Below, in pieces: positions 1 through 64,000 of a stretch of DNA of 64,000 nucleotides (the stretch's first letter is position 1; the number at the start of each line of letters is the position of its first letter). The position numbers were made by a program, and so were the translations under genes. The DNA comes from Clostridiales bacterium (GTDB lineage: Bacteria > Bacillota > Clostridia > DUPQ01). Location: the NCBI GenBank assembly GCA_023145435.1, contig JAGLDS010000006.1, forward strand, positions 19,355 to 83,354. The letters run 5' to 3'. The notes under the pieces were generated by a model. It was not told the DNA's origin. It ran no database searches and saw only the letters and a program-made list of their open reading frames with translations.

Positions 1-765
1 GATTCATCACAGTTAATTGTCTTTTGTGGTGTTCATTTTATGGCAGAAAGTGCAAAGATTTTATCTCCTTTAAAAACAGTTTTATTACCTGATATTCATG
101 CTGGATGTCCCATGGCAGATATGGTAACAGCTAGTGATTTAATAGAATTTAAAAAGGATTACCCTGAGGCTAAAGTTGTTTGCTATATTAATTCAACAGC
201 AAAGGTAAAAGCGATAAGCGATATTTGTTGTACATCATCAAATGCTGTTGATATTGTAAAGAGTTTAAAGGCTAAACAAGTAATTTTTGTACCTGATCAG
301 AATTTAGGAAGATATGTGTCTACATTTGTTAGAGAAACAGAATTTATTATGTGGAATGGATTTTGTAGTGTTCATAATAATTTAAAAGCATCTGATATTC
401 TTAAATTAAAAGAAACATATCCATCAGCCTTAGTTGCTATGCATCCTGAATGCCAAGAAGAACCCATAAAATTAGCGGATTTTGTAGGTAGTACTAAAGC
501 TATAATTGATTATGTATTAGAGCAAGAACATGATGAATTTATCATTGCAACTGAGCAAGGGATTATTGATAGAATTAATATGTTAGATCCTTCAAAAAAA
601 CTTCACTTGGCGGGTAAATGTTTGCTTTGTAAAAACATGAAAAAAATCACGTTAGAAAAAGTAAAAGCAGCTTTAGAAGAGAATATATATAAAGTTGAAA
701 TGGATGAAAATATTATGAATCAAGCTAGAGGAAGTCTAGTACGAATGTTAGAGGCATCAAGATGA
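1..765 (+). CDS. nadA: Quinolinate synthase A, 5' end outside the window
   Basis: Frame is open from base 1 (DSSQLIVFCGVHFMAE); GCPMADM, CCTSSNA, HPEC and CKNMKK motifs; precedes nadB-nadC. Confidence 0.96.
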   Translation, partial: DSSQLIVFCGVHFMAESAKILSPLKTVLLPDIHAGCPMADMVTASDLIEFKKDYPEAKVVCYINSTAKVKAISDICCTSSNAVDIVKSLKAKQVIFVPDQNLGRYVSTFVRETEFIMWNGFCSVHNNLKASDILKLKETYPSALVAMHPECQEEPIKLADFVGSTKAIIDYVLEQEHDEFIIATEQGIIDRINMLDPSKKLHLAGKCLLCKNMKKITLEKVKAALEENIYKVEMDENIMNQARGSLVRMLEASR

Positions 766-2360
766 AAAGATACCTTGTTGGTGTAGATAAAAATACAGAA
801 ACCATTGAAACCGATGTGTTAATAATTGGGAGTGGAATTGCTGGAACGTATACGGCTCTTTGTATAAGCGAGAACATAAAAGTGACCATACTTGCAAAGG
901 AGGCTATTGATGTTAGTAATACAGCTTTAGCACAAGGAGGCATAGCTGTTTCTTTAGGGGATGGAGATTCTCCTACTTATCACCATAATGATACATTATT
1001 TGCAGGTGCTGGTTTATCTGATGATGATATGGTCTGGTTACTAGTAAACGAAGCAAAAGATAATATTAAAAATCTTTGTGATCTAGGAGTTAAATTTGAT
1101 ATGTCAGATGGAATGCTTGATTTAACAAAAGAAGCTGCACATTCAAAAAGAAGAATTATACATGCAAAAGATTTCACAGGAAAAGAAGTGTGTGATAAAT
1201 TATTAGCGAGTTCAAAAAAAAGAAATAATATTACATTACATGAAAATATGTTTGCAATTGATATTATTACAGAAAATCAAACATATAAAGCAACAATTAT
1301 TCTTGATCAAAAAACTGGGAAAAAGAAAATATATAAAAGTAAATATGTGGTGTGTGCTTCAGGAGGATTTGGTCAATTATATCAAATCACTTCAAATCCA
1401 ATTATTGCCACAGGAGATGGTATGGCAATGGCCTACCGTGCAGGGGCCACTTTACAAGATATGGAATTCGTACAATTTCATCCCACAGTTTTATTTCACA
1501 AAAAAGATAAAAGTTTTTTAATTTCAGAAGCCGTACGTGGTGAAGGTGCAGTACTTAGAAACAGTTTCGGCGAACAATTTATGAGCAACTATGATGAACT
1601 AAAAGAATTAGCACCAAGAGATATTGTTGCCAGAGCTATTTTTAGTGAAATGGGAAAAACACAATCAGATTGTGTTTATCTAGATATAACATTTAAGAGT
1701 AGAAAATATTTAAGTGAACGATTCCCTAAAATATTTAATACTTGCTTGAAGTATGGAATTGATATTTCAAAAGATTATATCCCAGTTGCGCCTGCAGAGC
1801 ATTATTGCATGGGTGGCATAAAAACAGACTTAACAGGAAAGACAGAGATAGATAGATTATATGCTTGTGGCGAAGTGTCGTGCACAGGTATCCATGGTGC
1901 AAATCGTTTAGCTAGTAACTCTTTACTAGAGGGTTTAGTTTTTGGAAAAAGAATTGCTAATGATATTTCGATGAATCATTTACGTGTACATATTGATAAA
2001 AAAAATTATCTAATTAGTGAATCAGGAGAAACTTATTCACAACCCGTATCTGAAATAGAAAAGCGTATTAAAAAAACCATGAATCAGAATGTAGGTATTG
2101 TTAGGGATGAAAAGGGACTAAAAACTGCAAAAAAAATTATGGATGAAACTTTAGATATTCTTAATTTATATAAGTACAATTCCATGGCTCAGATACAAAC
2201 AGCTAATATGGCTATAATTGGTGAAATCGTAATTTCTTCAGCACTTGCTAGAAAAGAAAGTAGAGGGGCTCACTTTAGAACTGATTATCCAAACACTTTG
2301 GATTCTTTCAAAAAACATATTACAAAGAAAAGAGAGGAAAGTAATGATGAAACTTTCTAA
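762..2360 (+). CDS. nadB: L-aspartate oxidase
   Basis: FAD motif IIGSGIAG, AQGGIA, QFHPT, SEAVRGEG, HGANRLASNSLLEG; nad operon context. Confidence 0.96.
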   Translation: MKRYLVGVDKNTETIETDVLIIGSGIAGTYTALCISENIKVTILAKEAIDVSNTALAQGGIAVSLGDGDSPTYHHNDTLFAGAGLSDDDMVWLLVNEAKDNIKNLCDLGVKFDMSDGMLDLTKEAAHSKRRIIHAKDFTGKEVCDKLLASSKKRNNITLHENMFAIDIITENQTYKATIILDQKTGKKKIYKSKYVVCASGGFGQLYQITSNPIIATGDGMAMAYRAGATLQDMEFVQFHPTVLFHKKDKSFLISEAVRGEGAVLRNSFGEQFMSNYDELKELAPRDIVARAIFSEMGKTQSDCVYLDITFKSRKYLSERFPKIFNTCLKYGIDISKDYIPVAPAEHYCMGGIKTDLTGKTEIDRLYACGEVSCTGIHGANRLASNSLLEGLVFGKRIANDISMNHLRVHIDKKNYLISESGETYSQPVSEIEKRIKKTMNQNVGIVRDEKGLKTAKKIMDETLDILNLYKYNSMAQIQTANMAIIGEIVISSALARKESRGAHFRTDYPNTLDSFKKHITKKREESNDETF

Positions 2361-3180
2361 TTTAGCTATTGATACAATTATTTTAAATGCATTACAAGAA
2401 GATATGCCTTATGGGGATATATCAACTGATAGTTTGTTTTCAAAAATTGAGCAAAGTGAAGGTAAGTTGATTGCAAAACAAGATGGTGTTCTTGCTGGGC
2501 TAATGGTTTTTCAAAGAGTATTTTTATTAATTGATGACATGGTAAAATTTAAATTTAATTTTAGTGATGGTGATTATGTTAAAAAAAGTGATGTGATTTT
2601 AAATATTAGTGGAGCCACTGCTAGTATATTAAAAGGTGAGAGAGTTGCACTAAATTTATTACAACGAATGTGTGGTATTGCCACTAAAACAAATAGGCTT
2701 GTTAAAGCAATTAATAATAAAAACATAAGATTAGTTGATACTAGAAAAACTACACCTAATTTACGTATTCTTGAAAAATATGCTGTTACTATGGGTGGTG
2801 GATATAACCATCGCTTTTCACTATCAGATGCTGTTATGTTAAAAGACAATCATATTAAAGCTGTAGGTAGTATTAAAAAAGCAGTTAAGATTGTAAGAGA
2901 AAAAATTCCTCATACAATGACCATTGAAGTTGAAGCTGAAAATTTAAAACAAGTAAAAGAAGCAATTTTGGCAAAAGCGGATATTATTATGCTTGATAAT
3001 ATGGATGTTGAAACAATGGAAAAAGCCATAGCATTAATTAATAAAAAAGCACTTGTGGAAATTTCAGGAAATATTGATATTTATAGTATTTCTAAGAAAA
3101 CTTTACCAGGTGTCGATATAATTTCATCTGGAGCAATTACCCACTCAATTGAAGCTATGGATATAAGCTTAAAATTCTAA
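2344..3180 (+). CDS. nadC: Quinolinate phosphoribosyltransferase
   Basis: DTRKTTP, NHRFSLSDAVMLKDNH, IMLDN motifs; start moved to ATG 2344 behind a GAGG-type RBS. Confidence 0.96.
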   Translation: MMKLSNLAIDTIILNALQEDMPYGDISTDSLFSKIEQSEGKLIAKQDGVLAGLMVFQRVFLLIDDMVKFKFNFSDGDYVKKSDVILNISGATASILKGERVALNLLQRMCGIATKTNRLVKAINNKNIRLVDTRKTTPNLRILEKYAVTMGGGYNHRFSLSDAVMLKDNHIKAVGSIKKAVKIVREKIPHTMTIEVEAENLKQVKEAILAKADIIMLDNMDVETMEKAIALINKKALVEISGNIDIYSISKKTLPGVDIISSGAITHSIEAMDISLKF

Positions 3181-3181
3181 G

Positions 3182-3441
3182 TTATCAACAGAATATAAGG
3201 GTTGTCCACAATTGCAGTAAAAAGTTAACAATATTTTAAAAAGATATCCACAGAAAAACCAAGAAAAATTAAATAGAAAATAAAAAACCACAAAGAAGCC
3301 GGGTTTTAGTGGCTTTTTTGCCATAAAAGTTATCAACAGGGAGATATCAACAACTGTGGAAAGAATTTTATAAAAAAACTAAAAAATCCCATTAAATAGG
3401 GCATTTCACGGTTATCCACAGAAAAACACTACTTTTCCACA
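3182..3441. repeat. Cluster of about 8 DnaA boxes
   Basis: TTATCAACA 3182, TTGTCCACA 3202, ATATCCACA 3244, TTATCAACA 3330, ATATCAACA 3344, TGTGGAAAG (reverse) 3355, TTATCCACA 3412 (perfect), TTTTCCACA 3433; consensus TTATCCACA. Confidence 0.85.
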
Positions 3442-3475
3442 AACAAATGTTCACCCCAAATAATATTAGTTTTTA

Positions 3476-3504
3476 TGAAACCTTTTGGGCCTTTTTTTCG
3501 TCTA
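3476..3504 (+). promoter_or_regulatory. Candidate ECF sigma-factor promoter
   Basis: TGAAAC-N17-CGTCTA resembles SigM/SigW/SigV-type consensus (TGAAAC...CGT); upstream of the S-layer gene. Confidence 0.5.
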
Positions 3505-3617
3505 ATATTTATGACGGCTTTTATTAGTTGTTATTAATTGTATTTCACTTTTTCAAGTGATATACTATTAATGAAATTTTTACTAAAGAAAAAACATTAT
3601 AAAGGAGGAAATAAATA

Positions 3618-6578
3618 ATGAAATCAGTAAAAAGAATTCTTTCGTCAATTCTGGTTATTACCATGCTATTAGTCATGGTTTCTTTACCAGTTAGTGCGGC
3701 TATTTCATCTCAAGCAGACACTGTTAGAATATTAGGTGTTCTAAAGGGTGATAGCGCAGCAGGTGTAACGGAAGAATATTTGGCAAAAAATACAAATAGA
3801 TCTCAGGGTGCTAGAATATTACTAAGACTTATGGGATTAGAAACAGAAGCAGATGCATTTACAGGTAGCGCTACATTTAGCGACGCATCTAATGCATCAA
3901 GTTATTGGCAACACATGTTAGCTTATTTAAAAGCAAATCCAGAAGTTGGTTTCCAAGGATATCCAGATGGAACTTTTAAACCTCTTAAAGTTATGACAGC
4001 TCAAGAAATATATAAAGTGTTGTTAACTTCTTTAGGATACGTACAAGACGTAGACTATACATGGGATGAAGTTTTTACATTCGCTGCTGAAAAAGGATTA
4101 ACTGCATTATATGGTACAGAAGAAATAACAAATGATGATTTAGCAACCGCATTAGTTGAAGCATTAAATGCAACTAAAAAAGACGGTATGAGATTAATCA
4201 ACTTCTTAGTACAAGAAGGTGTTGTTACTTCTACCAAAGCCGCTGAAGCTGGCTTCTTAACCATTACAGAACTTGTTTATGAAGAAACTTACCTATGTAT
4301 CTATAATGGAACACCTGATTGGCCTAGTACATTAGAAGCAACTTTTGCTGATGAAACAACAGGTTCAGTTAACGTTGTTTGGTCTTCAATTGATTCAAGT
4401 GTAGTTGGTTTCCATGGTGCTACTGGTACTGTTGAAGGATATGGAACGATTTCAGTAATCGTTGAAGTATTCCCTGAAACATTAACAGTAATGGATGCTT
4501 TCCCATCAGATGCTGATGAAATTACTGTATTAGTAAATCAACCAGTACCTATTGGAACTACTATTACTCTTAAAAGAGGATTAGTTGGTTTAGGAACTAC
4601 TGTTACTTATTCAGAAAACAGAAAATCATTTACTTTTACTCAAACATGGAATTTCACACCTGGTGAATATACTGTAAATGTTGGAGGAAGTGAAAAAACA
4701 TTTACTATTGAAGCAGAGAGAGCTGAAGGATTATACATCGATGCAGATTATATCTATCCATTAGCTAATCAAGATTTACAAATTCATTTAGTTAACCAAT
4801 ATGGAATGGCTATGAATTTAACAAATGTACAAATTACTATTTCAAATATTACTAAAGGAATTCAAGTTCCATACACAATTACTGGTGAAACAGCAATTGC
4901 TAATGGTTCTGATCCCTCAAAAGTAGAAGCCGGAGATCAATTAATGATTTTTGTACTTCATAATACTAGTATGTTGACAGCAACAAAACAGGTAGTCGTA
5001 TATGACGAACCAAGCATTCAAGCTTTACAGTTTGGAACATTAGAAATTGCTGATAACAAATCAACAATCGTAGAATACACAACAGGACATAAAATTGAAG
5101 TATATGCAATTGATCAATATGGTAATCCATTAATGTTAACCAACGCTGACATTCAGCCTGGTGGACTAATTCAAGTTTACAGTACTTCAGAAACTATTAT
5201 TAACCCAGCAAGCATTATTATAAACGGCGAAGGCGACTTAGTCTTTAATGCAGAAGCACCAGGAATTGTTACATTGCACTTAATTGTTCCAACAAAAGGA
5301 ATTATTGCGCAACAGACATTAACTGTTTATGCTTCATCAGCTATTGACAATTTTATTATTGCCGGTGCAACTGGAAGAGTTACAGCTGGAACAACTGCTG
5401 ACTTAATTTCTCAAGCATATGACCAATATGGTACACCTCTTTCATTACTTGGTAACTTTGAAGTAAGCAAATTAGTTGTTTCATCATCTAATCCAAGTGT
5501 AGTACCAAACAATGGTATTATCTATGATGCAGGAACTGGTACATTACAAGTTATGGCAGGAATTGCAGGAACTGCACAAGTTTTCTACAGTTATGATGGT
5601 TCAACTACACAGTCATTCTCAGTTACTGTAGATGAAGCTCCAAGACCAGTTACTCTTGTGTCATCTAACATACCTTCATACTTCCAAGTAGGAGCAATCT
5701 ATGCTGCCACTGATGCTAATTTAGTTATAAAAGACCAGTATGGTGAGGCTATTGATTTAGAGGGAACAGGATATACTGTATCTATAGAATTTGTAAACGG
5801 AACAGGTACTTATATGTCTTCATCTCCAGCAAGTTTTGATGGAACAAATACTGTAACATTTACAGCATCAAGTACTGCAGGAACAGCTAATGTTCAATTA
5901 TCACTACTTAATTCATCAATGACATCTGTTAGTGTTATTCAACCAAATGTATATGTTCTTAATGCTAGTGAAATTACTAACTACACCTTAAGTGATGCAC
6001 CAATCTTATATGGTGCCCCAGGAACAGCTGGAACTGACTATGAAGTAACATTAGAGATTCAAGGAAAAACAAGCACAGGTCAAACTGTTATATTAGAAGG
6101 CTCAGGTGCAGTTCCATCAGGAATTATTATGGTAACAAATTCTAACAGCGCTGACTTTACATTGAATAATACTACATTAGAATTGTCCGCACAGGCAGCT
6201 GGAACAACGACTATTAAGATCTTCTCAGTATATGGTGAAGAAGATGCTATCACTGTAACAGCAGTAAGCGATTTACCAGAAGTCACTATATTCGCTTGGA
6301 ATGCAAGTGAAGACTTTGAAATTAATGAAGGTCAAACAGCAGTTGCTTTATTAGAAGGTGACGTTGTTGTTAAAGATCAGTATGGTGTTGTGATTGATTT
6401 AACATCAGGTTCTTGGTATACATCAATTCCTGCAGCAATTAGTATTGCTACACAATCAACTAATAAGTCACCAACTGTTACTATTGGTACTGTTACCACA
6501 GACACAGCAGTATCTATTTCATACATTACAACAGATGGTAAAGTATTAACACATACCTTCACAGTTGTAGATGACTAA
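3618..6578 (+). CDS. S-layer / surface protein with SLH-like N-terminus and Ig-like repeats
   Basis: Signal peptide (VSA-A), SLH-like GFQGYPDGTFKP, repeated (D/N)QYG motifs, T/S/V-rich beta composition, strong AAGGAGG RBS. Confidence 0.8.
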   Translation: MKSVKRILSSILVITMLLVMVSLPVSAAISSQADTVRILGVLKGDSAAGVTEEYLAKNTNRSQGARILLRLMGLETEADAFTGSATFSDASNASSYWQHMLAYLKANPEVGFQGYPDGTFKPLKVMTAQEIYKVLLTSLGYVQDVDYTWDEVFTFAAEKGLTALYGTEEITNDDLATALVEALNATKKDGMRLINFLVQEGVVTSTKAAEAGFLTITELVYEETYLCIYNGTPDWPSTLEATFADETTGSVNVVWSSIDSSVVGFHGATGTVEGYGTISVIVEVFPETLTVMDAFPSDADEITVLVNQPVPIGTTITLKRGLVGLGTTVTYSENRKSFTFTQTWNFTPGEYTVNVGGSEKTFTIEAERAEGLYIDADYIYPLANQDLQIHLVNQYGMAMNLTNVQITISNITKGIQVPYTITGETAIANGSDPSKVEAGDQLMIFVLHNTSMLTATKQVVVYDEPSIQALQFGTLEIADNKSTIVEYTTGHKIEVYAIDQYGNPLMLTNADIQPGGLIQVYSTSETIINPASIIINGEGDLVFNAEAPGIVTLHLIVPTKGIIAQQTLTVYASSAIDNFIIAGATGRVTAGTTADLISQAYDQYGTPLSLLGNFEVSKLVVSSSNPSVVPNNGIIYDAGTGTLQVMAGIAGTAQVFYSYDGSTTQSFSVTVDEAPRPVTLVSSNIPSYFQVGAIYAATDANLVIKDQYGEAIDLEGTGYTVSIEFVNGTGTYMSSSPASFDGTNTVTFTASSTAGTANVQLSLLNSSMTSVSVIQPNVYVLNASEITNYTLSDAPILYGAPGTAGTDYEVTLEIQGKTSTGQTVILEGSGAVPSGIIMVTNSNSADFTLNNTTLELSAQAAGTTTIKIFSVYGEEDAITVTAVSDLPEVTIFAWNASEDFEINEGQTAVALLEGDVVVKDQYGVVIDLTSGSWYTSIPAAISIATQSTNKSPTVTIGTVTTDTAVSISYITTDGKVLTHTFTVVDD

Positions 6579-6599
6579 ATAGTTTTAAACAAATTTATT

Positions 6600-6630
6600 G
6601 AAAGAGTACTTAATTGTACTCTTTCTTTTT
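6600..6630 (+). terminator. Intrinsic terminator
   Basis: GAAAGAGTAC-ttaatt-GTACTCTTTC followed by a T tract. Confidence 0.85.
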
Positions 6631-6716
6631 GTGAATTTTTTGTAAACGATTATGTATTTTACTTATGAGGTCTTTTATTTATGATATAATTTGTATAGTA
6701 AAAAAAGGGGGCCATT

Positions 6717-7820
6717 TTGTTAAAGAAAATTACCAGTATAGTTTTAATATTTTTACTAATAAGCTTACCATTAATGGCAAAAGCTTCATCCTTTAATGAA
6801 TTACAAGTTGAGTACCTATCTAATAGTGAGCAATTACAATCACTTAAAGAACAATTAAATGATCAAATTGATAATTATGTAGATGATTATTATAGGTATG
6901 TTAAGATGAGTAGTAGAAGTAATCTTTCATATAATCTTGCATATTTAATGATTAATAAAATTACAGGTAAATTAAATGTTGATTGGAATATAGAAAGAAC
7001 TAAAGAACAATTATTAACGACTACTAGTTCCCTTGAAATAACATTTAGAAATTTATATTTTTCTCTATACTCGTTTCATAAAAATGTAAACAGCATGCAA
7101 GATAAGTATGATAAACAAGTAGTTGCTTATGCTAATTCACAATTGTTGTTTTCACAAGGTTATATTAATCAATCTTCTCTTAGAGTAGCAAGATACACCT
7201 TAGAAACCGCAAAAGTATCTTTAAATAGTAGTAAGCGAAATTATGAGAATGCTCTATTTTCTTTTAATATAGCAATGAAACAATCAATTAACTTTTCTGA
7301 TTATTCTTGGGATATAGAAGAAACTCTTTTACCCGTTTTAAAGCTTAGTGAGTATCTTGATAGTTTTATTACGTATTCAAAAGTTATCATTGAATATGAT
7401 AGACAACTTTATAAAGATGAAATTAAGGTTGATTATCTTGATGGATATAATGTTAATGTAACAACAAATAGTGGTTCAATAGATTATAAGCAAACGATGA
7501 TTACAATGGAGCTAAATCAATTATATAAAGAAACATTCATAACCTCACAATCTAAGGAGATAAGACAATTGTTTTTCAATTTATCTCAAGAACATGACAC
7601 AATTAATAATTACAAAACAAAAATTAATATTTATTATCAAGAAATGCTAGATAATAAAGCATTTGCTGAAAAAGGATATATTGACCAAGAAGAATATCAA
7701 GAATATGTAGAATGTTATGAAGCATCTCTTGTTACCTATATAGAAAAGATGTACACATACAATACACATGTATTGCAACTTGAAAATATTGCTTGCACTT
7801 ATATGAAGGAGACTTTTTAA
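6717..7820 (+). CDS. Secreted helical protein, TolC/OEP-like
   Basis: Signal peptide (AKA-S); long amphipathic helices with two 'GYI' turns (FSQGYINQ, EKGYIDQ) like OEP repeats. Confidence 0.55.
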   Translation: MLKKITSIVLIFLLISLPLMAKASSFNELQVEYLSNSEQLQSLKEQLNDQIDNYVDDYYRYVKMSSRSNLSYNLAYLMINKITGKLNVDWNIERTKEQLLTTTSSLEITFRNLYFSLYSFHKNVNSMQDKYDKQVVAYANSQLLFSQGYINQSSLRVARYTLETAKVSLNSSKRNYENALFSFNIAMKQSINFSDYSWDIEETLLPVLKLSEYLDSFITYSKVIIEYDRQLYKDEIKVDYLDGYNVNVTTNSGSIDYKQTMITMELNQLYKETFITSQSKEIRQLFFNLSQEHDTINNYKTKINIYYQEMLDNKAFAEKGYIDQEEYQEYVECYEASLVTYIEKMYTYNTHVLQLENIACTYMKETF

Positions 7821-7822
7821 TC

Positions 7823-8875
7823 ATGAAGAAAAAAATTATTTTATTAGTGATCATAGCGCTGTTAATCAGCGGAGGTGTTTTAGGAGTTGAAGTAATAAAA
7901 ATTTCAATTGAACAAGCTAATACTTTAGCTATTACAAATAATCCATATGTAGCAATTGACGAATTACGATATGATGCTGCTGTTATTTCATATGACGAGG
8001 CAAATAGAATAGCTTCAATCACAGAAAAGACAACCTACAAAGGACAAATTAAAGGGGTTTATACACCATTTAATGAAGAGACTACTTTAACTTTAATAGT
8101 AATGAATAATAATAAGAATATTAAAAATATTGAAAAAGACATTCTAAATGTGAGTTATGATTATTATCTTTTTGAAAGTAGTTTATATTTAGCTAATGAG
8201 ACTTTTTTAAAGGCTAAAAGTGATTATTTGGAAATATTAGCAACATCAGATAGTATAGAACTTGAAAAAATGAATGGAGAATATTTAGTAGAGTCTTCAA
8301 GAATTGCCTTAGAAAATGCTGAGAATGAGTTTGCAGCAATTGGCAAGCGATTAAAAAGTATGTTACCAGACAATAAAATTATTGATATTAATTTAATTGA
8401 TATAATAAACCCTTATGACCTTACCTATGAAGAAGTATATGAAAGTGCAATGACAAATCATATTACGTTATATTCGTCTTCGCGTAATATGGAATCAAAA
8501 GAAATATATTTTAATATTATTAGTCAATTTTATGGAGAAACTACAGAAAAACATATTACTGCAAAGGCTAATTATGAACAAGCGTTATTAGATTATAATA
8601 AACAATTACTTTCAGTTGAAGTTTCAATTTTACGTGATATAAATAATTTAAAAACAAAATATGACTATTTACAATTAGAAAAATTGAATCAACAAATTAA
8701 ATTAGAAGACTATGAGATAGCTTTGACACAATATGAACAAGGATTTATCTCTCTTAATATTCTACAGGGAAAAGAGAAAACCTATAAGGTGGTAGTTTCT
8801 TTAGTTTCACAAAAGGAGAAAACCTATATATTAGCATTAAAAGATTTAGAAATCAGTACAGGATATATTCGTTAA
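7823..8875 (+). CDS. Secreted helical protein, TolC/OEP-like
   Basis: Start ATG 7823 after AAGGAG; signal peptide; ISIEQANTLAITNN N-terminus and YEQGFISL motif typical of OEP-family proteins. Confidence 0.6.
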   Translation: MKKKIILLVIIALLISGGVLGVEVIKISIEQANTLAITNNPYVAIDELRYDAAVISYDEANRIASITEKTTYKGQIKGVYTPFNEETTLTLIVMNNNKNIKNIEKDILNVSYDYYLFESSLYLANETFLKAKSDYLEILATSDSIELEKMNGEYLVESSRIALENAENEFAAIGKRLKSMLPDNKIIDINLIDIINPYDLTYEEVYESAMTNHITLYSSSRNMESKEIYFNIISQFYGETTEKHITAKANYEQALLDYNKQLLSVEVSILRDINNLKTKYDYLQLEKLNQQIKLEDYEIALTQYEQGFISLNILQGKEKTYKVVVSLVSQKEKTYILALKDLEISTGYIR

Positions 8876-8899
8876 AGGCACTTTAAAAGTGCTTTTTTC
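8875..8899 (+). terminator. Probable intrinsic terminator
   Basis: AAGGCACTTT/AAAGTGCTTT stem followed by T residues. Confidence 0.55.
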
Positions 8900-8950
8900 T
8901 CGCTTTGTTTTTATGATATAATTATGAGTATAGTAAAGGGAGGTGCTTAT

Positions 8951-9643
8951 TTGTCTGCTAAAATTTTAATTGTTGATGATGAAAGAAATATTGTTAATAT
9001 TCTCAAGTTTAATTTGCAAAAAGAGGGATATACCACAATAGAAGCATATGATGGACAAGAAGCTATTGAAAAGGGCCTAAATGAACACCCTGATTTAATC
9101 CTTTTAGATGTTATGTTACCAATTTATGATGGATTTACTGTTTGTCGTAAATTACGTGAGAGAATTCAAACACCAATTATCATGCTTACAGCTAAAGAAG
9201 AAGAATTAGATAAAGTGCTGGGGCTTGAACTAGGGGCCGATGATTATGTAACTAAACCATTTTCTCCAAGAGAATTAATAGCTAGAATAAAATCAAATTT
9301 ACGTCGAATGAAACCAAAAGATTTAAAAGATTTAAAAGAGAGCATTACTATATTTGACTTGCAAATAAACGAAGCAAGGTATGAAGTGTTAAAAAATAAT
9401 CAACCAATTGAATTATCAAGCAGAGAATTTGAATTATTATCATTTCTAGTTGAGAATAGAGGAGTTGTCATGAGTCGTGAAAAACTACTAGAATCAATTT
9501 GGGATTATAATTATTATGGTGATATGAGAACTGTGGATGTTACAATTAGCCGTCTTAGAGATAAATTGTCAACAGATAAAAACAAGTATATTGTAACTAA
9601 ACGTGGTATTGGATATTTTTTCAGAAAGGATGATAAGGAGTAA
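8951..9643 (+). CDS. walR: OmpR-family response regulator WalR/YycF
   Basis: Receiver domain (VDDE, LLDVMLP, GADDYVTKPF) plus winged helix (RTVDVTISRLR); TTG start after GGAGG; followed by PAS kinase, yycH and yycI. Confidence 0.85.
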   Translation: MSAKILIVDDERNIVNILKFNLQKEGYTTIEAYDGQEAIEKGLNEHPDLILLDVMLPIYDGFTVCRKLRERIQTPIIMLTAKEEELDKVLGLELGADDYVTKPFSPRELIARIKSNLRRMKPKDLKDLKESITIFDLQINEARYEVLKNNQPIELSSREFELLSFLVENRGVVMSREKLLESIWDYNYYGDMRTVDVTISRLRDKLSTDKNKYIVTKRGIGYFFRKDDKE

Positions 9644-11431
9644 GTGTTTAAAAAGCGATTACAATGGAAATTAGTTATATTTATCTGCTTGATTGCAGTT
9701 TGCTTAGTTATACCAATTGGTATATTTTTGAATATTAGCATAGAAAATTTTCATTATAATCAATTTATTGAAAATATAGAAAAAGGCTTTGATATTTATG
9801 AAATTCAAGAAGGTTCACTAAATATTTCTAATGTATATCAAGATATGAGAGATATATATGCTCCTTCATTTGGGATTTATGGAAATAATAAAAGCTATAC
9901 AATCATAAATCGTAAAAACAATGAAATTTTTTCATCTGACTCATCCTTTTTGAGTAAAGATGAACAAGTTTTTCTCACAGAACTATATAGTTCGATTAAT
10001 TTTATTACTGCTGTGTCAGGAGAACATATTAATCATAAGGAATTAATAACAATTAATAACAGAGCTTTTTATGATTATGCAGTTGTTAAAGAAAATTTAG
10101 TCTTTTATTTCAGGTATTACAAAGAAGATTGGCAGTTAATGGTTTCTGAATTTAATAATTCAATTATGACAAGCTTATTAATCTCTTTGGTATTTGCCTT
10201 TATCATAGGATATTTATTATCAAAATCTATAACTAAACCTATTAATGATATTATTGAGAAAACACAAGACATTGCTGAAGGAGAATTTGGTCAACTGCTA
10301 GAAAAAGCAGGAAATGATGAAATTGGCCAATTAACTATGTCTATTAATGAGATGTCATTAAATCTTAAAAATATGTTAGAGGATATTTTTAATGAAAAAA
10401 ACAAGATTGATGCTATTTTAACTAATATGACAGACGGAATAATTGCTTTTGATGTAAATGGAGTTATTACTCATGTTAATCCTGTTTCGCTAAAGCTACT
10501 TCATCGTAGGAAAATAAATGAGACAATACAACAGATAATAAAAGAATATAAAATTAATATTACATTTGATGAGATTATCAAAAAAACAGATAAAGTAAAT
10601 AACAGTAATCTAATCATCAACATACACGACACAATATTACATGTAGCATTTGGAATATTACGAGATAAAAATCATCATCCAGAAGGGATTATAATGATTT
10701 TAAGGGATATAACTAAGCAACAAAAACTAGATGAAATGCGAAAAGAGTTTGTTGCTAATGTGTCACATGAATTAAAAACACCATTGACCTCTATTAAAAG
10801 TTATACAGAAACCTTGCTAAATGGTATGGTTGATGATCAAGAAACTAGAGAGCAATTTTTACAAGTTATTAATAGCGAAACTGATAGAATGTATCGAATT
10901 GTAAGAGATCTTCTTCAGCTTTCTGCCATGGATTTAAATCAACTATACTTAAATAGACATTTACATAGTATAAATGAACTAATTATAAAAACCATTGAAA
11001 AAGTAGAAGTTGAGGCTAAAGCTAAAAATCACATGATATATACTGAAATTGAATATGAAGGAAATGCATTTTTTGATTATGATAAAATACAGCAAGTACT
11101 AATAAATGTTTTAACAAATGCAATTAAATATTCTGATGAATTTGGGAAAATTACAGTTAAATCTATTAGAAATAAAGAATATGCTTACATTAGTGTAAAA
11201 GACACAGGAATCGGTATTCCAGAAAAGGATTTACCTAGAATATTTGAGAGATTTTATACAGTTGATAAAGCTCGTTCTAGAAAAATGGGAGGAACTGGAT
11301 TAGGATTAGCTATTGCCAAAGAAATAATGATTGCTCATAATGGGAATATTATTCTTGATAGTAAAAAGAAAAAGGGGACTACTGTTACAATTATAATACC
11401 TATAGAAAGGGAGAAAATAAGTGAAGAATAA
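9644..11431 (+). CDS. walK: Sensor histidine kinase WalK/YycG
   Basis: Two TM segments, HAMP, PAS, FVANVSHELKTP H-box, DKARSRKMGGTGLGL. Confidence 0.85.
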   Translation: MFKKRLQWKLVIFICLIAVCLVIPIGIFLNISIENFHYNQFIENIEKGFDIYEIQEGSLNISNVYQDMRDIYAPSFGIYGNNKSYTIINRKNNEIFSSDSSFLSKDEQVFLTELYSSINFITAVSGEHINHKELITINNRAFYDYAVVKENLVFYFRYYKEDWQLMVSEFNNSIMTSLLISLVFAFIIGYLLSKSITKPINDIIEKTQDIAEGEFGQLLEKAGNDEIGQLTMSINEMSLNLKNMLEDIFNEKNKIDAILTNMTDGIIAFDVNGVITHVNPVSLKLLHRRKINETIQQIIKEYKINITFDEIIKKTDKVNNSNLIINIHDTILHVAFGILRDKNHHPEGIIMILRDITKQQKLDEMRKEFVANVSHELKTPLTSIKSYTETLLNGMVDDQETREQFLQVINSETDRMYRIVRDLLQLSAMDLNQLYLNRHLHSINELIIKTIEKVEVEAKAKNHMIYTEIEYEGNAFFDYDKIQQVLINVLTNAIKYSDEFGKITVKSIRNKEYAYISVKDTGIGIPEKDLPRIFERFYTVDKARSRKMGGTGLGLAIAKEIMIAHNGNIILDSKKKKGTTVTIIIPIEREKISEE

Positions 11432-12866
11432 AACAACTCAAATTGTTATAATGATTATTTTATTACTAGCTGTCATAGTGCAGGCTATTATTATTCTTGA
11501 CTATTATCTAGATACTTATTCTTTAGGTATCTTTGACAAGGAAAATAACATTGAAAGTTATTATCATTCCTTTGAAGAAGAAATTTACACATCATATTTA
11601 CAACCATATCGGATGATTGTTAAAAGTGGAGTAAATGATTCTTGGATTATTAAAAGAGAAGATAGTACTTTATATGAACCTATGTGGGCAGCTTACCAAG
11701 AAGTGTTAAGAAATATTTTACAAACTAACGCTTCTTATAAAACAGAAAGTAACAGTGATTGGGATAATATTTATAAAAGCGAAGGTGTTACATTAGATTT
11801 TATGCAACCAAATCCAGTTGAATTTGTAGCACTTATGGTACAAGCAAAAACCTATCAACCAATTGATGCAGAAATTGAAAAGATTCACATTAAGCCTGAA
11901 AATGATAATTTAACAACCATTTATATAAAAACCACAGATTATGTTTTGATTTACAGTAACGTGGAAGCTTTTGAGTATTTTACTAGAGAAAATTATAGTA
12001 AGTTATATAATTTATTAGAGAATACAGAACGTTATGACAGCTCAAGGTATTTTTACTATAGCCGAATTATTTCCAATAGTAAAATTGCTGACTTAAAAAA
12101 TAATTTAGATATTCCTGTAAAGATTGACAATGAATATGCTAGAACATATCAATATGTTACCGTTAATCCATTTGTGTTAATTAAAGGATATAATGAAACA
12201 AGCAATATAAAAGAGAAAAATCAAATGGTTGAAAATATAAAACGATTATTACTAGGAGTTACTCACGATCAGCACAAAACTACTATTAATGCAGATAATG
12301 ATATTTTCTTTTCAAATGAGTATAACTTATTTTCCATTGAAGATAATAGTCGTTTTACTTACAAATTTATAGCCACTTCCGCCGAAACTACAGGAGATGT
12401 GAAAAGTGCTTTTTATAATGCCATAGAATTATTAACAGATTTCTTTTACATAAATGGTTCAGGACAACCTAAGCTGATTGTTAGAAATGTAACAAAAGAA
12501 GAGGATGGTTACTTATTTGAATTTAGTTATATATATCATGATTTAATTATTCTATTTGAAGATGAAAATAATATGATTAAAGTTAAAGCAAATAAAACTA
12601 GGGTTTTAGAAGCTAGTGGGAAATTATTAACGATTTCACCACTGTTATTAAGTAATACCACAACAATAGTAGAAGAAGATTATTATGCTAACTTTATAAA
12701 AGTAATAGAACAATATCAAATTAATTTATTACAACTCAGTGCAAAAAATATTTATGTTGGGTATGTAATTGGTGAAGAAGATGAAGCGTTTTTGATTCCT
12801 AAAATGATTGTTGAAGAATATTCAGGTGATAAACAAGTATATGATATTGAACAGGCGGAAGAATAA
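11421..12866 (+). CDS. yycH: YycH-like membrane-anchored regulator
   Basis: Single N-terminal TM, about 480 aa extracellular part, directly after walK; positional assignment. Confidence 0.55.
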   Translation: MKNKTTQIVIMIILLLAVIVQAIIILDYYLDTYSLGIFDKENNIESYYHSFEEEIYTSYLQPYRMIVKSGVNDSWIIKREDSTLYEPMWAAYQEVLRNILQTNASYKTESNSDWDNIYKSEGVTLDFMQPNPVEFVALMVQAKTYQPIDAEIEKIHIKPENDNLTTIYIKTTDYVLIYSNVEAFEYFTRENYSKLYNLLENTERYDSSRYFYYSRIISNSKIADLKNNLDIPVKIDNEYARTYQYVTVNPFVLIKGYNETSNIKEKNQMVENIKRLLLGVTHDQHKTTINADNDIFFSNEYNLFSIEDNSRFTYKFIATSAETTGDVKSAFYNAIELLTDFFYINGSGQPKLIVRNVTKEEDGYLFEFSYIYHDLIILFEDENNMIKVKANKTRVLEASGKLLTISPLLLSNTTTIVEEDYYANFIKVIEQYQINLLQLSAKNIYVGYVIGEEDEAFLIPKMIVEEYSGDKQVYDIEQAEE

Positions 12867-13649
12867 ATGAACACAAAAAAAGCTCTTAATTTAATAATCG
12901 TATTATTATTAGTAATTAATATCTTTTTACTTGTATTTATTATTAATTTTGATGAAGGAAGCAAAGAGTATGAAAATGAAATTACCTATGTACGTGATAT
13001 CATGGCTTATCGAGGCGTAAGTATTAACGCTTCTTTTAATAACGAACCTAGTATAGCTATTGGAATGGAATATAACGATGGAATTTTTACAAAAGATTAC
13101 ATTAATCAAATTAGTGAATTAATTACTGGTAATATACAAAGTAGTGAAGATGAAACTACAATATCCATCACTTTAACAGAGCGTCTAAAGATACCTAAAG
13201 AAATAAACGATAGATATGACGCAGATAGAAGAATTAGAGATTTTTTAGATAGTATTAGTTTTAATCATATTAATTATTTAGTAGATACTGTTGTTATGTC
13301 AGGTACAAGCACATATAATGTTGATTATATTTATATTGGTAATAATAAGGTACTATATGACTTATATATATCAGCGACAATTGATGAATACGGTATGAAA
13401 AGTATAGCAATTAAATACGTTGATAATCAATTAATAGAAGGAGAAAAATCATCAATTTTACCCGTAACAACAATTTTAATGAGCCAGATAGTTTATAAAG
13501 AAAACACATATGGTAAAAATACAATTAGTCGTATTGATGAAGGATATAAACAAGATGCCAAAGGAAAAGTATATTATTGTTATAGGTTAACAGATGGGAA
13601 TCAGCAAGTTAAATATTATAATGGCGTGGATGGAAAAGAAATAAAATGA
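12867..13649 (+). CDS. yycI: YycI-like membrane-anchored regulator
   Basis: N-terminus MNTKKALNLIIVLLLVINIFL and C-terminal YYNGVDG match the YycI pattern; operon position. Confidence 0.65.
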   Translation: MNTKKALNLIIVLLLVINIFLLVFIINFDEGSKEYENEITYVRDIMAYRGVSINASFNNEPSIAIGMEYNDGIFTKDYINQISELITGNIQSSEDETTISITLTERLKIPKEINDRYDADRRIRDFLDSISFNHINYLVDTVVMSGTSTYNVDYIYIGNNKVLYDLYISATIDEYGMKSIAIKYVDNQLIEGEKSSILPVTTILMSQIVYKENTYGKNTISRIDEGYKQDAKGKVYYCYRLTDGNQQVKYYNGVDGKEIK

Positions 13650-13659
13650 GGTAGTTAAA

Positions 13660-14847
13660 ATGAATCAACAATTTAAAACCAAATTGCAAACAAAATTAAC
13701 AGAAATGAAAGAACTTGGAAAGTATAAAGAATATCAATATTTGCTTTCTCCTATGTCGCATAAAGCAATGATTGAAAAATTTAATGAGGTTATTATTTTA
13801 TGTTCTAATAACTATTTAGGGTTTAGTGATCATCCAGACATAATAAAAGCAGGGCGTGAAGCGCTGATTAAATATGGTGTAGGTGCAGCAAGTGTAAGAT
13901 TTATTTGTGGAACTTATGATATACATCGTGATTTAGAAGAAAAAGTAGCTTCTTTTTTACACACAGAAGCTAGTTTAACCTATACTTCGTGTTGGAGTGC
14001 TAATACAGCTATAATCCCTATTTTAGTAGGAGAAGGTGATTGCATCATAAGTGATGAGTTAAACCATGCTAGTATTATAGATGGTTGTAGGTTAGCTAGT
14101 AAAAAAGTACAGAAATATATATATAAGCACTCAGATATGAATGATTTAGAAAAATTATTAAAAGAAGCAAAATCTTTTGACACAAAATTAGTTATTACAG
14201 ATGGAGTATTTTCAATGGAGGGAGATATTGCAAAATTACAAACTATTGTTTCTTTATGTAAAAAATACAATGCAATTTTAATGGTGGATGAATCACATGC
14301 TACTGGAGTTATGGGTAAAACAGGGCGAGGTACAATTGAGCATACAGGAGTATTAGGCCAAATTGATATTATTACTGGAACATTTGGCAAAGCTTTAGGT
14401 GGCGCAGGTGGCGGGTTTGTAGCTTCATCAAAAGAGGTTATTGACTTATGTATTCAAAATTCTAGACCTTCTCTTTTCTCAAATTCTCTACCACCTGTAA
14501 TTGCAGCTATGTCTTTAGCCGCACTAAATTTATTAGATGAAAATCCTAAAATGGTTACATCGCTACATAATAAAACTACATATCTAAGAGAGAAGCTTCT
14601 AAAAAGTGGTATAACTCCTCTAAAAGGTGATAGCGCTATTGTTCCAATTATTGTGGGTGAAACATCAAAAGCTATTTCCATGGCAAAAGCTATTATGGAG
14701 AAGAATGTTTATGTAACAGGATTTGGATTTCCTGTAGTTCCAGAAGGAGAAGCTAGAATTAGAATTCAATTATCAGAAAGTTTAACATATGATGATATTG
14801 ATTATAGCGTTAAGGTAATTAAAGAGGTATATGATCAGTTTCAATAA
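13660..14847 (+). CDS. kbl: Glycine C-acetyltransferase (2-amino-3-ketobutyrate CoA ligase)
   Basis: CSNNYLG, SVRFICGT, SDELNHASIIDG, TDGVFSMEGD, GTFGKALGG, FPVVPEGEARIR. Confidence 0.88.
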   Translation: MNQQFKTKLQTKLTEMKELGKYKEYQYLLSPMSHKAMIEKFNEVIILCSNNYLGFSDHPDIIKAGREALIKYGVGAASVRFICGTYDIHRDLEEKVASFLHTEASLTYTSCWSANTAIIPILVGEGDCIISDELNHASIIDGCRLASKKVQKYIYKHSDMNDLEKLLKEAKSFDTKLVITDGVFSMEGDIAKLQTIVSLCKKYNAILMVDESHATGVMGKTGRGTIEHTGVLGQIDIITGTFGKALGGAGGGFVASSKEVIDLCIQNSRPSLFSNSLPPVIAAMSLAALNLLDENPKMVTSLHNKTTYLREKLLKSGITPLKGDSAIVPIIVGETSKAISMAKAIMEKNVYVTGFGFPVVPEGEARIRIQLSESLTYDDIDYSVKVIKEVYDQFQ

Positions 14848-14861
14848 TTTTATAAAAAGTA

Positions 14862-14890
14862 TTGAGATATGATTGAGTATTATATATAAT
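14862..14890 (+). promoter_or_regulatory. Sigma-A promoter of the gcv operon
   Basis: TTGAGA-N17-TATAAT directly upstream of the riboswitch. Confidence 0.7.
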
Positions 14891-14905
14891 TAAAACACAA
14901 TATAC

Positions 14906-15095
14906 GGATGAATGTAGCGGGAGATTTCAAATTTATGAAAGCCGAAGAAGTAAGCAGTAAACGAGTCGGAATTTATGTGAATCTTTCAGGCAAAAAGGAC
15001 CGTTACAGGACGAAACTCTGAAAAGTTATGAAGTATTACATAACACCGAAGGGGCAATATCGTAAGATAGAATCTCTCAGGTAACAAAACGGGGA
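14906..15095 (+). ncRNA. Tandem glycine riboswitch
   Basis: Two aptamers: GCGGGAGA..GCCGAAGAAG..CTTTCAGGCAAAAAGGACCG and CTCTGAAAA..CACCGAAGGGGCAA..CTCTCAGGTAA; upstream of gcvT. Confidence 0.93.
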
Positions 15096-15127
15096 AGACG
15101 ACAAATATTTTTGTTGTCTTTATTTTT
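15095..15127 (+). terminator. Riboswitch expression-platform terminator
   Basis: AAGACGACAAA..TTTGTTGTCTT stem plus T-rich tail between the aptamers and gcvT. Confidence 0.75.
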
Positions 15128-15149
15128 GTAGGAAATTGGAGAAATTGTT

Positions 15150-16250
15150 ATGAAAAAAACACCTATTAATGAATTGCATAAAGAACTGGGTGGAAAACTA
15201 ATTGATTTTGGTGGTTGGGAGTTGCCTGTTTTATATACATCAATTATTGAAGAGCATAATGCTGTTAGAGAAAATGCAGGATTATTTGATGTATCTCATA
15301 TGGGAGAAATAACAATAAAAGGTAGAGATGCAAAAGATTTTGTGAACTACCTTATAACCAATGACATAAAAAACATGAAGGAGCAACAAATAATATATAC
15401 TCCTATGTGTTACCAAGATGGTGGGACAGTAGATGATTTACTCGTTTACAAAAAAAATGAGCAGGATTATTTTTTAGTAGTTAATGCTTCAAATGTTTTA
15501 AAAGATTTTAAATGGATAAGTGATCAAGTTAAAGATTTTAAAGTGACTATTAACAATGTTTCTAATGACTATGCACAAATTGCCATACAAGGGCCAAAAG
15601 CTGAAATGATTTTGCAAAAACTAACTAGTACTTCATTACAACAAATTACCTTTTTTACATTCAATGAAGCGGTTGATATAAATGGAATTAAAGCATTAGT
15701 ATCAAGGACAGGTTATACAGGAGAAGATGGTTTTGAAATTTATGCAGATGCAAAAGATGGAAGTGAATTATTTTCTCTACTTTTACATGCTGGTAAAGAC
15801 CATGGAATATTACCTTGTGGATTAGGCGCTAGAGATACTTTGCGTTTTGAAAGCGCGCTACCATTATATGGGCATGAACTTACAAAAGATATAACTCCAG
15901 TTGAAGCGGGACTTACTTATTTTATTAAACCTGAAAAAGACAAATTTATAGGCAAGGATAAGATTGTTAAGCAAATAGAAGAGAAACCTAAAAGAAGACT
16001 GGTTGGTTTTGAAATGATAGATAAAGGGATTGCAAGAAGTGAGTATACAGTACTTGACGAGGAAGGTAACAAGATTGGATTTGTTACTAGTGGTTCTTTT
16101 TCACCAAGCCTACAAAAAAACCTAGGATTGGCATTAGTTGAGCGTTCATATAGAAAACGAGACACCTTAATATATATTGAAGTTAGAAATAAAATAAAGC
16201 AAGCTAAGGTAGTTAAAAAACCTTTTTATAAAAAGAAATATAAAAAATAA
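15150..16250 (+). CDS. gcvT: Glycine cleavage T protein
   Basis: GLFDVSHMGE, SRTGYTGEDGFE, GLGARDTLRFE. Confidence 0.97.
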   Translation: MKKTPINELHKELGGKLIDFGGWELPVLYTSIIEEHNAVRENAGLFDVSHMGEITIKGRDAKDFVNYLITNDIKNMKEQQIIYTPMCYQDGGTVDDLLVYKKNEQDYFLVVNASNVLKDFKWISDQVKDFKVTINNVSNDYAQIAIQGPKAEMILQKLTSTSLQQITFFTFNEAVDINGIKALVSRTGYTGEDGFEIYADAKDGSELFSLLLHAGKDHGILPCGLGARDTLRFESALPLYGHELTKDITPVEAGLTYFIKPEKDKFIGKDKIVKQIEEKPKRRLVGFEMIDKGIARSEYTVLDEEGNKIGFVTSGSFSPSLQKNLGLALVERSYRKRDTLIYIEVRNKIKQAKVVKKPFYKKKYKK

Positions 16251-16264
16251 TGGAGGAAAAAAGA

Positions 16265-16648
16265 ATGAATCTAGTACCAGGATTATTATACTCAAAGGAA
16301 CATGAGTGGGTTAAGGTAGAAGGAAATGATGCTTATGTTGGAATCACTAATTATGCTCAATTACAATTAGGTGATATCGTATATGTTGAAATTCCAGAAG
16401 TAGATGATAACATAAAAAAAGGAGAAGTATTGTGTACTGTTGAATCAGTTAAAACAGCAGCAGATGTATTTTCTCCACTTTCAGGAATTATAACTAAAGT
16501 AAACGAAGAACTAGATGATGAACCTGAAAAAGTTAATGAGCAACCTTATGAAGCATGGCTTGCTGTTATTACCATGAGCGATTTAACACAATTAGATGAG
16601 CTATTAGATGAAAAAGCTTATGCTAAATATTGTGAAGAAGAGGAATAA
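16265..16648 (+). CDS. gcvH: Glycine cleavage H protein
   Basis: YSKEHEW, LGDIVYVE, lipoyl site VESVKTA; ATG 16265 after GGAGG. Confidence 0.97.
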   Translation: MNLVPGLLYSKEHEWVKVEGNDAYVGITNYAQLQLGDIVYVEIPEVDDNIKKGEVLCTVESVKTAADVFSPLSGIITKVNEELDDEPEKVNEQPYEAWLAVITMSDLTQLDELLDEKAYAKYCEEEE

Positions 16649-16650
16649 CA

Positions 16651-17958
16651 ATGGCAAGATATATACCTAATACTAATGAGCAACAAGTTGAAATGCTGCA
16701 TGCTATTGGTGTAAAAAATATAGAGCAGTTATTTGATATAATTCCAAAAGCAGTTAAATTTAATGGACTACTTAATATTCCTGGTGGGTTAACTGAAATG
16801 GAAATTATAAAATATTTTTCCTCTTTAGCTAATTTAAATAAAACCACAGATGACTATATATGTTTTTTAGGGGCAGGTGCTTATGATCACTATGTACCAT
16901 CAGTAATAGACCATATGTTGAGCCGACAAGAGTTTTATACCTCATATACGCCATATCAACCAGAGATTTCACAAGGAATGTTACAAGCTATTTTTGAATA
17001 TCAGACAATGATATGTCAATTAACGAGTATGGATGCTTGTAATGCTTCAATGTACGATGGACCAACAGCTTTAGCTGAAGCGTGCGTTATGGCCTATTCA
17101 ACACAAAAAAGAAAAAACAAGATTCTATTATTAGATAGTATTCATCCAGAAGCTAAACAAGTAGTGTCTACATATTTGCAGTATAGAGATGTAGATATTG
17201 TACAAACTACTTTAGAAACACTTGTTGATGATATAGATGAAAACACTGCATGTCTTTGTGTACAAACACCAAACTATTATGGACAAGTTGAAAAGTTAAA
17301 AGAATTAGGTGAAGCTATTCATAAAGTAAAAGGATTATTAGTTGTATATACAGATCCAATATCTTTAGGGATTTTACAACCTCCTGGAGATTTTGGGGCA
17401 GATATTGTTGTAGGCGAAGGACAAGTTTTAGGAAATCCTTTAGCCTATGGAGGTCCTTATCTTGGCTTTTTTGCAGTAACTGGAAAATTAGTTAGAAAAA
17501 TGCCAGGACGGATTGTTGGGCAAACAGTTGACACAGAGGGAAAGAGAGCATTTGTTTTAACGTTACAGGCGAGAGAACAACATATTAGGCGAGAAAAAGC
17601 TACATCAAATATTTGCTCAAATCAATCACTAAATGCATTGGCTGCAACAATCTATTTATCAGTAATAGGGAAAAAAGGGATAAAAGACATTGCTAAACGT
17701 TGTCTTGTTAATGCCCATTATACTTATGAGCAATTAATTGATACAGGTTTATTTGAAAAAGTATCAGATAAACCGTTTTTTAAAGAATTTGTTGTTAAAT
17801 GTAAAGCTAATGTAAGTAAGATTAATGACCACTTAATAGAGAATGGATTTTTAGGAGGTTATGATTTAGGAGACGGATTGTGGCTAGTGGCAGTTACGGA
17901 GAAGAGGACAAAAGAAGAAATTGATTTATTTGTGAAAGTGGCAGGTGAAGTAGTATGA
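16651..17958 (+). CDS. gcvPA: Glycine dehydrogenase subunit 1
   Basis: [35 protein letters not shown]. Confidence 0.97.
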
Positions 17959-19400
17959 AAAAATTGATTTTTGAAATATCACAACCAGGACGAAGTGCTT
18001 TTTCTTTACCACCAACTTTAATAAAAGAACAACCACTAGAAAATTATTTACCAAAAGAATTAATTAGAAAAGAAAGTGCACCTCTTCCAGAAGTAAGCGA
18101 AGTAGATGTAATTAGACATTTTACACATCTAAGTCAGCGAAATTTTGGAGTAGATCAAGGGTTTTATCCATTAGGATCTTGTACAATGAAATATAACCCT
18201 AAAATAAATGAAGATATTGCCAGATTAAATGGGTTTGTAAATGTGCATCCTTATCAACCTTATAACACAACACAAGGCGCTTTAAAAGCCTTGTATCATC
18301 TTGAATTGTTGTTGTGTGAAATTACAGGCATGGATCAAATGACTTTACAGCCAGCAGCAGGAGCTCATGGAGAAATGGCTGGATTAATGATGATAAAAGC
18401 TTATCATGAAGCAAAAAGCGATCATAAACGTACTAAAATAATATGTCCAGACTCTGCTCATGGAACAAATCCTGCATCAGCTGCCATATCAGGATTTGAT
18501 GTTGTAACTGTTCATTCCAATGACAAAGGACTAGTAGATATTAATGATTTAAAAGAATTAATGGATGATCAAGTTGCTGGATTAATGTTAACTAACCCAA
18601 ATACTTTAGGCCTTTTTGAAGAAGAAATTATGGAAATAGCAACTATTGTTCATGAAAAAGGTGGCCTTCTATATTATGATGGAGCTAATGCAAATGCAAT
18701 TTTAGGAAAAGTTAGACCAGGTGACATGGGCTTTGATGTTGTTCACTTAAATTTACATAAAACATTTTCCACACCACATGGTGGTGGTGGACCAGGTTCA
18801 GGACCAGTTGGAGTAAAAAAAGAGTTAATTCCCTATCTTCCCATACCAATAGTGAAAGAAAATAATAATGAGTTTTATCTTTCATATAACCATCCTTTAA
18901 CAATAGGAAAAATCAGATCTTTTTATGGTAATTTTTCTGTGTTAATTAAAGCTTATGCATATATTTTAACTATGGGCAATAAAGGATTAAAAGAAGTTTC
19001 AGAAAATGCAGTGTTAAATGCTAATTATGTTATGTCACAAATTAAAGATGATTTCATAGTTCCTTTTGGTACATCGTGTATGCATGAGTTTGTATTATCA
19101 GGACAATTACAAAAAGAAAAGGGTGCTTCTACGTTAGATATGGCTAAACGATTACTTGATTATGGTTATCATCCGCCAACTATCTATTTCCCTTTAATCG
19201 TCAAAGAGGCTATGATGATTGAACCTACAGAAACAGAAGGTAAAGAAACATTAGATGAGTTTATAAAAGTTATGAAAGATATTGTGGCTGAAGTTGATAA
19301 AAATCAAAGTTTAGTTCATAATGCGCCACATACCACAGTGGTTAAACGTCTAGATGAAGTTATGGCTGCTAGAAAACCAATTGTAAAGTACACACCTTAA
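17955..19400 (+). CDS. gcvPB: Glycine dehydrogenase subunit 2
   Basis: [30 protein letters not shown]. Confidence 0.97.
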
Positions 19401-20494
19401 TTGTGTTTACCTAAAATGTGTTTTCTAAAAAATGCTTTCCATAAAGAACAATAAGAGTCATAGGGAGAATTCATTAGAACATCTTTTGGAAACCCTATGA
19501 TTTTTTTGTACAATGATAAATCATTATTTGTCATTGTATAACCATGCCATCCTAGTTTTCCAAAAACAGTTTTTGGTGGAGTTAAGTTCTTTTTAGAACA
19601 AACCATGTTTTTTTTATTATTCCCATACTTTTTACAATCTAATAAAACCCATTCATCAATTTTAATAGAAGAGACTTCATTAAAAAATGAAAGCATAATA
19701 TATATTGTATAAGAATAAGAACTATTCTTTATTATATTAATAATCTCTTTCCAGTTAATAGCATCTTCGTTTTCTAAAATTGTATATAAATCAGTTACCC
19801 ATCTTATAATAAAAACAGGATCCCAAGTAGCCGCATGGAGTAGAGTGTTTATAATTTGATTTTCAGGCGTTAGTACATTTACAGCTACTCCTTTATAATT
19901 AAGTGCAATAGTTTTAGTAAGAGTAATATTTATATTTCTAAGATAATTGCTTTTCCAATGTAAATCGATTTCAAAACCAAGGCTATTAGAAAAAGCGAAG
20001 GAATGCCTAGTATCTATATTAGTAGCAACATCATATGAAAATTGTGGTGAAAAGCCATGTGATTGTAAAACAGAAATAGTATCAGGGATTTGTTTTTTTG
20101 TAACAAGTAAATCTATATCATTCATATGCCTTAACCCTTTATCTTGGTCATAGGTTAATATAATTGCTAATCCTTTTATTACTGTGAATGGAATATGATT
20201 TTTATTTAATTCTCTTCCAACTGATAATAAGTTATTAAAATGAATACTATTTTTGAATAGAGTTTTCTTATAAACACCTTTATATCTATTGATGTTTTCA
20301 TCAACTATGTTGCCTTTTACTAGTCGTTTATATAGTAAAGGAAGAAGACGATAGCTTTCTCCATCAATATAATCAACAATATTAACTTGGTTTATCCAAG
20401 CATCATAATAGATAGGTAAATCAAAAACATTACCAACAATAGCTTGTAATAAATATTTTTGAGAAGAAGTAATTGAAAGCTTAAGATGTTTCAT
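19397..20494 (-). CDS. Nucleotidyltransferase (NTP_transf_5-like)
   Basis: IKGLAI...[12 protein letters not shown] and EIDLHW motifs. Confidence 0.8.
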
Positions 20495-22881
20495 TTTCTT
20501 TTTTCCTTAATTCGTTTAGCAAATACTTTAGCAAAATCTTGACGGTTTTGCTTATTAATAATACCAAAATTATTATAGTGCATTCTACGATACATAAGAA
20601 CTTTTGGGATAATAGCAGAGCGTAATTGACTATCATCTAAACGTCCAATCCAATCAATAGATTCTCCAACTCTTAGCTGTTCATCAAAAAAACCAACAGT
20701 TAGAAAATCTTCTTTTTTTATAAGCATAGTTCCTGCATGACGTCCCTTTGAAGGGTTGGTGGGACATATGTACTTTGACTTATATGCTTGATTAACTTCG
20801 CTAGAATAAAATTGACTTATGTGTCCAAAGACCACATCAGTAGTAACGTCAAAAAGAAGTCTCTCAAGTTGAATTTGTAATTTGTAAGGAACCCACACAT
20901 CATCATGATCTATAAAAGCCAAGTAATTTCCCCTAGCTTTTCTAACACCTGTATTTCTAGCACCACCTATTCCTTTGTTCTCTTGATAACAGTAAATAAT
21001 TCTATCATCTTTATAACTGTCAACTAATTGTTTAGTGTTATTAGTTGAACCATCATCTACTATAATAATTTCAAAAACAGAATGTGTTTGAGCAACAACT
21101 GAATCAAGGCATGTAAGCAAATGAGTAGTTGAATTATATGCTGGAATAATTAAACTAATTAATACATCTTCTTTTCTTTTTTTTCGCTTAATGGAAGTTG
21201 ATAAAATCTTAAATATAAATTGTCTATTTTTTTGAATATCACTTGAAATGTTATTATCGTGAATTAATTTATCATATAATATTTCATCTAGAGTATGAAT
21301 TTGTAACGATGATTCAATTATCCTATTTAAAAAATCAAAGTCTTCACCTAATTTTAGAGATTCATTGAAAAGACCAAGTTGATTTAAAACTGATTTCTCT
21401 AGAAGTTGACTACTTGGAACTCTAGTTGAATATCTCTTTTGGTGTTCAATTGTTTGAACCCAACTATAATCTTTAGTTGGATCTTCAAAAACTAAATTAT
21501 GTTTAGTAAAAAGAACAGATACATCTGGATGATATCTATGATAAGTAATTTGTTTGAAAAGCTTATCTTTATACCATACATCATCGTGATCAATAAAAGC
21601 GATTAATGACCCTTTTGCATAATTTATACCTAAATTTCTAGCAGCACCAGGTCCGCTATTTTCTTGGTAGTAGTAAGAAATATTTTCACTTTTATATGAT
21701 TTAATAAGAGTAGCAGTATTATCAGTTGAACCATCATCAACTATTATTAATTCTACTTGTTTATGAGATTGGTTTAACACACTATCTATTGCTTTTTTTA
21801 TGTACTTTTGTCCGTTATATACTGCCATTATGACTGATACCAGTGGGTGGTGGGTAATAAAGGTCTGTAAACCTAATATATTTTTTTCAATTTGATTACT
21901 TAATGTATATTCATATACTGGAAAACTTTTTACTAGTTTTGAGATATGCTTAATAAATGAATGATTTGCTCCTGGTAATTGAAACATAGTACTAGCACCA
22001 ATTGTGGCTAAGGCTCTTGTTTTTGGTATTTTTTCTATGTGAACTTGTTTTAAATCTTGTCTATTAATAAAGATAATTCCTTCTAACTTGAATCGCTTAC
22101 CAATGGTTTTATGAGGAATATCTGTTATAAATAAATAACCCTTTTCTTCATTGGTAGGTTTATTTACTAAGAAATTATTTACTATTGGGAAAAGTTTAAT
22201 CATATCGTTATTAATTTTAATAGTATTATAAATAGAGGTGACATAAGGGTGATCATTATTTTCAATTATGACATAATCATCACCTAATAAGGTACTACCT
22301 TCAAATAAACTTAACATGGATAAAGTGGATTTTCCAACACCACCTCGCCCTGCAAGAAGATAACCACTATCACTATTTGAAATAGCCGCTGAATGAATAA
22401 GTGTCATATTGTTTTTAACGCAAAACCAATGAAGTAACATTCTCATTGGGCAAGCTTTTTCATAATAAGGCATGGTTTCTAATGAATTAACAACATAATA
22501 AGCATTTTGATTTGGAAAATCAATAAATGTCATCATTGATGTTAAAATATTATAGAGTAAATGAGTATCTTCATGATTAAAAAAGTAAGTGGCGTTTACA
22601 ACATTATTTGCATTTTCTCCTGTAATTATATCATAGGGCATTTTAATTGATGTAGATAATTCATCAAAAATATGAACAGTTAATACATAATTGTCACATG
22701 GTTTCACAAGAAGATGTTCAAAAGGTTTACAGAGTACATTAACCAATGTATCGTTGGCAAATAAAAAGCGAATAGGGATATTGTTTATTATTAAGTACTT
22801 TTCAACTGGTTCGAAAGAACAAGCTTCATTCCAATATTGTTTAATAATGTTTTTAATTGCGCTATATCGTTTTTCACTCAT
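20491..22881 (-). CDS. Fusion of an HPr-kinase-related kinase with two GT2 glycosyltransferase domains
   Basis: IHSAAI..LLAGRGGVGKST..LGDDY kinase motifs, then VSVIMAVYN..DDGSTD..FIDHDD and ISLIIPAYN..DDGST..FIDHDD. Confidence 0.85.
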   Translation of the reverse strand: MSEKRYSAIKNIIKQYWNEACSFEPVEKYLIINNIPIRFLFANDTLVNVLCKPFEHLLVKPCDNYVLTVHIFDELSTSIKMPYDIITGENANNVVNATYFFNHEDTHLLYNILTSMMTFIDFPNQNAYYVVNSLETMPYYEKACPMRMLLHWFCVKNNMTLIHSAAISNSDSGYLLAGRGGVGKSTLSMLSLFEGSTLLGDDYVIIENNDHPYVTSIYNTIKINNDMIKLFPIVNNFLVNKPTNEEKGYLFITDIPHKTIGKRFKLEGIIFINRQDLKQVHIEKIPKTRALATIGASTMFQLPGANHSFIKHISKLVKSFPVYEYTLSNQIEKNILGLQTFITHHPLVSVIMAVYNGQKYIKKAIDSVLNQSHKQVELIIVDDGSTDNTATLIKSYKSENISYYYQENSGPGAARNLGINYAKGSLIAFIDHDDVWYKDKLFKQITYHRYHPDVSVLFTKHNLVFEDPTKDYSWVQTIEHQKRYSTRVPSSQLLEKSVLNQLGLFNESLKLGEDFDFLNRIIESSLQIHTLDEILYDKLIHDNNISSDIQKNRQFIFKILSTSIKRKKRKEDVLISLIIPAYNSTTHLLTCLDSVVAQTHSVFEIIIVDDGSTNNTKQLVDSYKDDRIIYCYQENKGIGGARNTGVRKARGNYLAFIDHDDVWVPYKLQIQLERLLFDVTTDVVFGHISQFYSSEVNQAYKSKYICPTNPSKGRHAGTMLIKKEDFLTVGFFDEQLRVGESIDWIGRLDDSQLRSAIIPKVLMYRRMHYNNFGIINKQNRQDFAKVFAKRIKEKRK

Positions 22882-23290
22882 CTTTTTTATGAGGCCATCC
22901 TTCTTCTTTTACTTCATGAATTGGATCTAGTAATAACATTTCACGCATATCATCAAATTCTTCAATAAGAGGAGCTATATATGGTTGAGGTATATGATTT
23001 GTATCTGATGTTTGAGAAGAGATACCTTCTGTTAGTAATTGCTTATCTAATAAGTATGAAAGTATTTTAGTAATATCACTAGTAGCAGTATTTTTATCAA
23101 CTGAAAATACTAATTGATATCCTTTTATAACTTGCTCTTGGATATCTCCATTATTAAAGGTAAAAAAGATATATGAGGCTGTTTCATTAAAGCTATAATA
23201 GCAACCTGTTTCAAGATTGATAACAACAGTATCTTTGTCAATTTCTTCACTGATAATGCGTTCATCATCAATAAAATATTGTTTATTCAT
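22874..23290 (-). CDS. PqqD/RRE-family protein with C-terminal peptide extension
   Basis: EEIDKDTVVINLETGCYYSFNETASYIF...DITKILSYLLDKQLL fits the PqqD fold pattern; AGGAGG RBS; extra tail YIAPLIEEF...LLLDPIHEVKEEGWP. Confidence 0.8.
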   Translation of the reverse strand: MNKQYFIDDERIISEEIDKDTVVINLETGCYYSFNETASYIFFTFNNGDIQEQVIKGYQLVFSVDKNTATSDITKILSYLLDKQLLTEGISSQTSDTNHIPQPYIAPLIEEFDDMREMLLLDPIHEVKEEGWPHKKDE

Positions 23291-23321
23291 AACCCCTCCT
23301 TGTCCTAACTAATCACACAAA

Positions 23322-23343
23322 ATTATATCATTTATGATATAAT
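23322..23343. promoter_or_regulatory. Palindromic back-to-back extended -10 elements
   Basis: ATTATATCAT-TT-ATGATATAAT gives TGATATAAT on each strand between divergent genes. Confidence 0.6.
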
Positions 23344-23369
23344 AAAACAAATTATAGGAGGCTATTAAC

Positions 23370-24485
23370 ATGGGATTAAAGAAGATAAAAGATGTTTTAA
23401 TTTATAAAGATGCAAGATATTATTCAACGTTTCCAAACATTATAAAATTAAAAGATGACACTTTATTGGTGTCATTTAGACAAGCTCCTAATCGTTTAGA
23501 AACCTATGGGGATATTACACATGGTGATCCTGCTTCAAAAGGAGTTTTTATTACTTCAAAAGATAATGGGAAAACATGGGATAGTGATGTGTCTATAATT
23601 CATGATCACTTTTTTTATGGAGTACAAGACCCATGTGTTAACTATCTAGAGGATGGAACGATTCTCTCAACTTTTTTCATGTGGAAATTTGGTGAAGCAA
23701 AAGATTATCCTAATGCAACTAGAAAAATGCATGCAGGCTACAGTGAGCATGTAATGTTTTTAAAAGATGCCTATACTACTCGCTCTCATGATGAGGGAAA
23801 AACCTTTGAAAAACCATTAAAAATTGACTTTTATGGAAAAGAAAAGACTAATACTGTTAGGGGAAATGTGGCTAAACTACCTGATGGAAGTATTGTTTTA
23901 GCAGTTGCAGGTTATCATGATGTTATGAATTTAAGAAAAATAAGCATAATACAAAGTTACGATCAAGGGAAAACTTGGAAACGATTAAACACTATTCCAG
24001 TGGTACCTAATGCATTTATGGGAGAACCAAATCTGTTTTTAACAAAAGGCGAAAAACTTGTATGTATGTTGCGAACACATAAAGAAGATGGAGACAAAAG
24101 TGTATATGATGATGGTAATAATGATATGGCATATATGCATTATTCAGTTTCTCTAGATTTTGGTAAAACCTGGTCACAACCTAAAAAAACACCATACACA
24201 TCACCATCACCTTTTGAAGCCATACAATTAAAAAGTGGAAATGTGCTAATGACTTATGGAAACAGATATAAACCATATGGAATTAAAGCAATTTTATTAG
24301 ATGGTGAAATGAATAATATTGAAAGTGCAAGCGAAATGCAAATAAGAGACTGCGGTATAAATCATGACTTAGGATATACACGTTCTGTTCAATTACCAAA
24401 TGATGATATTTTAGTAGTTTATTACATGTATGATGAAAAAGATAAAATAAGACATATTGAAGGGACAATACTAAGAGAAATATAA
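23370..24485 (+). CDS. BNR/Asp-box (sialidase-like) beta-propeller protein
   Basis: Asp boxes SKDNGKTW, SHDEGKTF, SYDQGKTW, SLDFGKTW; DLGY near the C-terminus; no signal peptide. Confidence 0.8.
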   Translation: MGLKKIKDVLIYKDARYYSTFPNIIKLKDDTLLVSFRQAPNRLETYGDITHGDPASKGVFITSKDNGKTWDSDVSIIHDHFFYGVQDPCVNYLEDGTILSTFFMWKFGEAKDYPNATRKMHAGYSEHVMFLKDAYTTRSHDEGKTFEKPLKIDFYGKEKTNTVRGNVAKLPDGSIVLAVAGYHDVMNLRKISIIQSYDQGKTWKRLNTIPVVPNAFMGEPNLFLTKGEKLVCMLRTHKEDGDKSVYDDGNNDMAYMHYSVSLDFGKTWSQPKKTPYTSPSPFEAIQLKSGNVLMTYGNRYKPYGIKAILLDGEMNNIESASEMQIRDCGINHDLGYTRSVQLPNDDILVVYYMYDEKDKIRHIEGTILREI

Positions 24486-24494
24486 GAGGTAAAA

Positions 24495-25610
24495 ATGCTA
24501 TTAAAAAAAATCAAAGATATACTTATCTACAAAGATAAAAGATTTTACTCCACATTTCCAAATGTAATTAAACTAAAAGACAATACCTTAATGGTTTCTT
24601 TTAGACAAGCTCCTAATCGTTTAGAAACACATGGTGACTTTACACATAATGACCCTGCCTCAAAAGCTGTATATGTAACATCAAAGGACAACGGAAAAAC
24701 ATGGGATAAAAATGTTAGTGTAATATATGATCACTTTTTTCATGGAGTACAAGATCCTTCAATGAACTATTTAGAAGATGGAACAATTCTTTCCATGTTT
24801 TTTACATGGAAGTATGGAGAAAAAAATGATTTTCCAAATGAGACTAGAATAATGCATGCAGGATATTCTGATCATGTAGCAATGATGGTAGATACATTTT
24901 CGACACGTTCATATGATAATGGGAAAACTTGGGAAAAACCAATACTTGTTGATTATTACAAGAAAGAGTCAAAAGTTGCAGTAAGGGGAAATTGTGTCGT
25001 ACTTGATGATGGAAGTCTTGTTTTAGCAATCGCTTGGTATAACAATGATTTTACTAAAAGACTAAATGATATTATTAAAAGTAAAGATAAAGGGAAAACT
25101 TGGGAGAAATTATATACATTTCGTAAAATAAAAAATTTATTTATGACGGAGCCAAATCTTTTTAGGACCAAAAGCGGTAAATTAGTATGTATGATGAGAA
25201 CACATAAAGAAGATGAAAGTAAAAACATATATGATGATGGAAACAACGATATGGCATATATGTATTACTCAGAATCATTAGATGAAGGTAAAACATGGAA
25301 AGATCCTAAAAAAACACCGTATACTTCACCATCACCCTTTGAAGCTATTCAATTGAAAAGTGGAAATGTTTTAATGACTTATGGAAATAGATATAAACCA
25401 TATGGAATTAAAGCAGTACTTTTAGATGGTGAAATGAATAACATTGAAAGTGCTAATGAATTACAAATAAGAAATTGTTGCACTAATCATGACTTAGGAT
25501 ATACACGTTCTGTTCAATTACCAAATGATGATATTTTAGTGACTTATTATATGTATGATGAAATTGATAATATAAGACATATAGAAGGAACTATTTTAAG
25601 AGAAGTATGA
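24495..25610 (+). CDS. BNR/Asp-box (sialidase-like) protein, tandem paralogue
   Basis: Same length (371 aa) and colinear with the upstream gene; Asp boxes SKDNGKTW, SYDNGKTW, SKDKGKTW, SLDEGKTW. Confidence 0.8.
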   Translation: MLLKKIKDILIYKDKRFYSTFPNVIKLKDNTLMVSFRQAPNRLETHGDFTHNDPASKAVYVTSKDNGKTWDKNVSVIYDHFFHGVQDPSMNYLEDGTILSMFFTWKYGEKNDFPNETRIMHAGYSDHVAMMVDTFSTRSYDNGKTWEKPILVDYYKKESKVAVRGNCVVLDDGSLVLAIAWYNNDFTKRLNDIIKSKDKGKTWEKLYTFRKIKNLFMTEPNLFRTKSGKLVCMMRTHKEDESKNIYDDGNNDMAYMYYSESLDEGKTWKDPKKTPYTSPSPFEAIQLKSGNVLMTYGNRYKPYGIKAVLLDGEMNNIESANELQIRNCCTNHDLGYTRSVQLPNDDILVTYYMYDEIDNIRHIEGTILREV

Positions 25611-25888
25611 TTTATCACATAACAACATATGATGAATATGAAATTGCTTGTAAAAAAGGCTCCTATGAAACAATGACGTTACAAACGGAAGGTTTCACGC
25701 ATTGCTCCTATCTTACGCAAGTTATAGCAATTGCCAATGAGTTTTTTAGCAGTAAGAAAAAGTTATGTTTACTATATGATTTAGGAGAGAAGTATCCTCA
25801 TATTTACGGACCACTAAATCTAGATGCCATTGTTATGGTAAAACCGTTAGAGGAAGAAAATGGAACATTTAACTTACCAATTATCTAA
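25607..25888 (+). CDS. DUF952-family protein, apparently internally shortened
   Basis: MIYHIT, EGFTHCS and YPHIYGPLNLDAI motifs; the segment between LLY and GEKYPH looks shorter than in typical members. Confidence 0.7.
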   Translation: MIYHITTYDEYEIACKKGSYETMTLQTEGFTHCSYLTQVIAIANEFFSSKKKLCLLYDLGEKYPHIYGPLNLDAIVMVKPLEEENGTFNLPII

Positions 25889-26402
25889 AGAAACTATAAC
25901 CTTTAAAAGTGACTCAAAACTATTTTCACCAAGAGCTATTGATAAGGGTACTTTAGCTATGTTATCCATAGTTACACCTAATGAAAATAATAGCATATTA
26001 GATTTAGGATGTGGTTATGGTTTTGTTGGAATTTATATAGCTAAGGAGTATAAAGTTAGAGAAATAACATTCTGCGATATTGATAATAGAGCAATAGAAA
26101 CAACAAAAGAAAATGTAATAATTAATAAAATAAAAAATGCAGTGGTGTTACAAAGTGATGGGTTTTCAAAAGTTTTAAAAAAAGATTTTTCAATTATTTT
26201 AAGTAATCCACCTTATCATACGGATTTTTCTGTGGCCAAAAGATTTATTGAACAAGGCTTTCATCATTTAACTAATGGAGGAAAATTTTACATGGTAACC
26301 AAAAGAAAAGAATGGTATAAACGAAAATTTATAAAGATTTTTGGAGGAGTAAAAATCACAGAAATAGATGGATATTTTGTGTTTATGGCAGAGAAAAGAT
26401 AA
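25860..26402 (+). CDS. Small SAM-dependent methyltransferase (RsmC/MTS-like)
   Basis: FSPRAIDKGT, LDLGCGYG, SNPPYH. Confidence 0.85.
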   Translation: MEHLTYQLSKETITFKSDSKLFSPRAIDKGTLAMLSIVTPNENNSILDLGCGYGFVGIYIAKEYKVREITFCDIDNRAIETTKENVIINKIKNAVVLQSDGFSKVLKKDFSIILSNPPYHTDFSVAKRFIEQGFHHLTNGGKFYMVTKRKEWYKRKFIKIFGGVKITEIDGYFVFMAEKR

Positions 26403-26407
26403 ATAGA

Positions 26408-27061
26408 ATGGAGAATACCTTGAAATATAAATGTTTAGTATTAGATCATGATGACACAATGGTAAAGAGTACCCCCTTTATGCACTATCCCTCGTTTTTA
26501 GAAACCCTTAATTTACTACGTCCAGGAATGGAAATATCACTAGAGCAATTTTTTGAATATGGTTTTGAGCCAGGATTTTTTGAAATGTGTACAGACATTA
26601 TTGGTTACAATGAAGAAGAAATGGCAAAACAGTATGAAATATGGCATAAAAACATAGACCATAAAACACCTGATTTTTTTGAAGAAGCACTAAAGGTAGT
26701 AACTGATTTTAAAAAGCAAGGTGGGATTGTTACTGTAGTTTCTCATTCATCTGTTGCCATGATAAAAAGGCATTATGAAGAAAAAGCTACATTTATACCA
26801 GATATGATATTTGGATATGATTCAAAACTAATGAAACCAGATCCTTATCCATTAATTGAAATTATGAAGAAATATAATTTAAAACCAAATGAATTAGTAG
26901 TCATTGATGATTTAAAACCAGGATATGATATGGCTAAAGCCATGGGTGTTGATTTTATATGGGCTGGATGGACTCATCAAATTGACAAACTAATAGCATT
27001 TATGAAAGAGAATGCAACGGTATGTTTGATGAATCCAAAAGAGTTATACAAATATATTTAA
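26408..27061 (+). CDS. HAD-family hydrolase
   Basis: LDHDDT motif I, KPDPYP, IDDLKPG. Confidence 0.8.
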   Translation: MENTLKYKCLVLDHDDTMVKSTPFMHYPSFLETLNLLRPGMEISLEQFFEYGFEPGFFEMCTDIIGYNEEEMAKQYEIWHKNIDHKTPDFFEEALKVVTDFKKQGGIVTVVSHSSVAMIKRHYEEKATFIPDMIFGYDSKLMKPDPYPLIEIMKKYNLKPNELVVIDDLKPGYDMAKAMGVDFIWAGWTHQIDKLIAFMKENATVCLMNPKELYKYI

Positions 27062-28770
27062 GAAGAAATATAAGTTGGTGTAATTGTTAAAATAACGGTT
27101 GTTTCTTTGTTTTTTTCACTAATCACAGTAACACCATAATCGTTTCCATAATAAAGTTTTAACCGTTTATCAATGTTACTAAGACCAACTCCACCAAGTT
27201 TTAATGAAGATGAATCCCCATGTTTTTTAGTTACATCAAAACCAACACCATTATCTGTTATAGTAAAAAGGATATCCTTATTCTTTTTAGTAACTGTAAT
27301 AGTAATTTTACCAATACCAACTAATTCTTTAATTCCGTGGTATATGCTATTTTCTACAATTGGCTGTAAAATTAGTTTAGGGATTTTTATTGCTAAAAGA
27401 GTGTCATCTGTTTTTATTTCGTAAGTAAGTTTATCTTGATAGCGTTGTTTTTGTATAAATAAATATTGTTTCACGTGTTCAATTTCTTCATTAATGGTTG
27501 TTATTTCACTACCACCATGTAATGACAAACGAAAGAATGTAGCCAAGGCTTTAGTTAAATCAATAACCTTTTCGCTGTCTTTAAATTCTGCTGCCCATAA
27601 AATAGTATCCAATGTGTTATATAGAAAATGAGGATTAATTTGTGAGTAAAGCACTTGTAGTTCACTACTTCTAAGTACCATTTCTTTTTCTTTTATTTCT
27701 GTTAATAATTTTTTTATTTTAATCATCATATTAGTATAGTAAGTGGCTAAACTTTCAGCTTCTTTACTGCCTTTTACGATAACAGTTTGATTTAAGTTTC
27801 CTTGGTCAACTTGTTCCATGGCTCTTTCTAATTTTTTTAAAGGTGAAACAACTCGCCTTGAAAAAACAATGGAACTACCAAGAGCAATTAAAAACATAAA
27901 AAGCCCTACTATGATTAATGCCACAATTAAATCTTGTTGAATAGAATGAAGAGAATCAAGAGACGCAACACCAACTAGTGTCCAGTTTGCATGAATAAAT
28001 GGATATCTGAAAATATATTGATTTGTTGATTGATCAACTAAGAGTAGTTGCTCTAGTTTTTCTTGGTCAGTAAAGTATTTAAAATCTTTATGATAAACTA
28101 ATTCATTGTCACTATTAATAATATATGTATAACCTTCATTACCTAAATGCAAATCATCTAAGATTTCTTCAATGACAGCATAATTCATGTCAATTAATAG
28201 TACTCCAATATTTTCCTGACAATCACTTTTAATTTCACGGCTTAACGAAATGACCCAAGTATCTTTATCCATTGAAAATTCATTCATTCTAGCAGAGGTT
28301 AGAACAGGCATTTTATTACCAATGGCATCTTGATACCAAGCCATGGCCATCATGTCTTCTGATACTTCCATTGAAAGATTGCTATCTGTTGAAATTACTA
28401 AGCCATCTTGTCCCACTAATGTTATCGATTCAATATCTTTATTTCCATTAATTATGGTGTTTATAAGAAATTCTAATTCACGCTTATCTTTTTTAAAATC
28501 AATATGAGTATGATTATCATCAAACAATGTACAAGTATTAACGTTATCAGCCAAAGAAACAGATAATCCTTTTATTGAATCAATATACCTATCTAATTGG
28601 CTCCCACTTTTATTAATAATCATATTTGTAGAAGATGTAATTTCTTCTTCTAAAACATTAGAAAAATTAGAATATAGCACCAAACCCATTATGATAAGAA
28701 TAATACTAGTAGTAAACATAAAATAAATAAAAATCTGTGAACGAATACTACTTGATGTTTTTTTCTTCAT
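27058..28770 (-). CDS. YesM/LytS-type sensor histidine kinase with Cache domain
   Basis: QINPHFLYNTL, LQPIVENSIYHG, DNGVGF, GVGLSNI. Confidence 0.9.
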   Translation of the reverse strand: MKKKTSSSIRSQIFIYFMFTTSIILIIMGLVLYSNFSNVLEEEITSSTNMIINKSGSQLDRYIDSIKGLSVSLADNVNTCTLFDDNHTHIDFKKDKRELEFLINTIINGNKDIESITLVGQDGLVISTDSNLSMEVSEDMMAMAWYQDAIGNKMPVLTSARMNEFSMDKDTWVISLSREIKSDCQENIGVLLIDMNYAVIEEILDDLHLGNEGYTYIINSDNELVYHKDFKYFTDQEKLEQLLLVDQSTNQYIFRYPFIHANWTLVGVASLDSLHSIQQDLIVALIIVGLFMFLIALGSSIVFSRRVVSPLKKLERAMEQVDQGNLNQTVIVKGSKEAESLATYYTNMMIKIKKLLTEIKEKEMVLRSSELQVLYSQINPHFLYNTLDTILWAAEFKDSEKVIDLTKALATFFRLSLHGGSEITTINEEIEHVKQYLFIQKQRYQDKLTYEIKTDDTLLAIKIPKLILQPIVENSIYHGIKELVGIGKITITVTKKNKDILFTITDNGVGFDVTKKHGDSSSLKLGGVGLSNIDKRLKLYYGNDYGVTVISEKNKETTVILTITPTYISS

Positions 28771-29546
28771 TTAGCCATACCCTCTTTCATTTTTCTATAA
28801 TGAGTAGGAGACATACCATATTTCTTTTTAAAAGCAGTACTAAAATAGTTAGGATCAATAAATCCTAATTGTTCAGATATTTCGTAATTCTTATATATAG
28901 TTGTTAGTAAAAGAATCTTTGCCCGTTCTAATCTAAGAGTTAAAAGGTATTCAGAAAATGTTTTAGTAAATAATTCTTTAAATAATGAACTAAGATAACC
29001 TGGACTTAAATTTACTTTTTTAGCTAACTTGGTTAAAGAAAACTGTGTGTCACTGTAGTTGTCTTTAAGTATTTGAAGAATAAGAGGCTTATAATCATCA
29101 TTATTTTCACTGTCTTTTGATAAGTTGGCAATGTTTTGTAAAGCAGATAAAGCACCTTGTTGTTTCTTTTCATCTTTGATTACTTGTCCCATTTTTAGTA
29201 AAAGTTGTTCAATATCTTTTTTTGAGACAGGTTTTAAAATAAAATCATCAACTTTGGCTTTTAAGGCGGCTAAGGCATAATCAAAATAGTCATACCCTGT
29301 AATCATAGCAATTTTTATATTAGGGTCAATTTCCTTAATATGTTTAGCTAGTAATAGTCCATCCATTCTTGGCATATTAATATCTGCTAAAACCATATCT
29401 GGATGATGTTCTTTTACTAATTGTAATCCATGGATTCCATCAGAAGCTAAGTAAACTTTATCTATAGATAATGATGCAAAATCAACTAATTGACTCATAC
29501 CTTGACGAAAAAGAGGCTCGTCATCAACAATTAATAATGTAAACAT
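28767..29546 (-). CDS. YesN-type response regulator (receiver + AraC)
   Basis: VDDE, DINMPRMDG, C-terminal GFIDPNYFSTAFKKKYGMSP. Confidence 0.9.
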   Translation of the reverse strand: MFTLLIVDDEPLFRQGMSQLVDFASLSIDKVYLASDGIHGLQLVKEHHPDMVLADINMPRMDGLLLAKHIKEIDPNIKIAMITGYDYFDYALAALKAKVDDFILKPVSKKDIEQLLLKMGQVIKDEKKQQGALSALQNIANLSKDSENNDDYKPLILQILKDNYSDTQFSLTKLAKKVNLSPGYLSSLFKELFTKTFSEYLLTLRLERAKILLLTTIYKNYEISEQLGFIDPNYFSTAFKKKYGMSPTHYRKMKEGMAK

Positions 29547-29584
29547 TGATTTCTTACCTCCTCATCTATATATTATAGCAATAT

Positions 29585-30709
29585 TTATCTTTTTTCTACA
29601 AGTGAAATTAAATAACCATATCCGCGATCAACCATATCACCAATTGGAATAAATTCAAGTGACACAGAGTTTATGCAGTAACGAAGGCCACCTAATTTTG
29701 ATGGTCCATCATTAAAAAGATGACCTAAGTGGGCATTACCAGAACGGGATCTAACTTCTGTTCTGATTAATCCATAACCTGCATCTTCAACATAAGTTAC
29801 TACTTCTGGTACAATTGGTCTTGAAAAACTAGGCCAACCACATCCAGAATCAAATTTATCTTTAGAGCTAAAAAGTGGTTCACCTGTTGTTATATCTACA
29901 TATAGACCAGCAGTCGTGGTTAACCAGTATTCGTTTGTAAATGCTTTCTCAGTATCTGCTAATTGAGTAACTTTGTATTGCTCATCTGTCAGTGTTTCTT
30001 TTAAATATTCATCACTTGGTTTTGGATACAAAGCAGGATTTACTTTAACAGATGATTGCAATGTTGTAAAATCAACATGACAATATCCATTTGGATTTTT
30101 ATACAAATAATCTTGATGATAATCTTCTGCTAAATAATATGTAATTAATGGTAGAACTTCTACAACAATTGGTTTGTCATATTCTACTTGTTTTTCTTTT
30201 ATAAATTGATTAATAATTTCTTTTTCACTACTATCTATATAATAAATACCAGTTCTGTACTGAGAACCTACATCATTTCCTTGACGATGTAAGGTGGTTG
30301 GGTCAATTGTATTAAAATAGTAATTTAATAAACTATTAATATCAATAATATTTGAGTCATATCTTATGTGAACAGTTTCAACATAACCCGTTTCACGTAC
30401 AGATACATCCTCATAGCTTGGGTTAGGAAAATTTATGCTACCATTTGCATAACCAACTGTCACATCAAACACACCTGGTACTCGTTCCATATAGGCTTCA
30501 ACACCCCAGAAACAACCACCTGCTAAATAGATTTCACTTAGATTATCTTCATCGAAAACTATTAGTTTATTTGGATTTGGTGGTAATAATGATTTGGTTA
30601 ATTCATTTTCAATATATAAGTTACTTTCCACAAATCTATCTCCTTGGCATGAAGTCAAAACAACAACTAACATAAATACTATCAATAAAATTAATATGCC
30701 TTTTTTCAT
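29585..30709 (-). CDS. msrAB: Lipoprotein methionine sulfoxide reductase MsrA/MsrB
   Basis: Lipobox LTSC; GGCFWGVE (MsrA); SGCGWPSF and RYCINS (MsrB). Confidence 0.95.
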   Translation of the reverse strand: MKKGILILLIVFMLVVVLTSCQGDRFVESNLYIENELTKSLLPPNPNKLIVFDEDNLSEIYLAGGCFWGVEAYMERVPGVFDVTVGYANGSINFPNPSYEDVSVRETGYVETVHIRYDSNIIDINSLLNYYFNTIDPTTLHRQGNDVGSQYRTGIYYIDSSEKEIINQFIKEKQVEYDKPIVVEVLPLITYYLAEDYHQDYLYKNPNGYCHVDFTTLQSSVKVNPALYPKPSDEYLKETLTDEQYKVTQLADTEKAFTNEYWLTTTAGLYVDITTGEPLFSSKDKFDSGCGWPSFSRPIVPEVVTYVEDAGYGLIRTEVRSRSGNAHLGHLFNDGPSKLGGLRYCINSVSLEFIPIGDMVDRGYGYLISLVEKR

Positions 30710-30737
30710 TGGCTTCGCCTCCTTATTATATAACTGC

Positions 30738-31313
30738 TTATTTCATACTATCAAGTGTTTCATTAATGGATTCATTACTATGATGTCCAATTTGCACATC
30801 AAATAGTTGACCATCAGTGGTAATAAAAGCTGACGTTGGAAAAGCTCTAATACCAAATTCAATAAATGTCTCTGCAGTTGGATCTAGTAAAACAACAAAT
30901 TCATATCCTTGCATTTCGTACCATTCAATAAATCTCTCTTCACTAACTTCACCACTAAGAGAAGGTGCGATTAAGGTTAATATAACCGTATCTGAATCTA
31001 GTTTTTCTTCATGTAGTTTAGTTAATTCAGGTAATCCAGAAACACATGCAGGACACCATGTACCCCAAAATTTAATATATACTTTTTTCCCTTTATAGTC
31101 AGATAGACTATGGTATTTTCCATCAATACCTAATAATGTGAAATTATAAGCCATATTTTTATCTTCCACAGGGGCTATGGTACTACTTGGGGTAGTAACT
31201 GTGTTTTCTTTACTGCTTGTATCATTAACAACAGTAGCGCTACAAGCTGAAATGGTAAATGAGATAATCATTACCAGTACTAGTATTAATAATCCTTTAA
31301 AATTTTTGTTCAT
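30738..31313 (-). CDS. TlpA-family thioredoxin-like lipoprotein
   Basis: Lipobox ISAC; FWGTWCPAC; AFPT cis-Pro loop. Confidence 0.88.
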   Translation of the reverse strand: MNKNFKGLLILVLVMIISFTISACSATVVNDTSSKENTVTTPSSTIAPVEDKNMAYNFTLLGIDGKYHSLSDYKGKKVYIKFWGTWCPACVSGLPELTKLHEEKLDSDTVILTLIAPSLSGEVSEERFIEWYEMQGYEFVVLLDPTAETFIEFGIRAFPTSAFITTDGQLFDVQIGHHSNESINETLDSMK

Positions 31314-31325
31314 ATTTTTCTCCTT

Positions 31326-32036
31326 TTATATGCCGGTAAATATATTACTGATCAGATAAAGACTGTCAGTCATTAATAAAATACCCATAGCGATAATTAA
31401 TATACCACCGACTATTCGTATTTTATTTAAGTGCTTATTTGCTTTTTTAAGTTTTTGCAAGAAAAAGCCTGCAAATAGCGATATTATAATAAATGGCAAA
31501 GCTAAACCAAGTGAATAAATAGCCATTAAAAATCCTCCATATAGGGCTTGTCCATTGCTAGATGCTAAACCTAAAACAGTTGCTAAAACAGGACCTACAC
31601 AAGGAGTCCAGCCTAAAGAGAAAGTTAAGCCTAATAAATAAGAACCAATAATGCCTCCACGAGTTGAACCGTCTACACGAACTTTTCGCTCACGTTCTAG
31701 AAAGTTTAAATGAAATACACCTAGCTGATGTAATCCAAGAATAATAACTATACCTCCACTAACCATCAAAGTAATTCTGTTGTTAAGTAAGTTGCCAAGC
31801 AGACCAAAACCAAATCCTAAAATAATAAAGGTGGTTGATAAACCAATTGCAAATACTGCTGTTTGTATCATTAAGCGTTTGTTAACCCCTTTTGGAATGG
31901 CGATTTCTTCTTCACTTTTTGCAGAAGAAGATAATGATCCCATATACACAGGTAGTAGGGGAACAATACATGGTGAAAAAAACGATAAAATACCAGCAAT
32001 AAAAACAGTTAATGGTAAAAAGATTCCTTGATCCAT
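31326..32036 (-). CDS. ccdA: CcdA-family transmembrane electron transporter
   Basis: SFFSPCIVPLLPVY and GWTPCVGPVL; six TM segments. Confidence 0.92.
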   Translation of the reverse strand: MDQGIFLPLTVFIAGILSFFSPCIVPLLPVYMGSLSSSAKSEEEIAIPKGVNKRLMIQTAVFAIGLSTTFIILGFGFGLLGNLLNNRITLMVSGGIVIILGLHQLGVFHLNFLERERKVRVDGSTRGGIIGSYLLGLTFSLGWTPCVGPVLATVLGLASSNGQALYGGFLMAIYSLGLALPFIIISLFAGFFLQKLKKANKHLNKIRIVGGILIIAMGILLMTDSLYLISNIFTGI

Positions 32037-32202
32037 AATGTGATTCTCCTTTCTTATTTATACATTATGACAAAAGTTTTATTAAATATATATACTATGA
32101 TGTAAGGTAAATCTTTGATTTCATCATATCAGAAACAAGTATACTAAGATTTTGTTTTTAGTTACGTAAGAATTTTGATATAATATTGTTAGAAGGAATA
32201 TT

Positions 32203-32823
32203 ATGAAACCATTAAAGACGAGTCAAATTATAAAAAACATATCCTGTGTTAAAACAGGTATAGCTAACTTCTATTTATATAAGTACAGTAAAGGTTATAT
32301 TGCCATTGACTGCGGATCTGATACTAAGAAAGCAAATAAAGGACTAAATAAGCTAGGTATTTCCCCTGAAAACATTACCCATGTATTGTTAACGCATAGT
32401 GACTATGATCATGTAAAAGGATTGCCTCTTTTTACTAAAGCAGCAGTTTATATGGGTCGCGGAGAAGAACAGATGATTAACAAAACAACACCTCGCTTTA
32501 ATACATTTAAATTTAACAAACCATTAGCCACAAAGGAATATAATTTATTATTAGATACAGAAGAATTATTAATTGGAGATGTAGTAGTTTTTTGTATTGC
32601 TACTCCTGGCCATACTCCTGGTTCAATGACATATTTAATAGATAATACTTATTTATTTTCAGGAGATGCATTATCTATAAAAAAAGGAAAAATAGAACCG
32701 TTTTTTAGTGGTTTTGTTATGGATTATTTTGAACATTTAAAATCGATTAAAAAAATTAAAGATATTAGAAGAGCAAAGATGATTTTTACAGGGCATCACG
32801 GGTATAAAAATTATGAAAAATAA
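32203..32823 (+). CDS. MBL-fold metallo-hydrolase
   Basis: THSDYDH, TPGHTPGS, FSGDA, TGH. Confidence 0.85.
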   Translation: MKPLKTSQIIKNISCVKTGIANFYLYKYSKGYIAIDCGSDTKKANKGLNKLGISPENITHVLLTHSDYDHVKGLPLFTKAAVYMGRGEEQMINKTTPRFNTFKFNKPLATKEYNLLLDTEELLIGDVVVFCIATPGHTPGSMTYLIDNTYLFSGDALSIKKGKIEPFFSGFVMDYFEHLKSIKKIKDIRRAKMIFTGHHGYKNYEK

Positions 32824-33682
32824 AAATTGTATTATAAGGGAGATAGCAATTGATTCTATACAACCTACTAAGCTTTTTTTGTCAAAAAGTAAATATGATC
32901 AGGTGACTATAAATGAACAAGACTATAATCCAATACTTGTGAGAAAAACAGGAGATATTACCTATCTAATTGACCACCATGAAGAATTATTATATATGGC
33001 TAATAAAGGTCATGAAAAAATTAACGTTTGCTATTATGATAATGATAGTATTGATACATTATTATATTTTACAAGGATTAATCAATGTAATAACAAGGGA
33101 ATAAAATGTATTAAAGATTTATCAATTTATCTACTTAATGATAAAGACTACAAGCGAAAGTGGGAAAAACCAAGTGTAAAATTAACTGAACATTTATATA
33201 AGACACCATATGAAGGACTAGATTTTGTCAGAGAGACAAACCCTAGCCGTAAAAGTGTTGTTTGTGATAAAATTCTAAGAACATTGCCAGAGTGGTTTGG
33301 AATAGAATCAGCCATTGTAGAATATAACCAAAAAGTAAAACAATTAGATTTTATTAAAATTAAATATCAACAAGAGGTCATTGGGTTTTGTGCATATCAG
33401 GTGAATTATGGGATAAATTGTGACTTGTATGTACTAGGAATTTACCGTGATTTTCATAGGTTTGGAATTGGTAGTAAACTTATAGAATATATTAATGATG
33501 AGGTAAAAAAACAAGAAGTTAAATATTTATCTGTTAAAACATTAAGTGATAAGCATGTAGACTCTTATTATGAAAGAACAAGAAACTTTTATATAAAAAA
33601 TGGATTTTATCCATTTGAAGAATTTAAAGATTTATGGGGCAAGGAAAACCCTTGCTTATTGATGATTAAGGAGGTCCAGTAA
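32813..33682 (+). CDS. Two-domain protein with C-terminal GNAT acetyltransferase
   Basis: LPEWFGIE, HRFGIGSKL, FYIKNGF, WGKENPCL; extra N-terminal domain of about 140 aa. Confidence 0.75.
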   Translation: MKNKNCIIREIAIDSIQPTKLFLSKSKYDQVTINEQDYNPILVRKTGDITYLIDHHEELLYMANKGHEKINVCYYDNDSIDTLLYFTRINQCNNKGIKCIKDLSIYLLNDKDYKRKWEKPSVKLTEHLYKTPYEGLDFVRETNPSRKSVVCDKILRTLPEWFGIESAIVEYNQKVKQLDFIKIKYQQEVIGFCAYQVNYGINCDLYVLGIYRDFHRFGIGSKLIEYINDEVKKQEVKYLSVKTLSDKHVDSYYERTRNFYIKNGFYPFEEFKDLWGKENPCLLMIKEVQ

Positions 33683-33813
33683 TGACTATTTGTTATGAAG
33701 CAGGTGAACTCTTTGATTTTACTAAGATAGAAAACTTATTTCACAATATTTATTGGACTAAACTAGTTATAGGTGATTTTGAAAAGCAAAAACTGGGAAA
33801 AGGTGACAAATGA
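33682..33813 (+). pseudogene. 43-codon ORF missing from the ORF track, possible GNAT gene remnant
   Basis: AGGAGG RBS, ATG overlapping the upstream TAA, stop overlapping the gpsA ATG (ATGA); MTICYEAGELFDFTKIENLFHNIYWTKLVIGDFEKQKLGKGDK. Confidence 0.5.
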
Positions 33814-34775
33814 AAATTAGTGTTATAGGTTGTGGTCGTTGGGGTTCATTTATTGGGTATTATGTTAATAAATTAGGTCATGAAACAATCATTTATGGAA
33901 GAGAACAGTCGAAAAACTTAAAAAGGTTACAAAAAACAAGTAAAAACGATTATATAAGTTTAGACAAAAGCATTACTTTAACAAGTGAGTTATCTTTTGC
34001 TATATCAAGTAGTGAAGTTATAGCTATTTCCATAAACTCACAACAATTGAGAAATGTAGCAAAGCAATTAGCGAAGGTAGAATATCAAAATAAGATTTTT
34101 GTTTTATGTATGAAAGGGATTGAACAAGACACAGGTAAACGATTAACAACAATTATGAAAGAAGAATTAGGAGAAAGTACACAAGTTGCCATATGGGTTG
34201 GACCTGGACATGTAGAAGATTTTGCAAAAGGAATCCCAAATTGTATGGTAATTGATTGTGATAACGATATAATCAAAAAGAAATTGGTAAAAGAATTAAG
34301 CAGTAAGTTAATCAGATTCTATTATGGTCATGATTTAATTGGTAATGAAATAGGCGCTGCTGCTAAGAATGTTATTGGTATTGCAGCTGGTTTGCTAGAT
34401 GGACTTAATTTTTCTAGTTTAAAAGGAGCTCTAATGGCTAGAGGTGCTAGGGAAGTTTCTAGATTAATTGAAGCCATGGGTGGCCATAAGGTAACAGCTT
34501 ATGGATTAAGTCATTTAGGGGACTATCAGGCTACTTTGTTCTCACCCTTTAGCCACAATCGTCGATATGGACAAGCGTTAGTAACAAAAGAAGATTATAA
34601 ACAATTAGCAGAAGGTGTGAAAACTGTAAAAGCATTAACTTTACTTGGTAAAAAATATGGAGTAGATTTACCTATTTCTCAGGCAGTATATGAAATTATT
34701 TATGAGCAATGTGATGTAAAAGAAACCTTGTTAACTCTATTTGAACGACCTGTGAAATTTGAATTTAAAAATTAG
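33810..34775 (+). CDS. gpsA: NAD(P)H-dependent glycerol-3-phosphate dehydrogenase
   Basis: IGCGRWGS, MKGIE, GAAAKNVIGIAAG, HLGDY, AEGV. Confidence 0.88.
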   Translation: MKISVIGCGRWGSFIGYYVNKLGHETIIYGREQSKNLKRLQKTSKNDYISLDKSITLTSELSFAISSSEVIAISINSQQLRNVAKQLAKVEYQNKIFVLCMKGIEQDTGKRLTTIMKEELGESTQVAIWVGPGHVEDFAKGIPNCMVIDCDNDIIKKKLVKELSSKLIRFYYGHDLIGNEIGAAAKNVIGIAAGLLDGLNFSSLKGALMARGAREVSRLIEAMGGHKVTAYGLSHLGDYQATLFSPFSHNRRYGQALVTKEDYKQLAEGVKTVKALTLLGKKYGVDLPISQAVYEIIYEQCDVKETLLTLFERPVKFEFKN

Positions 34776-34815
34776 TACTAATATATTAATACCTATAAAA
34801 TAAAAAGATAGAAAA

Positions 34816-34843
34816 AAAACAGCAAGAGTACTTGCTGTCTTTT
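34816..34843. terminator. Probable bidirectional terminator
   Basis: ACAGCAAG-agta-CTTGCTGT flanked by A and T tracts between convergent genes. Confidence 0.75.
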
Positions 34844-34862
34844 AAATTTATATATACTTTTT

Positions 34863-35591
34863 TTATTTTTTGTGGTTAAGTGAAATTGCATTTACAGGAC
34901 ATTCATCTATAGAGGCTTCGATTATTTTTTTGTTATCTTTTGTAACAATAGGTGATTTAACTTTTGCCTTGTCATTATTCATTTCAAAATATTCAGGGTA
35001 AACTCGTGCACAAATTCCACAACCAATACAATGTTGCTTGTTAATTTTAAAAGAAGTATTTGAAATACTTGCATCATTACTATTAAGTATATCTTCTTTT
35101 TTAACAAATAGTGAAATTATGTATCCCATGAATAATATGGTGATAACAGTTAATACCCATCTAACAATCATAAAATTAACACCTAAAAATTTAGCTTCAT
35201 TTAATAACATTGGTACCTTAATAACAGCCCAAGAACTTAATATAATAACAATATTTGCAACACTTGCTCCTTTTTTAAGTAATAATTTACTTAATGGAAA
35301 AGCAGCATAGATAGGCCCTGCTGATAAACTACCTAAAAGAATAGAAAATAAATTACCAGAAAAACCTGATTTTGCACCAAGTTTTTTGGTGATTAACTCT
35401 TTTGGGACCCAAGCATCAATAAGGATTGTTAATAAAAATATAACAGGAAGTACTTGTAGCATTTCTAGTAAATAGTAAACACTATTATTCGCTGAAGTAA
35501 GAGCTATGTCAGGGGCAAATATAAATAATCCTAAATAGGAGAGAGTTACTAATACTAACCTTTTATGCTTTTTTATTTTTTTCATTATCAT
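34863..35591 (-). CDS. DUF318/ArsP-like permease half with C-terminal ferredoxin domain
   Basis: AGPIYAAFP, WAVIKVPML; tail CIGCGICARV...ECPVNAI. Confidence 0.75.
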   Translation of the reverse strand: MIMKKIKKHKRLVLVTLSYLGLFIFAPDIALTSANNSVYYLLEMLQVLPVIFLLTILIDAWVPKELITKKLGAKSGFSGNLFSILLGSLSAGPIYAAFPLSKLLLKKGASVANIVIILSSWAVIKVPMLLNEAKFLGVNFMIVRWVLTVITILFMGYIISLFVKKEDILNSNDASISNTSFKINKQHCIGCGICARVYPEYFEMNNDKAKVKSPIVTKDNKKIIEASIDECPVNAISLNHKK

Positions 35592-36070
35592 AATATAACC
35601 CCCATTGTTAATGCAATTACTATGGCGAAAGAAAAGCTAAGAACATTTCTAACTATAGCAAATTTAAAACCAAATTCTCTTTTTTCAAGGGGAAAGGTTA
35701 CAATGCCTACCATGGTTAAGGTTGTTAAAAAAGCAACTGCAGGTACAATACTTGCACCAACATCAACAAATGAGCCAACTAGGGGAAAGGCTACAAATGC
35801 AGGTATTAAAGTTATACTACCCACGATAGCAGCTGCAACCGTTGATAAAAATACGTTAGTTGAACCTAAAACGCTACTAATTGAGTCAGGGGGAATGATA
35901 GTTAAAACAAGTCCAATTAGAAAAATAATTGAAATAATTTCAATAACCATTGATCCCATCATTTTTTTTGACTTCTTCATTGAGACAAATGTTTTTTTCT
36001 TGTCTTTGATAAGGGATATAATTGTTAAAACAATTGTTATACCCCAAAAAGAAAGCACAAAGATATCCAT
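35588..36070 (-). CDS. DUF318/ArsP-like permease half
   Basis: GSITLIPAFVAFPL, TLTMVGIVTFPLE; overlaps its partner gene. Confidence 0.75.
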   Translation of the reverse strand: MDIFVLSFWGITIVLTIISLIKDKKKTFVSMKKSKKMMGSMVIEIISIIFLIGLVLTIIPPDSISSVLGSTNVFLSTVAAAIVGSITLIPAFVAFPLVGSFVDVGASIVPAVAFLTTLTMVGIVTFPLEKREFGFKFAIVRNVLSFSFAIVIALTMGVIL

Positions 36071-36201
36071 AAATTAGTTTCCTCCAAAATCTTTTTCTTA
36101 ATATTATAGTATTATACCCATATTAGTAACATAAGAATGTTACCCAGGTTACATATAGAGAGATTTTTTATAATTAATTTTAAAAAGTAACGTATAAAAT
36201 G

Positions 36202-36231
36202 ACATAATGTATGCTATAGCATACATTATGT
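36202..36231. promoter_or_regulatory. Perfect 30-bp palindrome, candidate operator
   Basis: ACATAATGTATGCTA|TAGCATACATTATGT between the divergent permease and XRE genes. Confidence 0.6.
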
Positions 36232-36297
36232 ATTAGTTGTGATGTTCTAAATATAGTCAATTAATTGTACCCTATATATAAGTATAGGGGTAAAATT

Positions 36298-36630
36298 ATG
36301 GATGTATACAAGACAATTGGAAAGAATATGGTAAAAAGGCGAAAGCAATTGAATATGACTCAAATGCAATTAGCTGAAAAATGTGGTGTTAATAGGCCAT
36401 ATATGTCAAATATTGAGAATGGAAAAAGTCAAGTTAGTTGCCATATACTAATTAATATAGCTAATAAATTAAGCGTTAGTCTTGAATATTTAGCCGGTAA
36501 TTCCTTGGAAAGTAACAGTGATGGTTTTAGCGAAGAAATCGCGATTTACTGTGCAGCTGTTCCAAAAGAACATCGAGATGATGTTAGAACTGTTTTAAAA
36601 ACAATATCAAAAAGCTATCAACTCAAATAA
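36298..36630 (+). CDS. XRE-family HTH regulator
   Basis: RKQLNMTQMQLAEKCGVNRPYMSNIENGK; ATG 36298 after AGGGG. Confidence 0.88.
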   Translation: MDVYKTIGKNMVKRRKQLNMTQMQLAEKCGVNRPYMSNIENGKSQVSCHILINIANKLSVSLEYLAGNSLESNSDGFSEEIAIYCAAVPKEHRDDVRTVLKTISKSYQLK

Positions 36631-37414
36631 GTGTTTTTAATATCTTAATTTCACGAGGTAAGTGTATAGAATAATGGTCCCAACTAATCCATTCACCACT
36701 TAGTGCGCCTTTATAATTAATTGACTTTAAATAAGTAAAAGCTTCTTTGTGATCTATGGTTCCTTGTCCAGTAGTAATTAATCCAAGAGATTTATTATTA
36801 AGAATACCTTTACCATCGTGTATATGAACATGCTTAATATATGGTTTAAGTATATTAAATGATTCTTCCATGGTAAAACCATGTGTAATAGGGTGCATTA
36901 TATCCCAATTTACTTGAATATATTCACTATTTACATAAGCTAAAATTTCTGCTACATCATAAGGACTACACCACATATCATGGGTTTCAAAACAAACATA
37001 AACTTTATGTTTTTTTGCAAGAGGTGCTAATTGCGAATATGCTTTTTTTAGTAATGAACGAGCTTTGTTTTTTGAAGTATCATCAGGGTATTTGCCACCA
37101 AAGGTTCTAATTACTGGTACATTAAGTGCTGATGCTAATTTAATTGCATCCTTTGCATCTGATATATTTTTATCAAAAGTTACTTCATTTGCAAAAGAAC
37201 ATGATGTGGCAATTGCCACAATTAAAATGCCGCTTTCACTAATTGTTTTTTTGGCTTCCGCTATTTCTTTTTCTGACATTGTTGTTTCTACACCGTGGGC
37301 ATGATTGGCAGCAATTCGTAATTCAACTCCAACATATCCATAGTTTTTAGCAACATCTAAAACTTCACTTAGAGTTAGTGTAGGGGTTGAAAAGGTCATA
37401 AATGATAATTTCAT
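36623..37414 (-). CDS. Sugar phosphate isomerase/epimerase (xylose isomerase-like TIM barrel)
   Basis: GVELR, FETHD, NWDIMH, HVHIHD, SGEW. Confidence 0.82.
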   Translation of the reverse strand: MKLSFMTFSTPTLTLSEVLDVAKNYGYVGVELRIAANHAHGVETTMSEKEIAEAKKTISESGILIVAIATSCSFANEVTFDKNISDAKDAIKLASALNVPVIRTFGGKYPDDTSKNKARSLLKKAYSQLAPLAKKHKVYVCFETHDMWCSPYDVAEILAYVNSEYIQVNWDIMHPITHGFTMEESFNILKPYIKHVHIHDGKGILNNKSLGLITTGQGTIDHKEAFTYLKSINYKGALSGEWISWDHYSIHLPREIKILKTLI

Positions 37415-37424
37415 AGTAGTCTCC

Positions 37425-38909
37425 TTATGGAAGATAGGTTATACCCATTAAGGATAAATCAACAGCTCTTGCTGCTTGTCTTCCTTCTTGTATTGCCCAG
37501 ACAATCAATGACTGGCCTCTTCTAGTATCACCTGCTGCAAAAACTTTGTCAATATTAGTTGCGTGATTTTTATATTCAGCTTTAATATTACTTCGTTTAT
37601 CAGTTTCTAGAGCAAAATGATTAACTAATTCACTATCAGGACCTATAAAGCCCATGGCCAATAGAACCAAATCAGCTTGGTACTTTTTATTAGATCCAGT
37701 AATTTCTCTTGGAAAGAAATTATTATCATAATCTTTACTCCATTCAACTTTAACAGTATTAAGTGCAATTACTTGTTGGTTTTCATCTTGTTCAAAACCC
37801 TTAGTAGATATTTGGTAGATTCTTGGATCTTCTTTAAAAAGTGCAATGGCTTCTTTTTGCCCATAATCAGTTTTTTTATAGCGGGGGAATTCAGGCCAAG
37901 GATTCTCGGTTGTTCTTTCTTTTGACGCCTCTGGCATAATTTCAAATTGATGAACACTCTTACAACCTTGTCTAATGGCTGTAGCAACACAATCGTTTCC
38001 TGTATCTCCACCACCAATTACAATAACCTTTTTATCTTTTGCAGATATATATTGATTATCTTTATGAGTTGAATCAAGTAAACTTTTTGTATTTTTTGAT
38101 AAGTAATCAACTGCGAAATATATGCCATTTGCATTTCTGTTTTCTACTTTTAAATCCCTTGGAGTTGTACTTCCTGTACAAAAAACAATAGCATCAAAGT
38201 TGCTTTGTAATTCATCTTTTGTAATGTCTTTTCCTACTTCAGTATTTAAAATAAAAGTAATTCCAGATTTTTCCATTAATTCTGTTCGTCTTAATACAAA
38301 CTTTTTATCTAGTTTCATATTTGGAATGCCATACATTAGCAAACCACCTGGACGGTCATCTCGTTCATAAATAGTAACTAAGTGACCTACCTTATTTAAC
38401 TGTTCGGCACAAGCTAATCCTGAAGGACCTGAACCAATTACTGCAATTTTTTTGCCTGTTCTCTTAACAGGTATAAAAGGATGTATCCAACCTTCTTGAA
38501 AACCCATTTCAATAATAGCTAATTCATTATTTTTAATGGTCACTTTTGGATTTGTAATTCCTAAAGTACAAGCACCTTCACAAGGCGCGGGACATACTCG
38601 CCCTGTAAATTCAGGGAAGTTATTTGTCATTAATAAACGACTAAGAGCATCTTCCCATTTACCGTTATATAGTAAGTCATTCCATTCAGGTATTAAGTTA
38701 TTTAATGGGCAACCACTTGGTAGTCCGTTATATATTATTCCACTATGACAAAAAGGTGTACCACAGTCCATACATCTTGCTGCTTGTTCTAACCGTATGG
38801 TTTCGCTAACAGGAAGATAAAGTTCATTCCAGTCTTTAATTCTCTCTAAGGCATCTCGATAAGGAGATTCTTGCCTGTCATATTCCATAAAACCAGTTGC
38901 TTTTCCCAT
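37425..38909 (-). CDS. gltD: Glutamate synthase small subunit
   Basis: MGKATGFMEY, RCMDCGTPFC, NNFPEFTGRVCPAPCE, IGGGDTG. Confidence 0.96.
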   Translation of the reverse strand: MGKATGFMEYDRQESPYRDALERIKDWNELYLPVSETIRLEQAARCMDCGTPFCHSGIIYNGLPSGCPLNNLIPEWNDLLYNGKWEDALSRLLMTNNFPEFTGRVCPAPCEGACTLGITNPKVTIKNNELAIIEMGFQEGWIHPFIPVKRTGKKIAVIGSGPSGLACAEQLNKVGHLVTIYERDDRPGGLLMYGIPNMKLDKKFVLRRTELMEKSGITFILNTEVGKDITKDELQSNFDAIVFCTGSTTPRDLKVENRNANGIYFAVDYLSKNTKSLLDSTHKDNQYISAKDKKVIVIGGGDTGNDCVATAIRQGCKSVHQFEIMPEASKERTTENPWPEFPRYKKTDYGQKEAIALFKEDPRIYQISTKGFEQDENQQVIALNTVKVEWSKDYDNNFFPREITGSNKKYQADLVLLAMGFIGPDSELVNHFALETDKRSNIKAEYKNHATNIDKVFAAGDTRRGQSLIVWAIQEGRQAARAVDLSLMGITYLP

Positions 38910-38920
38910 AGTTGCCTCCT

Positions 38921-41900
38921 CTACTTAGTTACACTAGCTCTAAAAGCTTGTAAATTAGCATCATCTTCATTAAGTCCCTCGTCTATTAACAATTTTATAT
39001 GCTCCGTGATTGCCTTATATTCTATGGGAATAACCTTTACTAGATTTTCCAATGTTTCTTCCCATGCATCAAGTAATCGCTCTGCTAATAAACTACCAGT
39101 GTAATTATAGTGTTTTTTTATCATACTTCGTACAGTATCGGCTTCTTCATTACTAGATATTTCTTCAAGAAGCACCATTTCTTGGTTTACATAATCTTTA
39201 AATGTGTCGTCTCTGTTATATACATAGGCAATTCCACCAGACATACCAGCTGCAAAGTTTCTACCAACAGATCCAAGAACAACAACTTTGCCACCGGTCA
39301 TATACTCACAACCATGGTCGCCAACACCTTCTACAACAGCGTGAACTCCTGAATTTCTAACACAGAAACGTTCTCCTGCAATACCATTAATATATGCCTC
39401 GCCTTTAGTAGCACCATAAAACGCTACATTTCCAATAATAATATTTTCTTCTGCTTTAAAGATTGCTTCGTCAGGGCATTTAACTATAATTTTTCCACCA
39501 GATAAGCCTTTTCCCACATAGTCATTACTATCTCCGTCTAAAATTAATGTCATTCCTGTTGGTATAAATGCACCAAAGCTTTGACCGGCTGATCCTTTTA
39601 AATGTAAAGTAATTGTATCTTCTTTTAGACCCTTATCTGCGTAAATTCGACTTATTTTACTACCAACAAATGTTCCCACATCTCTATCTGTATTTCTAAT
39701 AGGTAAAATTGCTGTTGTTGGTTTACCACTTGCAATTGCATCATGAAGTAAATGGTCTAATATTCTAGCATCAAAAGTTTTATCAATTTTATGATCTTGT
39801 TTTTTTACACGATAATGTTTTGATCCTTCTGGTAATTTTGGAGAATAGAAAACAGAAGATAAATCTAGTTTAGCTGTTTTAAAGTTTTTAGATAAATCTT
39901 TAGTAGTTAAAACGCTTGTTTGACCAACCATATCATTAATAGTTGAAAAACCAAGGCTTGCCATTATTTCTCTCATCTCTTTAGCAATAAAACGCATAAA
40001 ATTTTCAATATATTCAGGTTTCCCATTAAAATTCTTACGAAGTTCAGGATTTTGTGTAGCTACACCTACAGGGCAAGTGTCTAGATTACAAACTCTCATC
40101 ATGACACAGCCAATAGCTATTAATGGAGCGGTTGAAAAACCAAATTCCTCAGCACCTAATAAGGTTGCAATAACAACATCTCTTCCAGTCATTAACTTAC
40201 CGTCAGTTTCTAATTTTACTCTATCACGTAAATTGTTTAATATTAATGTTTGGTTAGTTTCGGCTAATCCTAGTTCCCAAGGTAGACCTGTATGTTTCAT
40301 GCTAGTTCTAGGAGCAGCACCTGTTCCGCCATCATAACCAGAAATTAAAATAACATCAGCTTTTCCCTTAGCCACACCTGCTGCAATGGTTCCAACACCA
40401 ACTTCTGATACTAATTTAACATTAATCTCAGCTTGGGAATTAGCCATTTTTAAATCGTGTATTAATTGAGATAAATCTTCAATTGAATATATATCATGAT
40501 GAGGTGGAGGAGAAATTAATCCTACACCAGGTGTAGATAATCTAGCTTTTGCAATCCATGGATAAACTTTTTTCCCAGGTAGTTGACCGCCTTCTCCAGG
40601 TTTTGCACCTTGTGCCATTTTAATTTGTATTTCTTGGGAATTAACTAAATAGTGACTAGTAACACCAAAACGACCAGAAGCAACTTGCTTAATGGCAGAA
40701 CATCTAGAATCACCGTTACTATCATTAATGAACCGATCTACAATTTCACCACCTTCGCCTGTATTGCTTTTACCGTGTAATCGGTTCATTGCAATGGCCA
40801 AAGTCTCATGGGTTTCTTGTGAAATGGAACCATAGGACATAGCTCCTGTTTTAAAACGTTTAACAATGTCATCAATACTTTCTACTTTCTCTAAAGGAAT
40901 AGGGTCATTTGGAGAATTAAAATCCATAAGACTTCGTAAAGTAGCGCGACTTTCTTGGTTTATTAAATTTGAATATTGTGTAAATTGTTCATATTTTCCA
41001 GAACGACAAGCCATTTGTAGTAAATGGATAGTTTTAGGATTATATAAATGGTATTCGCCATTACTTCTATAGCGGTAATCTCCACCTACATCTAATTGGA
41101 AATTTTTCCTATACATATGGTAAGTGTTCTTATGACGCATAATTACTTCTTTAGCAATATCCTCTAAAGACATTCCTTTTATTCTAGAAGGTGTGCCTGT
41201 AAAGTATGTTTTAATTACTTTCTCAGAAATTCCTAGTGCTTCAAATATTTGAGCACCTTGATAACTTAATAAGGTTGAAATTCCCATTTTAGACATAACT
41301 TTTACAATACCTGTGGTAATAGCTTTAACAATGTTTTTTTCAGCTTGTTTTAAGGTAATATCACCTAGCAAGGTTTTTTTATGTAATTGTTTAACACTTT
41401 CAAAAGCTAAATAAGGATTTATTGCAGAAGCTCCATAACCTATTAATACTGCAAAATGATGAACTTCTCTTGGTTCACCAGATTGCACAATAATTGAAAC
41501 TCTAGTTCTCTTTCCTGTTTTAATTAAATGGTGATGTAAACCACTAGCTGCAAGTAAAGCGGGTATAGGAGCTTTTATTGCATTACATGATTTATCGGAT
41601 AAAATCAAAATATTGGCATTTTCTTCTATGGCTTGGTCAGCTTTATCAAATAATCTATAAAGAGCTTCTTTTAAACCTTCACCACTTTCATCAGGAGTGA
41701 AAACAGTGGGTAATGTTGCAGATTTAAAACCTTCTTCTTGAATATATTCTAGTTTATGTAATTGCTCGTTAGTTAATATGGGACCATCTATTTTAATTTG
41801 TCTAACACTTTTTTCTTCTGCCTGTAAAAGATTTTGCTGTGAACCAATATACATTTCAGTACCAGTTACAATTTCTTCTCTAATGGCATCTATTGGTGGA

Positions 41901-43480
41901 TTTGTTACTTGAGCAAATAATTGTTTAAAATAGTTGTATAGCATTTGTGGTTTATCACTTAATACTGCTAAAGGAGCATCATTTCCCATTGCACCAATTG
42001 ATTCTTTACCAGTTGCTGCCATGGTTTTTAATAGAATGGTTACATCTTCATAGGTATAACCAAAAGCACATTGCAATTTATTTAGATTTATAATTTTTTC
42101 ATTATTTAAAGGTTTAAAAGGAATTAGTTTATCAATGGTTTTCATATTATCTTTTAGCCAAGTTCCATATGGCTTTTCAGTAGCAATTTCTTTTTTTAAT
42201 TCTTCATCGCCAATAATACACCCTTTTTCTGTGTCAACTAATAGCATTCTACCTGGTCGAAGACGCTCTTTATAAAGGATTTCATCTTCTTCTAGATCTA
42301 ATACTCCTACCTCAGATGCAAGGATTAGTGTATTGTCTGTTGTAACGTAATATCTAGATGGACGTAATCCATTTCTATCTAAAACAGCACCAACAATTTT
42401 TCCATCACTAAACACAATAGATGCAGGACCATCCCATGGCTCCATTAAACAAGAATGAAACTCATAGAAGTCTTTTTTATACTTAGGCATGATTTTGCTT
42501 TTTGACCATGGTTCAGGAATCATCATCATAGCTGAATGAGCTAGTGAACGACCTGATAGATGTAAAAATTCCATGGAGTTATCAAACATAGCAGAGTCAG
42601 AACCTTCAGAATTAATAATGGGATATACTTTAGTTAAATCATCTCCGAAAATTTTTGAATCTAACATAGATTTCCTAGCATTTACCCAGTTTACATTTCC
42701 ATGAAGTGTATTAATTTCCCCATTATGAATAATATATCTATTTGGATGAGCTCGCTCCCAACTTGGAAAAGTATTTGTTGAATATCTTGAATGGACTAAA
42801 GCAATTGCTGATTTAACGGATGGATGGGTAAGGTCTTTATAAAAAGCACCTACTTGATCTGCTAGAAGCATTCCTTTATATACAATAGTACGAGAAGATA
42901 AAGATGATATATAAAAAGAGTCAATTTTTTCTCTTTTTAGTGTATTTTCTGTTTGTTTTCTAATTATATATAGTTTTCTTTCCATATCCATCTCATTATT
43001 TATGTTACTTTTACTACCGATAAAAGCTTGCATAATATATGGCATACATTTATATGCTTCAGGACCAAGGCAAGTATATTCTAATGGAAGTGAACGCCAA
43101 CCCAAGAAAGTTTGTCCCTCGTTGGCAACTGCTTGTTCGAAAATATATTGACAGTGTTGACGAAGTTCAATATCTTGTGGGAAAAAGAACATACCTACTC
43201 CATATTTTCCTTGTTTAGGAAGAGAAAACTTCATTTGCTTGGCAACTTTTTTAAAAAACACATGAGGTATTTGAATTAAAATTCCAGCACCATCACCAGA
43301 GTTTTCGTCAGAACCACTGGCTCCACGATGCTCTAAGTTAATAAGGATTTGTAGGGCTTTAGAAACCACCTTATGTGAACGTCGCCCATCTATATTAACA
43401 ACAGCACCAATCCCGCATGCATCATGTTCGTTTTTTGGATTATATAAACCTTGTTTGTGTGGATAACCATTTGTAACCAT
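38921..43480 (-). CDS. gltB: Glutamate synthase large subunit
   Basis: EHDACGIG, HSRYSTNTFPSW, AQGAKPGEGGQLPG, CVMMRVCNLDTCP. Confidence 0.98.
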   Translation of the reverse strand: MVTNGYPHKQGLYNPKNEHDACGIGAVVNIDGRRSHKVVSKALQILINLEHRGASGSDENSGDGAGILIQIPHVFFKKVAKQMKFSLPKQGKYGVGMFFFPQDIELRQHCQYIFEQAVANEGQTFLGWRSLPLEYTCLGPEAYKCMPYIMQAFIGSKSNINNEMDMERKLYIIRKQTENTLKREKIDSFYISSLSSRTIVYKGMLLADQVGAFYKDLTHPSVKSAIALVHSRYSTNTFPSWERAHPNRYIIHNGEINTLHGNVNWVNARKSMLDSKIFGDDLTKVYPIINSEGSDSAMFDNSMEFLHLSGRSLAHSAMMMIPEPWSKSKIMPKYKKDFYEFHSCLMEPWDGPASIVFSDGKIVGAVLDRNGLRPSRYYVTTDNTLILASEVGVLDLEEDEILYKERLRPGRMLLVDTEKGCIIGDEELKKEIATEKPYGTWLKDNMKTIDKLIPFKPLNNEKIINLNKLQCAFGYTYEDVTILLKTMAATGKESIGAMGNDAPLAVLSDKPQMLYNYFKQLFAQVTNPPIDAIREEIVTGTEMYIGSQQNLLQAEEKSVRQIKIDGPILTNEQLHKLEYIQEEGFKSATLPTVFTPDESGEGLKEALYRLFDKADQAIEENANILILSDKSCNAIKAPIPALLAASGLHHHLIKTGKRTRVSIIVQSGEPREVHHFAVLIGYGASAINPYLAFESVKQLHKKTLLGDITLKQAEKNIVKAITTGIVKVMSKMGISTLLSYQGAQIFEALGISEKVIKTYFTGTPSRIKGMSLEDIAKEVIMRHKNTYHMYRKNFQLDVGGDYRYRSNGEYHLYNPKTIHLLQMACRSGKYEQFTQYSNLINQESRATLRSLMDFNSPNDPIPLEKVESIDDIVKRFKTGAMSYGSISQETHETLAIAMNRLHGKSNTGEGGEIVDRFINDSNGDSRCSAIKQVASGRFGVTSHYLVNSQEIQIKMAQGAKPGEGGQLPGKKVYPWIAKARLSTPGVGLISPPPHHDIYSIEDLSQLIHDLKMANSQAEINVKLVSEVGVGTIAAGVAKGKADVILISGYDGGTGAAPRTSMKHTGLPWELGLAETNQTLILNNLRDRVKLETDGKLMTGRDVVIATLLGAEEFGFSTAPLIAIGCVMMRVCNLDTCPVGVATQNPELRKNFNGKPEYIENFMRFIAKEMREIMASLGFSTINDMVGQTSVLTTKDLSKNFKTAKLDLSSVFYSPKLPEGSKHYRVKKQDHKIDKTFDARILDHLLHDAIASGKPTTAILPIRNTDRDVGTFVGSKISRIYADKGLKEDTITLHLKGSAGQSFGAFIPTGMTLILDGDSNDYVGKGLSGGKIIVKCPDEAIFKAEENIIIGNVAFYGATKGEAYINGIAGERFCVRNSGVHAVVEGVGDHGCEYMTGGKVVVLGSVGRNFAAGMSGGIAYVYNRDDTFKDYVNQEMVLLEEISSNEEADTVRSMIKKHYNYTGSLLAERLLDAWEETLENLVKVIPIEYKAITEHIKLLIDEGLNEDDANLQAFRASVTK

Positions 43481-43537
43481 TAGTCATTTTCCCTTTCATA
43501 ATTGCACAAAATGCAATATCGGTATAAAGTGAATTGT

Positions 43538-43566
43538 ATTATACCATTTAAAAAAGATGTAATCAA
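43538..43566 (-). promoter_or_regulatory. Sigma-A promoter of gltBD
   Basis: Minus strand TTGATT-N17-TATAAT with extended TG. Confidence 0.6.
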
Positions 43567-43666
43567 TGAAATAAACATAAAATATGCAAGATTGATGTAG
43601 TTGAACTTGCAAAAATATTAAAAATGAAAGATGAAAATATTTTTATGACATAATATTAGATAAGTA

Positions 43667-44416
43667 TTATTTAGTTTCAAGCATATCGACCCAGTCTGCC
43701 AATGTATAAACAAAACCATTCTTAAGAGCAGTTATCCATAACCCATATTCTTTATGACCTTGTATCTTTGCTGATTCTTTGTTTTCAACTGCTGTTATAC
43801 ATTCTTTGATTGTGGAGCAAATAAAACCACGACTAGACATTTCATTCATATTTCCAGGAGAAAATTGTAAACACCAATTAATTGCAAAACCAACATATAT
43901 AAGATGATTTATTCCATCTTCTAAGCATTGTTTGTGAAGTTGTTCGCCATTATATACTATGGGTTCTAAGGCATTAATTAATAAAGGAGACCTACCTTTT
44001 TTTATAATATCGTCTATATTATGTTTCCCAGGGAATACATTATTATTTTTAAAAGAAGATAATTGTTTGAACACAGTATCTTTAGTAGGAATTGGTAACT
44101 TAGTAATTGGCGTTTTTTGTTCATCAGCCATGTGATAAATTTTTATATGATTATTTCTACATAAAGTTAGTAATTGTGGTAATTGATTATTAATAATAGA
44201 TTGTGCTCTATTTAAATACTCAACTGCCCTATAACTACCTGGATAAGTTTCGATTTTTAAAGGATCCCAAATATGCATTAATATAATAGCTGTTTTTTCA
44301 AGATTAATGGGTAATGATTTTTTCTGCCATCCACCATATCCTTCACCTGGATATTGAAGGGAATAATCAGCGTCAAATTGTTGATAATATTCTGTTGGAA
44401 TTTGTTGTGTTTTCAT
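43667..44416 (-). CDS. Isochorismatase/cysteine hydrolase-like protein
   Basis: EKTAIILMHIW and HLIYVGFAINWCL resemble the cysteine hydrolase fold motifs. Confidence 0.55.
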   Translation of the reverse strand: MKTQQIPTEYYQQFDADYSLQYPGEGYGGWQKKSLPINLEKTAIILMHIWDPLKIETYPGSYRAVEYLNRAQSIINNQLPQLLTLCRNNHIKIYHMADEQKTPITKLPIPTKDTVFKQLSSFKNNNVFPGKHNIDDIIKKGRSPLLINALEPIVYNGEQLHKQCLEDGINHLIYVGFAINWCLQFSPGNMNEMSSRGFICSTIKECITAVENKESAKIQGHKEYGLWITALKNGFVYTLADWVDMLETK

Positions 44417-44448
44417 AGTATGATTATATCATTAATGAAGGGATAAAA

Positions 44449-45588
44449 ATGATGAAATCAAAAGATAAATTATTACAAGCAATAAAAGGCGAAAGCATAG
44501 GAAAAATTCCAATTAGTATTTATTTTAATAGAAATCTTAGAATTTTAAATTATGATCTAACTAAGTTAGAGCAAACTGTAAAAGCTTATCTTTCGTTAGG
44601 TTGTGAACCTGTGATTGATGTTGAGATACCACAACCTGAATTACATAAAGAAGTTACTGTGAAGATATATGAAGAGTTTCCTAAGAATGAAAAATATCCA
44701 ATTATATATAAAGAGTATCAAACGCCAGGTGGTTTACTAAGACAAGGTGAGAAAAAAACACCTGACTGGATGTTTGGTATGGATATTCCCCATCCTGGGA
44801 ATGACGAGACTACATCTAATATATATGAACCATTAATCAAAGATGATAAAGATGTGGATAAATTAGCATTTTTATGGCAAAAACCATCTAGTGAACAAAT
44901 AGAAAAAGTACGTAAAAGAAATGAAGAAAAATTTGCTATTGCCAACAAATATGGAGTGTTAACAAGAACTACTGTTGGTCAAGGATTAGCTACACCAATG
45001 TTTTTTATTGGTGCTCAGAATTTAGTGTATTTTTCATATGATGAAGAAAAGGCTTTTCATAAATTAGCTTTAATGGAAAAAGATGTGGTTTTTGAAAGAA
45101 TAAAAATTGCCAAAGACTATGGTGTGGATTTATTAAAACGCTTTGGCGGATATGAACAAACTAACTTTTTTACACCTAAACAATATGATGATCATGTTGT
45201 TGATTATCTTAAAGAAACTGTTAAAGAAGCTCATAAATATGATTTACCAATTTACTATCGTGTAGTAACAGGAATGAAACCACTATTATCGAAAATTGCT
45301 TCATTAGGATTTGATATTGTAGAAGGATTTGAGCCAGAACTATCAGATTGTTCAAATCAAGAGATACATGATGCTTTTAAAGATAAAGCTTGTGTTTGGA
45401 CAGGAGTTAGTTCTCCTATTTGTTTAGGATATAAAAATGATCAGAAAGTTAGAGAAGCGGTTAGAGAGAGTATGGAGATATTTAAAGACACACCATTTAT
45501 ATTAGGTGTAACAAATAGTATTCGTAATCATTGGTCATTTGATAATACTTTAGCTATGATTGATGAATATAAAAAGCTAATTAGATAA
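44449..45588 (+). CDS. Uroporphyrinogen decarboxylase/methyltransferase-family TIM barrel protein
   Basis: SKDKLLQAI N-terminus, YQTPGGLL, VWTGVS, FILG..NSI, NTLAMIDE C-terminus. Confidence 0.65.
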   Translation: MMKSKDKLLQAIKGESIGKIPISIYFNRNLRILNYDLTKLEQTVKAYLSLGCEPVIDVEIPQPELHKEVTVKIYEEFPKNEKYPIIYKEYQTPGGLLRQGEKKTPDWMFGMDIPHPGNDETTSNIYEPLIKDDKDVDKLAFLWQKPSSEQIEKVRKRNEEKFAIANKYGVLTRTTVGQGLATPMFFIGAQNLVYFSYDEEKAFHKLALMEKDVVFERIKIAKDYGVDLLKRFGGYEQTNFFTPKQYDDHVVDYLKETVKEAHKYDLPIYYRVVTGMKPLLSKIASLGFDIVEGFEPELSDCSNQEIHDAFKDKACVWTGVSSPICLGYKNDQKVREAVRESMEIFKDTPFILGVTNSIRNHWSFDNTLAMIDEYKKLIR

Positions 45589-47214
45589 AATTTCTTCTAA
45601 AGGTGTAACTCCACCATGAATTTCAATTTGAGTGTAAGGACGATAGTAGCTATCTGCTACCTTTTCTTCACTAATCTTAACTTCGTTTTGATATATTTCT
45701 CTAAAAGTTATTATGTGATATCCTAATTTACCATATTGGGTTATTTCCACATAGTCGTCAGATTTTGTTTCGTCATATTCTATTTCGGTGACAAAAGGGC
45801 GTTCTTCAATTATTTCATGGTAATAAAGATAAGATATATCAGATGCTTTATCAGTTCCAATAAACTTAAAAGTAATTGTTTGTGCTTTGATTACTTCATC
45901 TTCGTTATTTTCATCATACCTTACATCGTTAACCTCTACTTCGATTTTTAGTGGCCATTTGGTTGAATTAACAAATCCAAAATCTTGTGAACCAAAGGAA
46001 ACAGCTGCATCTTGACCAAGAGGGACGTAACCTACTGTAAATTGATGATTACTTCTTTCAATGATATCTAAGTTATATTCAAGTGCAGTGTTATATAGGG
46101 TAGAAGATACTTGGCATATTCCACCGCCTATACCATCTATAACTTCGCCATTATAATATACATGAGCAACTTGATAACCCTTTTCTTCACTTCTAACACC
46201 AACAACTTCATTAAATGAAAACGCATCACCAGGTGCTAATACTAAACCGTTGATTTCATTAGCTGCTAATGAAATGTTTATACTTCTATTAAAATTGTTT
46301 TCACTGGTTATTGAAAAAGTGGTTTTATAAGTAGACAATTCATCTTTAAACAATTCTTCATATAATTCACTGGCATAAAGCAATGGATAAACAGGTTCAA
46401 TAACAACTGTAAAATCTTTGTATTTTGTAAGCAATGTATCAACATACTTTTTATTAATAGTTTTACCAATTTTTTCTTTTACCACAGAAACAATATTATT
46501 ATTATATGTATAAATAGCATTAATAGCTTTTTTATGAACTAAATTATAAATTCTATTTGATGTAACTGTAAAAGGAAACTGTTCATTGTGTTCTATGGTG
46601 ATAAATGAACTGTCTAAAGAAAGTATATGTTCTTTAATGTTATCAAGTAATGATTGTTCTATTACTTTGATTTCACTTTGACCAATATGAACTATGACTC
46701 GATCGCTATATACATTTATATAACTTTCATCAAGCTTACGTTCAATATCGCTTTTTAAAATACCAACTATTTCAATTATTTTTTCAAAGTCATAACTTGT
46801 AATTGATGAGTAATAAACAGGACTAGATTTGATTAAGTAATTAATAATACGTTTTAATTTATTTCCAGTGCGTCCTAATTGATATGCATTATTAATAGCA
46901 ATCTCATTATCATATGTATACGATGTATCTGCTAATATAAAGGTTTTATCATAATCACCCCATGTAAAATTAAGAGGGATATTATCATATATACCACTAT
47001 TATATTCATTCACTTTATTAGTAGCTTGTTTCTTTGTTAAACCACCAACATAGACATTATCAACATAAACATTATCTCTTATGGTCTCTTTTTCTAATTG
47101 TAAATTAACATAAGACAAACCAAAGTAACCTAGGACACCTATTAGAAGGAGAAGAAGAATTAAGATGATTCCTGAAATATTCCCTTTTTTGTTGTTTTTA
47201 ACTTTAGTTTTCAA
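45577..47214 (-). CDS. VanW-family protein (PG-binding, VanW and G5-like domains)
   Basis: N-terminal TM; FSFNEVVG, GGGICQVSSTLYN, YVPLGQDAAV. Confidence 0.9.
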   Translation of the reverse strand: MKTKVKNNKKGNISGIILILLLLLIGVLGYFGLSYVNLQLEKETIRDNVYVDNVYVGGLTKKQATNKVNEYNSGIYDNIPLNFTWGDYDKTFILADTSYTYDNEIAINNAYQLGRTGNKLKRIINYLIKSSPVYYSSITSYDFEKIIEIVGILKSDIERKLDESYINVYSDRVIVHIGQSEIKVIEQSLLDNIKEHILSLDSSFITIEHNEQFPFTVTSNRIYNLVHKKAINAIYTYNNNIVSVVKEKIGKTINKKYVDTLLTKYKDFTVVIEPVYPLLYASELYEELFKDELSTYKTTFSITSENNFNRSINISLAANEINGLVLAPGDAFSFNEVVGVRSEEKGYQVAHVYYNGEVIDGIGGGICQVSSTLYNTALEYNLDIIERSNHQFTVGYVPLGQDAAVSFGSQDFGFVNSTKWPLKIEVEVNDVRYDENNEDEVIKAQTITFKFIGTDKASDISYLYYHEIIEERPFVTEIEYDETKSDDYVEITQYGKLGYHIITFREIYQNEVKISEEKVADSYYRPYTQIEIHGGVTPLEEILSN

Positions 47215-47321
47215 TAATATACTCCTATACCTTTAGCCAATTAGCAAAAGTTATTATACAATAGAATACCATAAATATAAATGGCTTAAAGGCGAGAAAA
47301 AGAATATTATTAAAAATTGAA

Positions 47322-48110
47322 TTAACACCACGTACAAGGGACTAAGCGTTCTTTATAATGAGCGCTACCATGTGTACCACCTGACCCATCTAATTTGTCT
47401 TGTTGACCATGATCTGCAAGTAGAATTATTCCATACCCTAATTTGTTAAGAATGGGAATAATATTTGATAACATTTCATCTGTTTTTATAAGCATTGGAA
47501 TTACTTTTTTAGATGATGGACCAACAGCATGAAATACTGTATCTATAGTTCCTAATTGAGCAATTATATAATCAGGTGATTTTTCAAGTAAATCTATCAT
47601 TGTATTATAAAACCCATCATCCCATTTTATATCTTTTGAAGGGTCAGGATAAATAGTTGGTATTTTTGAATACCTAGCTAATAAATTAGCACCTGTATAT
47701 TCTTTCCTTCCAACTCCTGCACTTGATTTCTTGTTTTCATGTAATACATCAAATATTGTTTCACATTTTAATATACTATTTAAATTTTCACCTCCGTGCA
47801 CTTTTAGAGTCGTACCTGTAATCATTGTAGAAAAATTTACAGGTGTAATTGTAGGCATTACGGAACTAACGACTATACTATTTTTATCATGTAATGAAGC
47901 TAAATAAGGCATTACATGCTTCCATTTAGTATATATATCATAACCAAATGCATCCATTACAAGTAGGCATACCTTATTATATTTATTTAAGTCGTCTTTT
48001 ATTTCTTTGATTACATCTCCAACACTTTCTAAAGGTTCTCGAATATTCATAATACTACATACAGTTGGGGCAATATCTACCATGTTATATATTTTTTCAA
48101 AATTTATCAT
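47322..48110 (-). CDS. Alkaline phosphatase-superfamily protein
   Basis: LLVMDAFG, PTITPVNFSTMITG, DTVFH, LADHG, THG. Confidence 0.75.
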   Translation of the reverse strand: MINFEKIYNMVDIAPTVCSIMNIREPLESVGDVIKEIKDDLNKYNKVCLLVMDAFGYDIYTKWKHVMPYLASLHDKNSIVVSSVMPTITPVNFSTMITGTTLKVHGGENLNSILKCETIFDVLHENKKSSAGVGRKEYTGANLLARYSKIPTIYPDPSKDIKWDDGFYNTMIDLLEKSPDYIIAQLGTIDTVFHAVGPSSKKVIPMLIKTDEMLSNIIPILNKLGYGIILLADHGQQDKLDGSGGTHGSAHYKERLVPCTWC

Positions 48111-48198
48111 TATATAATCCTCCTATAAAATAATTACTATACTTAAAATATTACTATAAAATGGATGATAAATAAACAAAAAAATAGCGAGTAAAAAG

Positions 48199-48562
48199 AT
48201 GAATAATTTTAATAAAAAAGTATTTTTTCTCATTGGTTGATAGTGTAGTCAATGATAGACGAGGAGAAGTAGTGTTATGTATTATAAAGAATCAAAAGGC
48301 AATTGCCATTAGAAGTAGAGAATATCCAGAGGGAGTATTTAGAATTCCTACTGGTGGTATAAACTATGGAGAAGATACAAATGGTAACTTATTAGTAGAT
48401 GCTCTTGAAGATGAGGTTAGTGAAGTAAAGTTATGTAAAAAGGAGCAACTAAAGGAAATTGCTAACCATCTATTAGGATTAAACTCATACTGGGATGACT
48501 GGGGACAATTTAGATATGAAACTACTATTTTTGCTTATAATTCGTTAAAAAACAAAATTTAA
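48199..48562 (+). pseudogene. Decayed NUDIX hydrolase gene
   Basis: ATG 48199 runs out of frame after 13 codons; the downstream frame has RIPTGGINYGED but lacks the REUXEEXG half of the Nudix box. Confidence 0.6.
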
Positions 48563-48699
48563 TGATTTTCATACTATATATAAGTTATTTACAGTTTATT
48601 TATACCATATAATATGTTAAAATGTCTTGTAGTTATTAATAGCGCTTATTTTATTATGCTTAAGCGTAAAACATAGAATAATATAAAAGGAGATTTACT

Positions 48700-51600
48700 A
48701 TGAGTAAGGTTATGAAAACCATGGATGGCAATACCGCCGCCGCACATGTTGCTTATGCATTTACAGATGTGGCAGCAATCTATCCAATCACACCTTCATC
48801 ACCAATGGCTGAATATGTTGACGAATGGGCTGCATATGGTCAGAAAAACATTTTCGGTCAAGAAGTCAAAGTTGTTGAAATGCAATCAGAAGCAGGAGCA
48901 GCTGGAACCGTTCACGGTTCATTACAAGCAGGCGCCCTAACCACTACGTTTACAGCTTCACAGGGATTATTATTAATGATTCCAAACATGTATAAAATTT
49001 CAGGAGAATTATTACCAGGTGTATTCCATGTTAGTGCTCGTGCAGTAGCAGGACATGCATTATCAATTTTTGGTGATCATTCTGATGTAATGGCAACTAG
49101 ACAAACAGGATTTGCCATGATAGCTTCTGGTAGTGTACAAGAAGCAATGGATTTAGCTGGTGTAGCTCACTTAAGTGCTATTAAAGGTCGTATACCTTTT
49201 GTTCACTTCTTTGATGGATTCAGAACATCTCATGAAATTCAAAAAATTGAAGTAATGGATTATGAAGATTTAAAAGGATTAGTTGATTTTGATGCAATTA
49301 AGGCTTTTAGAAAAAACGCATTAAATCCTGAACATCCAGTTTTAAGAGGAACAGCACAAAATCCAGATATTTTCTTCCAAGCAAAAGAAGTTTCTAATAA
49401 ATTCTATCAAGTAATACCTGCTATCGTAGAAGATTACATGAAAGAAATTTCAAAAATCACAGGTAGAACATATAATTTATTTGATTATCATGGAGCACCT
49501 GATGCTACAAAAGTTATTATCGCAATGGGTTCTGCTACAGATACAATGGAAGAAACTGTTGATTACTTAGTATCTAAAGGTGAAAAAGTTGGACTATTAA
49601 AAGTTAGACTATACAGACCTTTCTCAATTGAACATTTTATAAAAGCATTACCAAACACTGTTGAAAAAATTGCAGTTATGGATAGAACTAAAGAACCTGG
49701 TTCAATTGGCGAACCATTATATGTAGACGTTTGTGCAGCTTATTCAGGCGACAAAGATGCTCCTATAATTGTTGGTGGTAGATATGGACTTGGTTCAAAA
49801 GATACTACACCTGATCAAATTATTGCAGTATTTAATAATTTAAAAGCTGATGTACCTAAAAATGGATTCACAATTGGAATTAATGATGATGTAACTTATT
49901 TATCATTACCATTAGGTGAAGCATTAGATACTACACCTAAGGGAACAGTTAATTGTAAATTCTGGGGATTAGGTGGAGACGGTACTGTTGGTGCTAATAA
50001 AAACTCAATTAAAATTATTGGTGACCATACTGATAAATATGCACAAGCATACTTCTCATATGATTCAAAAAAATCTGGTGGGATTACAGTATCTCATTTG
50101 CGTTTTGGAGATAAACCAATTAAATCTACTTACTTAATTTCAAAAGCAGATTTTGTTGCCTGTCATCAACAATCATATTTAGGAAAATATGATATGGTTT
50201 CTGACATTAAAAAAGGTGGAGCTTTTCTTTTAAACACAACATGGACTAAAGATGAATTAGAAATGTATATTCCAAATGATGTGAAAGCATACATTGCTAA
50301 TAACGATATAGAGTTTTACACAATTAACGGTATTGCAATTGGTGAAGAAATTGGTTTAGGCCAACGAATTAACATGGTGTTAATGAGTGCTTTCTTTAAA
50401 CTAGCAAAAATTATTCCAATGGATGAAGCTGTTGATTACATGAAACTAGCAATCAAAAAATCATATGGTAAAAAAGGTGACAAGATTGTTAACATGAATA
50501 ATGAAGCGGTTGAACAAGGAATCAATGCTTTACATAAAGTGGAAGTTCCTAAAGAATGGAAAACATTAACAATGCCAGAAGCAAAAGAAGGCGTTGGAAC
50601 AGATTTCTATAAAAATGTTGCAAATGTAATGAATATGCAAAAAGGTGATACTTTACCTGTAAGTGCATTTGTAGGAATAGAAGATGGAACATTCCCACAA
50701 GCTTTAACACAATATGAAAAACGTGGGGTTGCTGTTACAGTACCTGAATGGAACATGGATACTTGTATTCAGTGTAATCAGTGTGCATATGTTTGTCCTC
50801 ATGCAGTTATAAGACCTTTCTTATTAGATGAAAGCGAAAGAGCAAATGCTCCTAAAGATTTTGAAAGTAAAAAAGCTTTAGGAAAAGGAATGGATGATTT
50901 AACCTTTAGAATACAAGTATCAACCTTAGATTGTATGGGTTGTGGTAGTTGTGTGGATGTTTGTCCTTCAAAAGTTAAATCACTTGTAATGAAACCAATT
51001 GAAACACAAACTAATCAGATTCCACTATGGGAATTTGCTGAAACAGTTACTCAAAAAGATACTACTTTAAATAAATTCTCTGTTAAAGGTAGCCAATTTA
51101 AAACACCATATATTGAATTTACAGGTGCTTGTGCAGGTTGTGGTGAAACACCTTACATGAAACTTGTAACACAGTTATATGGAGATAGAATGATGATTGC
51201 TAATGCAACTGGTTGTTCTTCAATCTGGGGTGGATCTGCACCATCAACACCATTTGCTATTGATGAAAATGGTAATGGACCAGCTTGGGCTAACTCACTA
51301 TTTGAAGATAATGCTGAGTATGGTCTTGGTATGTTTATAGGAGTTGAACAAGTTAGAGGTAAAGTACAAGACTTATGCCAAACATTAGTTGATAGTGATG
51401 ATGTATGTGATGATGTAACATTAGCTGCAAAAGATTGGATTGATCATCGTTACATTGGTGAAGGAACTAGAAAAGTAAAAGAGACTTTAGTAGAAACACT
51501 AAAAAACTGTAATAACGACTGTTGTAATACTGATGCTACTTTAGAAGTTGTTGAAGAATTACTTGAAAAACAAGACTTCATGATTAAGCGTTCACAATGG

Positions 51601-52224
51601 ATTGTTGGTGGAGACGGTTGGGCTTATGATATAGGTTACGGTGGATTAGACCATGTACTAGCTTCTGGTGAAGATGTAAATGTATTAGTATTTGATACTG
51701 AAGTTTATTCAAACACTGGTGGTCAGGCTTCAAAAGCTACACCATCTGGATCTGTTGCAAAATTTGCAGCTGCTGGTAAACCAATTAAGAAAAAAGATTT
51801 AGGGTTAATGGCTATGTCTTATGGTTATGTATACGTAGCACAATGTGCAATGGGTGCTAATCAAGCACAGTTTATAAAAGCAGTTAAAGAAGCTGAAAGT
51901 TATCGAGGACCATCACTTATTATCTGTTATGCTCCATGTATTAACCATGGAATCAGAAAAGGAATGGCTCAAGTTCAATTAGAAGAAAAATTAGCTGTAA
52001 AAACAGGTTATTGGAATAACTATCGTTACAATCCAGATGCAGAAGGTAACAAATTCATCTTAGACCAAAAAGCACCAGATGGAGATTACCAAGAATTCTT
52101 AATGGGTGAAAACAGATATGCTTCATTAACAAGAACATTCCCAGAAAGAGCTAAAGAGTTATTTAAGCAATCAGAAGAAGATGCAAAAGGAAGATATGAA
52201 ACTTATAAAAAATTAGCAGAATAA
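48700..52224 (+). CDS. nifJ: Pyruvate:ferredoxin (flavodoxin) oxidoreductase
   Basis: YPITPSS, MQSEAGAAG, two CxxCxxCxxxCP clusters, GGDGWAYDIG TPP motif. Confidence 0.97.
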   Translation: MSKVMKTMDGNTAAAHVAYAFTDVAAIYPITPSSPMAEYVDEWAAYGQKNIFGQEVKVVEMQSEAGAAGTVHGSLQAGALTTTFTASQGLLLMIPNMYKISGELLPGVFHVSARAVAGHALSIFGDHSDVMATRQTGFAMIASGSVQEAMDLAGVAHLSAIKGRIPFVHFFDGFRTSHEIQKIEVMDYEDLKGLVDFDAIKAFRKNALNPEHPVLRGTAQNPDIFFQAKEVSNKFYQVIPAIVEDYMKEISKITGRTYNLFDYHGAPDATKVIIAMGSATDTMEETVDYLVSKGEKVGLLKVRLYRPFSIEHFIKALPNTVEKIAVMDRTKEPGSIGEPLYVDVCAAYSGDKDAPIIVGGRYGLGSKDTTPDQIIAVFNNLKADVPKNGFTIGINDDVTYLSLPLGEALDTTPKGTVNCKFWGLGGDGTVGANKNSIKIIGDHTDKYAQAYFSYDSKKSGGITVSHLRFGDKPIKSTYLISKADFVACHQQSYLGKYDMVSDIKKGGAFLLNTTWTKDELEMYIPNDVKAYIANNDIEFYTINGIAIGEEIGLGQRINMVLMSAFFKLAKIIPMDEAVDYMKLAIKKSYGKKGDKIVNMNNEAVEQGINALHKVEVPKEWKTLTMPEAKEGVGTDFYKNVANVMNMQKGDTLPVSAFVGIEDGTFPQALTQYEKRGVAVTVPEWNMDTCIQCNQCAYVCPHAVIRPFLLDESERANAPKDFESKKALGKGMDDLTFRIQVSTLDCMGCGSCVDVCPSKVKSLVMKPIETQTNQIPLWEFAETVTQKDTTLNKFSVKGSQFKTPYIEFTGACAGCGETPYMKLVTQLYGDRMMIANATGCSSIWGGSAPSTPFAIDENGNGPAWANSLFEDNAEYGLGMFIGVEQVRGKVQDLCQTLVDSDDVCDDVTLAAKDWIDHRYIGEGTRKVKETLVETLKNCNNDCCNTDATLEVVEELLEKQDFMIKRSQWIVGGDGWAYDIGYGGLDHVLASGEDVNVLVFDTEVYSNTGGQASKATPSGSVAKFAAAGKPIKKKDLGLMAMSYGYVYVAQCAMGANQAQFIKAVKEAESYRGPSLIICYAPCINHGIRKGMAQVQLEEKLAVKTGYWNNYRYNPDAEGNKFILDQKAPDGDYQEFLMGENRYASLTRTFPERAKELFKQSEEDAKGRYETYKKLAE

Positions 52225-52241
52225 TTGCATTAATTAACAAT

Positions 52242-52280
52242 AAAAAAAAGAGTCGTAAAATATTACGGCTCTTTTTTATT
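52242..52280. terminator. Bidirectional intrinsic terminator
   Basis: AAAAAAGAGTCGTAA..TTACGGCTCTTTTTT between convergent genes. Confidence 0.85.
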
Positions 52281-52314
52281 TAAGTATTTCTAACGGATAT
52301 AATAAGAAAGAAAA

Positions 52315-53865
52315 TTATCCTAATTCAATATACTTAAAGATTGTACTAGATATTAATAATAGAATAGTTGTCATAAATATGTTGTATGATAGTAATATTA
52401 ATACAGTATTAATAAATGATTGGCTATTAATCAAAACAATAACTGCCAAGATAATACCAGGAGTTAAAATAAGTAATGTGAGTAATATTTTAAAGAAAAT
52501 CTTTAAAGCGTTTGCATGAAAAGAACCAAAAAGTTTACGAGCTAATAAATCCCCATATAAATATATAGAACCAAAGGAGGCATAAGTAAAACCACAAAGA
52601 ATAACAAGTGGAATTGATTGCTTATAAAGAAATCCTGCAATTATGAATAAAATAAAACCATCTAATAAATTTTTTAAATTAGCCATGGCAGTAACTGCTA
52701 AAAGTTTAGTTGTATTATGGACTGGAATCAAATAAATATAATGTTTTGATAGCTCTTGTGTAAATCGACCATTAACATTGCTTAAAAAAAGAATATATAC
52801 TGAAATCAATAAAACAAATAATATGGATCCCTCATAAAAAACAACTCTCATAATAATTACAAAAACAAGAATCATTATAGTTACTTTATCAAATAATAAC
52901 ATACCTGTTTTTCTTAACTCAAGATAGGAACGTTGGAAAATGGTCATTGCACCTGATTTAGTAAAAGTAAATGAAACAGATTTTATTTTTGTTAAAGAAC
53001 CAATACCAAAGAAGCCATTTTTAGCCTTTGTAGATATAACACTTTCTTTAAACTCTGTAGAAACTAGAGCATCTTCATAATAATCTTTTTCAATACTGTA
53101 TAACCATAAAATCAATAGAAATATGGAGCTAATTGATAATCCTAAAAAAACATAAAAAGAAGGTGTAATACCACTAATAGCATAAGCAATAATTTGACCA
53201 TTCCATCCAATGACAGGTAAATATGATATAAACTTAGTTGACATGGCCATGGTAAATCCTTCTAAAAGAGTTTGCTCTTTAATAATTTGAAATACTATAT
53301 TAAAAAGAACAGCTAGAAAAAGTAAATTTAATATAATTTTTGCTATTTTACGACGTTTAATATTTTTTGATGTATAACTATATATAATCATAGAAATGAT
53401 TGGCAAAGTAAGCATATATAGAATAAATCCAATTAAAATTATTAAAACACCAAATTGGGATATACTAAAAAAACGACGTAAGTTTGGAACTTGCATTAAT
53501 GCAAGAAGCGAAAATGAAAAGATTTGTGTTAACTGTTTTAAAAAGCCGTAAAATAAAATATTATTTGATTTGATTGGACTTGTAAATACCATATTAACAT
53601 CTGCTAATCTAAAAAAGCTACTTCCGTTATCAATACCTTTTTTTAAAGTAAAATAAGCATATATAAAAAGGGCTGTAACAGCTAAGGAAAAAAACAAATC
53701 ATAACTTCCATAACTATTAAAAGAAGAATCTAAAAAAGATAGAATAAGAATAAATACAACAAATAATATTCCAAGAGTGTAACCAATAAGAAGTAAAGGC
53801 CTTTTTATAATTTTTTTTATAGTATTAACTAAAGTTCGTTTGATGATATAAAGTAATGGTTGCAT
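52315..53865 (-). CDS. Putative ABC exporter permease
   Basis: About 12 TM segments; FRLADVNMVFTSP, DYYEDAL, HYIYLIP; follows an ABC ATPase. Confidence 0.8.
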   Translation of the reverse strand: MQPLLYIIKRTLVNTIKKIIKRPLLLIGYTLGILFVVFILILSFLDSSFNSYGSYDLFFSLAVTALFIYAYFTLKKGIDNGSSFFRLADVNMVFTSPIKSNNILFYGFLKQLTQIFSFSLLALMQVPNLRRFFSISQFGVLIILIGFILYMLTLPIISMIIYSYTSKNIKRRKIAKIILNLLFLAVLFNIVFQIIKEQTLLEGFTMAMSTKFISYLPVIGWNGQIIAYAISGITPSFYVFLGLSISSIFLLILWLYSIEKDYYEDALVSTEFKESVISTKAKNGFFGIGSLTKIKSVSFTFTKSGAMTIFQRSYLELRKTGMLLFDKVTIMILVFVIIMRVVFYEGSILFVLLISVYILFLSNVNGRFTQELSKHYIYLIPVHNTTKLLAVTAMANLKNLLDGFILFIIAGFLYKQSIPLVILCGFTYASFGSIYLYGDLLARKLFGSFHANALKIFFKILLTLLILTPGIILAVIVLINSQSFINTVLILLSYNIFMTTILLLISSTIFKYIELG

Positions 53866-53868
53866 TAA

Positions 53869-54573
53869 TTATTCACCTTCTTCTGTTACCTTAAAGAAAA
53901 GCTGTTCAATTGATTCTTGACTTTTGTCTACTTCACTACGTGTTCTTATTGCTGCAAATTTTCCTTTGTGTAAAATAAGAACCTTATCCCATAATTCTTC
54001 AATACTATCAATTATATGGGTGCTTATAAGGACAGAGCACCTTTGTTCTTTTAATTGAATTAAAACTTTTTTTAACTCCTTAATAGCTTTTGGATCAAGT
54101 CCAATCATTGGTTCATCTAACATAATAACTTTTGGATTAATTAATAATGCACAGCATAGACTAACCTTTTGACACATTCCTTTTGATAAATCTTTTCCAA
54201 CTTTATCTTGCTTATCAGTTAAATCAAAGATAGACAATAATCTATCTGCCTCAGCTTGCCACCCTTCGTCTAAATTATATGCTTTAGCAATAAAAGCTAA
54301 ATGCTCATATACAGTAAGGGCATCATAAAGTGCTGGGGTTTCTGGTACATACCCAAATACTTTTTTAGCGTCAATTGATTTGTTATCTAGTTTACAAATT
54401 GAAATAGTTCCTTTGAAACGAAGTAATCCAGCTATAGATTTAATAGTAGTGCTTTTACCAGCACCATTAGGCCCAAGAAGAACACCGATTTCTCCTGGAT
54501 TAACAGTGAAACTTATGGAATCAACAGCTAAAACATTACCATACTTCTTTGTTAAAGTAGTTACTTCTAGCAT
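53869..54573 (-). CDS. ABC transporter ATP-binding protein
   Basis: GPNGAGKST, LSKGM, LDEP, STH. Confidence 0.93.
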   Translation of the reverse strand: MLEVTTLTKKYGNVLAVDSISFTVNPGEIGVLLGPNGAGKSTTIKSIAGLLRFKGTISICKLDNKSIDAKKVFGYVPETPALYDALTVYEHLAFIAKAYNLDEGWQAEADRLLSIFDLTDKQDKVGKDLSKGMCQKVSLCCALLINPKVIMLDEPMIGLDPKAIKELKKVLIQLKEQRCSVLISTHIIDSIEELWDKVLILHKGKFAAIRTRSEVDKSQESIEQLFFKVTEEGE

Positions 54574-54716
54574 AATTTAGTACTCCTTATTAAGCGATAA
54601 TTATATCACTGATAATTTTAAAATCCAAACTTGAATTAGAGTTATCGATGAAGTATACTTTAAAAAAGACAAAAAGCCACTCGCATATATACATTAAAGA
54701 TGAGAAAGGAAGAAAT

Positions 54717-55517
54717 ATGAATATTCTCATATGGACAGACTTAGAAGGTGTTAGTGGGATAGTAGATTTTGACAAACATGAAGAGCTGAGTGAAAAAGAC
54801 AAATATCAAAGGAAATTAATGACAGGTGAAGTAAATGCTGCAATTAAAGCGTGTTTTGATAGTGGTGCAGATAAAGTTAAAGTTATTGAAGGCCATGATT
54901 CTATTGATTTTTTAGCTTTAGATGAAAGAGCACTATATGTTCCTGCTAGATATCCCGCTGTTTCTAAATTACAAGGTTGGGATGGTTATGACTATATATT
55001 GTTTATAGGGTGTCATGCCATGGAAGGTACAAAAAATGGTGTCCTTAATCATACAGGAAGCCATAAAGCAATTGCTCATCGTAAAATAAATGGAAAATTT
55101 ATTGGAGAAGTAGGTACAGCCATTTATGAAGCGGGTGAATATGGGATTACAGCCTTATTAGTTAGTGGAGATGAAGCGGTGTGTAATGAGGTAAAAGCAT
55201 TTAGCCCAGGTATTTTTACTGCAGAAGTTAAAAAAGGATACGATCAATTCCATGCTGAATGTATTCACCCAATAAAAGCTAGACAGTTAATTTATAAAAA
55301 GACTTGTATGGCAATTAAGCAAAAGTATTTATTACAACCTATTATTATTAAAGGGGATGTAATTTACGAAGAAAAATACAATGATAAAAAATCAATTGAT
55401 AGTAGACGTAATCATTTATTTACAAAAGTAATAGATGAAAAAACTATTGAATACCAAGGAAGTACTGTTATAAATACCCATGGTAGACGATGTGGATTAA
55501 AAATAAAGGAGTATTAA
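54717..55517 (+). CDS. M55-family metallopeptidase (DppA-like D-aminopeptidase)
   Basis: TDLEGVSG, MTGEVNAA, IGCHAM, LNHT, VSGDEA; ATG 54717 after AAGGA. Confidence 0.82.
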   Translation: MNILIWTDLEGVSGIVDFDKHEELSEKDKYQRKLMTGEVNAAIKACFDSGADKVKVIEGHDSIDFLALDERALYVPARYPAVSKLQGWDGYDYILFIGCHAMEGTKNGVLNHTGSHKAIAHRKINGKFIGEVGTAIYEAGEYGITALLVSGDEAVCNEVKAFSPGIFTAEVKKGYDQFHAECIHPIKARQLIYKKTCMAIKQKYLLQPIIIKGDVIYEEKYNDKKSIDSRRNHLFTKVIDEKTIEYQGSTVINTHGRRCGLKIKEY

Positions 55518-55520
55518 CAA

Positions 55521-56321
55521 ATGAAAATTGATCACGATGGACACATGCACACATACTTATCGTTTTGTTGTCACGATGAAAAATGTATCCCTACGAATAT
55601 TTTAAAAAAGGCTAGCCAAACAGGAATTAAAATTGTGAATTTTACTGACCATTTATGGGAACGGGGAATGCCAGGGACTACAGAACCATATAAGACAGAT
55701 CAAGATATTGATCATATTATGCAAATTAAAAAAATGATGCCAAAAGATACCTTTGGCGTAAAAGCATTAATAAGCTGTGAAACAGATTATCTAGGAGATG
55801 GACATATTGGATTAAGTAAAGAAAGTGCTTCTATGTTTGATTTTGTTCTAGCACCTACTAATCATTCACTTACAGATTATTATAAGGATAAAGGAATTAC
55901 TCAAACAAAAGATATTTCAAAAAATCTATTACAACGTTTTAGAGAAGTACTTACTTTTGATGTGGCAAATGGAATTGCTCATCCTTTTTTACCTCTTGGT
56001 TATTTTGACAGAGGAGATGAAATCCTAAATTCAATGGAAGCAAGTGAATTACGCGAATGTTTTCATATGGCTAGAGAAAAAGGTGTAAGTATTGAATTAA
56101 ATACAGATACTTTTGCTACTAATTGGAATAGAAATACAGATGCTTTTACTAACTCATCATATATGCGTATTTACCATATAGCTAAAGAAGCAAATAGTTT
56201 GTTTCATTTTGCATCTGATGCCCATAGTATAGAAGATATGGATTTATTAGGAAAAATGCAACCATTTGTAGATGAATTAGGTATTGAAAAAAGCGACATA
56301 CATCCTACATTTAGAACTTAA
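55521..56321 (+). CDS. PHP-domain phosphoesterase
   Basis: DGHMHT, FTDH, AHP, ELN, ASDAH. Confidence 0.82.
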   Translation: MKIDHDGHMHTYLSFCCHDEKCIPTNILKKASQTGIKIVNFTDHLWERGMPGTTEPYKTDQDIDHIMQIKKMMPKDTFGVKALISCETDYLGDGHIGLSKESASMFDFVLAPTNHSLTDYYKDKGITQTKDISKNLLQRFREVLTFDVANGIAHPFLPLGYFDRGDEILNSMEASELRECFHMAREKGVSIELNTDTFATNWNRNTDAFTNSSYMRIYHIAKEANSLFHFASDAHSIEDMDLLGKMQPFVDELGIEKSDIHPTFRT

Positions 56322-56329
56322 AAATATTG

Positions 56330-56866
56330 TTAACCTAATAATTCATTAACATATAAAATACCAACAACAGCAATTGAATTTTCAATGGTTCCATTAAGAA
56401 CCATTTCTTTTGCTTTTTTTAAAGGAACTTTTTCAACCAATAAAAACTCATCTTCATCAAGATTTTGTTTTTTTAAAGTAATATTTTTAGCTAAATACAA
56501 ATGAATTACTTCATCTGAATATCCAGGAGCTAAAGCAAGTTTAGTAAGAAAAGTAAAATCATTTGACACATATCCCGTTTCTTCTAATAATTCTCGTTTA
56601 GCACAGGTTAGAGGTTCTTCGTCACAATCAATTTTACCTGCAGGAATCTCAATTAATATTTTATCAAATGGGGCTCTATATTGATGCTCTAAAATAATAT
56701 GATTATCATCAGTTAACGCAACAATTGCACAAGCACCACGGTGTCTAATTACTTCGCGACTAGCTTTATTACCGTTTGGTAAAGTAACTGTCAATTTTTC
56801 TAAATCAATGATTTTTCCCTTATAAATACTTTCGCGATTTATAATTTTTTCTACTAAATTTTTCAT
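56330..56866 (-). CDS. nudF: NUDIX hydrolase, ADP-ribose pyrophosphatase-like
   Basis: EIPAGKID..AKRELLEETG, LDEDEF; probable start ATG 56866. Confidence 0.8.
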   Translation of the reverse strand: MKNLVEKIINRESIYKGKIIDLEKLTVTLPNGNKASREVIRHRGACAIVALTDDNHIILEHQYRAPFDKILIEIPAGKIDCDEEPLTCAKRELLEETGYVSNDFTFLTKLALAPGYSDEVIHLYLAKNITLKKQNLDEDEFLLVEKVPLKKAKEMVLNGTIENSIAVVGILYVNELLG

Positions 56867-56937
56867 ATTTCTATTATATGAAATGCTTTTCCCAATAGCA
56901 AACAAAAACTGTTATACTATTAAGATAAAGGAACATT

Positions 56938-57729
56938 ATGATTGAATTTGCTAGTTTATTTAGTGGTAGTAGTGGAAATGCCTTATATATTGAATATAAA
57001 GACACAAGATTATTAATTGATGCAGGAGTTAGTGGTATTCGCATTGAAAAAGCAATGGCTTCTATTAACAAGGATCCTTCATTACTTGATGGTATCTTAG
57101 TAACCCATGAACATAGTGATCATTGCCAATCCATTGGTATTTTAAATCGCAGATTTAATATTCCCATTTATATTAATAAAGGTACATGGAAAAATGTAGA
57201 ACATTGTGTGGGAAGGGTTAACGAAGCTTATATGAACTTTTTTCACAGTAATGAAGAATTTACTGTTAAAGATTTTATAGTTCATCCTTTTTCCATTCCC
57301 CACGACGCAAGTGACCCTGTTGGGTTTAGTTTTTTTGCTGATAATAAAAAAATTACTACAGCCACAGACATTGGTCATATGAATAAAAATTTATTAAAAA
57401 ATCTAGAAAAATCAGATTTATTATTATTAGAGTGTAATCATGATTTGACTATGCTTGAAAATGGATCATACCCTTATCCGTTAAAAAAACGAATCAAAAG
57501 TGATTATGGTCATTTATGCAATAATCATACTGGTGATACAATATTAAAACTAGTACAAAATGGTCAAAGAAGATTTTTATTAGGCCATTTAAGTCGTGAA
57601 AACAATTATCCAGAATTAGCATTTAAAACTGTATCTAACTATTTAACAGATAATGGATATAGTGTTGGAAAGGATATTGAATTGGATGTGGTACTACGTG
57701 ATGTAACTAGCCAAATATATTATATATAA
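56938..57729 (+). CDS. walJ: WalJ/YycJ-like MBL-fold hydrolase
   Basis: SGSSGNA, THEHSDH, HDASDPVG, ECNHD, GHLSRENN; adjacent to rlmH. Confidence 0.8.
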   Translation: MIEFASLFSGSSGNALYIEYKDTRLLIDAGVSGIRIEKAMASINKDPSLLDGILVTHEHSDHCQSIGILNRRFNIPIYINKGTWKNVEHCVGRVNEAYMNFFHSNEEFTVKDFIVHPFSIPHDASDPVGFSFFADNKKITTATDIGHMNKNLLKNLEKSDLLLLECNHDLTMLENGSYPYPLKKRIKSDYGHLCNNHTGDTILKLVQNGQRRFLLGHLSRENNYPELAFKTVSNYLTDNGYSVGKDIELDVVLRDVTSQIYYI

Positions 57730-57731
57730 TT

Positions 57732-58211
57732 ATGAAAATTACGATAATAACTGTTGGGAAACTAAAAGAAGAATATTATAAAAAAGCTTGTCAAGAATAC
57801 CAAAAAAGATTAACAAGTTATCATCAATTAACATTGATTGAAGTACCAGATGAAAAAGCTCCTGAAAAACTATCTAATAAACAAACCTATCAAGTCATGG
57901 AAAGAGAAGGGAAAAAAATTATTGATAAGCTTAAAGAACGACAATACATTATTGCTTTAGAGAGATTAGGAAAACAATTATCTTCTGTTCAATTATCAAA
58001 GAAAATTGAACAAATCGGTTTATCTGGAAAATCAGATATTGTTTTTATTATTGGAGGAAGTTTGGGATTATCAGATGAAGTAATAAATAGAGCTGATTTG
58101 TTATTGTCTTTTTCGTTAATGACCTTTCCTCATCAATTAATGAAAGTAATATTATTAGAACAATTATATAGAGCAACAAAAATTTCTAAAAACGAACCAT
58201 ATCATAAATAG
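57732..58211 (+). CDS. rlmH: 23S rRNA (pseudouridine-1915-N3)-methyltransferase
   Basis: VGKLKE, FIIGGSLG, TFPHQL..LLEQLYRA, EPYHK. Confidence 0.96.
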   Translation: MKITIITVGKLKEEYYKKACQEYQKRLTSYHQLTLIEVPDEKAPEKLSNKQTYQVMEREGKKIIDKLKERQYIIALERLGKQLSSVQLSKKIEQIGLSGKSDIVFIIGGSLGLSDEVINRADLLLSFSLMTFPHQLMKVILLEQLYRATKISKNEPYHK

Positions 58212-58229
58212 CGAAAGGAAATAGAGCAT

Positions 58230-60227
58230 ATGAGTAAAAATGAAAATAATAATTATATTAATGTTAAAAAGAAAAAAGGGAATATTATAAATATAATATT
58301 TATTTTGATTAGTGTGTTTTTTGTAATTACATTATTTTTATTAAACCAATATGTTTCAGCTACAACTTGGAAATTAATTGAATATATTACTATTGTATTA
58401 TTATATGTTTTAGCTGTTGTTTTTCTTTTTCTACTTAAAAATATGAACAAAAACCGTAAATTAATAAATGACGAAAAACAAACATACCAAGCGTTACTAA
58501 ATGAAATGCAACAAGGATTAGCACTTCACGAAATAATAACTGATGAGAATAATAAGCCAATTGATTATCGTTATTTAGGGGTAAACCCTAAATTTGAAAG
58601 TATGCTAGGAATAAGAGCAGAAGAGATTATTGGAAAAACGGTATTAGAAGTTTTTCCAGCAACTGAAAAAATATGGATTACTGAATATGGAGAAGTTGCA
58701 TTAACAGGAAAAGCTAAAAAAGTAAAAAATTACTTTTCTACTACTAATAAATATTATGAAGTGTATGCTTATAGTCCAAGGATTGGACAATTTGCTACGC
58801 TTATCTATGATGTAACGGATTCAAAGGTAGCTGCTAAGCAATTATATGAAGAAAAAGCATTGCTAAAAACAACATTGATTTCAGTTGGTGATGGTGTTAT
58901 TACAACAGATAGATATCAACGTATTACATTAATAAATAAAGTAGCTCAATTACTAACAGGTTATTCACTAAAAGAAGCTAAAGGAAAGTTACTACTTGAA
59001 GTCTTCCAACCAATTACTGAAACAACAAAAGTATGCTGTAAAGATAAAATTAGAAATATTTACTCAAAAGGTCAACCCCATGAATTTACAGAAAACATTT
59101 TACTTGTTTCAAAAAATGGGATTGAATTTCCAATTGAAGGGATTATAACACCAATAAAAGAAAGTAGTGGTGTAATTAATGGGGCTGTAGTAGTTTTTAG
59201 AGATTATTCAGAACGTAAAGAAAAACAAGATAAAATTGAATATTTAAGTTTTCATGATAAGTTAACAGGATTATATAATCGTAGATTTTTTGATGAAGAA
59301 TGTCTACGATTAGATACTAAAAGAAATTATCCTTTATCAGTTGTTATGGCTGATGTTAATGGGTTAAAATTACTAAATGATGCATATGGTCATGTAAGTG
59401 GAGACGAATTGCTTATTACTTTTGCTACAATTCTAAAAGAACATATGAGAGCTGATGATATTGTTAGTAGAGTAGGTGGAGATGAGTTTGTTCTTTTATT
59501 GCCAAGTACAAAAGAAGAAGAAGCTAATGAAATTATTAACAGAATAAAAGAGAAACTTAGTACTAAGAGAATATGTAATATTCCAATATCCGTAGCTTTT
59601 GGTTGCCACACAAAAACAGAAGAAAAAACAGAATTTTCCATGATTTATCAACAAGCAGAAATTAATATGTATAAAAATAAATTAAAAGAAAGTGAAAGCT
59701 TAAAAAAAGAAGTAGTAGGGGAAATAATAAAAGAACTTCATAATAAGTTTCCTAAAGAAAAAGCACACTCAAAAGAGGTAGCCACATTGTGTGAAAAATT
59801 TGGTAAAGTATTAGAATTAAATGAAACAGAAATTAATAAGCTATATCAATTAGGGTATTATCATAATATTGGTAACATTAGTAACTTAAATAATTCACTA
59901 TCTAAAAAAACTAAAACCAATAAAGAGTTATATACAGAAACCGCATATCAAATTTTACGATCAGTTAATGAATATGCTGATATTTCAAATATTGTTTTAC
60001 AGCATAATGAAAGATGGGATGGTCTTGGATTGCCAAGGGGACTATACAAAGAAAAAATCACTATACAAGCTAGAATTCTAGCAATTGTTAATGCATATAA
60101 TAATATGATTATTGGTAAAGGAATTAAGCAACTATCAAAAGAAAAAGCTTTACTCCAAATACATAAAGATAGCAAGACGTTGTATGATCCAACCTTAGTA
60201 GATATTTTTATTAATAAGGTGATATAA
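58230..60227 (+). CDS. Membrane-bound PAS-PAS-GGDEF diguanylate cyclase with degenerate HD-GYP domain
   Basis: Two TM segments, two PAS domains, DKLTGLYNR, RADD I-site, RVGGDEF; HD-GYP region reads HNIG and HNERWDGLGLP. Confidence 0.88.
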   Translation: MSKNENNNYINVKKKKGNIINIIFILISVFFVITLFLLNQYVSATTWKLIEYITIVLLYVLAVVFLFLLKNMNKNRKLINDEKQTYQALLNEMQQGLALHEIITDENNKPIDYRYLGVNPKFESMLGIRAEEIIGKTVLEVFPATEKIWITEYGEVALTGKAKKVKNYFSTTNKYYEVYAYSPRIGQFATLIYDVTDSKVAAKQLYEEKALLKTTLISVGDGVITTDRYQRITLINKVAQLLTGYSLKEAKGKLLLEVFQPITETTKVCCKDKIRNIYSKGQPHEFTENILLVSKNGIEFPIEGIITPIKESSGVINGAVVVFRDYSERKEKQDKIEYLSFHDKLTGLYNRRFFDEECLRLDTKRNYPLSVVMADVNGLKLLNDAYGHVSGDELLITFATILKEHMRADDIVSRVGGDEFVLLLPSTKEEEANEIINRIKEKLSTKRICNIPISVAFGCHTKTEEKTEFSMIYQQAEINMYKNKLKESESLKKEVVGEIIKELHNKFPKEKAHSKEVATLCEKFGKVLELNETEINKLYQLGYYHNIGNISNLNNSLSKKTKTNKELYTETAYQILRSVNEYADISNIVLQHNERWDGLGLPRGLYKEKITIQARILAIVNAYNNMIIGKGIKQLSKEKALLQIHKDSKTLYDPTLVDIFINKVI

Positions 60228-60259
60228 TTTAATACCATAATAATTATATGTAAAAAGTA

Positions 60260-60288
60260 TTGATATTTATTTAACCATTTGCTATGAT
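60260..60288 (+). promoter_or_regulatory. Sigma-A promoter
   Basis: TTGATA-N17-TATGAT with extended TG. Confidence 0.65.
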
Positions 60289-60296
60289 AAAAAAAG

Positions 60297-60377
60297 CTGA
60301 TATTCACATAAGTGAAGTCAGACTATAAATATATTACTCAATTATATAAATCGAGCGGTATCCACATAGTGGAACTG
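60297..60377 (+). promoter_or_regulatory. Twin bulged-hairpin 5' leader element
   Basis: CTGAT-A-TTCAC ataa GTGAA-GTCAG (60297-60321) and CGGT-A-TCCAC ata GTGGA-ACTG (60356-60377). Confidence 0.6.
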
Positions 60378-60391
60378 AAACGGAGGTAATT

Positions 60392-61171
60392 ATGGAAAGA
60401 GTATCAACAAAAACCAGAAAAATGGTATTATCAGCAATTTTAAGTGGAATTATTATAGTTTTAGGTGTTACCCAGATAGGGTTTATTCCTATTGGCCCAA
60501 TTAGAGCTACTATTTTGCATATTCCAGTTATTATAGGGGCTATTTTTGGCGGACCAATTGTGGGAGCAGTAGTAGGATTGTCTTTTGGTGTTATGTCTTT
60601 TTTACAAGCGCCAACAGATCCAACATTTGCACCAATTTGGGCTATTGGGGGTTTAAGAGAAATTTTGTTAATTGGAGTAACAGCTATTGTACCTAGAGTA
60701 TTAATTGGTATTGTAAGTGCTTATGTATTTAAATTAATAAAAAAAACCAGCAAGAAAACAGCTACTATTATATTTTTGATTATTCAAGTAGCAGCGTTTG
60801 GATTTACTATTTATAACCTAATTAAAAACATTCAACAAGGAGAGGCTTACTGGGCATACATATTAATTGCCATTGCTATTTTAATTTTGGTCTTTGTAGT
60901 TTTTAAGAATGTTGGTAAATATAATATGCAAGTTGTTATGTCTACTATAGCTGGAACATTAACAAATACTATTTTGTTTATATTCCTAGCATATAACTTT
61001 TTTAAGTATGATTTTGCAATAGCTTTTAATTTAGATGTACAAACTATTAAAAATTTATGGCTTACAGCTGGTGTAACAAACGGATTACCAGAATTATTAG
61101 TATCTATTGTTTTAATTAACTATATTGCCATTGGGTTATTTGCTATACAAAAAGGAAAAACCCTAGAATAG
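60392..61171 (+). CDS. ECF transporter S component, PanT-like
   Basis: GFIPIGPIRATILHIPVIIGA, VPRVLIG, GTLTNT, NGLPE. Confidence 0.8.
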   Translation: MERVSTKTRKMVLSAILSGIIIVLGVTQIGFIPIGPIRATILHIPVIIGAIFGGPIVGAVVGLSFGVMSFLQAPTDPTFAPIWAIGGLREILLIGVTAIVPRVLIGIVSAYVFKLIKKTSKKTATIIFLIIQVAAFGFTIYNLIKNIQQGEAYWAYILIAIAILILVFVVFKNVGKYNMQVVMSTIAGTLTNTILFIFLAYNFFKYDFAIAFNLDVQTIKNLWLTAGVTNGLPELLVSIVLINYIAIGLFAIQKGKTLE

Positions 61172-61196
61172 TAAAATTAATTAAATAAATAACAGT

Positions 61197-61227
61197 AAAA
61201 AAACAAGACTACATCGTCTTGTTTTTT
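61197..61227 (+). terminator. Intrinsic terminator
   Basis: AAAAAACAAGAC-tacatc-GTCTTGTTTTTT. Confidence 0.85.
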
Positions 61228-61313
61228 GTCATAAGAGGGATTATGATTATTAATAGTTATATTAATATTATAGTCAAAATATATGAACTAATTATTACGA
61301 AAGTGTAAACATT

Positions 61314-62114
61314 ATGTTAACAAATGTTGTTGCAGGTATTATTACCAAGGAAGAAAAAGTATATATATTTAAAAGGCGTGATAAGTCTTATAATGGGCTA
61401 TATGAATTTCCAGGAGGAAAAGTAGAAAATAACGAATCGTTTTCACAAGCACTTAAGCGAGAATTATATGAAGAATTAGCTATTAAAACAGGTGACACTA
61501 CTCATGTTTTAACATCTAAAAACGAGAAAATTTTTCTACATGTATTTATTGTAAATGACTATGAAGGATCAATTACTTTATTAGAACATAATAATTTAAA
61601 ACTAGTTAACCAAGATGAAATATATAATTACCCATTAATAAAAATTGATAAAAAAGTCATTACTTTATGTTTTAAAGATGAATATCTAATTATGGATACA
61701 CCTTTTGGTAATTTAAAAATAACAGGTAATTGTATTAATATAACATCAATTACCTTTACAGATGAACCTTTAAAAATAACAACAAATTTTCAATTACTAG
61801 AAGCTAGAAAACAATTAAATGAATATTTTATAAAAAAAAGATCTATATTTAAATTACCTTTGTTTATAAGAGGAACAATTTTTCAAAGAAAAATTTGGGA
61901 TGAAACCTTAAAAATTGCATATGGTCACACAAAAACTTATGGAGAATTAGCATCTGGAGCACAAGCTGTAGGTAATGCATTAGGTAGTAACAAATTTGTA
62001 ATTGTTATACCTTGCCATAGAGTGGTAGCTAAAAATAACATTGGTGGTTATAACGGAGGAGTAAAAAGAAAAATAAAGTTATTAGAGCTAGAAAGTAGTT
62101 ATATCCATCCTTGA
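61314..62114 (+). CDS. MutT-like NUDIX domain fused to methylated-DNA-protein-cysteine methyltransferase
   Basis: YEFPGGKVE..ALKRELYEEL, then GTIFQRKIW, TYGELA, AVGNALG, IPCHRVV. Confidence 0.85.
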   Translation: MLTNVVAGIITKEEKVYIFKRRDKSYNGLYEFPGGKVENNESFSQALKRELYEELAIKTGDTTHVLTSKNEKIFLHVFIVNDYEGSITLLEHNNLKLVNQDEIYNYPLIKIDKKVITLCFKDEYLIMDTPFGNLKITGNCINITSITFTDEPLKITTNFQLLEARKQLNEYFIKKRSIFKLPLFIRGTIFQRKIWDETLKIAYGHTKTYGELASGAQAVGNALGSNKFVIVIPCHRVVAKNNIGGYNGGVKRKIKLLELESSYIHP

Positions 62115-62881
62115 TTTTTCCCAATAACTACTAGGTCTCCAATTGTACTATTTTCTTTTAATCGCTTTTCTCTAATAAAATTACTAGCATCTAATAAAGA
62201 ATCATAACGACCAGCATCAAAATATATTAATTGGCTACATTGTTTAATCACTAATTGATTATTATTAAGATACATTTTATTAACATCAGTAATTTCTAAT
62301 TCACCTCGTTTAGAAGGTTGGATTTTTTTAGAAAAAGATACACATTGATTATCATAAAAATAAATACCAGGAATAATATGATTACTAGATGAATTAATTG
62401 GTTTTTCCTCAATTGAGACAATATTATTATTTTTATCAAAAGTTGCTACACCAAAATATTTAGGATGTGGATGGTAACAAGAGATTAATAAGCAATTTGT
62501 TAGTTCCTTTGCATAGGTCGCAATATCTAAAGCTAGTGTGGGTGAATATAAAATGGTATCACCTAATACAAGGCAAACATCACTATTACCTATAAATTCT
62601 TCGCCTAAGAGCAATGCTTGAGCAATACCATTTGGGCTTGATTGAATCATATAAGTAAGAGTTATCCCAAAAGAATTACCGTTACCAAGAATACGTTTAT
62701 AATCGTTTAAGTATTCTTGGTCAGTAATAACTAATATTTCGCTTATACCTGCATACATAAGTAAAGAAAGAGAATAATAAATCATAGGTTTATCATATAC
62801 AGGCAATAAGTGCTTAGTAATGATTTTTGTTATTGGATGTAATCTAGTGGCTTTACCACCTGCTAATAGTATTCCCTTCAT
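62099..62881 (-). CDS. RmlA-like sugar-1-phosphate nucleotidyltransferase
   Basis: GILLAGGKATRLHP, LPVYDKPMIYY, EEKP, SKRGELEITD. Confidence 0.85.
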   Translation of the reverse strand: MKGILLAGGKATRLHPITKIITKHLLPVYDKPMIYYSLSLLMYAGISEILVITDQEYLNDYKRILGNGNSFGITLTYMIQSSPNGIAQALLLGEEFIGNSDVCLVLGDTILYSPTLALDIATYAKELTNCLLISCYHPHPKYFGVATFDKNNNIVSIEEKPINSSSNHIIPGIYFYDNQCVSFSKKIQPSKRGELEITDVNKMYLNNNQLVIKQCSQLIYFDAGRYDSLLDASNFIREKRLKENSTIGDLVVIGKNQGWI

Positions 62882-62887
62882 AGTTTA

Positions 62888-63934
62888 TCAATCTTTCTTA
62901 ATTATTATTTCATAACAACCATATCCTAAATGAGATAAGTATTGCAACAAATATTGTTGACTCTCATAATTCTTAGCTATGAATTGAGCGCTTCCGTCAC
63001 CATGGGAACCTACTCCTTTTCCTCCATAAGTATAATTAATAATAGTTTTATCACCTAAAAGTTTGTGTAATATAACTGATCGTAATTGCTCATGGGAAAA
63101 AGGTGTAACAAATTTATCAAAATCTTTTTGATGAGCATTCATTAATTGCCCTAGAGCAAGAGCATTTCCCTTTTTAATACATGAAATAGCTTTTTTTACA
63201 TAAATTTGGTTTCCCTTACCTAAAAAATAATGTAAATCTTTCTCATTTTTGTTGTTTGGAAAGGGATAAGCTATTTGCAAATCATTTAAAATCTTTTTTG
63301 TGTCTTTTTCTCCTAACAAATCAACTAAAACTAAATAAATTGGTTTTGAATGTTTTATTTTTGAAAATGTAACATTTTCATTATTAAAAGTAGTTAATAG
63401 CAAAGGATAATCATAAGCACTGGAAAAATCCATTTTTCCACAATGTGACCCTGTTTGTAATTCACATTGAAAAGCAATTGAAGTTTGTTTTTCAATAGAA
63501 AGTTTAAGATTATATACCATGTTATATGCTTTAACACATAATAATGAAAAACTAGCACTTGATGCTAAGCCTTTTTTAACAGGTAGAGTAGTAATATCAT
63601 TATTTATAGTAATTCCACCTGTATCATAGTGGGTTATCATGTAAAGACATACTGAGGCTGCATATGAAAAGAAAGTTGACGATGTTACTAAAGGTTTTAA
63701 AGAAGAAATATCAGCTTCACAATCTAAGTGATAGATTAATTTATTTAAATCTTGACCGACGGTAGATGTGATATGAATATCTTGGCTTTTAGAAATTTTT
63801 GCATGAATTCCTTGTTGTAATAATAGTAAAAGTGCTTGTCCATTTGGGATGTTAAGATTATCTTTTTGATAAAGACTAGTCCAATCGGAGTGTTCGCCAA
63901 AAAGACATAATCTACCAGGTATAAATAATTCCAT
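62888..63934 (-). CDS. GHMP-family sugar kinase
   Basis: PGRLCLFGEHSD, PVKKGLASSA, CGKMD, GGKGVGSHGDG. Confidence 0.82.
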   Translation of the reverse strand: MELFIPGRLCLFGEHSDWTSLYQKDNLNIPNGQALLLLLQQGIHAKISKSQDIHITSTVGQDLNKLIYHLDCEADISSLKPLVTSSTFFSYAASVCLYMITHYDTGGITINNDITTLPVKKGLASSASFSLLCVKAYNMVYNLKLSIEKQTSIAFQCELQTGSHCGKMDFSSAYDYPLLLTTFNNENVTFSKIKHSKPIYLVLVDLLGEKDTKKILNDLQIAYPFPNNKNEKDLHYFLGKGNQIYVKKAISCIKKGNALALGQLMNAHQKDFDKFVTPFSHEQLRSVILHKLLGDKTIINYTYGGKGVGSHGDGSAQFIAKNYESQQYLLQYLSHLGYGCYEIIIKKD

Positions 63935-63938
63935 ATTA

Positions 63939-64000
63939 TTACAAAAACCTCCTATTTATCCAAACAATCATATCTCCTGGTGCTCTATTGGCAAATAGAG
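63939..64000 (-). CDS. 3' end of an upstream gene, possibly a GH127-family glycoside hydrolase
   Basis: Reads ...LFANRAPGDMIVWINRRFL*, similar to the ANR-G-G-M-VW terminus of GH127 enzymes; only 19 codons visible. Confidence 0.45.
   Translation of the reverse strand, partial: LFANRAPGDMIVWINRRFL

Follow-up and report, generated by a model that had tools for sequence, protein, structure and literature searches.

Organization of the cassette

What do an RRE protein, an HprK-like kinase joined to two GT2 domains and a nucleotidyltransferase-fold enzyme make together when no cyclase, B2 protease, exporter or separate precursor stands beside them? The cassette that raises this question lies within a window of 64,000 nt (the whole stretch of DNA analyzed) and consists of three minus-strand ORFs, in the order RRE protein (22874-23290, 138 aa), kinase-GT2-GT2 fusion (20491-22881, 796 aa) and NTP_transf_5 enzyme (19397-20494, 365 aa), overlapping by 8 bases at the first junction and by 4 bases at the second. 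No frame is broken, and stops overlap with starts. Gene gcvPB (17955-19400, plus strand) is convergent with the cassette and a BNR-repeat gene (23370-24485, plus strand) diverges from it; an earlier note on this DNA had described three overlapping minus-strand genes bounded by gcvPB and a divergent gene, and the ORF listing agrees with it to the base. The divergent intergenic region (23291-23369, 79 bases) contains ribosome-binding sites on both sides, as read from the sequence, and a promoter and terminator scan returned 36 promoter-like sites, not above the shuffled controls (32.2 ± 5.0). There are no glycan genes beside the cassette among the window ORFs scanned. The source assembly is 69% complete.

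The RRE domain and its C-terminal tail

The small protein of the cassette has an RRE domain of the lasso B1 type, with a PqqD fold, spanning residues 1-89 of 138 (23024-23290, minus strand). Pfam PqqD matched residues 21-86 with 33.7 bits (cut-off 23.4), and the AlphaFold2 model (mean pLDDT 83.6) retrieved TbiB1 (PDB 5v1v) in Foldseek with an E value of 4.5e-6 and a target TM of 0.88. TbiB1 was also found in a PDB profile search at 1.7e-15, over query positions 9-88 only, compared with 2.2e-5 for LppB (9x8z_B); both fold and sequence are thus closest to TbiB1, as for the discrete RRE (B1) of lasso clusters. The NCBIfam lasso PqqD models gave 36 bits (cut-off 70), and a look-up in a protein cluster atlas returned only 'hypothetical protein / PqqD' clusters. 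TbiB1 and TfuB1 (PDB 5v1v, 5v1u, 6jx3) share the fold at 28-30% identity and a target TM of 0.83-0.88, and their pocket Asp is kept here. Nevertheless, lasso B1 proteins measure around 85-90 aa and have the leader on a separate peptide, whereas the protein of this cassette carries a 50-aa, motif-bearing tail in the same chain.

This tail starts with a variable linker rich in Ser, Thr and Pro (residues 90-103; 22982-23023, minus strand), with no column conservation and a block pLDDT of 66. It continues with a leader-type motif, Y104-x-x-P107-x-I109 (22964-22981, minus strand), recognized from the tail alignment, AlphaFold2 and covariation, and with a near-invariant segment delimited by invariant columns (residues 110-133; 22892-22963, minus strand), comprising a helix with D114 and M115 followed by LLLDPIHEV and GWP. 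The consensus is Y/F-x-x-P-x-[L/F/I] and then LLLDPIHEV…GWP: among 185 unique tails, the motif positions are occupied by Y/F in 170 and by P in 178, DPIHE shows next to no variation and GWP is found in 172-173. When the protein was modeled alone with AlphaFold2, the motif region (residues 101-110) reached a pLDDT of 95 and residues 109-112 formed a strand, while residues 121-138 had a pLDDT of around 54. A PDB profile search returned no counterpart of the near-invariant tail.

Two partly conserved tail positions alternate between Ser/Thr and Asp/Glu, which suggested that the tail could be a phosphosite. We downgraded this reading because 32 of the 185 tails, including that of this cassette (D113, K128), do not have Ser/Thr at either position and yet keep the kinase, and because the residue spectra at both positions fit helix capping as well as phosphosites. 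There is no invariant Ser or Thr in the conserved part of the 185 tails, and the comparison pointed to no acceptor residue.

The tail motif and the RRE pocket

Among 137 positions, the best predictor of Tyr versus Phe at position 104 was RRE position 72. Asp72 was present in 97 of 152 sequences with Tyr104 and in 4 of 134 with Phe104, and after thinning to 40% identity in 19 of 33 and 0 of 35, respectively, counts whose significance is overstated by their being drawn from related sequences. The position corresponding to D72 holds an Asp in TbiB1 and a Gln in PbaB1, whose leaders contain Trp; in LppB, D70 forms a hydrogen bond with the leader Tyr, according to Popov et al. (2026; PMC13381572). 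The Y/F-x-x-P-x-hydrophobic motif thus most likely sits in the RRE pocket of the RRE protein itself, and the covariation fits binding within one chain or between copies alike.

The kinase-GT2-GT2 fusion and its predicted complex with the RRE protein

Residues 1-340 of the 796 of the fusion (21862-22881, minus strand) correspond to a putative HprK-like P-loop kinase domain. Pfam Hpr_kinase_C scored 21-23 bits, below its cut-off of 33.3, and NCBIfam HprK_rel_B and HprK_rel_A scored 39 bits (4.1e-10) and 37 bits (2e-9), each with a cut-off of 200. In a PDB sequence search, the match to HprK/P was confined to around 50 residues of the P-loop region, with an E value of about 1e-6. All 25 homologs compared keep the P-loop GxGKS (residues 181-185) and D201-D202-Y203 unchanged, the invariant kinase residues being H163, G181, G183, K184, D201, D202 and Y203. 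The kinase is the weakest of the domain calls in the cassette, assigned from its sequence at the superfamily level only.

The first GT2 domain (about residues 345-540; 21262-21849, minus strand) was recognized by Pfam Glycos_transf_2, Glyco_tranf_2_2 and Glyco_tranf_2_3, and the second (about residues 574-780; 20542-21162, minus strand) by Glycos_transf_2, with its best stretch at 576-703. Glycos_transf_2 passed its gathering score on the fusion with 233 bits (E 1.8e-69, in two stretches), and DDGS and DHDD motifs are legible in the translation of both domains. The top matches of the GT2 part were TuaG, WcaA, EpsD and PglI, enzymes of lipid-linked glycans, all far below cut-off; NCBIfam MftF scored 126 bits (cut-off 280).

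A predicted complex of the RRE protein with the kinase gave an ipSAE of 0.62, a model score and not a measurement, versus 0.04 for the best of three controls. Among solved complexes, 58 of 80 attain the same mark, as do 2 of 110 mismatched pairs, counts that hold only roughly because own alignments were used. At least 53% of the contacts agree between runs, with a partner pLDDT of at least 77. The predicted interface joins RRE residues 9-33 and 112-119 to kinase residues 286-318 and 179-181, with tail residues 112, 114-115 and 118-119 contacting the kinase. The RRE protein is therefore predicted to dock on the HprK-like kinase, beside the P-loop, through its RRE sheet and the helix that follows the motif.

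The NTP_transf_5 enzyme

The third gene product scored 101.7 bits with Pfam NTP_transf_5 (PF14907; cut-off 31.2), and its AlphaFold2 model (pLDDT 91.1) retrieved the nucleotidyltransferases MenT1, LnuA and ANT(2'') in Foldseek. Residues D126 and D128 are invariant in 24 homologs, so that gathering score, nucleotidyltransferase fold and DxD pair all place the enzyme in this family. Of the families assigned in the earlier note, PqqD, Glycos_transf_2 and NTP_transf_5 are thereby borne out above their cut-offs, whereas the HPr-kinase-related models stay below theirs. In the pseudomycoidin cluster, PsmN is required for +162 Da additions on the phosphorylated peptide and its DxD pair is essential, as reported by Zyubko et al. 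(2019; PMC6993621); D126 and D128 would be the counterpart of this pair by motif analogy, the two proteins being unaligned. LppN was inactive in a heterologous LPP system (PMC13381572), and the chemistry of the NTP_transf_5 family is left open in both studies (PMC6993621, PMC13381572).

Searches for a cyclase, protease, exporter and precursor

No Asn-synthase-like macrolactam cyclase was found among the window ORFs scanned, and when 103 ORFs (480-760 aa) from 80 related loci were screened for Asn_synthase at an E value of 1e-12, there was no match. Transglut_core3 (PF13471, B2) had no match in the 69%-complete assembly; B2 was present in 17 of 50 module-bearing genomes, never at the locus of the tailed RRE and at the nearest 58 kb away. 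The scanned window ORFs adjoining the cassette include no cyclase, peptidase or exporter family, and neither the window ORFs scanned nor the recurrent neighbors of related loci include a signal-peptidase family. The cassette neither contains nor adjoins an MsbA-like exporter; ABC genes come no closer than 52315-54573, and about 10 of the 80 related loci contain an ABC_membrane+ABC_tran gene. The cassette thus stands alone without cyclase, B2 or exporter, as the earlier note had claimed.

The same holds for its claim that there is no separate precursor ORF. In the cassette the genes overlap and the intergenic space is 79 bases, the assembly has a single occurrence of the tail motif, and clustering 6505 small ORFs from the 80 loci identified none conserved across phyla on the module strand. 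The largest clusters (8, 7 and 4 loci), considered as candidate precursors, were reverse-strand and low-complexity and were read as antisense frames. Among 5.8 billion proteins, only one tail-bearing protein had 30-74 aa; 14 of the 150 best tail-only matches are 39-66 aa long, so rare free-standing tail peptides are possible. A longer leader pattern gave seven chance-level matches in the genome, short leader motifs not being reliably searchable.

Recurrence of the module

Copies of a self-contained module ordered RRE-kinase-GT2-GT2-NTase are widespread, and the cassette is one of them. Contigs from one genome per species gave 374 candidate stretches, 337 of which code for a tailed RRE, and the module extends over more than 12 phyla and hundreds of microbial species, from Clostridia to Desulfobacterota, Chloroflexota and Chlamydiota, plus a Bathyarchaeia MAG. 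Sixty-three loci had 4 kb or more of downstream flank for a census of their context; the kinase was present in 55 and the full set (kinase, at least two GT2 domains and NTP_transf_5 within 6 kb) in 37; the commonest order, found at 14 loci, is that of this cassette. In all five genomes tested that had no adjacent kinase, one was found elsewhere at E values of 1e-78 to 1e-85. The kinase-GT2-GT2 fusion is a lineage-specific joining of genes that are adjacent elsewhere in the module, and the resulting three-gene form is its most compact version.

Relatives carry the module in unrelated contexts. The recurrent neighbors in 80 loci were ABC ATPases (21), sulfotransferases (14) and GT4 enzymes (12), with a Polysacc_synt_3 flippase or a Bac_transf gene at single loci each. 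A literature search, which covered journals outside subscription, retrieved papers on lasso peptides and LPP but no description of the tailed RRE or the module; that almost all carriers are uncultured MAGs may explain why we found no earlier description.

Comparison with known systems

The LPP family (Popov et al., 2026; PMC13381572) is the closest published relative. [quoted passage not shown] However, LPP clusters include a precursor as a separate gene, an SpI-type peptidase for the leader and an exporter resembling MsbA, whereas the module comprises neither peptidase nor precursor, has its leader-type motif fused to the RRE and counts two GT2 domains among its core parts. Of the long LPP leader consensus, the cassette has just the Y-x-x-P-x-hydrophobic part. 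LPP is described as restricted to Bacillota, in contrast to the more than 12 phyla of the module. A single Ser receives several phosphates from the kinase LppK (PMC13381572).

Lasso clusters of the paeninodin and pseudomycoidin type use these three protein families as their tailoring set, in which, according to Zyubko et al. (2019; PMC6993621), the kinase PsmK phosphorylates a Ser and PsmN, of the NTP_transf_5 type, is needed for hexose on the phosphate. Compared with these clusters, the cassette has no macrolactam synthetase, B2 protease, separate precursor or exporter, and its kinase is fused to GT2 domains. Relative to the earlier note, the conserved C-terminal tail of the RRE protein, the lineage-specific nature of the fusion and the published, cyclase-less LPP family are new.

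The HPr-rel-A system of NCBIfam (TIGR04352, kinase A; TIGR04353, PqqD family chaperone) is, as here, a cyclase-less pairing of a kinase with a PqqD protein. TIGR04352 scored 37 bits on the kinase of this cassette and 18-46 bits in other phyla (cut-off 200), and TIGR04353 had no match to the RRE here and 23-24 bits in other phyla (cut-off 35). Mycofactocin offers an analogy, because an RRE (MftB), a highly conserved peptide (MftA) and a GT2 enzyme (MftF) cooperate in it; the module differs in having no radical SAM enzyme and in the fusion of the peptide to the RRE.

Proposed mechanism and alternatives

The RRE protein is most likely a built-in scaffold, and perhaps an acceptor, of phosphate-linked glycosylation. 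The best explanation, which we put forward tentatively, is a self-contained module in which recognition element, leader and acceptor are one chain. The Y/F-x-x-P-x-hydrophobic motif of the tail would occupy its own RRE pocket, in the way that lasso and LPP leaders bind RREs, while the RRE sheet and post-motif helix, as modeled, would dock on the kinase next to the P-loop. The tail's near-invariant end (LLLDPIHEV…GWP) would be held out to the enzymes. The kinase might then phosphorylate the tethered tail or the linker, the NTP_transf_5 enzyme would add a hexose on that phosphate, by analogy with its relative PsmN, and the two GT2 domains could subsequently lengthen the sugar. This arrangement would explain the absence of a separate precursor, a leader peptidase and a cyclase. 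The earlier note had suggested that the RRE protein acts as a scaffold to make an activated donor for surface glycans; the scaffold part gains from the motif-pocket covariation and the predicted kinase docking, but the activated-donor part found no support.

That the RRE protein is a self-priming acceptor, in what would then be a RiPP-type pathway with no separate precursor, the first of its kind, yielding a protein- or peptide-anchored phosphoglycan, is possible and is proposed with greater reserve. It is unusual for a RiPP core to stay invariant from phylum to phylum, and such a peptide fits an enzyme-docking surface equally; the missing invariant Ser or Thr in the tail, the top GT2 matches in lipid-linked glycan pathways and the inactivity of LppN also speak against the proposed mechanism. 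The near-total invariance of the tail, which resembles an interface, its lack of an invariant hydroxyl residue, the GT2 matches and the ABC ATPases, sulfotransferases, GT4 enzymes and occasional flippase or Bac_transf gene near related loci speak for an alternative in which the RRE protein is an adaptor subunit and not a substrate. Its RRE fold and self-bound tail would only assemble or activate a kinase-GT2-NTase complex, and the phosphate-linked glycan would be built elsewhere, for instance on a lipid carrier, on a wall polymer or on an unlinked protein. We consider this somewhat unlikely: a leader-type motif that covaries with its pocket is an elaborate design for a mere adaptor, this cassette has no glycan genes at its side, and every characterized pairing of RRE, HprK-like kinase and NTP_transf_5 acts on a peptide (PMC13381572, PMC6993621).

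A substrate encoded elsewhere, with the fused motif as an autoinhibitory placeholder displaced by the true leader, is improbable. The incompleteness of the assembly, the poor searchability of short leader motifs and the few tail-only proteins of 39-66 aa in public data leave some space for it, but the surroundings of the module in 80 loci have no conserved small ORF in common, the contexts of the module are unrelated among relatives and just a single tail-bearing protein of 30-74 aa was found in 5.8 billion. Finally, all three families are accessories of paeninodin-type lasso clusters (PMC6993621), so the cassette might be imagined as what decay has left of a lasso or LPP cluster once cyclase, protease, exporter and precursor were gone. 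The intact, overlapping frames, the same gene order across phyla, the invariant catalytic motifs, the position of B2 away from the tailed RRE in all 17 genomes that have it and the lack of Asn_synthase matches among the 103 ORFs screened in the related loci make this very improbable. The earlier note had named two outcomes that would refute the stand-alone reading, homologous cassettes that consistently carry a lasso cyclase/B2 and a separate precursor, which would point to a remnant, or a trio that does not co-occur elsewhere; since the trio recurs without cyclase or B2, that reading is not refuted.

RREs are regarded as adaptors for a separate leader peptide, and an RRE that binds a leader-type motif of its own chain would extend this rule. 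If the RRE protein is indeed a self-priming acceptor, such a module would operate in several hundred species, comprising bacteria and at least one archaeal MAG. The three-gene version is well suited to heterologous expression and, should the reading of the cassette as a self-contained module be true, it would provide a minimal system for the chemistry of the uncharacterized NTP_transf_5 family.

The RRE-kinase-nucleotidyltransferase cassette

The cassette consists of three minus-strand genes, coding for an RRE (PqqD-fold) protein of 138 aa (22874-23290), a kinase-GT2-GT2 fusion of 796 aa (20491-22881) and an NTP_transf_5 enzyme of 365 aa, hereafter NTase (19397-20494), with overlaps of 8 and 4 bases between consecutive genes. 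The NTase gene reaches 4 bases into the convergent gcvPB (17955-19400, plus strand), and a divergent BNR-repeat gene starts 79 bases upstream of the cassette. Pfam identified PqqD in the 138-aa protein (33.7 bits, cut-off 23.4), NTP_transf_5 in the 365-aa protein (101.7 bits, cut-off 31.2) and two stretches of Glycos_transf_2 in the fusion (E 1.8e-69), both of which keep DDGS and DHDD in translation; D126 and D128 of the NTase are invariant among 24 homologues. The ORF listing and these matches confirm the trio and the two bounding genes proposed in an earlier note, the kinase being recognized at superfamily level. Judged by sequence, the kinase part is assignable at the HprK superfamily level only: Hpr_kinase_C scored 21-23 bits, under its cut-off of 33.3, HprK_rel_B and HprK_rel_A scored 39 and 37 bits (cut-offs of 200 each), and HprK/P structures aligned over ca. 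50 residues around the P-loop in a PDB sequence search. Its GxGKS and DDY triplet did not vary in 25 homologues.

The remainder of the 64-kb window contains housekeeping genes (NAD synthesis, glycine cleavage operon, glutamate synthase, PFOR and two-component systems), and a scan of its ORFs found no RiPP, peptidase or glycan cluster beside the cassette, nor a lasso cyclase, whose absence there the earlier note had stated. The source genome is a 1.44-Mb MAG, in which, at 69 % completeness, there were no matches to Transglut_core3, one NTP_transf_5 gene and a single copy each of the RRE, the tail motif and the module-type kinase, plus a weak additional kinase match on contig C2 (E 2.7e-8). The stretch was found in sequencing runs from cold-seep and seawater metagenomes. 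Divergent from the cassette are genes for two tandem paralogous BNR/sialidase-like proteins of 371 aa (23370-25610, plus strand), with 90-92 % identity to their cassette-side counterparts in the related genome G002 (L012) and none at the loci of other relatives. Elsewhere in the window, the sole Pfam signal of a 986-aa protein (3618-6578, plus strand) was a weak PepX_N match, and four nearby ORFs of 260-481 aa (6717-8875 and 11421-13649, plus strand) matched no Pfam family at E 1e-6.

A conserved tail with a leader-type motif

The best-conserved region in the RRE alignment is a C-terminal extension of ca. 50 residues, rather than the PqqD domain. Among 185 unique tails, this extension begins with a variable Pro/Ala/Ser/Thr-rich linker, followed by Y or F (170/185), two variable residues, P (178/185), one further residue and L, F or I; then come an acidic helix with fixed D and M, LLLDPIHEV and GWP. 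Y/F-x-x-P-x-hydrophobic is described as the RRE-binding motif of leaders from lasso and linear polyphosphorylated peptide (LPP) clusters (PMC13381572). A profile search retrieved 1445 tailed-RRE proteins of ca. 130-160 aa, and the 44-residue tail as sole query retrieved 1160 representatives at 50 % clustering; against PDB chains the tail had zero matches, all PDB matches ending at ca. residue 88. The metagenomic protein P0257 (284 aa) is a tandem duplicate of the whole tailed RRE, its first tail degenerate and its second intact.

AlphaFold2, using a 119-row alignment, modeled residues 101-110 with pLDDT 95 and placed residues 109-112 in a strand; pLDDT was 66 in the linker and ca. 54 in the final 18 residues. 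The structure nearest to the RRE domain was TbiB1 bound to its leader. Across 303 tailed RREs, residue 72 was the top predictor of Tyr versus Phe in the motif: Asp72 occurred with Tyr in 97/152 and with Phe in 4/134, counts whose p-values are inflated by kinship, and after thinning to 40 % identity in 19/33 and 0/35, respectively. In the alignment, this position corresponds to an Asp of TbiB1 helix 3 and to a Gln of PbaB1, whose leader partners contain Trp; in the LPP system, D70 of the RRE LppB reportedly hydrogen-bonds the leader Tyr, a bond missing in paeninodin-type RREs (PMC13381572). Despite the inflated p-values, the top covarying position is the one singled out by crystal structures, and the covariation fits intra-chain and inter-copy binding alike.

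The RRE protein is also predicted to dock on the kinase. A complex modeled from the kinase domain (25-row alignment) and the RRE protein (119-row alignment) reached an ipSAE of 0.62, a model score rather than a measured value, the best of three controls reaching 0.04. Of 80 solved complexes, 58 attained this mark, as did 2 among 110 mismatched pairs, a guide that is rough here, self-made alignments having been used. Contacts agreed between runs by at least 53 %, with partner pLDDT of at least 77. On the RRE side, the predicted interface comprises residues 9-33 plus 112, 114-115 and 118-119 of the tail; on the kinase side, it comprises residues 286-318 together with 179-181, which adjoin the P-loop. 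No solved complex of an RRE with an HprK-like kinase is known to us whose memorization by the model might account for the score.

Recurrence in relatives and across phyla

Among 41 related genomes, including the window's own, the 796-aa fusion had full-length homologues in G002 (82 % identity) and G013 (44 %). In G015 and G017 the homologues are truncated where the contigs end, and in G009 the kinase and the GT2-GT2 part are encoded by distinct genes. At each of these five loci an RRE of 129-151 aa lies upstream of the kinase/GT2 homologue and an NTP_transf_5 gene lies downstream or divergent; neither a cyclase nor B2, the lasso leader protease, was found there. Since the flanks vary (BNR genes in G002, DHFR-like and pseudouridine synthase genes in G013, CHAD and DUF454 in G015), the trio travels as one unit. 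The fusion itself is rare: four proteins of 437-1393 aa match the kinase part, and kinase and GT2 share a reading frame in 2/51 loci.

In the split module of G009 (L014, contig C227, 8050-13181), an additional GT8 gene separates RRE and kinase, and the NTase is divergent; the RRE tail lacks the leader-motif Pro and retains DPIHEV and GWP. The relatives also contain a second cyclase-less locus type (L019, G019:C91, 1212-7365; L020, G009:C57), with an unknown 323-aa protein, a tail-less PqqD of 92 aa, a Transglut_core3 protein of 142 aa, an HprK-like protein of 325 aa, NTP_transf_5, DUF362 and a B12-binding radical SAM protein, in that order. At L021 (G013:C34, 2-5998), the gene for a GH94 glucan phosphorylase/synthase-like protein (over 1500 aa) lies ahead of genes for a PqqD protein (104 aa) and an HprK-like kinase.

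In a census of one genome per species, tailed RREs were encoded in 337 species. The 80 best loci were retained; among their sources were Clostridia, Smithella and other Syntrophia, Desulfocapsa, Cloacimonadota, Binatia, Chloroflexota, Verrucomicrobiota, Acidobacteriota, Planctomycetota, Chlamydiota, Cyanobacteria, Actinomycetota and one Bathyarchaeia MAG. Profiles made from the loci themselves were applied to six-frame translations of the 63 loci that extend 4 kb or more downstream of the RRE, 17 being excluded as too short. Within 6 kb of the RRE, 55/63 loci had a kinase and 37/63 had a kinase, at least two GT2 domains and NTP_transf_5; four had none of these. The commonest order was RRE-kinase-GT2-GT2-NTase (14 loci), followed by RRE-kinase-three GT2-NTase (6) and RRE-GT2-GT2-kinase-NTase (5), and all five genomes tested among those without an RRE-adjacent kinase encoded a strong homologue on another contig. 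Other repeated neighbors in the 80 loci were ABC ATPases (21), sulfotransferases (14), GT4 (12) and full ABC exporters (ca. 10). In two Chloroflexota loci (L058, 8902-14108; L066, 8776-16518) the genes after the tailed RRE are not the kinase-GT2-NTase set but ABC transporter genes and one for a fused AMP-binding/PP-binding/lipid-A-type acyltransferase, joined in L066 by sulfotransferases; the kinase is encoded elsewhere in both genomes.

Of 50 module-bearing genomes, 17 encoded B2 (PF13471), in no case at the locus of the tailed RRE; the nearest was 58 kb away on the same contig, and where observed it adjoins a separate, tail-less RRE. A search for Asn_synthase among the 103 ORFs of 480-760 aa from the 80 loci gave no match at E 1e-12, a threshold that weaker matches escape, and no small ORF common to the phyla was found in these loci. 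As no B2, Asn_synthase match at that threshold or conserved small ORF turned up at the related loci, the cassette does not appear to be the lasso remnant that the earlier note had weighed against its own proposal: the trio recurs elsewhere without cyclase or B2.

Proposed pathway and relation to known systems

The NTase model (pLDDT 91) resembles the nucleotidyltransferases MenT, LnuA and ANT(2''), in agreement with the modeling reported for PsmN, the NTP_transf_5-type enzyme of pseudomycoidin (PMC6993621). According to that report, pseudomycoidin, once phosphorylated, depends on PsmN for one or two additions of +162 Da, and a DxD double mutant of the enzyme is inactive. In the LPP system, the kinase LppK is described as placing up to four phosphates onto a single Ser, and the NTP transferase LppN as silent in a heterologous host (PMC13381572). 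On the most parsimonious interpretation of the cassette, the RRE protein would bind its own leader-type motif and dock on the kinase, presenting its tail or linker for phosphorylation; a hexose might then be added through the NTase, with both GT2 domains extending it.

A single polypeptide would thereby combine the recognition element, the leader and the acceptor, which would be why precursor, peptidase and cyclase are all missing. The weak point of this interpretation is the acceptor: no hydroxyl residue is invariant in the tail, and in the window protein the two partly conserved Ser/Thr positions are occupied by D113 and K128. Under the main rival, the RRE protein would serve as an adaptor, without being itself a substrate, in an enzyme complex acting on a glycan or lipid carrier; the tail's invariance, which resembles that of an interface, and neighbors of glycan type at some loci would fit this.

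Lasso clusters, LPP clusters and the NCBIfam HPr-rel-A system share with the module the logic of RRE, kinase and NTase. The module differs from lasso clusters, with no cyclase, B2 or separate precursor found; from LPP clusters, being without SpI peptidase, exporter and separate precursor; and from HPr-rel-A on score. We found no description of an RRE with such a tail, or of such a module, in the literature searched. There is a fair chance that the module, with an RRE protein that may serve as its own leader and acceptor, represents a new way of organizing a RiPP-type pathway.

Follow-up and report, generated by a model that had tools for sequence, protein, structure and literature searches.

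The window, a 64,000-nucleotide stretch of DNA, carries on its (-) strand an operon that runs from a gene for an RRE domain with a tail, through one for a kinase-GT2-GT2 protein, to one for a PF14907 nucleotidyltransferase. The first gene, taken from the ORF list, encodes 138 aa (22877..23290, with the stop codon at 22874-22876). Its end is overlapped by 8 nt by the start of the second (796 aa; 20491..22881), whose own end is overlapped by 4 nt by the start of the third (365 aa; 19397..20494). The 138-aa protein has a 100% match to a protein cluster, and the window's own genome (69% complete) yields no other PqqD match.

Reading along this protein on the (-) strand, the RRE (PqqD winged-helix) domain covers residues 1-88 (23027..23290), as delimited by PF05402, AF2, Foldseek and a family profile. 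It is followed by a variable polar linker (residues 89-103, GISSQTSDTNHIPQP; 22982..23026) with the lowest conservation in the protein. A leader-like segment in cis, recognised from conservation, AF2 and covariation, then occupies residues 104-120 (22931..22981) with the pattern [Y/F]xxPx[L/I]-E-K/E-F/Y-x-D-M-x-E/D-L/M-L-L, the [Y/F]xxPx[L/I] motif itself being residues 104-109. The most conserved part is a near-invariant block at residues 121-133 (22892..22930), with the pattern L-D-P-I-H-E/D-V-x-E/D-x-G-W-P (L121-D-P-I-H-x5-G-W-P133), and the protein closes with a short, variable and often Lys-rich C-terminus (residues 134-138; 22877..22891). The initial annotation of this DNA had described an RRE fold ending near LLDKQLLTE, a polar linker and a tail, and this layout holds: the last AF2 strand is formed by residues 86-89 (..LLTE), the linker is the polar stretch given above, and 22874-22981 (-) translates as YIAPLIEEFDDMREMLLLDPIHEVKEEGWPHKKDE plus stop, the end of the ORF 22874..23290 (-).

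The RRE of the 138-aa protein is of the lasso-B1 type. PF05402 (PqqD) matches residues 21-86 with 33.7 bits, above its gathering cut-off of 23.4, and the AF2 model (mean pLDDT 85, with 87-98 in the RRE domain) shares the winged-helix fold of solved RREs; Foldseek returned TbiB1 with a TMt of 0.87-0.89 (E 6e-6) and TfuB1 with 0.83. A profile of the family scores TbiB1 at 68 bits and PbaB1 (9x90) at 55 bits, the range over the solved lasso B1 proteins being 35-68 bits. The lasso B1 models NF033530 and NF033536 gave 36 bits against a cut-off of 70 and 29.6 against 80, both below. No Pfam model covers the tail, and with the tail alone as query the best ESM Atlas score was 0.76, under chance level.

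The 796-aa protein begins with a P-loop kinase domain (residues 1-340; 21862-22881, (-)), followed by two GT2 domains (residues about 346-540 and 575-780), which PF00535 matches with 233 bits in two stretches, above its gathering score. The motifs GGVGKST (the P-loop), DDY, and VDDGST / IDHDD twice can be read from its translation. PF07475 (HPr kinase/phosphorylase) reaches 21.1 bits against a cut-off of 33.3 and is thus below it, with the P-loop present. For the kinase part of a fused homologue, modelled with AF2, the nearest structure is ATP-dependent PEP carboxykinase (E 7e-10), while HprK/P comes 40th (E 6e-5). On the 365-aa protein PF14907 scores 101.7 bits, above its gathering cut-off of 31.2, and D-I-D stands at residues 126-128 of the translation. 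PDB sequence searches gave no match for the nucleotidyltransferase and only E 0.4 for the kinase domain. A defence system was considered and set aside: PADLOC recognised no defence family, its one match being AbiEii with 14.5 bits on the nucleotidyltransferase.

Conservation of the tail and docking on the RRE

We measured conservation (bits x occupancy) in alignment A2, made of 139 family members with a single RRE; these were retrieved by a profile or pattern that included the tail, and the figures describe the tail-bearing family rather than all PqqD proteins. Mean values were 1.68 for the RRE, 0.41 for the linker, 2.01 for residues 104-109, 2.85 for 110-120, 3.45 for 121-133 and 1.1 for 134-138. 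By this alignment no part of the protein is better conserved than the tail, in what is a very large family, and the YxxP and DPIH..GWP motifs, which the initial annotation had proposed to compare with the linker, are far more conserved than it. His125 and Pro133 are present in 139/139 members and Trp132 and Asp122 in 138/139; within the leader-like motif, Pro107 occurs in 136/138, Tyr or Phe at position 104 in 129/139, and Leu, Ile or Phe at the motif end in 124/138. Position 113 is Thr in 61, Ser in 21 and Asp in 28 (n=139). There is no conserved Ser, Thr or Tyr in residues 121-133, and Tyr104 alternates with Phe. Spacing is also constrained: among 236 sites, the distance from the aromatic residue to the Asp of D(PIH) is 18 residues in 223, and that from Asp to the Gly of G(WP) is 9 residues in 210 and 10 in 22. 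A median of 6 residues (minimum 3) follows GWP across the family. At E<=1e-10 the family comprises 3185 cluster representatives, and it was found in 564 genomic stretches of species-representative genomes from many phyla. Tail-less PqqD proteins are also present in relatives.

The AF2 model gives residues 101-110 a pLDDT of 97, with a strand at 109-112, and linker residues 91-100 a pLDDT of 77. All three pseudo-leaders are likewise ordered in the model of a natural 3xRRE-kinase fusion (pLDDT 94, 83-89 and 95). Covariation, calculated as MI-APC over 209 unique family sequences, connects the two parts of the protein: below 12 linker-gap artefacts, the top pairs (72-104, 30-116, 83-111, 63-101, 75-106 and 76-109) all join the RRE to the tail. 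At positions 72 and 104, Asp, Glu, Gln or Asn is combined with Tyr in 83 sequences and a non-polar residue with Phe in 82, with 32 exceptions; the window pairs Asp72 with Tyr104, and small residues at 72 go with Phe104. On the tree, positions 72 and 104 changed state at least 54 and at least 45 times. Positions 83 and 111 form an acid-base pair in 149 sequences, a base-acid pair in 9 (the window among them) and a like-charged pair in none. The mutual information of four RRE-tail pairs was reached in 0/2000 shuffles.

In an alignment with LppB, Asp72 of the window corresponds to D70 and position 76 to F74; in the crystal structure 9x8z, D70 hydrogen-bonds Tyr-16 of the leader and F74 splits the cleft (PMC13381572, in excerpt). 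The covariation between RRE and tail thus reproduces the Tyr-Asp hydrogen bond of solved RRE-leader crystals, which supports docking in cis. Judging from the model and the covariation, residues 104-112 ([Y/F]xxPx[L/I]EEF) almost certainly lie in the protein's own RRE groove, between alpha3 and the beta-sheet, and the earlier suggestion that YIAPLI is a leader-like motif bound to its own RRE is well supported by the order, the strand and the matching contact. With the motif in its own leader groove, the RRE would be permanently loaded.

Search for a separate precursor and probable coupling to the kinase

We examined 8613 small ORFs from 79 related loci and found none that is both free and conserved; all clusters of similar small ORFs in at least 4 loci overlap ORFs of at least 120 aa. 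A stand-alone tail peptide of 30-74 aa was sought among 5.8 billion proteins; the one candidate with the tail words, of 51 aa, has Leu as its first residue, comes from a 1271-bp contig and is probably only a fragment. These results support the initial annotation's remark that no separate precursor gene is present. PF13471, the B2 transglutaminase-like leader peptidase, had no match in the window's own genome (69% complete), and there is no Asn-synthetase-like macrolactam cyclase among the three operon genes. Nor was a leader peptidase, including the SpI-like (SipW-type) kind, found in the operon, in the scanned neighbours or among the families present in at least 6 of 80 loci. As no peptidase family reaches 6 of the 80 loci, nothing suggests that a peptide is released.

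This bears on the idea that the block is a cleavable core, with the Asp-Pro bond in LLLD|PIH serving as a self-cleavage or protease site that frees PIH..GWP and a few further residues, an idea to which we give very little credence. The invariant D-P-x-H does resemble N|PTH, which we take to be the self-cleavage motif of the FlhB/YscU export proteins. The site would also fall 1-2 residues from the lasso/LPP leader cut, as given in excerpts of the reports (PMC10368454; PMC13381572). However, the loci have no conserved peptidase, GWP is followed by only a short, variable stretch, and the block is internal in natural fusions rather than at a free C-terminus, with 400-650 further residues, including the kinase, following it.

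Genomic data link the protein to the enzymes encoded downstream. Among 80 related loci, a kinase homologue is found in 63, a GT2 in 65 and a nucleotidyltransferase in 47, and the kinase is the next gene in 46 of the 79 loci that have a recognised tail ORF. Natural RRE-tail-kinase and 3xRRE-kinase fusions account for 149 clusters at E<=1e-10. In a set of 41 relatives, a full-length tail protein and a strong kinase match each occur in 6 genomes, and these are identical, and in Chloroflexota whose tail locus lacks the kinase, it is encoded elsewhere in the genome (5/5). We consider it very likely that the RRE-tail protein is functionally coupled to the kinase. In some Chloroflexota the tail gene stands beside an ABC exporter and adenylation-carrier enzymes, not the kinase.

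Complex prediction for the 796-aa and 138-aa proteins gave an ipSAE of 0.32 (0.32, 0.00 and 0.33 in separate runs) against 0.00 for the best control. This passes a mark that 58 of 80 solved complexes and 2 of 110 mismatched pairs also pass, although only 7 of the 80 solved complexes, and both of these mismatches, pass it with a value of 0.60 or lower. Contact agreement between runs was at least 0% and the partner pLDDT at least 74, and no interface was given. The prediction thus weakly supports binding to the kinase protein, one of the partners named in the initial annotation's proposed check.

Possible roles of the invariant arm

The block that follows the docked segment behaves differently in the models: AF2 leaves it disordered, with a pLDDT of 50 for residues 121-130 and below 50 for 121-124. 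It is also disordered in the 3xRRE-kinase fusion (residues 127-146 below 50), where the kinase is part of the same chain, and we no longer favour a role in docking the kinase on this account. In an alignment of 72 kinase fusions (A4), L126, D130, P131, H133, W140 and P141 are all invariant. Since the block is invariant even where the kinase is covalently attached, it is not merely a handle for recruiting the kinase. The block may be a core (a substrate) or a handle for something else, and 'precursor' is a tentative label. Its lack of a conserved Ser or Thr, its internal position in natural fusions and its invariance from phylum to phylum set it apart from typical RiPP cores.

The register of the block can be compared with that of the LPP precursors. 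Their consensus, YxxPxVLxHQxIxFETxxS, starts at Tyr-16 and ends with the phosphorylated Ser3, which places the Ser at Y+18 (PMC13381572, in excerpt). The residue 18 positions after the aromatic in the RRE-tail family is Asp122 (in the same 223 sites as above), exactly the Ser3 register. The kinase LppK is strictly Ser-specific, the S3A, S3T and S3Y variants remaining unphosphorylated according to the same excerpts (PMC13381572). By analogy with LppK, Asp122 is no obvious phosphoacceptor; it could be a mimic.

Taken further, the tail might act as a pseudo-substrate or regulator, mimicking a phosphorylated precursor (Asp for phospho-Ser) and filling both the RRE groove and the enzyme site until a true precursor, encoded elsewhere, displaces it, or as an allosteric switch that turns the enzymes on. 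Besides the position of Asp122, the alternation of Thr or Ser with Asp at position 113 would fit such a role, as would the preference of the LppS peptidase for the phosphorylated precursor (PMC13381572, in excerpt) and the separate lasso-type clusters of relatives, with a tail-less B1 and HprK-like kinases. However, we found a single PqqD and no B2 peptidase in the window genome (69% complete) and no conserved precursor in the vicinity, and the covariation in salt bridge and hydrogen bond indicates a stable rather than a displaceable complex. Nor would a decoy require a dedicated kinase-GT2-nucleotidyltransferase operon across many phyla, and we regard this role as quite improbable.

The explanation that we tentatively prefer, at somewhat less than an even chance, is that the 138-aa protein combines chaperone and substrate in a single chain and represents a leader-in-cis relative of the LPP and phosphorylated lasso pathways. 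The 13-residue block L121-P133 forms a flexible arm that holds Asp122 18 residues past the aromatic anchor, and this arm would be the functional end of the chain. The RRE, once loaded, would deliver it to the co-translated kinase-GT2-GT2 protein and the PF14907 nucleotidyltransferase, and these enzymes would modify it, most likely near Asp122/His125, first with phosphate and then with sugar. Such a chaperone-substrate pathway would have neither a leader peptidase nor a separate precursor gene. That the arm is the modified site is plausible, if still short of probable. The exact chemistry is more doubtful: it seems unlikely, though worth stating, that the PEPCK/HprK-like kinase phosphorylates a carboxylate or imidazole of the arm (Asp122/His125) and that the PF14907 enzyme and the GT2 domains add a phospho-linked glycan, in many phyla.

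Alternatively, the protein may be an adaptor only, which we consider possible but not likely. The cis-loaded RRE would then be a scaffold and the arm a linear motif that recruits or activates the nucleotidyltransferase, the GT2, an exporter or another conserved protein; the true substrate would be something else, perhaps a glycan or lipid-linked intermediate in the making of a cell-surface polymer. The block is invariant over many phyla, as expected of a protein-protein contact motif, and has no conserved hydroxyl residue; disorder, as in the AF2 models, is typical of linear motifs. The setting also fits: the GT2 domains are closest to polysaccharide GT2s (TuaG at 193 bits, EpsD at 146 bits, all below cut-offs), related loci also hold Wzz/BY-kinase-like proteins, GT4, sulfotransferases and ABC exporters, and LPP clusters lie in capsule loci (PMC13381572, in excerpt). 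However, an adaptor leaves the fixed register shared with the LPP phospho-acceptor without explanation, and the kinase cannot be the recruited partner when the motif is invariant in proteins to which it is fused. A filled groove also cannot bring in a peptide, and the retention of the RRE would need some other reason.

Relation to known systems and significance

PqqD-family chaperones are paired with HprK-related P-loop proteins in the HPr-rel-A system (TIGR04352 kinase A, TIGR04353 PqqD) and in the SynChlorMet cassette (ScmC/ScmD), and we know of no identified substrate for either. The operon described here resembles both in this pairing. Unlike in HPr-rel-A, the kinase scores only 39 and 37 bits with TIGR04355 and TIGR04352, below their cut-offs of 200, and the window's RRE has no match to TIGR04353 at E<=0.01.

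Also among the closest known systems is the LPP (linear polyphosphorylated peptide) pathway, described from Bacillota (LppA/B/K/S/D/N; Popov et al., Nat Commun 2026, PMC13381572). [quoted passage not shown] In the window, by contrast, the RRE itself carries the leader motif, without a separate YxxPxVLxHQxIxFETxxS precursor, and the operon has neither a SpI-like leader peptidase nor an exporter. The acceptor register is held by an invariant Asp rather than Ser, an invariant LDPIH-x5-GWP block takes the place of the variable core, and GT2 domains are fused to the kinase. The RRE-tail family also occurs in many phyla, whereas LPP is described in the excerpts as restricted to Bacillota (PMC13381572).

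The phosphorylated and glycosylated lasso peptides paeninodin, Bsf and pseudomycoidin likewise share with the window a B1-type RRE, an HprK-like kinase and a PsmN-type nucleotidyltransferase (PMC8498205; PMC10368454; PMC6993621). In excerpts of these reports, the kinases modify the RRE-recognised precursor, at the C-terminal Ser or at Ser3 in BsfA, and the PsmN-type enzyme is needed for a hexose on the phosphate (PMC8498205; PMC10368454; PMC6993621). Unlike in those systems, there is no lasso cyclase in the operon, no B2 peptidase match in the window's own genome and no precursor gene found, and the RRE falls below the B1 cut-offs. Among the titles and abstracts listed in our literature search, none was apparent that deals with a leader fused to its RRE or with an RRE-tail/kinase/GT2/PF14907 cassette.

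With TbiB1 (5V1U/5V1V), TfuB1 (6JX3) and PbaB1 (9X90) the protein has the fold in common, and the groove residues that covary with the tail correspond to their leader contacts. Unlike those bimolecular complexes, the peptide here is tethered to the RRE by a 15-residue linker.

RREs are usually taken as receptors for separate leaders, and RiPP genome mining relies on an adjacent precursor gene. The RRE-tail family departs from these trans receptors, its RRE binding a leader that is fused to itself. It explains a large number of orphan genes annotated 'PqqD family protein' in the neighbourhood of HprK-like kinases, GT2s and PF14907 enzymes, and extends the enzyme set of the LPP and phosphorylated lasso pathways far beyond Bacillota. 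It also offers a soluble, self-loaded substrate with which to probe the PF14907 'NTP transferase', inactive or unexplained in both published systems, and the LDPIH-x5-GWP arm is a precise, testable target. If Asp122/His125 phosphorylation is true, the pathway would yield either a protein-primed glycoconjugate or a conserved product resembling a cofactor, and would do so with no free precursor or leader peptidase. The design of the family suggests a pathway not described before, with the protein perhaps serving as its own substrate.

Operon and precursor search

The tail protein (138 aa; 22877-23290, minus strand) is encoded by the first gene of a three-gene minus-strand operon, followed by a 796-aa protein (20491-22881) that joins a P-loop kinase part, with a weak HPr-kinase match, to two GT2 domains, and by a 365-aa PF14907 nucleotidyltransferase (19397-20494). 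Successive gene ends overlap by 8 nt and then by 4 nt. Both flanks consist of unrelated genes: upstream and divergent are two tandem BNR/sialidase-like paralogues (PF13088; 23370-24485 and 24495-25610, plus strand), while downstream, convergent on the nucleotidyltransferase gene, is a gcvT-gcvH-gcvPA-gcvPB glycine cleavage operon (15150-19400, plus strand). The stop regions of these convergent genes share 4 nt. In the nearest relative contig (L011), one BNR/sialidase-like gene is retained beside the operon.

Pfam PqqD covers residues 21-86 of the tail protein (33.7 bits vs a cut-off of 23.4). The stretch singled out by the initial annotation (22874-22981, minus strand) translates as YIAPLIEEFDDMREMLLLDPIHEVKEEGWPHKKDE followed by a stop, and was read there as a leader fused to its own RRE, accounting for the lack of a separate precursor gene. 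That lack is borne out: there is no space for a precursor gene inside the operon, no conserved free small ORF was found in related loci, and a search for a stand-alone tail peptide found none. In the genome of the window itself, which is 69% complete, PqqD is matched once and lasso B2 not at all. Among curated families none fits, with the lasso B1 models, TIGR04352/04353/04355 and PF07475 all below their cut-offs, and our literature searches turned up no account of an RRE carrying a fused leader. Of published systems, the linear polyphosphorylated peptide (LPP) pathway (2026) comes nearest; it has a separate precursor and a signal-peptidase-like leader peptidase, whereas here the motif is fused to the RRE.

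Docking of the leader-like motif

The RRE is a lasso-B1-type domain. Searched with the family profile, TbiB1 scores 68 bits, PbaB1 55, TfuB1 35 and the LPP RRE (LppB) 32, against just 14 for true PqqD, and Foldseek aligns the model to TbiB1 with a TMt of 0.87-0.89. AF2 on a 139-row alignment (mean pLDDT 85.1, pTM 0.75) places residues 101-110, which span the leader-like motif (104-109), at pLDDT 97, with a strand at 109-112, while residues 121-138 remain at 50-56.

Covariation supports this docking independently of AF2. With linker-gap artefacts set aside, the strongest pairs among 209 unique sequences join the RRE and the tail (72-104, 30-116, 83-111, 63-101, 75-106 and 76-109). Position 72 is polar with Tyr104 in 83 sequences and non-polar with Phe104 in 82 (32 exceptions), and these two positions have changed at least 54 and 45 times on the tree. 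The 83/111 pair is acid-base in 149 sequences, base-acid in nine (including the window) and like-charged in none. The observed MI was reached by 0/2000 shuffles, a control that ignores relatedness. Aligned to LppB, D72 of the window corresponds to D70 and position 76 to F74; in the LppB-leader crystal, D70 hydrogen-bonds leader Tyr-16 and F74 divides the cleft (PMC13381572). The covarying positions thus recapitulate, within one chain, a contact known from a bimolecular crystal structure. The proposal that the motif docks on the protein's own RRE is well supported, and this is a lasso/LPP-type RRE loaded in cis, although the motif may instead dock across a domain-swapped dimer.

Family and kinase coupling

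Searching 1.84 billion cluster representatives with the tail-protein profile gave 14333 matches at E<=0.001, 3185 at E<=1e-10 and 96 at E<=1e-30. Among the 150 matches listed, 149 extend to profile position 134 or beyond, and therefore contain the tail. Scanning one genome per species for the sequence pattern yielded at least 599 stretches, with 564 confirmed relatives. The 80 loci kept carry titles from Clostridia, Smithella and other Desulfobacterota, Chloroflexota, Acidobacteriota, Verrucomicrobiota, Chlamydiota, Planctomycetota, Cyanobacteria, Actinomycetota, Nitrospirota, Gemmatimonadota, Bacteroidota, Pseudomonadota and others, whereas LPP has been reported in Bacillota only. One MAG bears an archaeal label (L032, Bathyarchaeia), although its locus resembles those of Smithella; there, a GT2 domain and the RRE-tail protein share one 425-aa frame (L032:2788-4065, plus strand), which may be a genuine fusion or reflect a missing stop.

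The tail is the best-kept part of this very large family. Across 139 single-RRE members, the RRE has a conservation of 1.68 and the linker (89-103) of 0.41, against 2.01 for residues 104-109, 2.85 for 110-120 and 3.45 for 121-133, confirming the expectation that the tail motifs outrank the linker; as the members were retrieved with tail-containing queries, these figures describe the tail-bearing family. F112, D114, L121-H125 and G131-P133 are invariant among eleven close homologues, and LDPIH..GWP is present in 79/80 loci, the sole other case being a Halioglobus MAG (L077:7983-8405, plus strand) that keeps LDPIHEV and ends without GWP.

Coupling to the kinase is tight, both genomically and by fusion. 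The 80 loci include homologues of the kinase (63), GT2 (65) and nucleotidyltransferase (47), several of these contigs ending early. Where the tail ORF was recognised (79 loci), the kinase gene directly follows it in 46, lies further downstream in 12 and elsewhere in four, and was not found in 17, four of which have no room for it. In a set of 41 relatives, a full-length tail protein and a strong kinase match pick out the same six genomes. Natural fusions take the form RRE-tail-kinase (~580 aa) or 3xRRE-kinase (~780-850 aa), and one used as a query matched 149 clusters at E<=1e-10. In multi-RRE fusions every RRE has an aromatic-xx-P/L-x-L segment, with LDPVH..GWP on one only. In the AF2 model of the fused homologue P0013, the nearest fold to the kinase part is ATP-dependent PEP carboxykinase (Foldseek E 7e-10, ~390-417 columns), and HprK/P ranks 40th for its 'HprK-like' domain (E 6e-5).

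In six Chloroflexota loci (L035, L037, L044, L048, L053 and L073), the tail gene is followed by an ABC exporter, not a kinase, along with NMT1/BPD/ABC importer-like genes, a methyltransferase and adenylation-carrier(-acyltransferase) proteins. A Wzz/BY-kinase-like gene also lies upstream in L053 and L073. Five of these genomes were searched, and the kinase sits elsewhere with flanking GT2 genes, in two cases on the tail gene's own contig, ~11 kb downstream. A lasso-type cluster is seen in other relatives, comprising a tail-less B1 of 83 aa, a B2-like peptidase and a pair of HprK-like kinases; that of L007 (G011:C11:44368-47607) encodes a kinase (326 aa), the B1, the peptidase (139 aa) and another kinase of 322 aa. 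Genomes G007, G009, G013, G019 and G020 have comparable pairings of a kinase with a tail-less PqqD.

Natural fusions make binding between the kinase protein and the tail protein likely beforehand. Multimer prediction, proposed by the initial annotation, weakly favours such binding (ipSAE 0.32; runs 0.32, 0.00 and 0.33; best of three controls 0.00). The ipSAE mark is reached by 58/80 solved complexes and 2/110 mismatched pairs, and at 0.60 or under by seven of the 80 and both passing mismatches. Partner pLDDT is at least 74, the runs agree in at least 0% of contacts and no interface is given; the prediction is uninformative on the invariant arm (L121-P133).

The invariant arm and its register

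The arm is flexible and held at a fixed register. AF2 leaves it disordered in the monomer, and in a natural 781-aa 3xRRE-kinase fusion the three pseudo-leaders are ordered while residues 127-146 fall below pLDDT 50. [quoted passage not shown] The aromatic-to-Asp distance is 18 residues in 223/236 sites. The LPP precursor consensus is YxxPxVLxHQxIxFETxxS with Tyr at -16, and LppK, the LPP kinase, polyphosphorylates Ser3, with S3A, S3T and S3Y inert (PMC13381572). Ser3 is therefore Tyr+18, the exact position of the invariant Asp. BsfK also phosphorylates a Ser3, that of BsfA (PMC10368454), and in pseudomycoidin the addition of hexoses to the phosphate requires the PsmN nucleotidyltransferase (PMC6993621).

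What the arm does can be read in several ways. It is invariant even in kinase fusions, which argues against a simple kinase handle; recruitment of some other partner is conceivable, though we consider it rather unlikely. An Asp at the Ser3 register would suit a phosphomimetic pseudo-substrate, which seems improbable to us, and that the arm is a cleavable core is very doubtful. The arm has no conserved hydroxyl residue and LppK is strictly Ser-specific, which argues against ordinary phosphorylation. We tentatively prefer the arm as the site acted on by the kinase, the nucleotidyltransferase and the GT2s.
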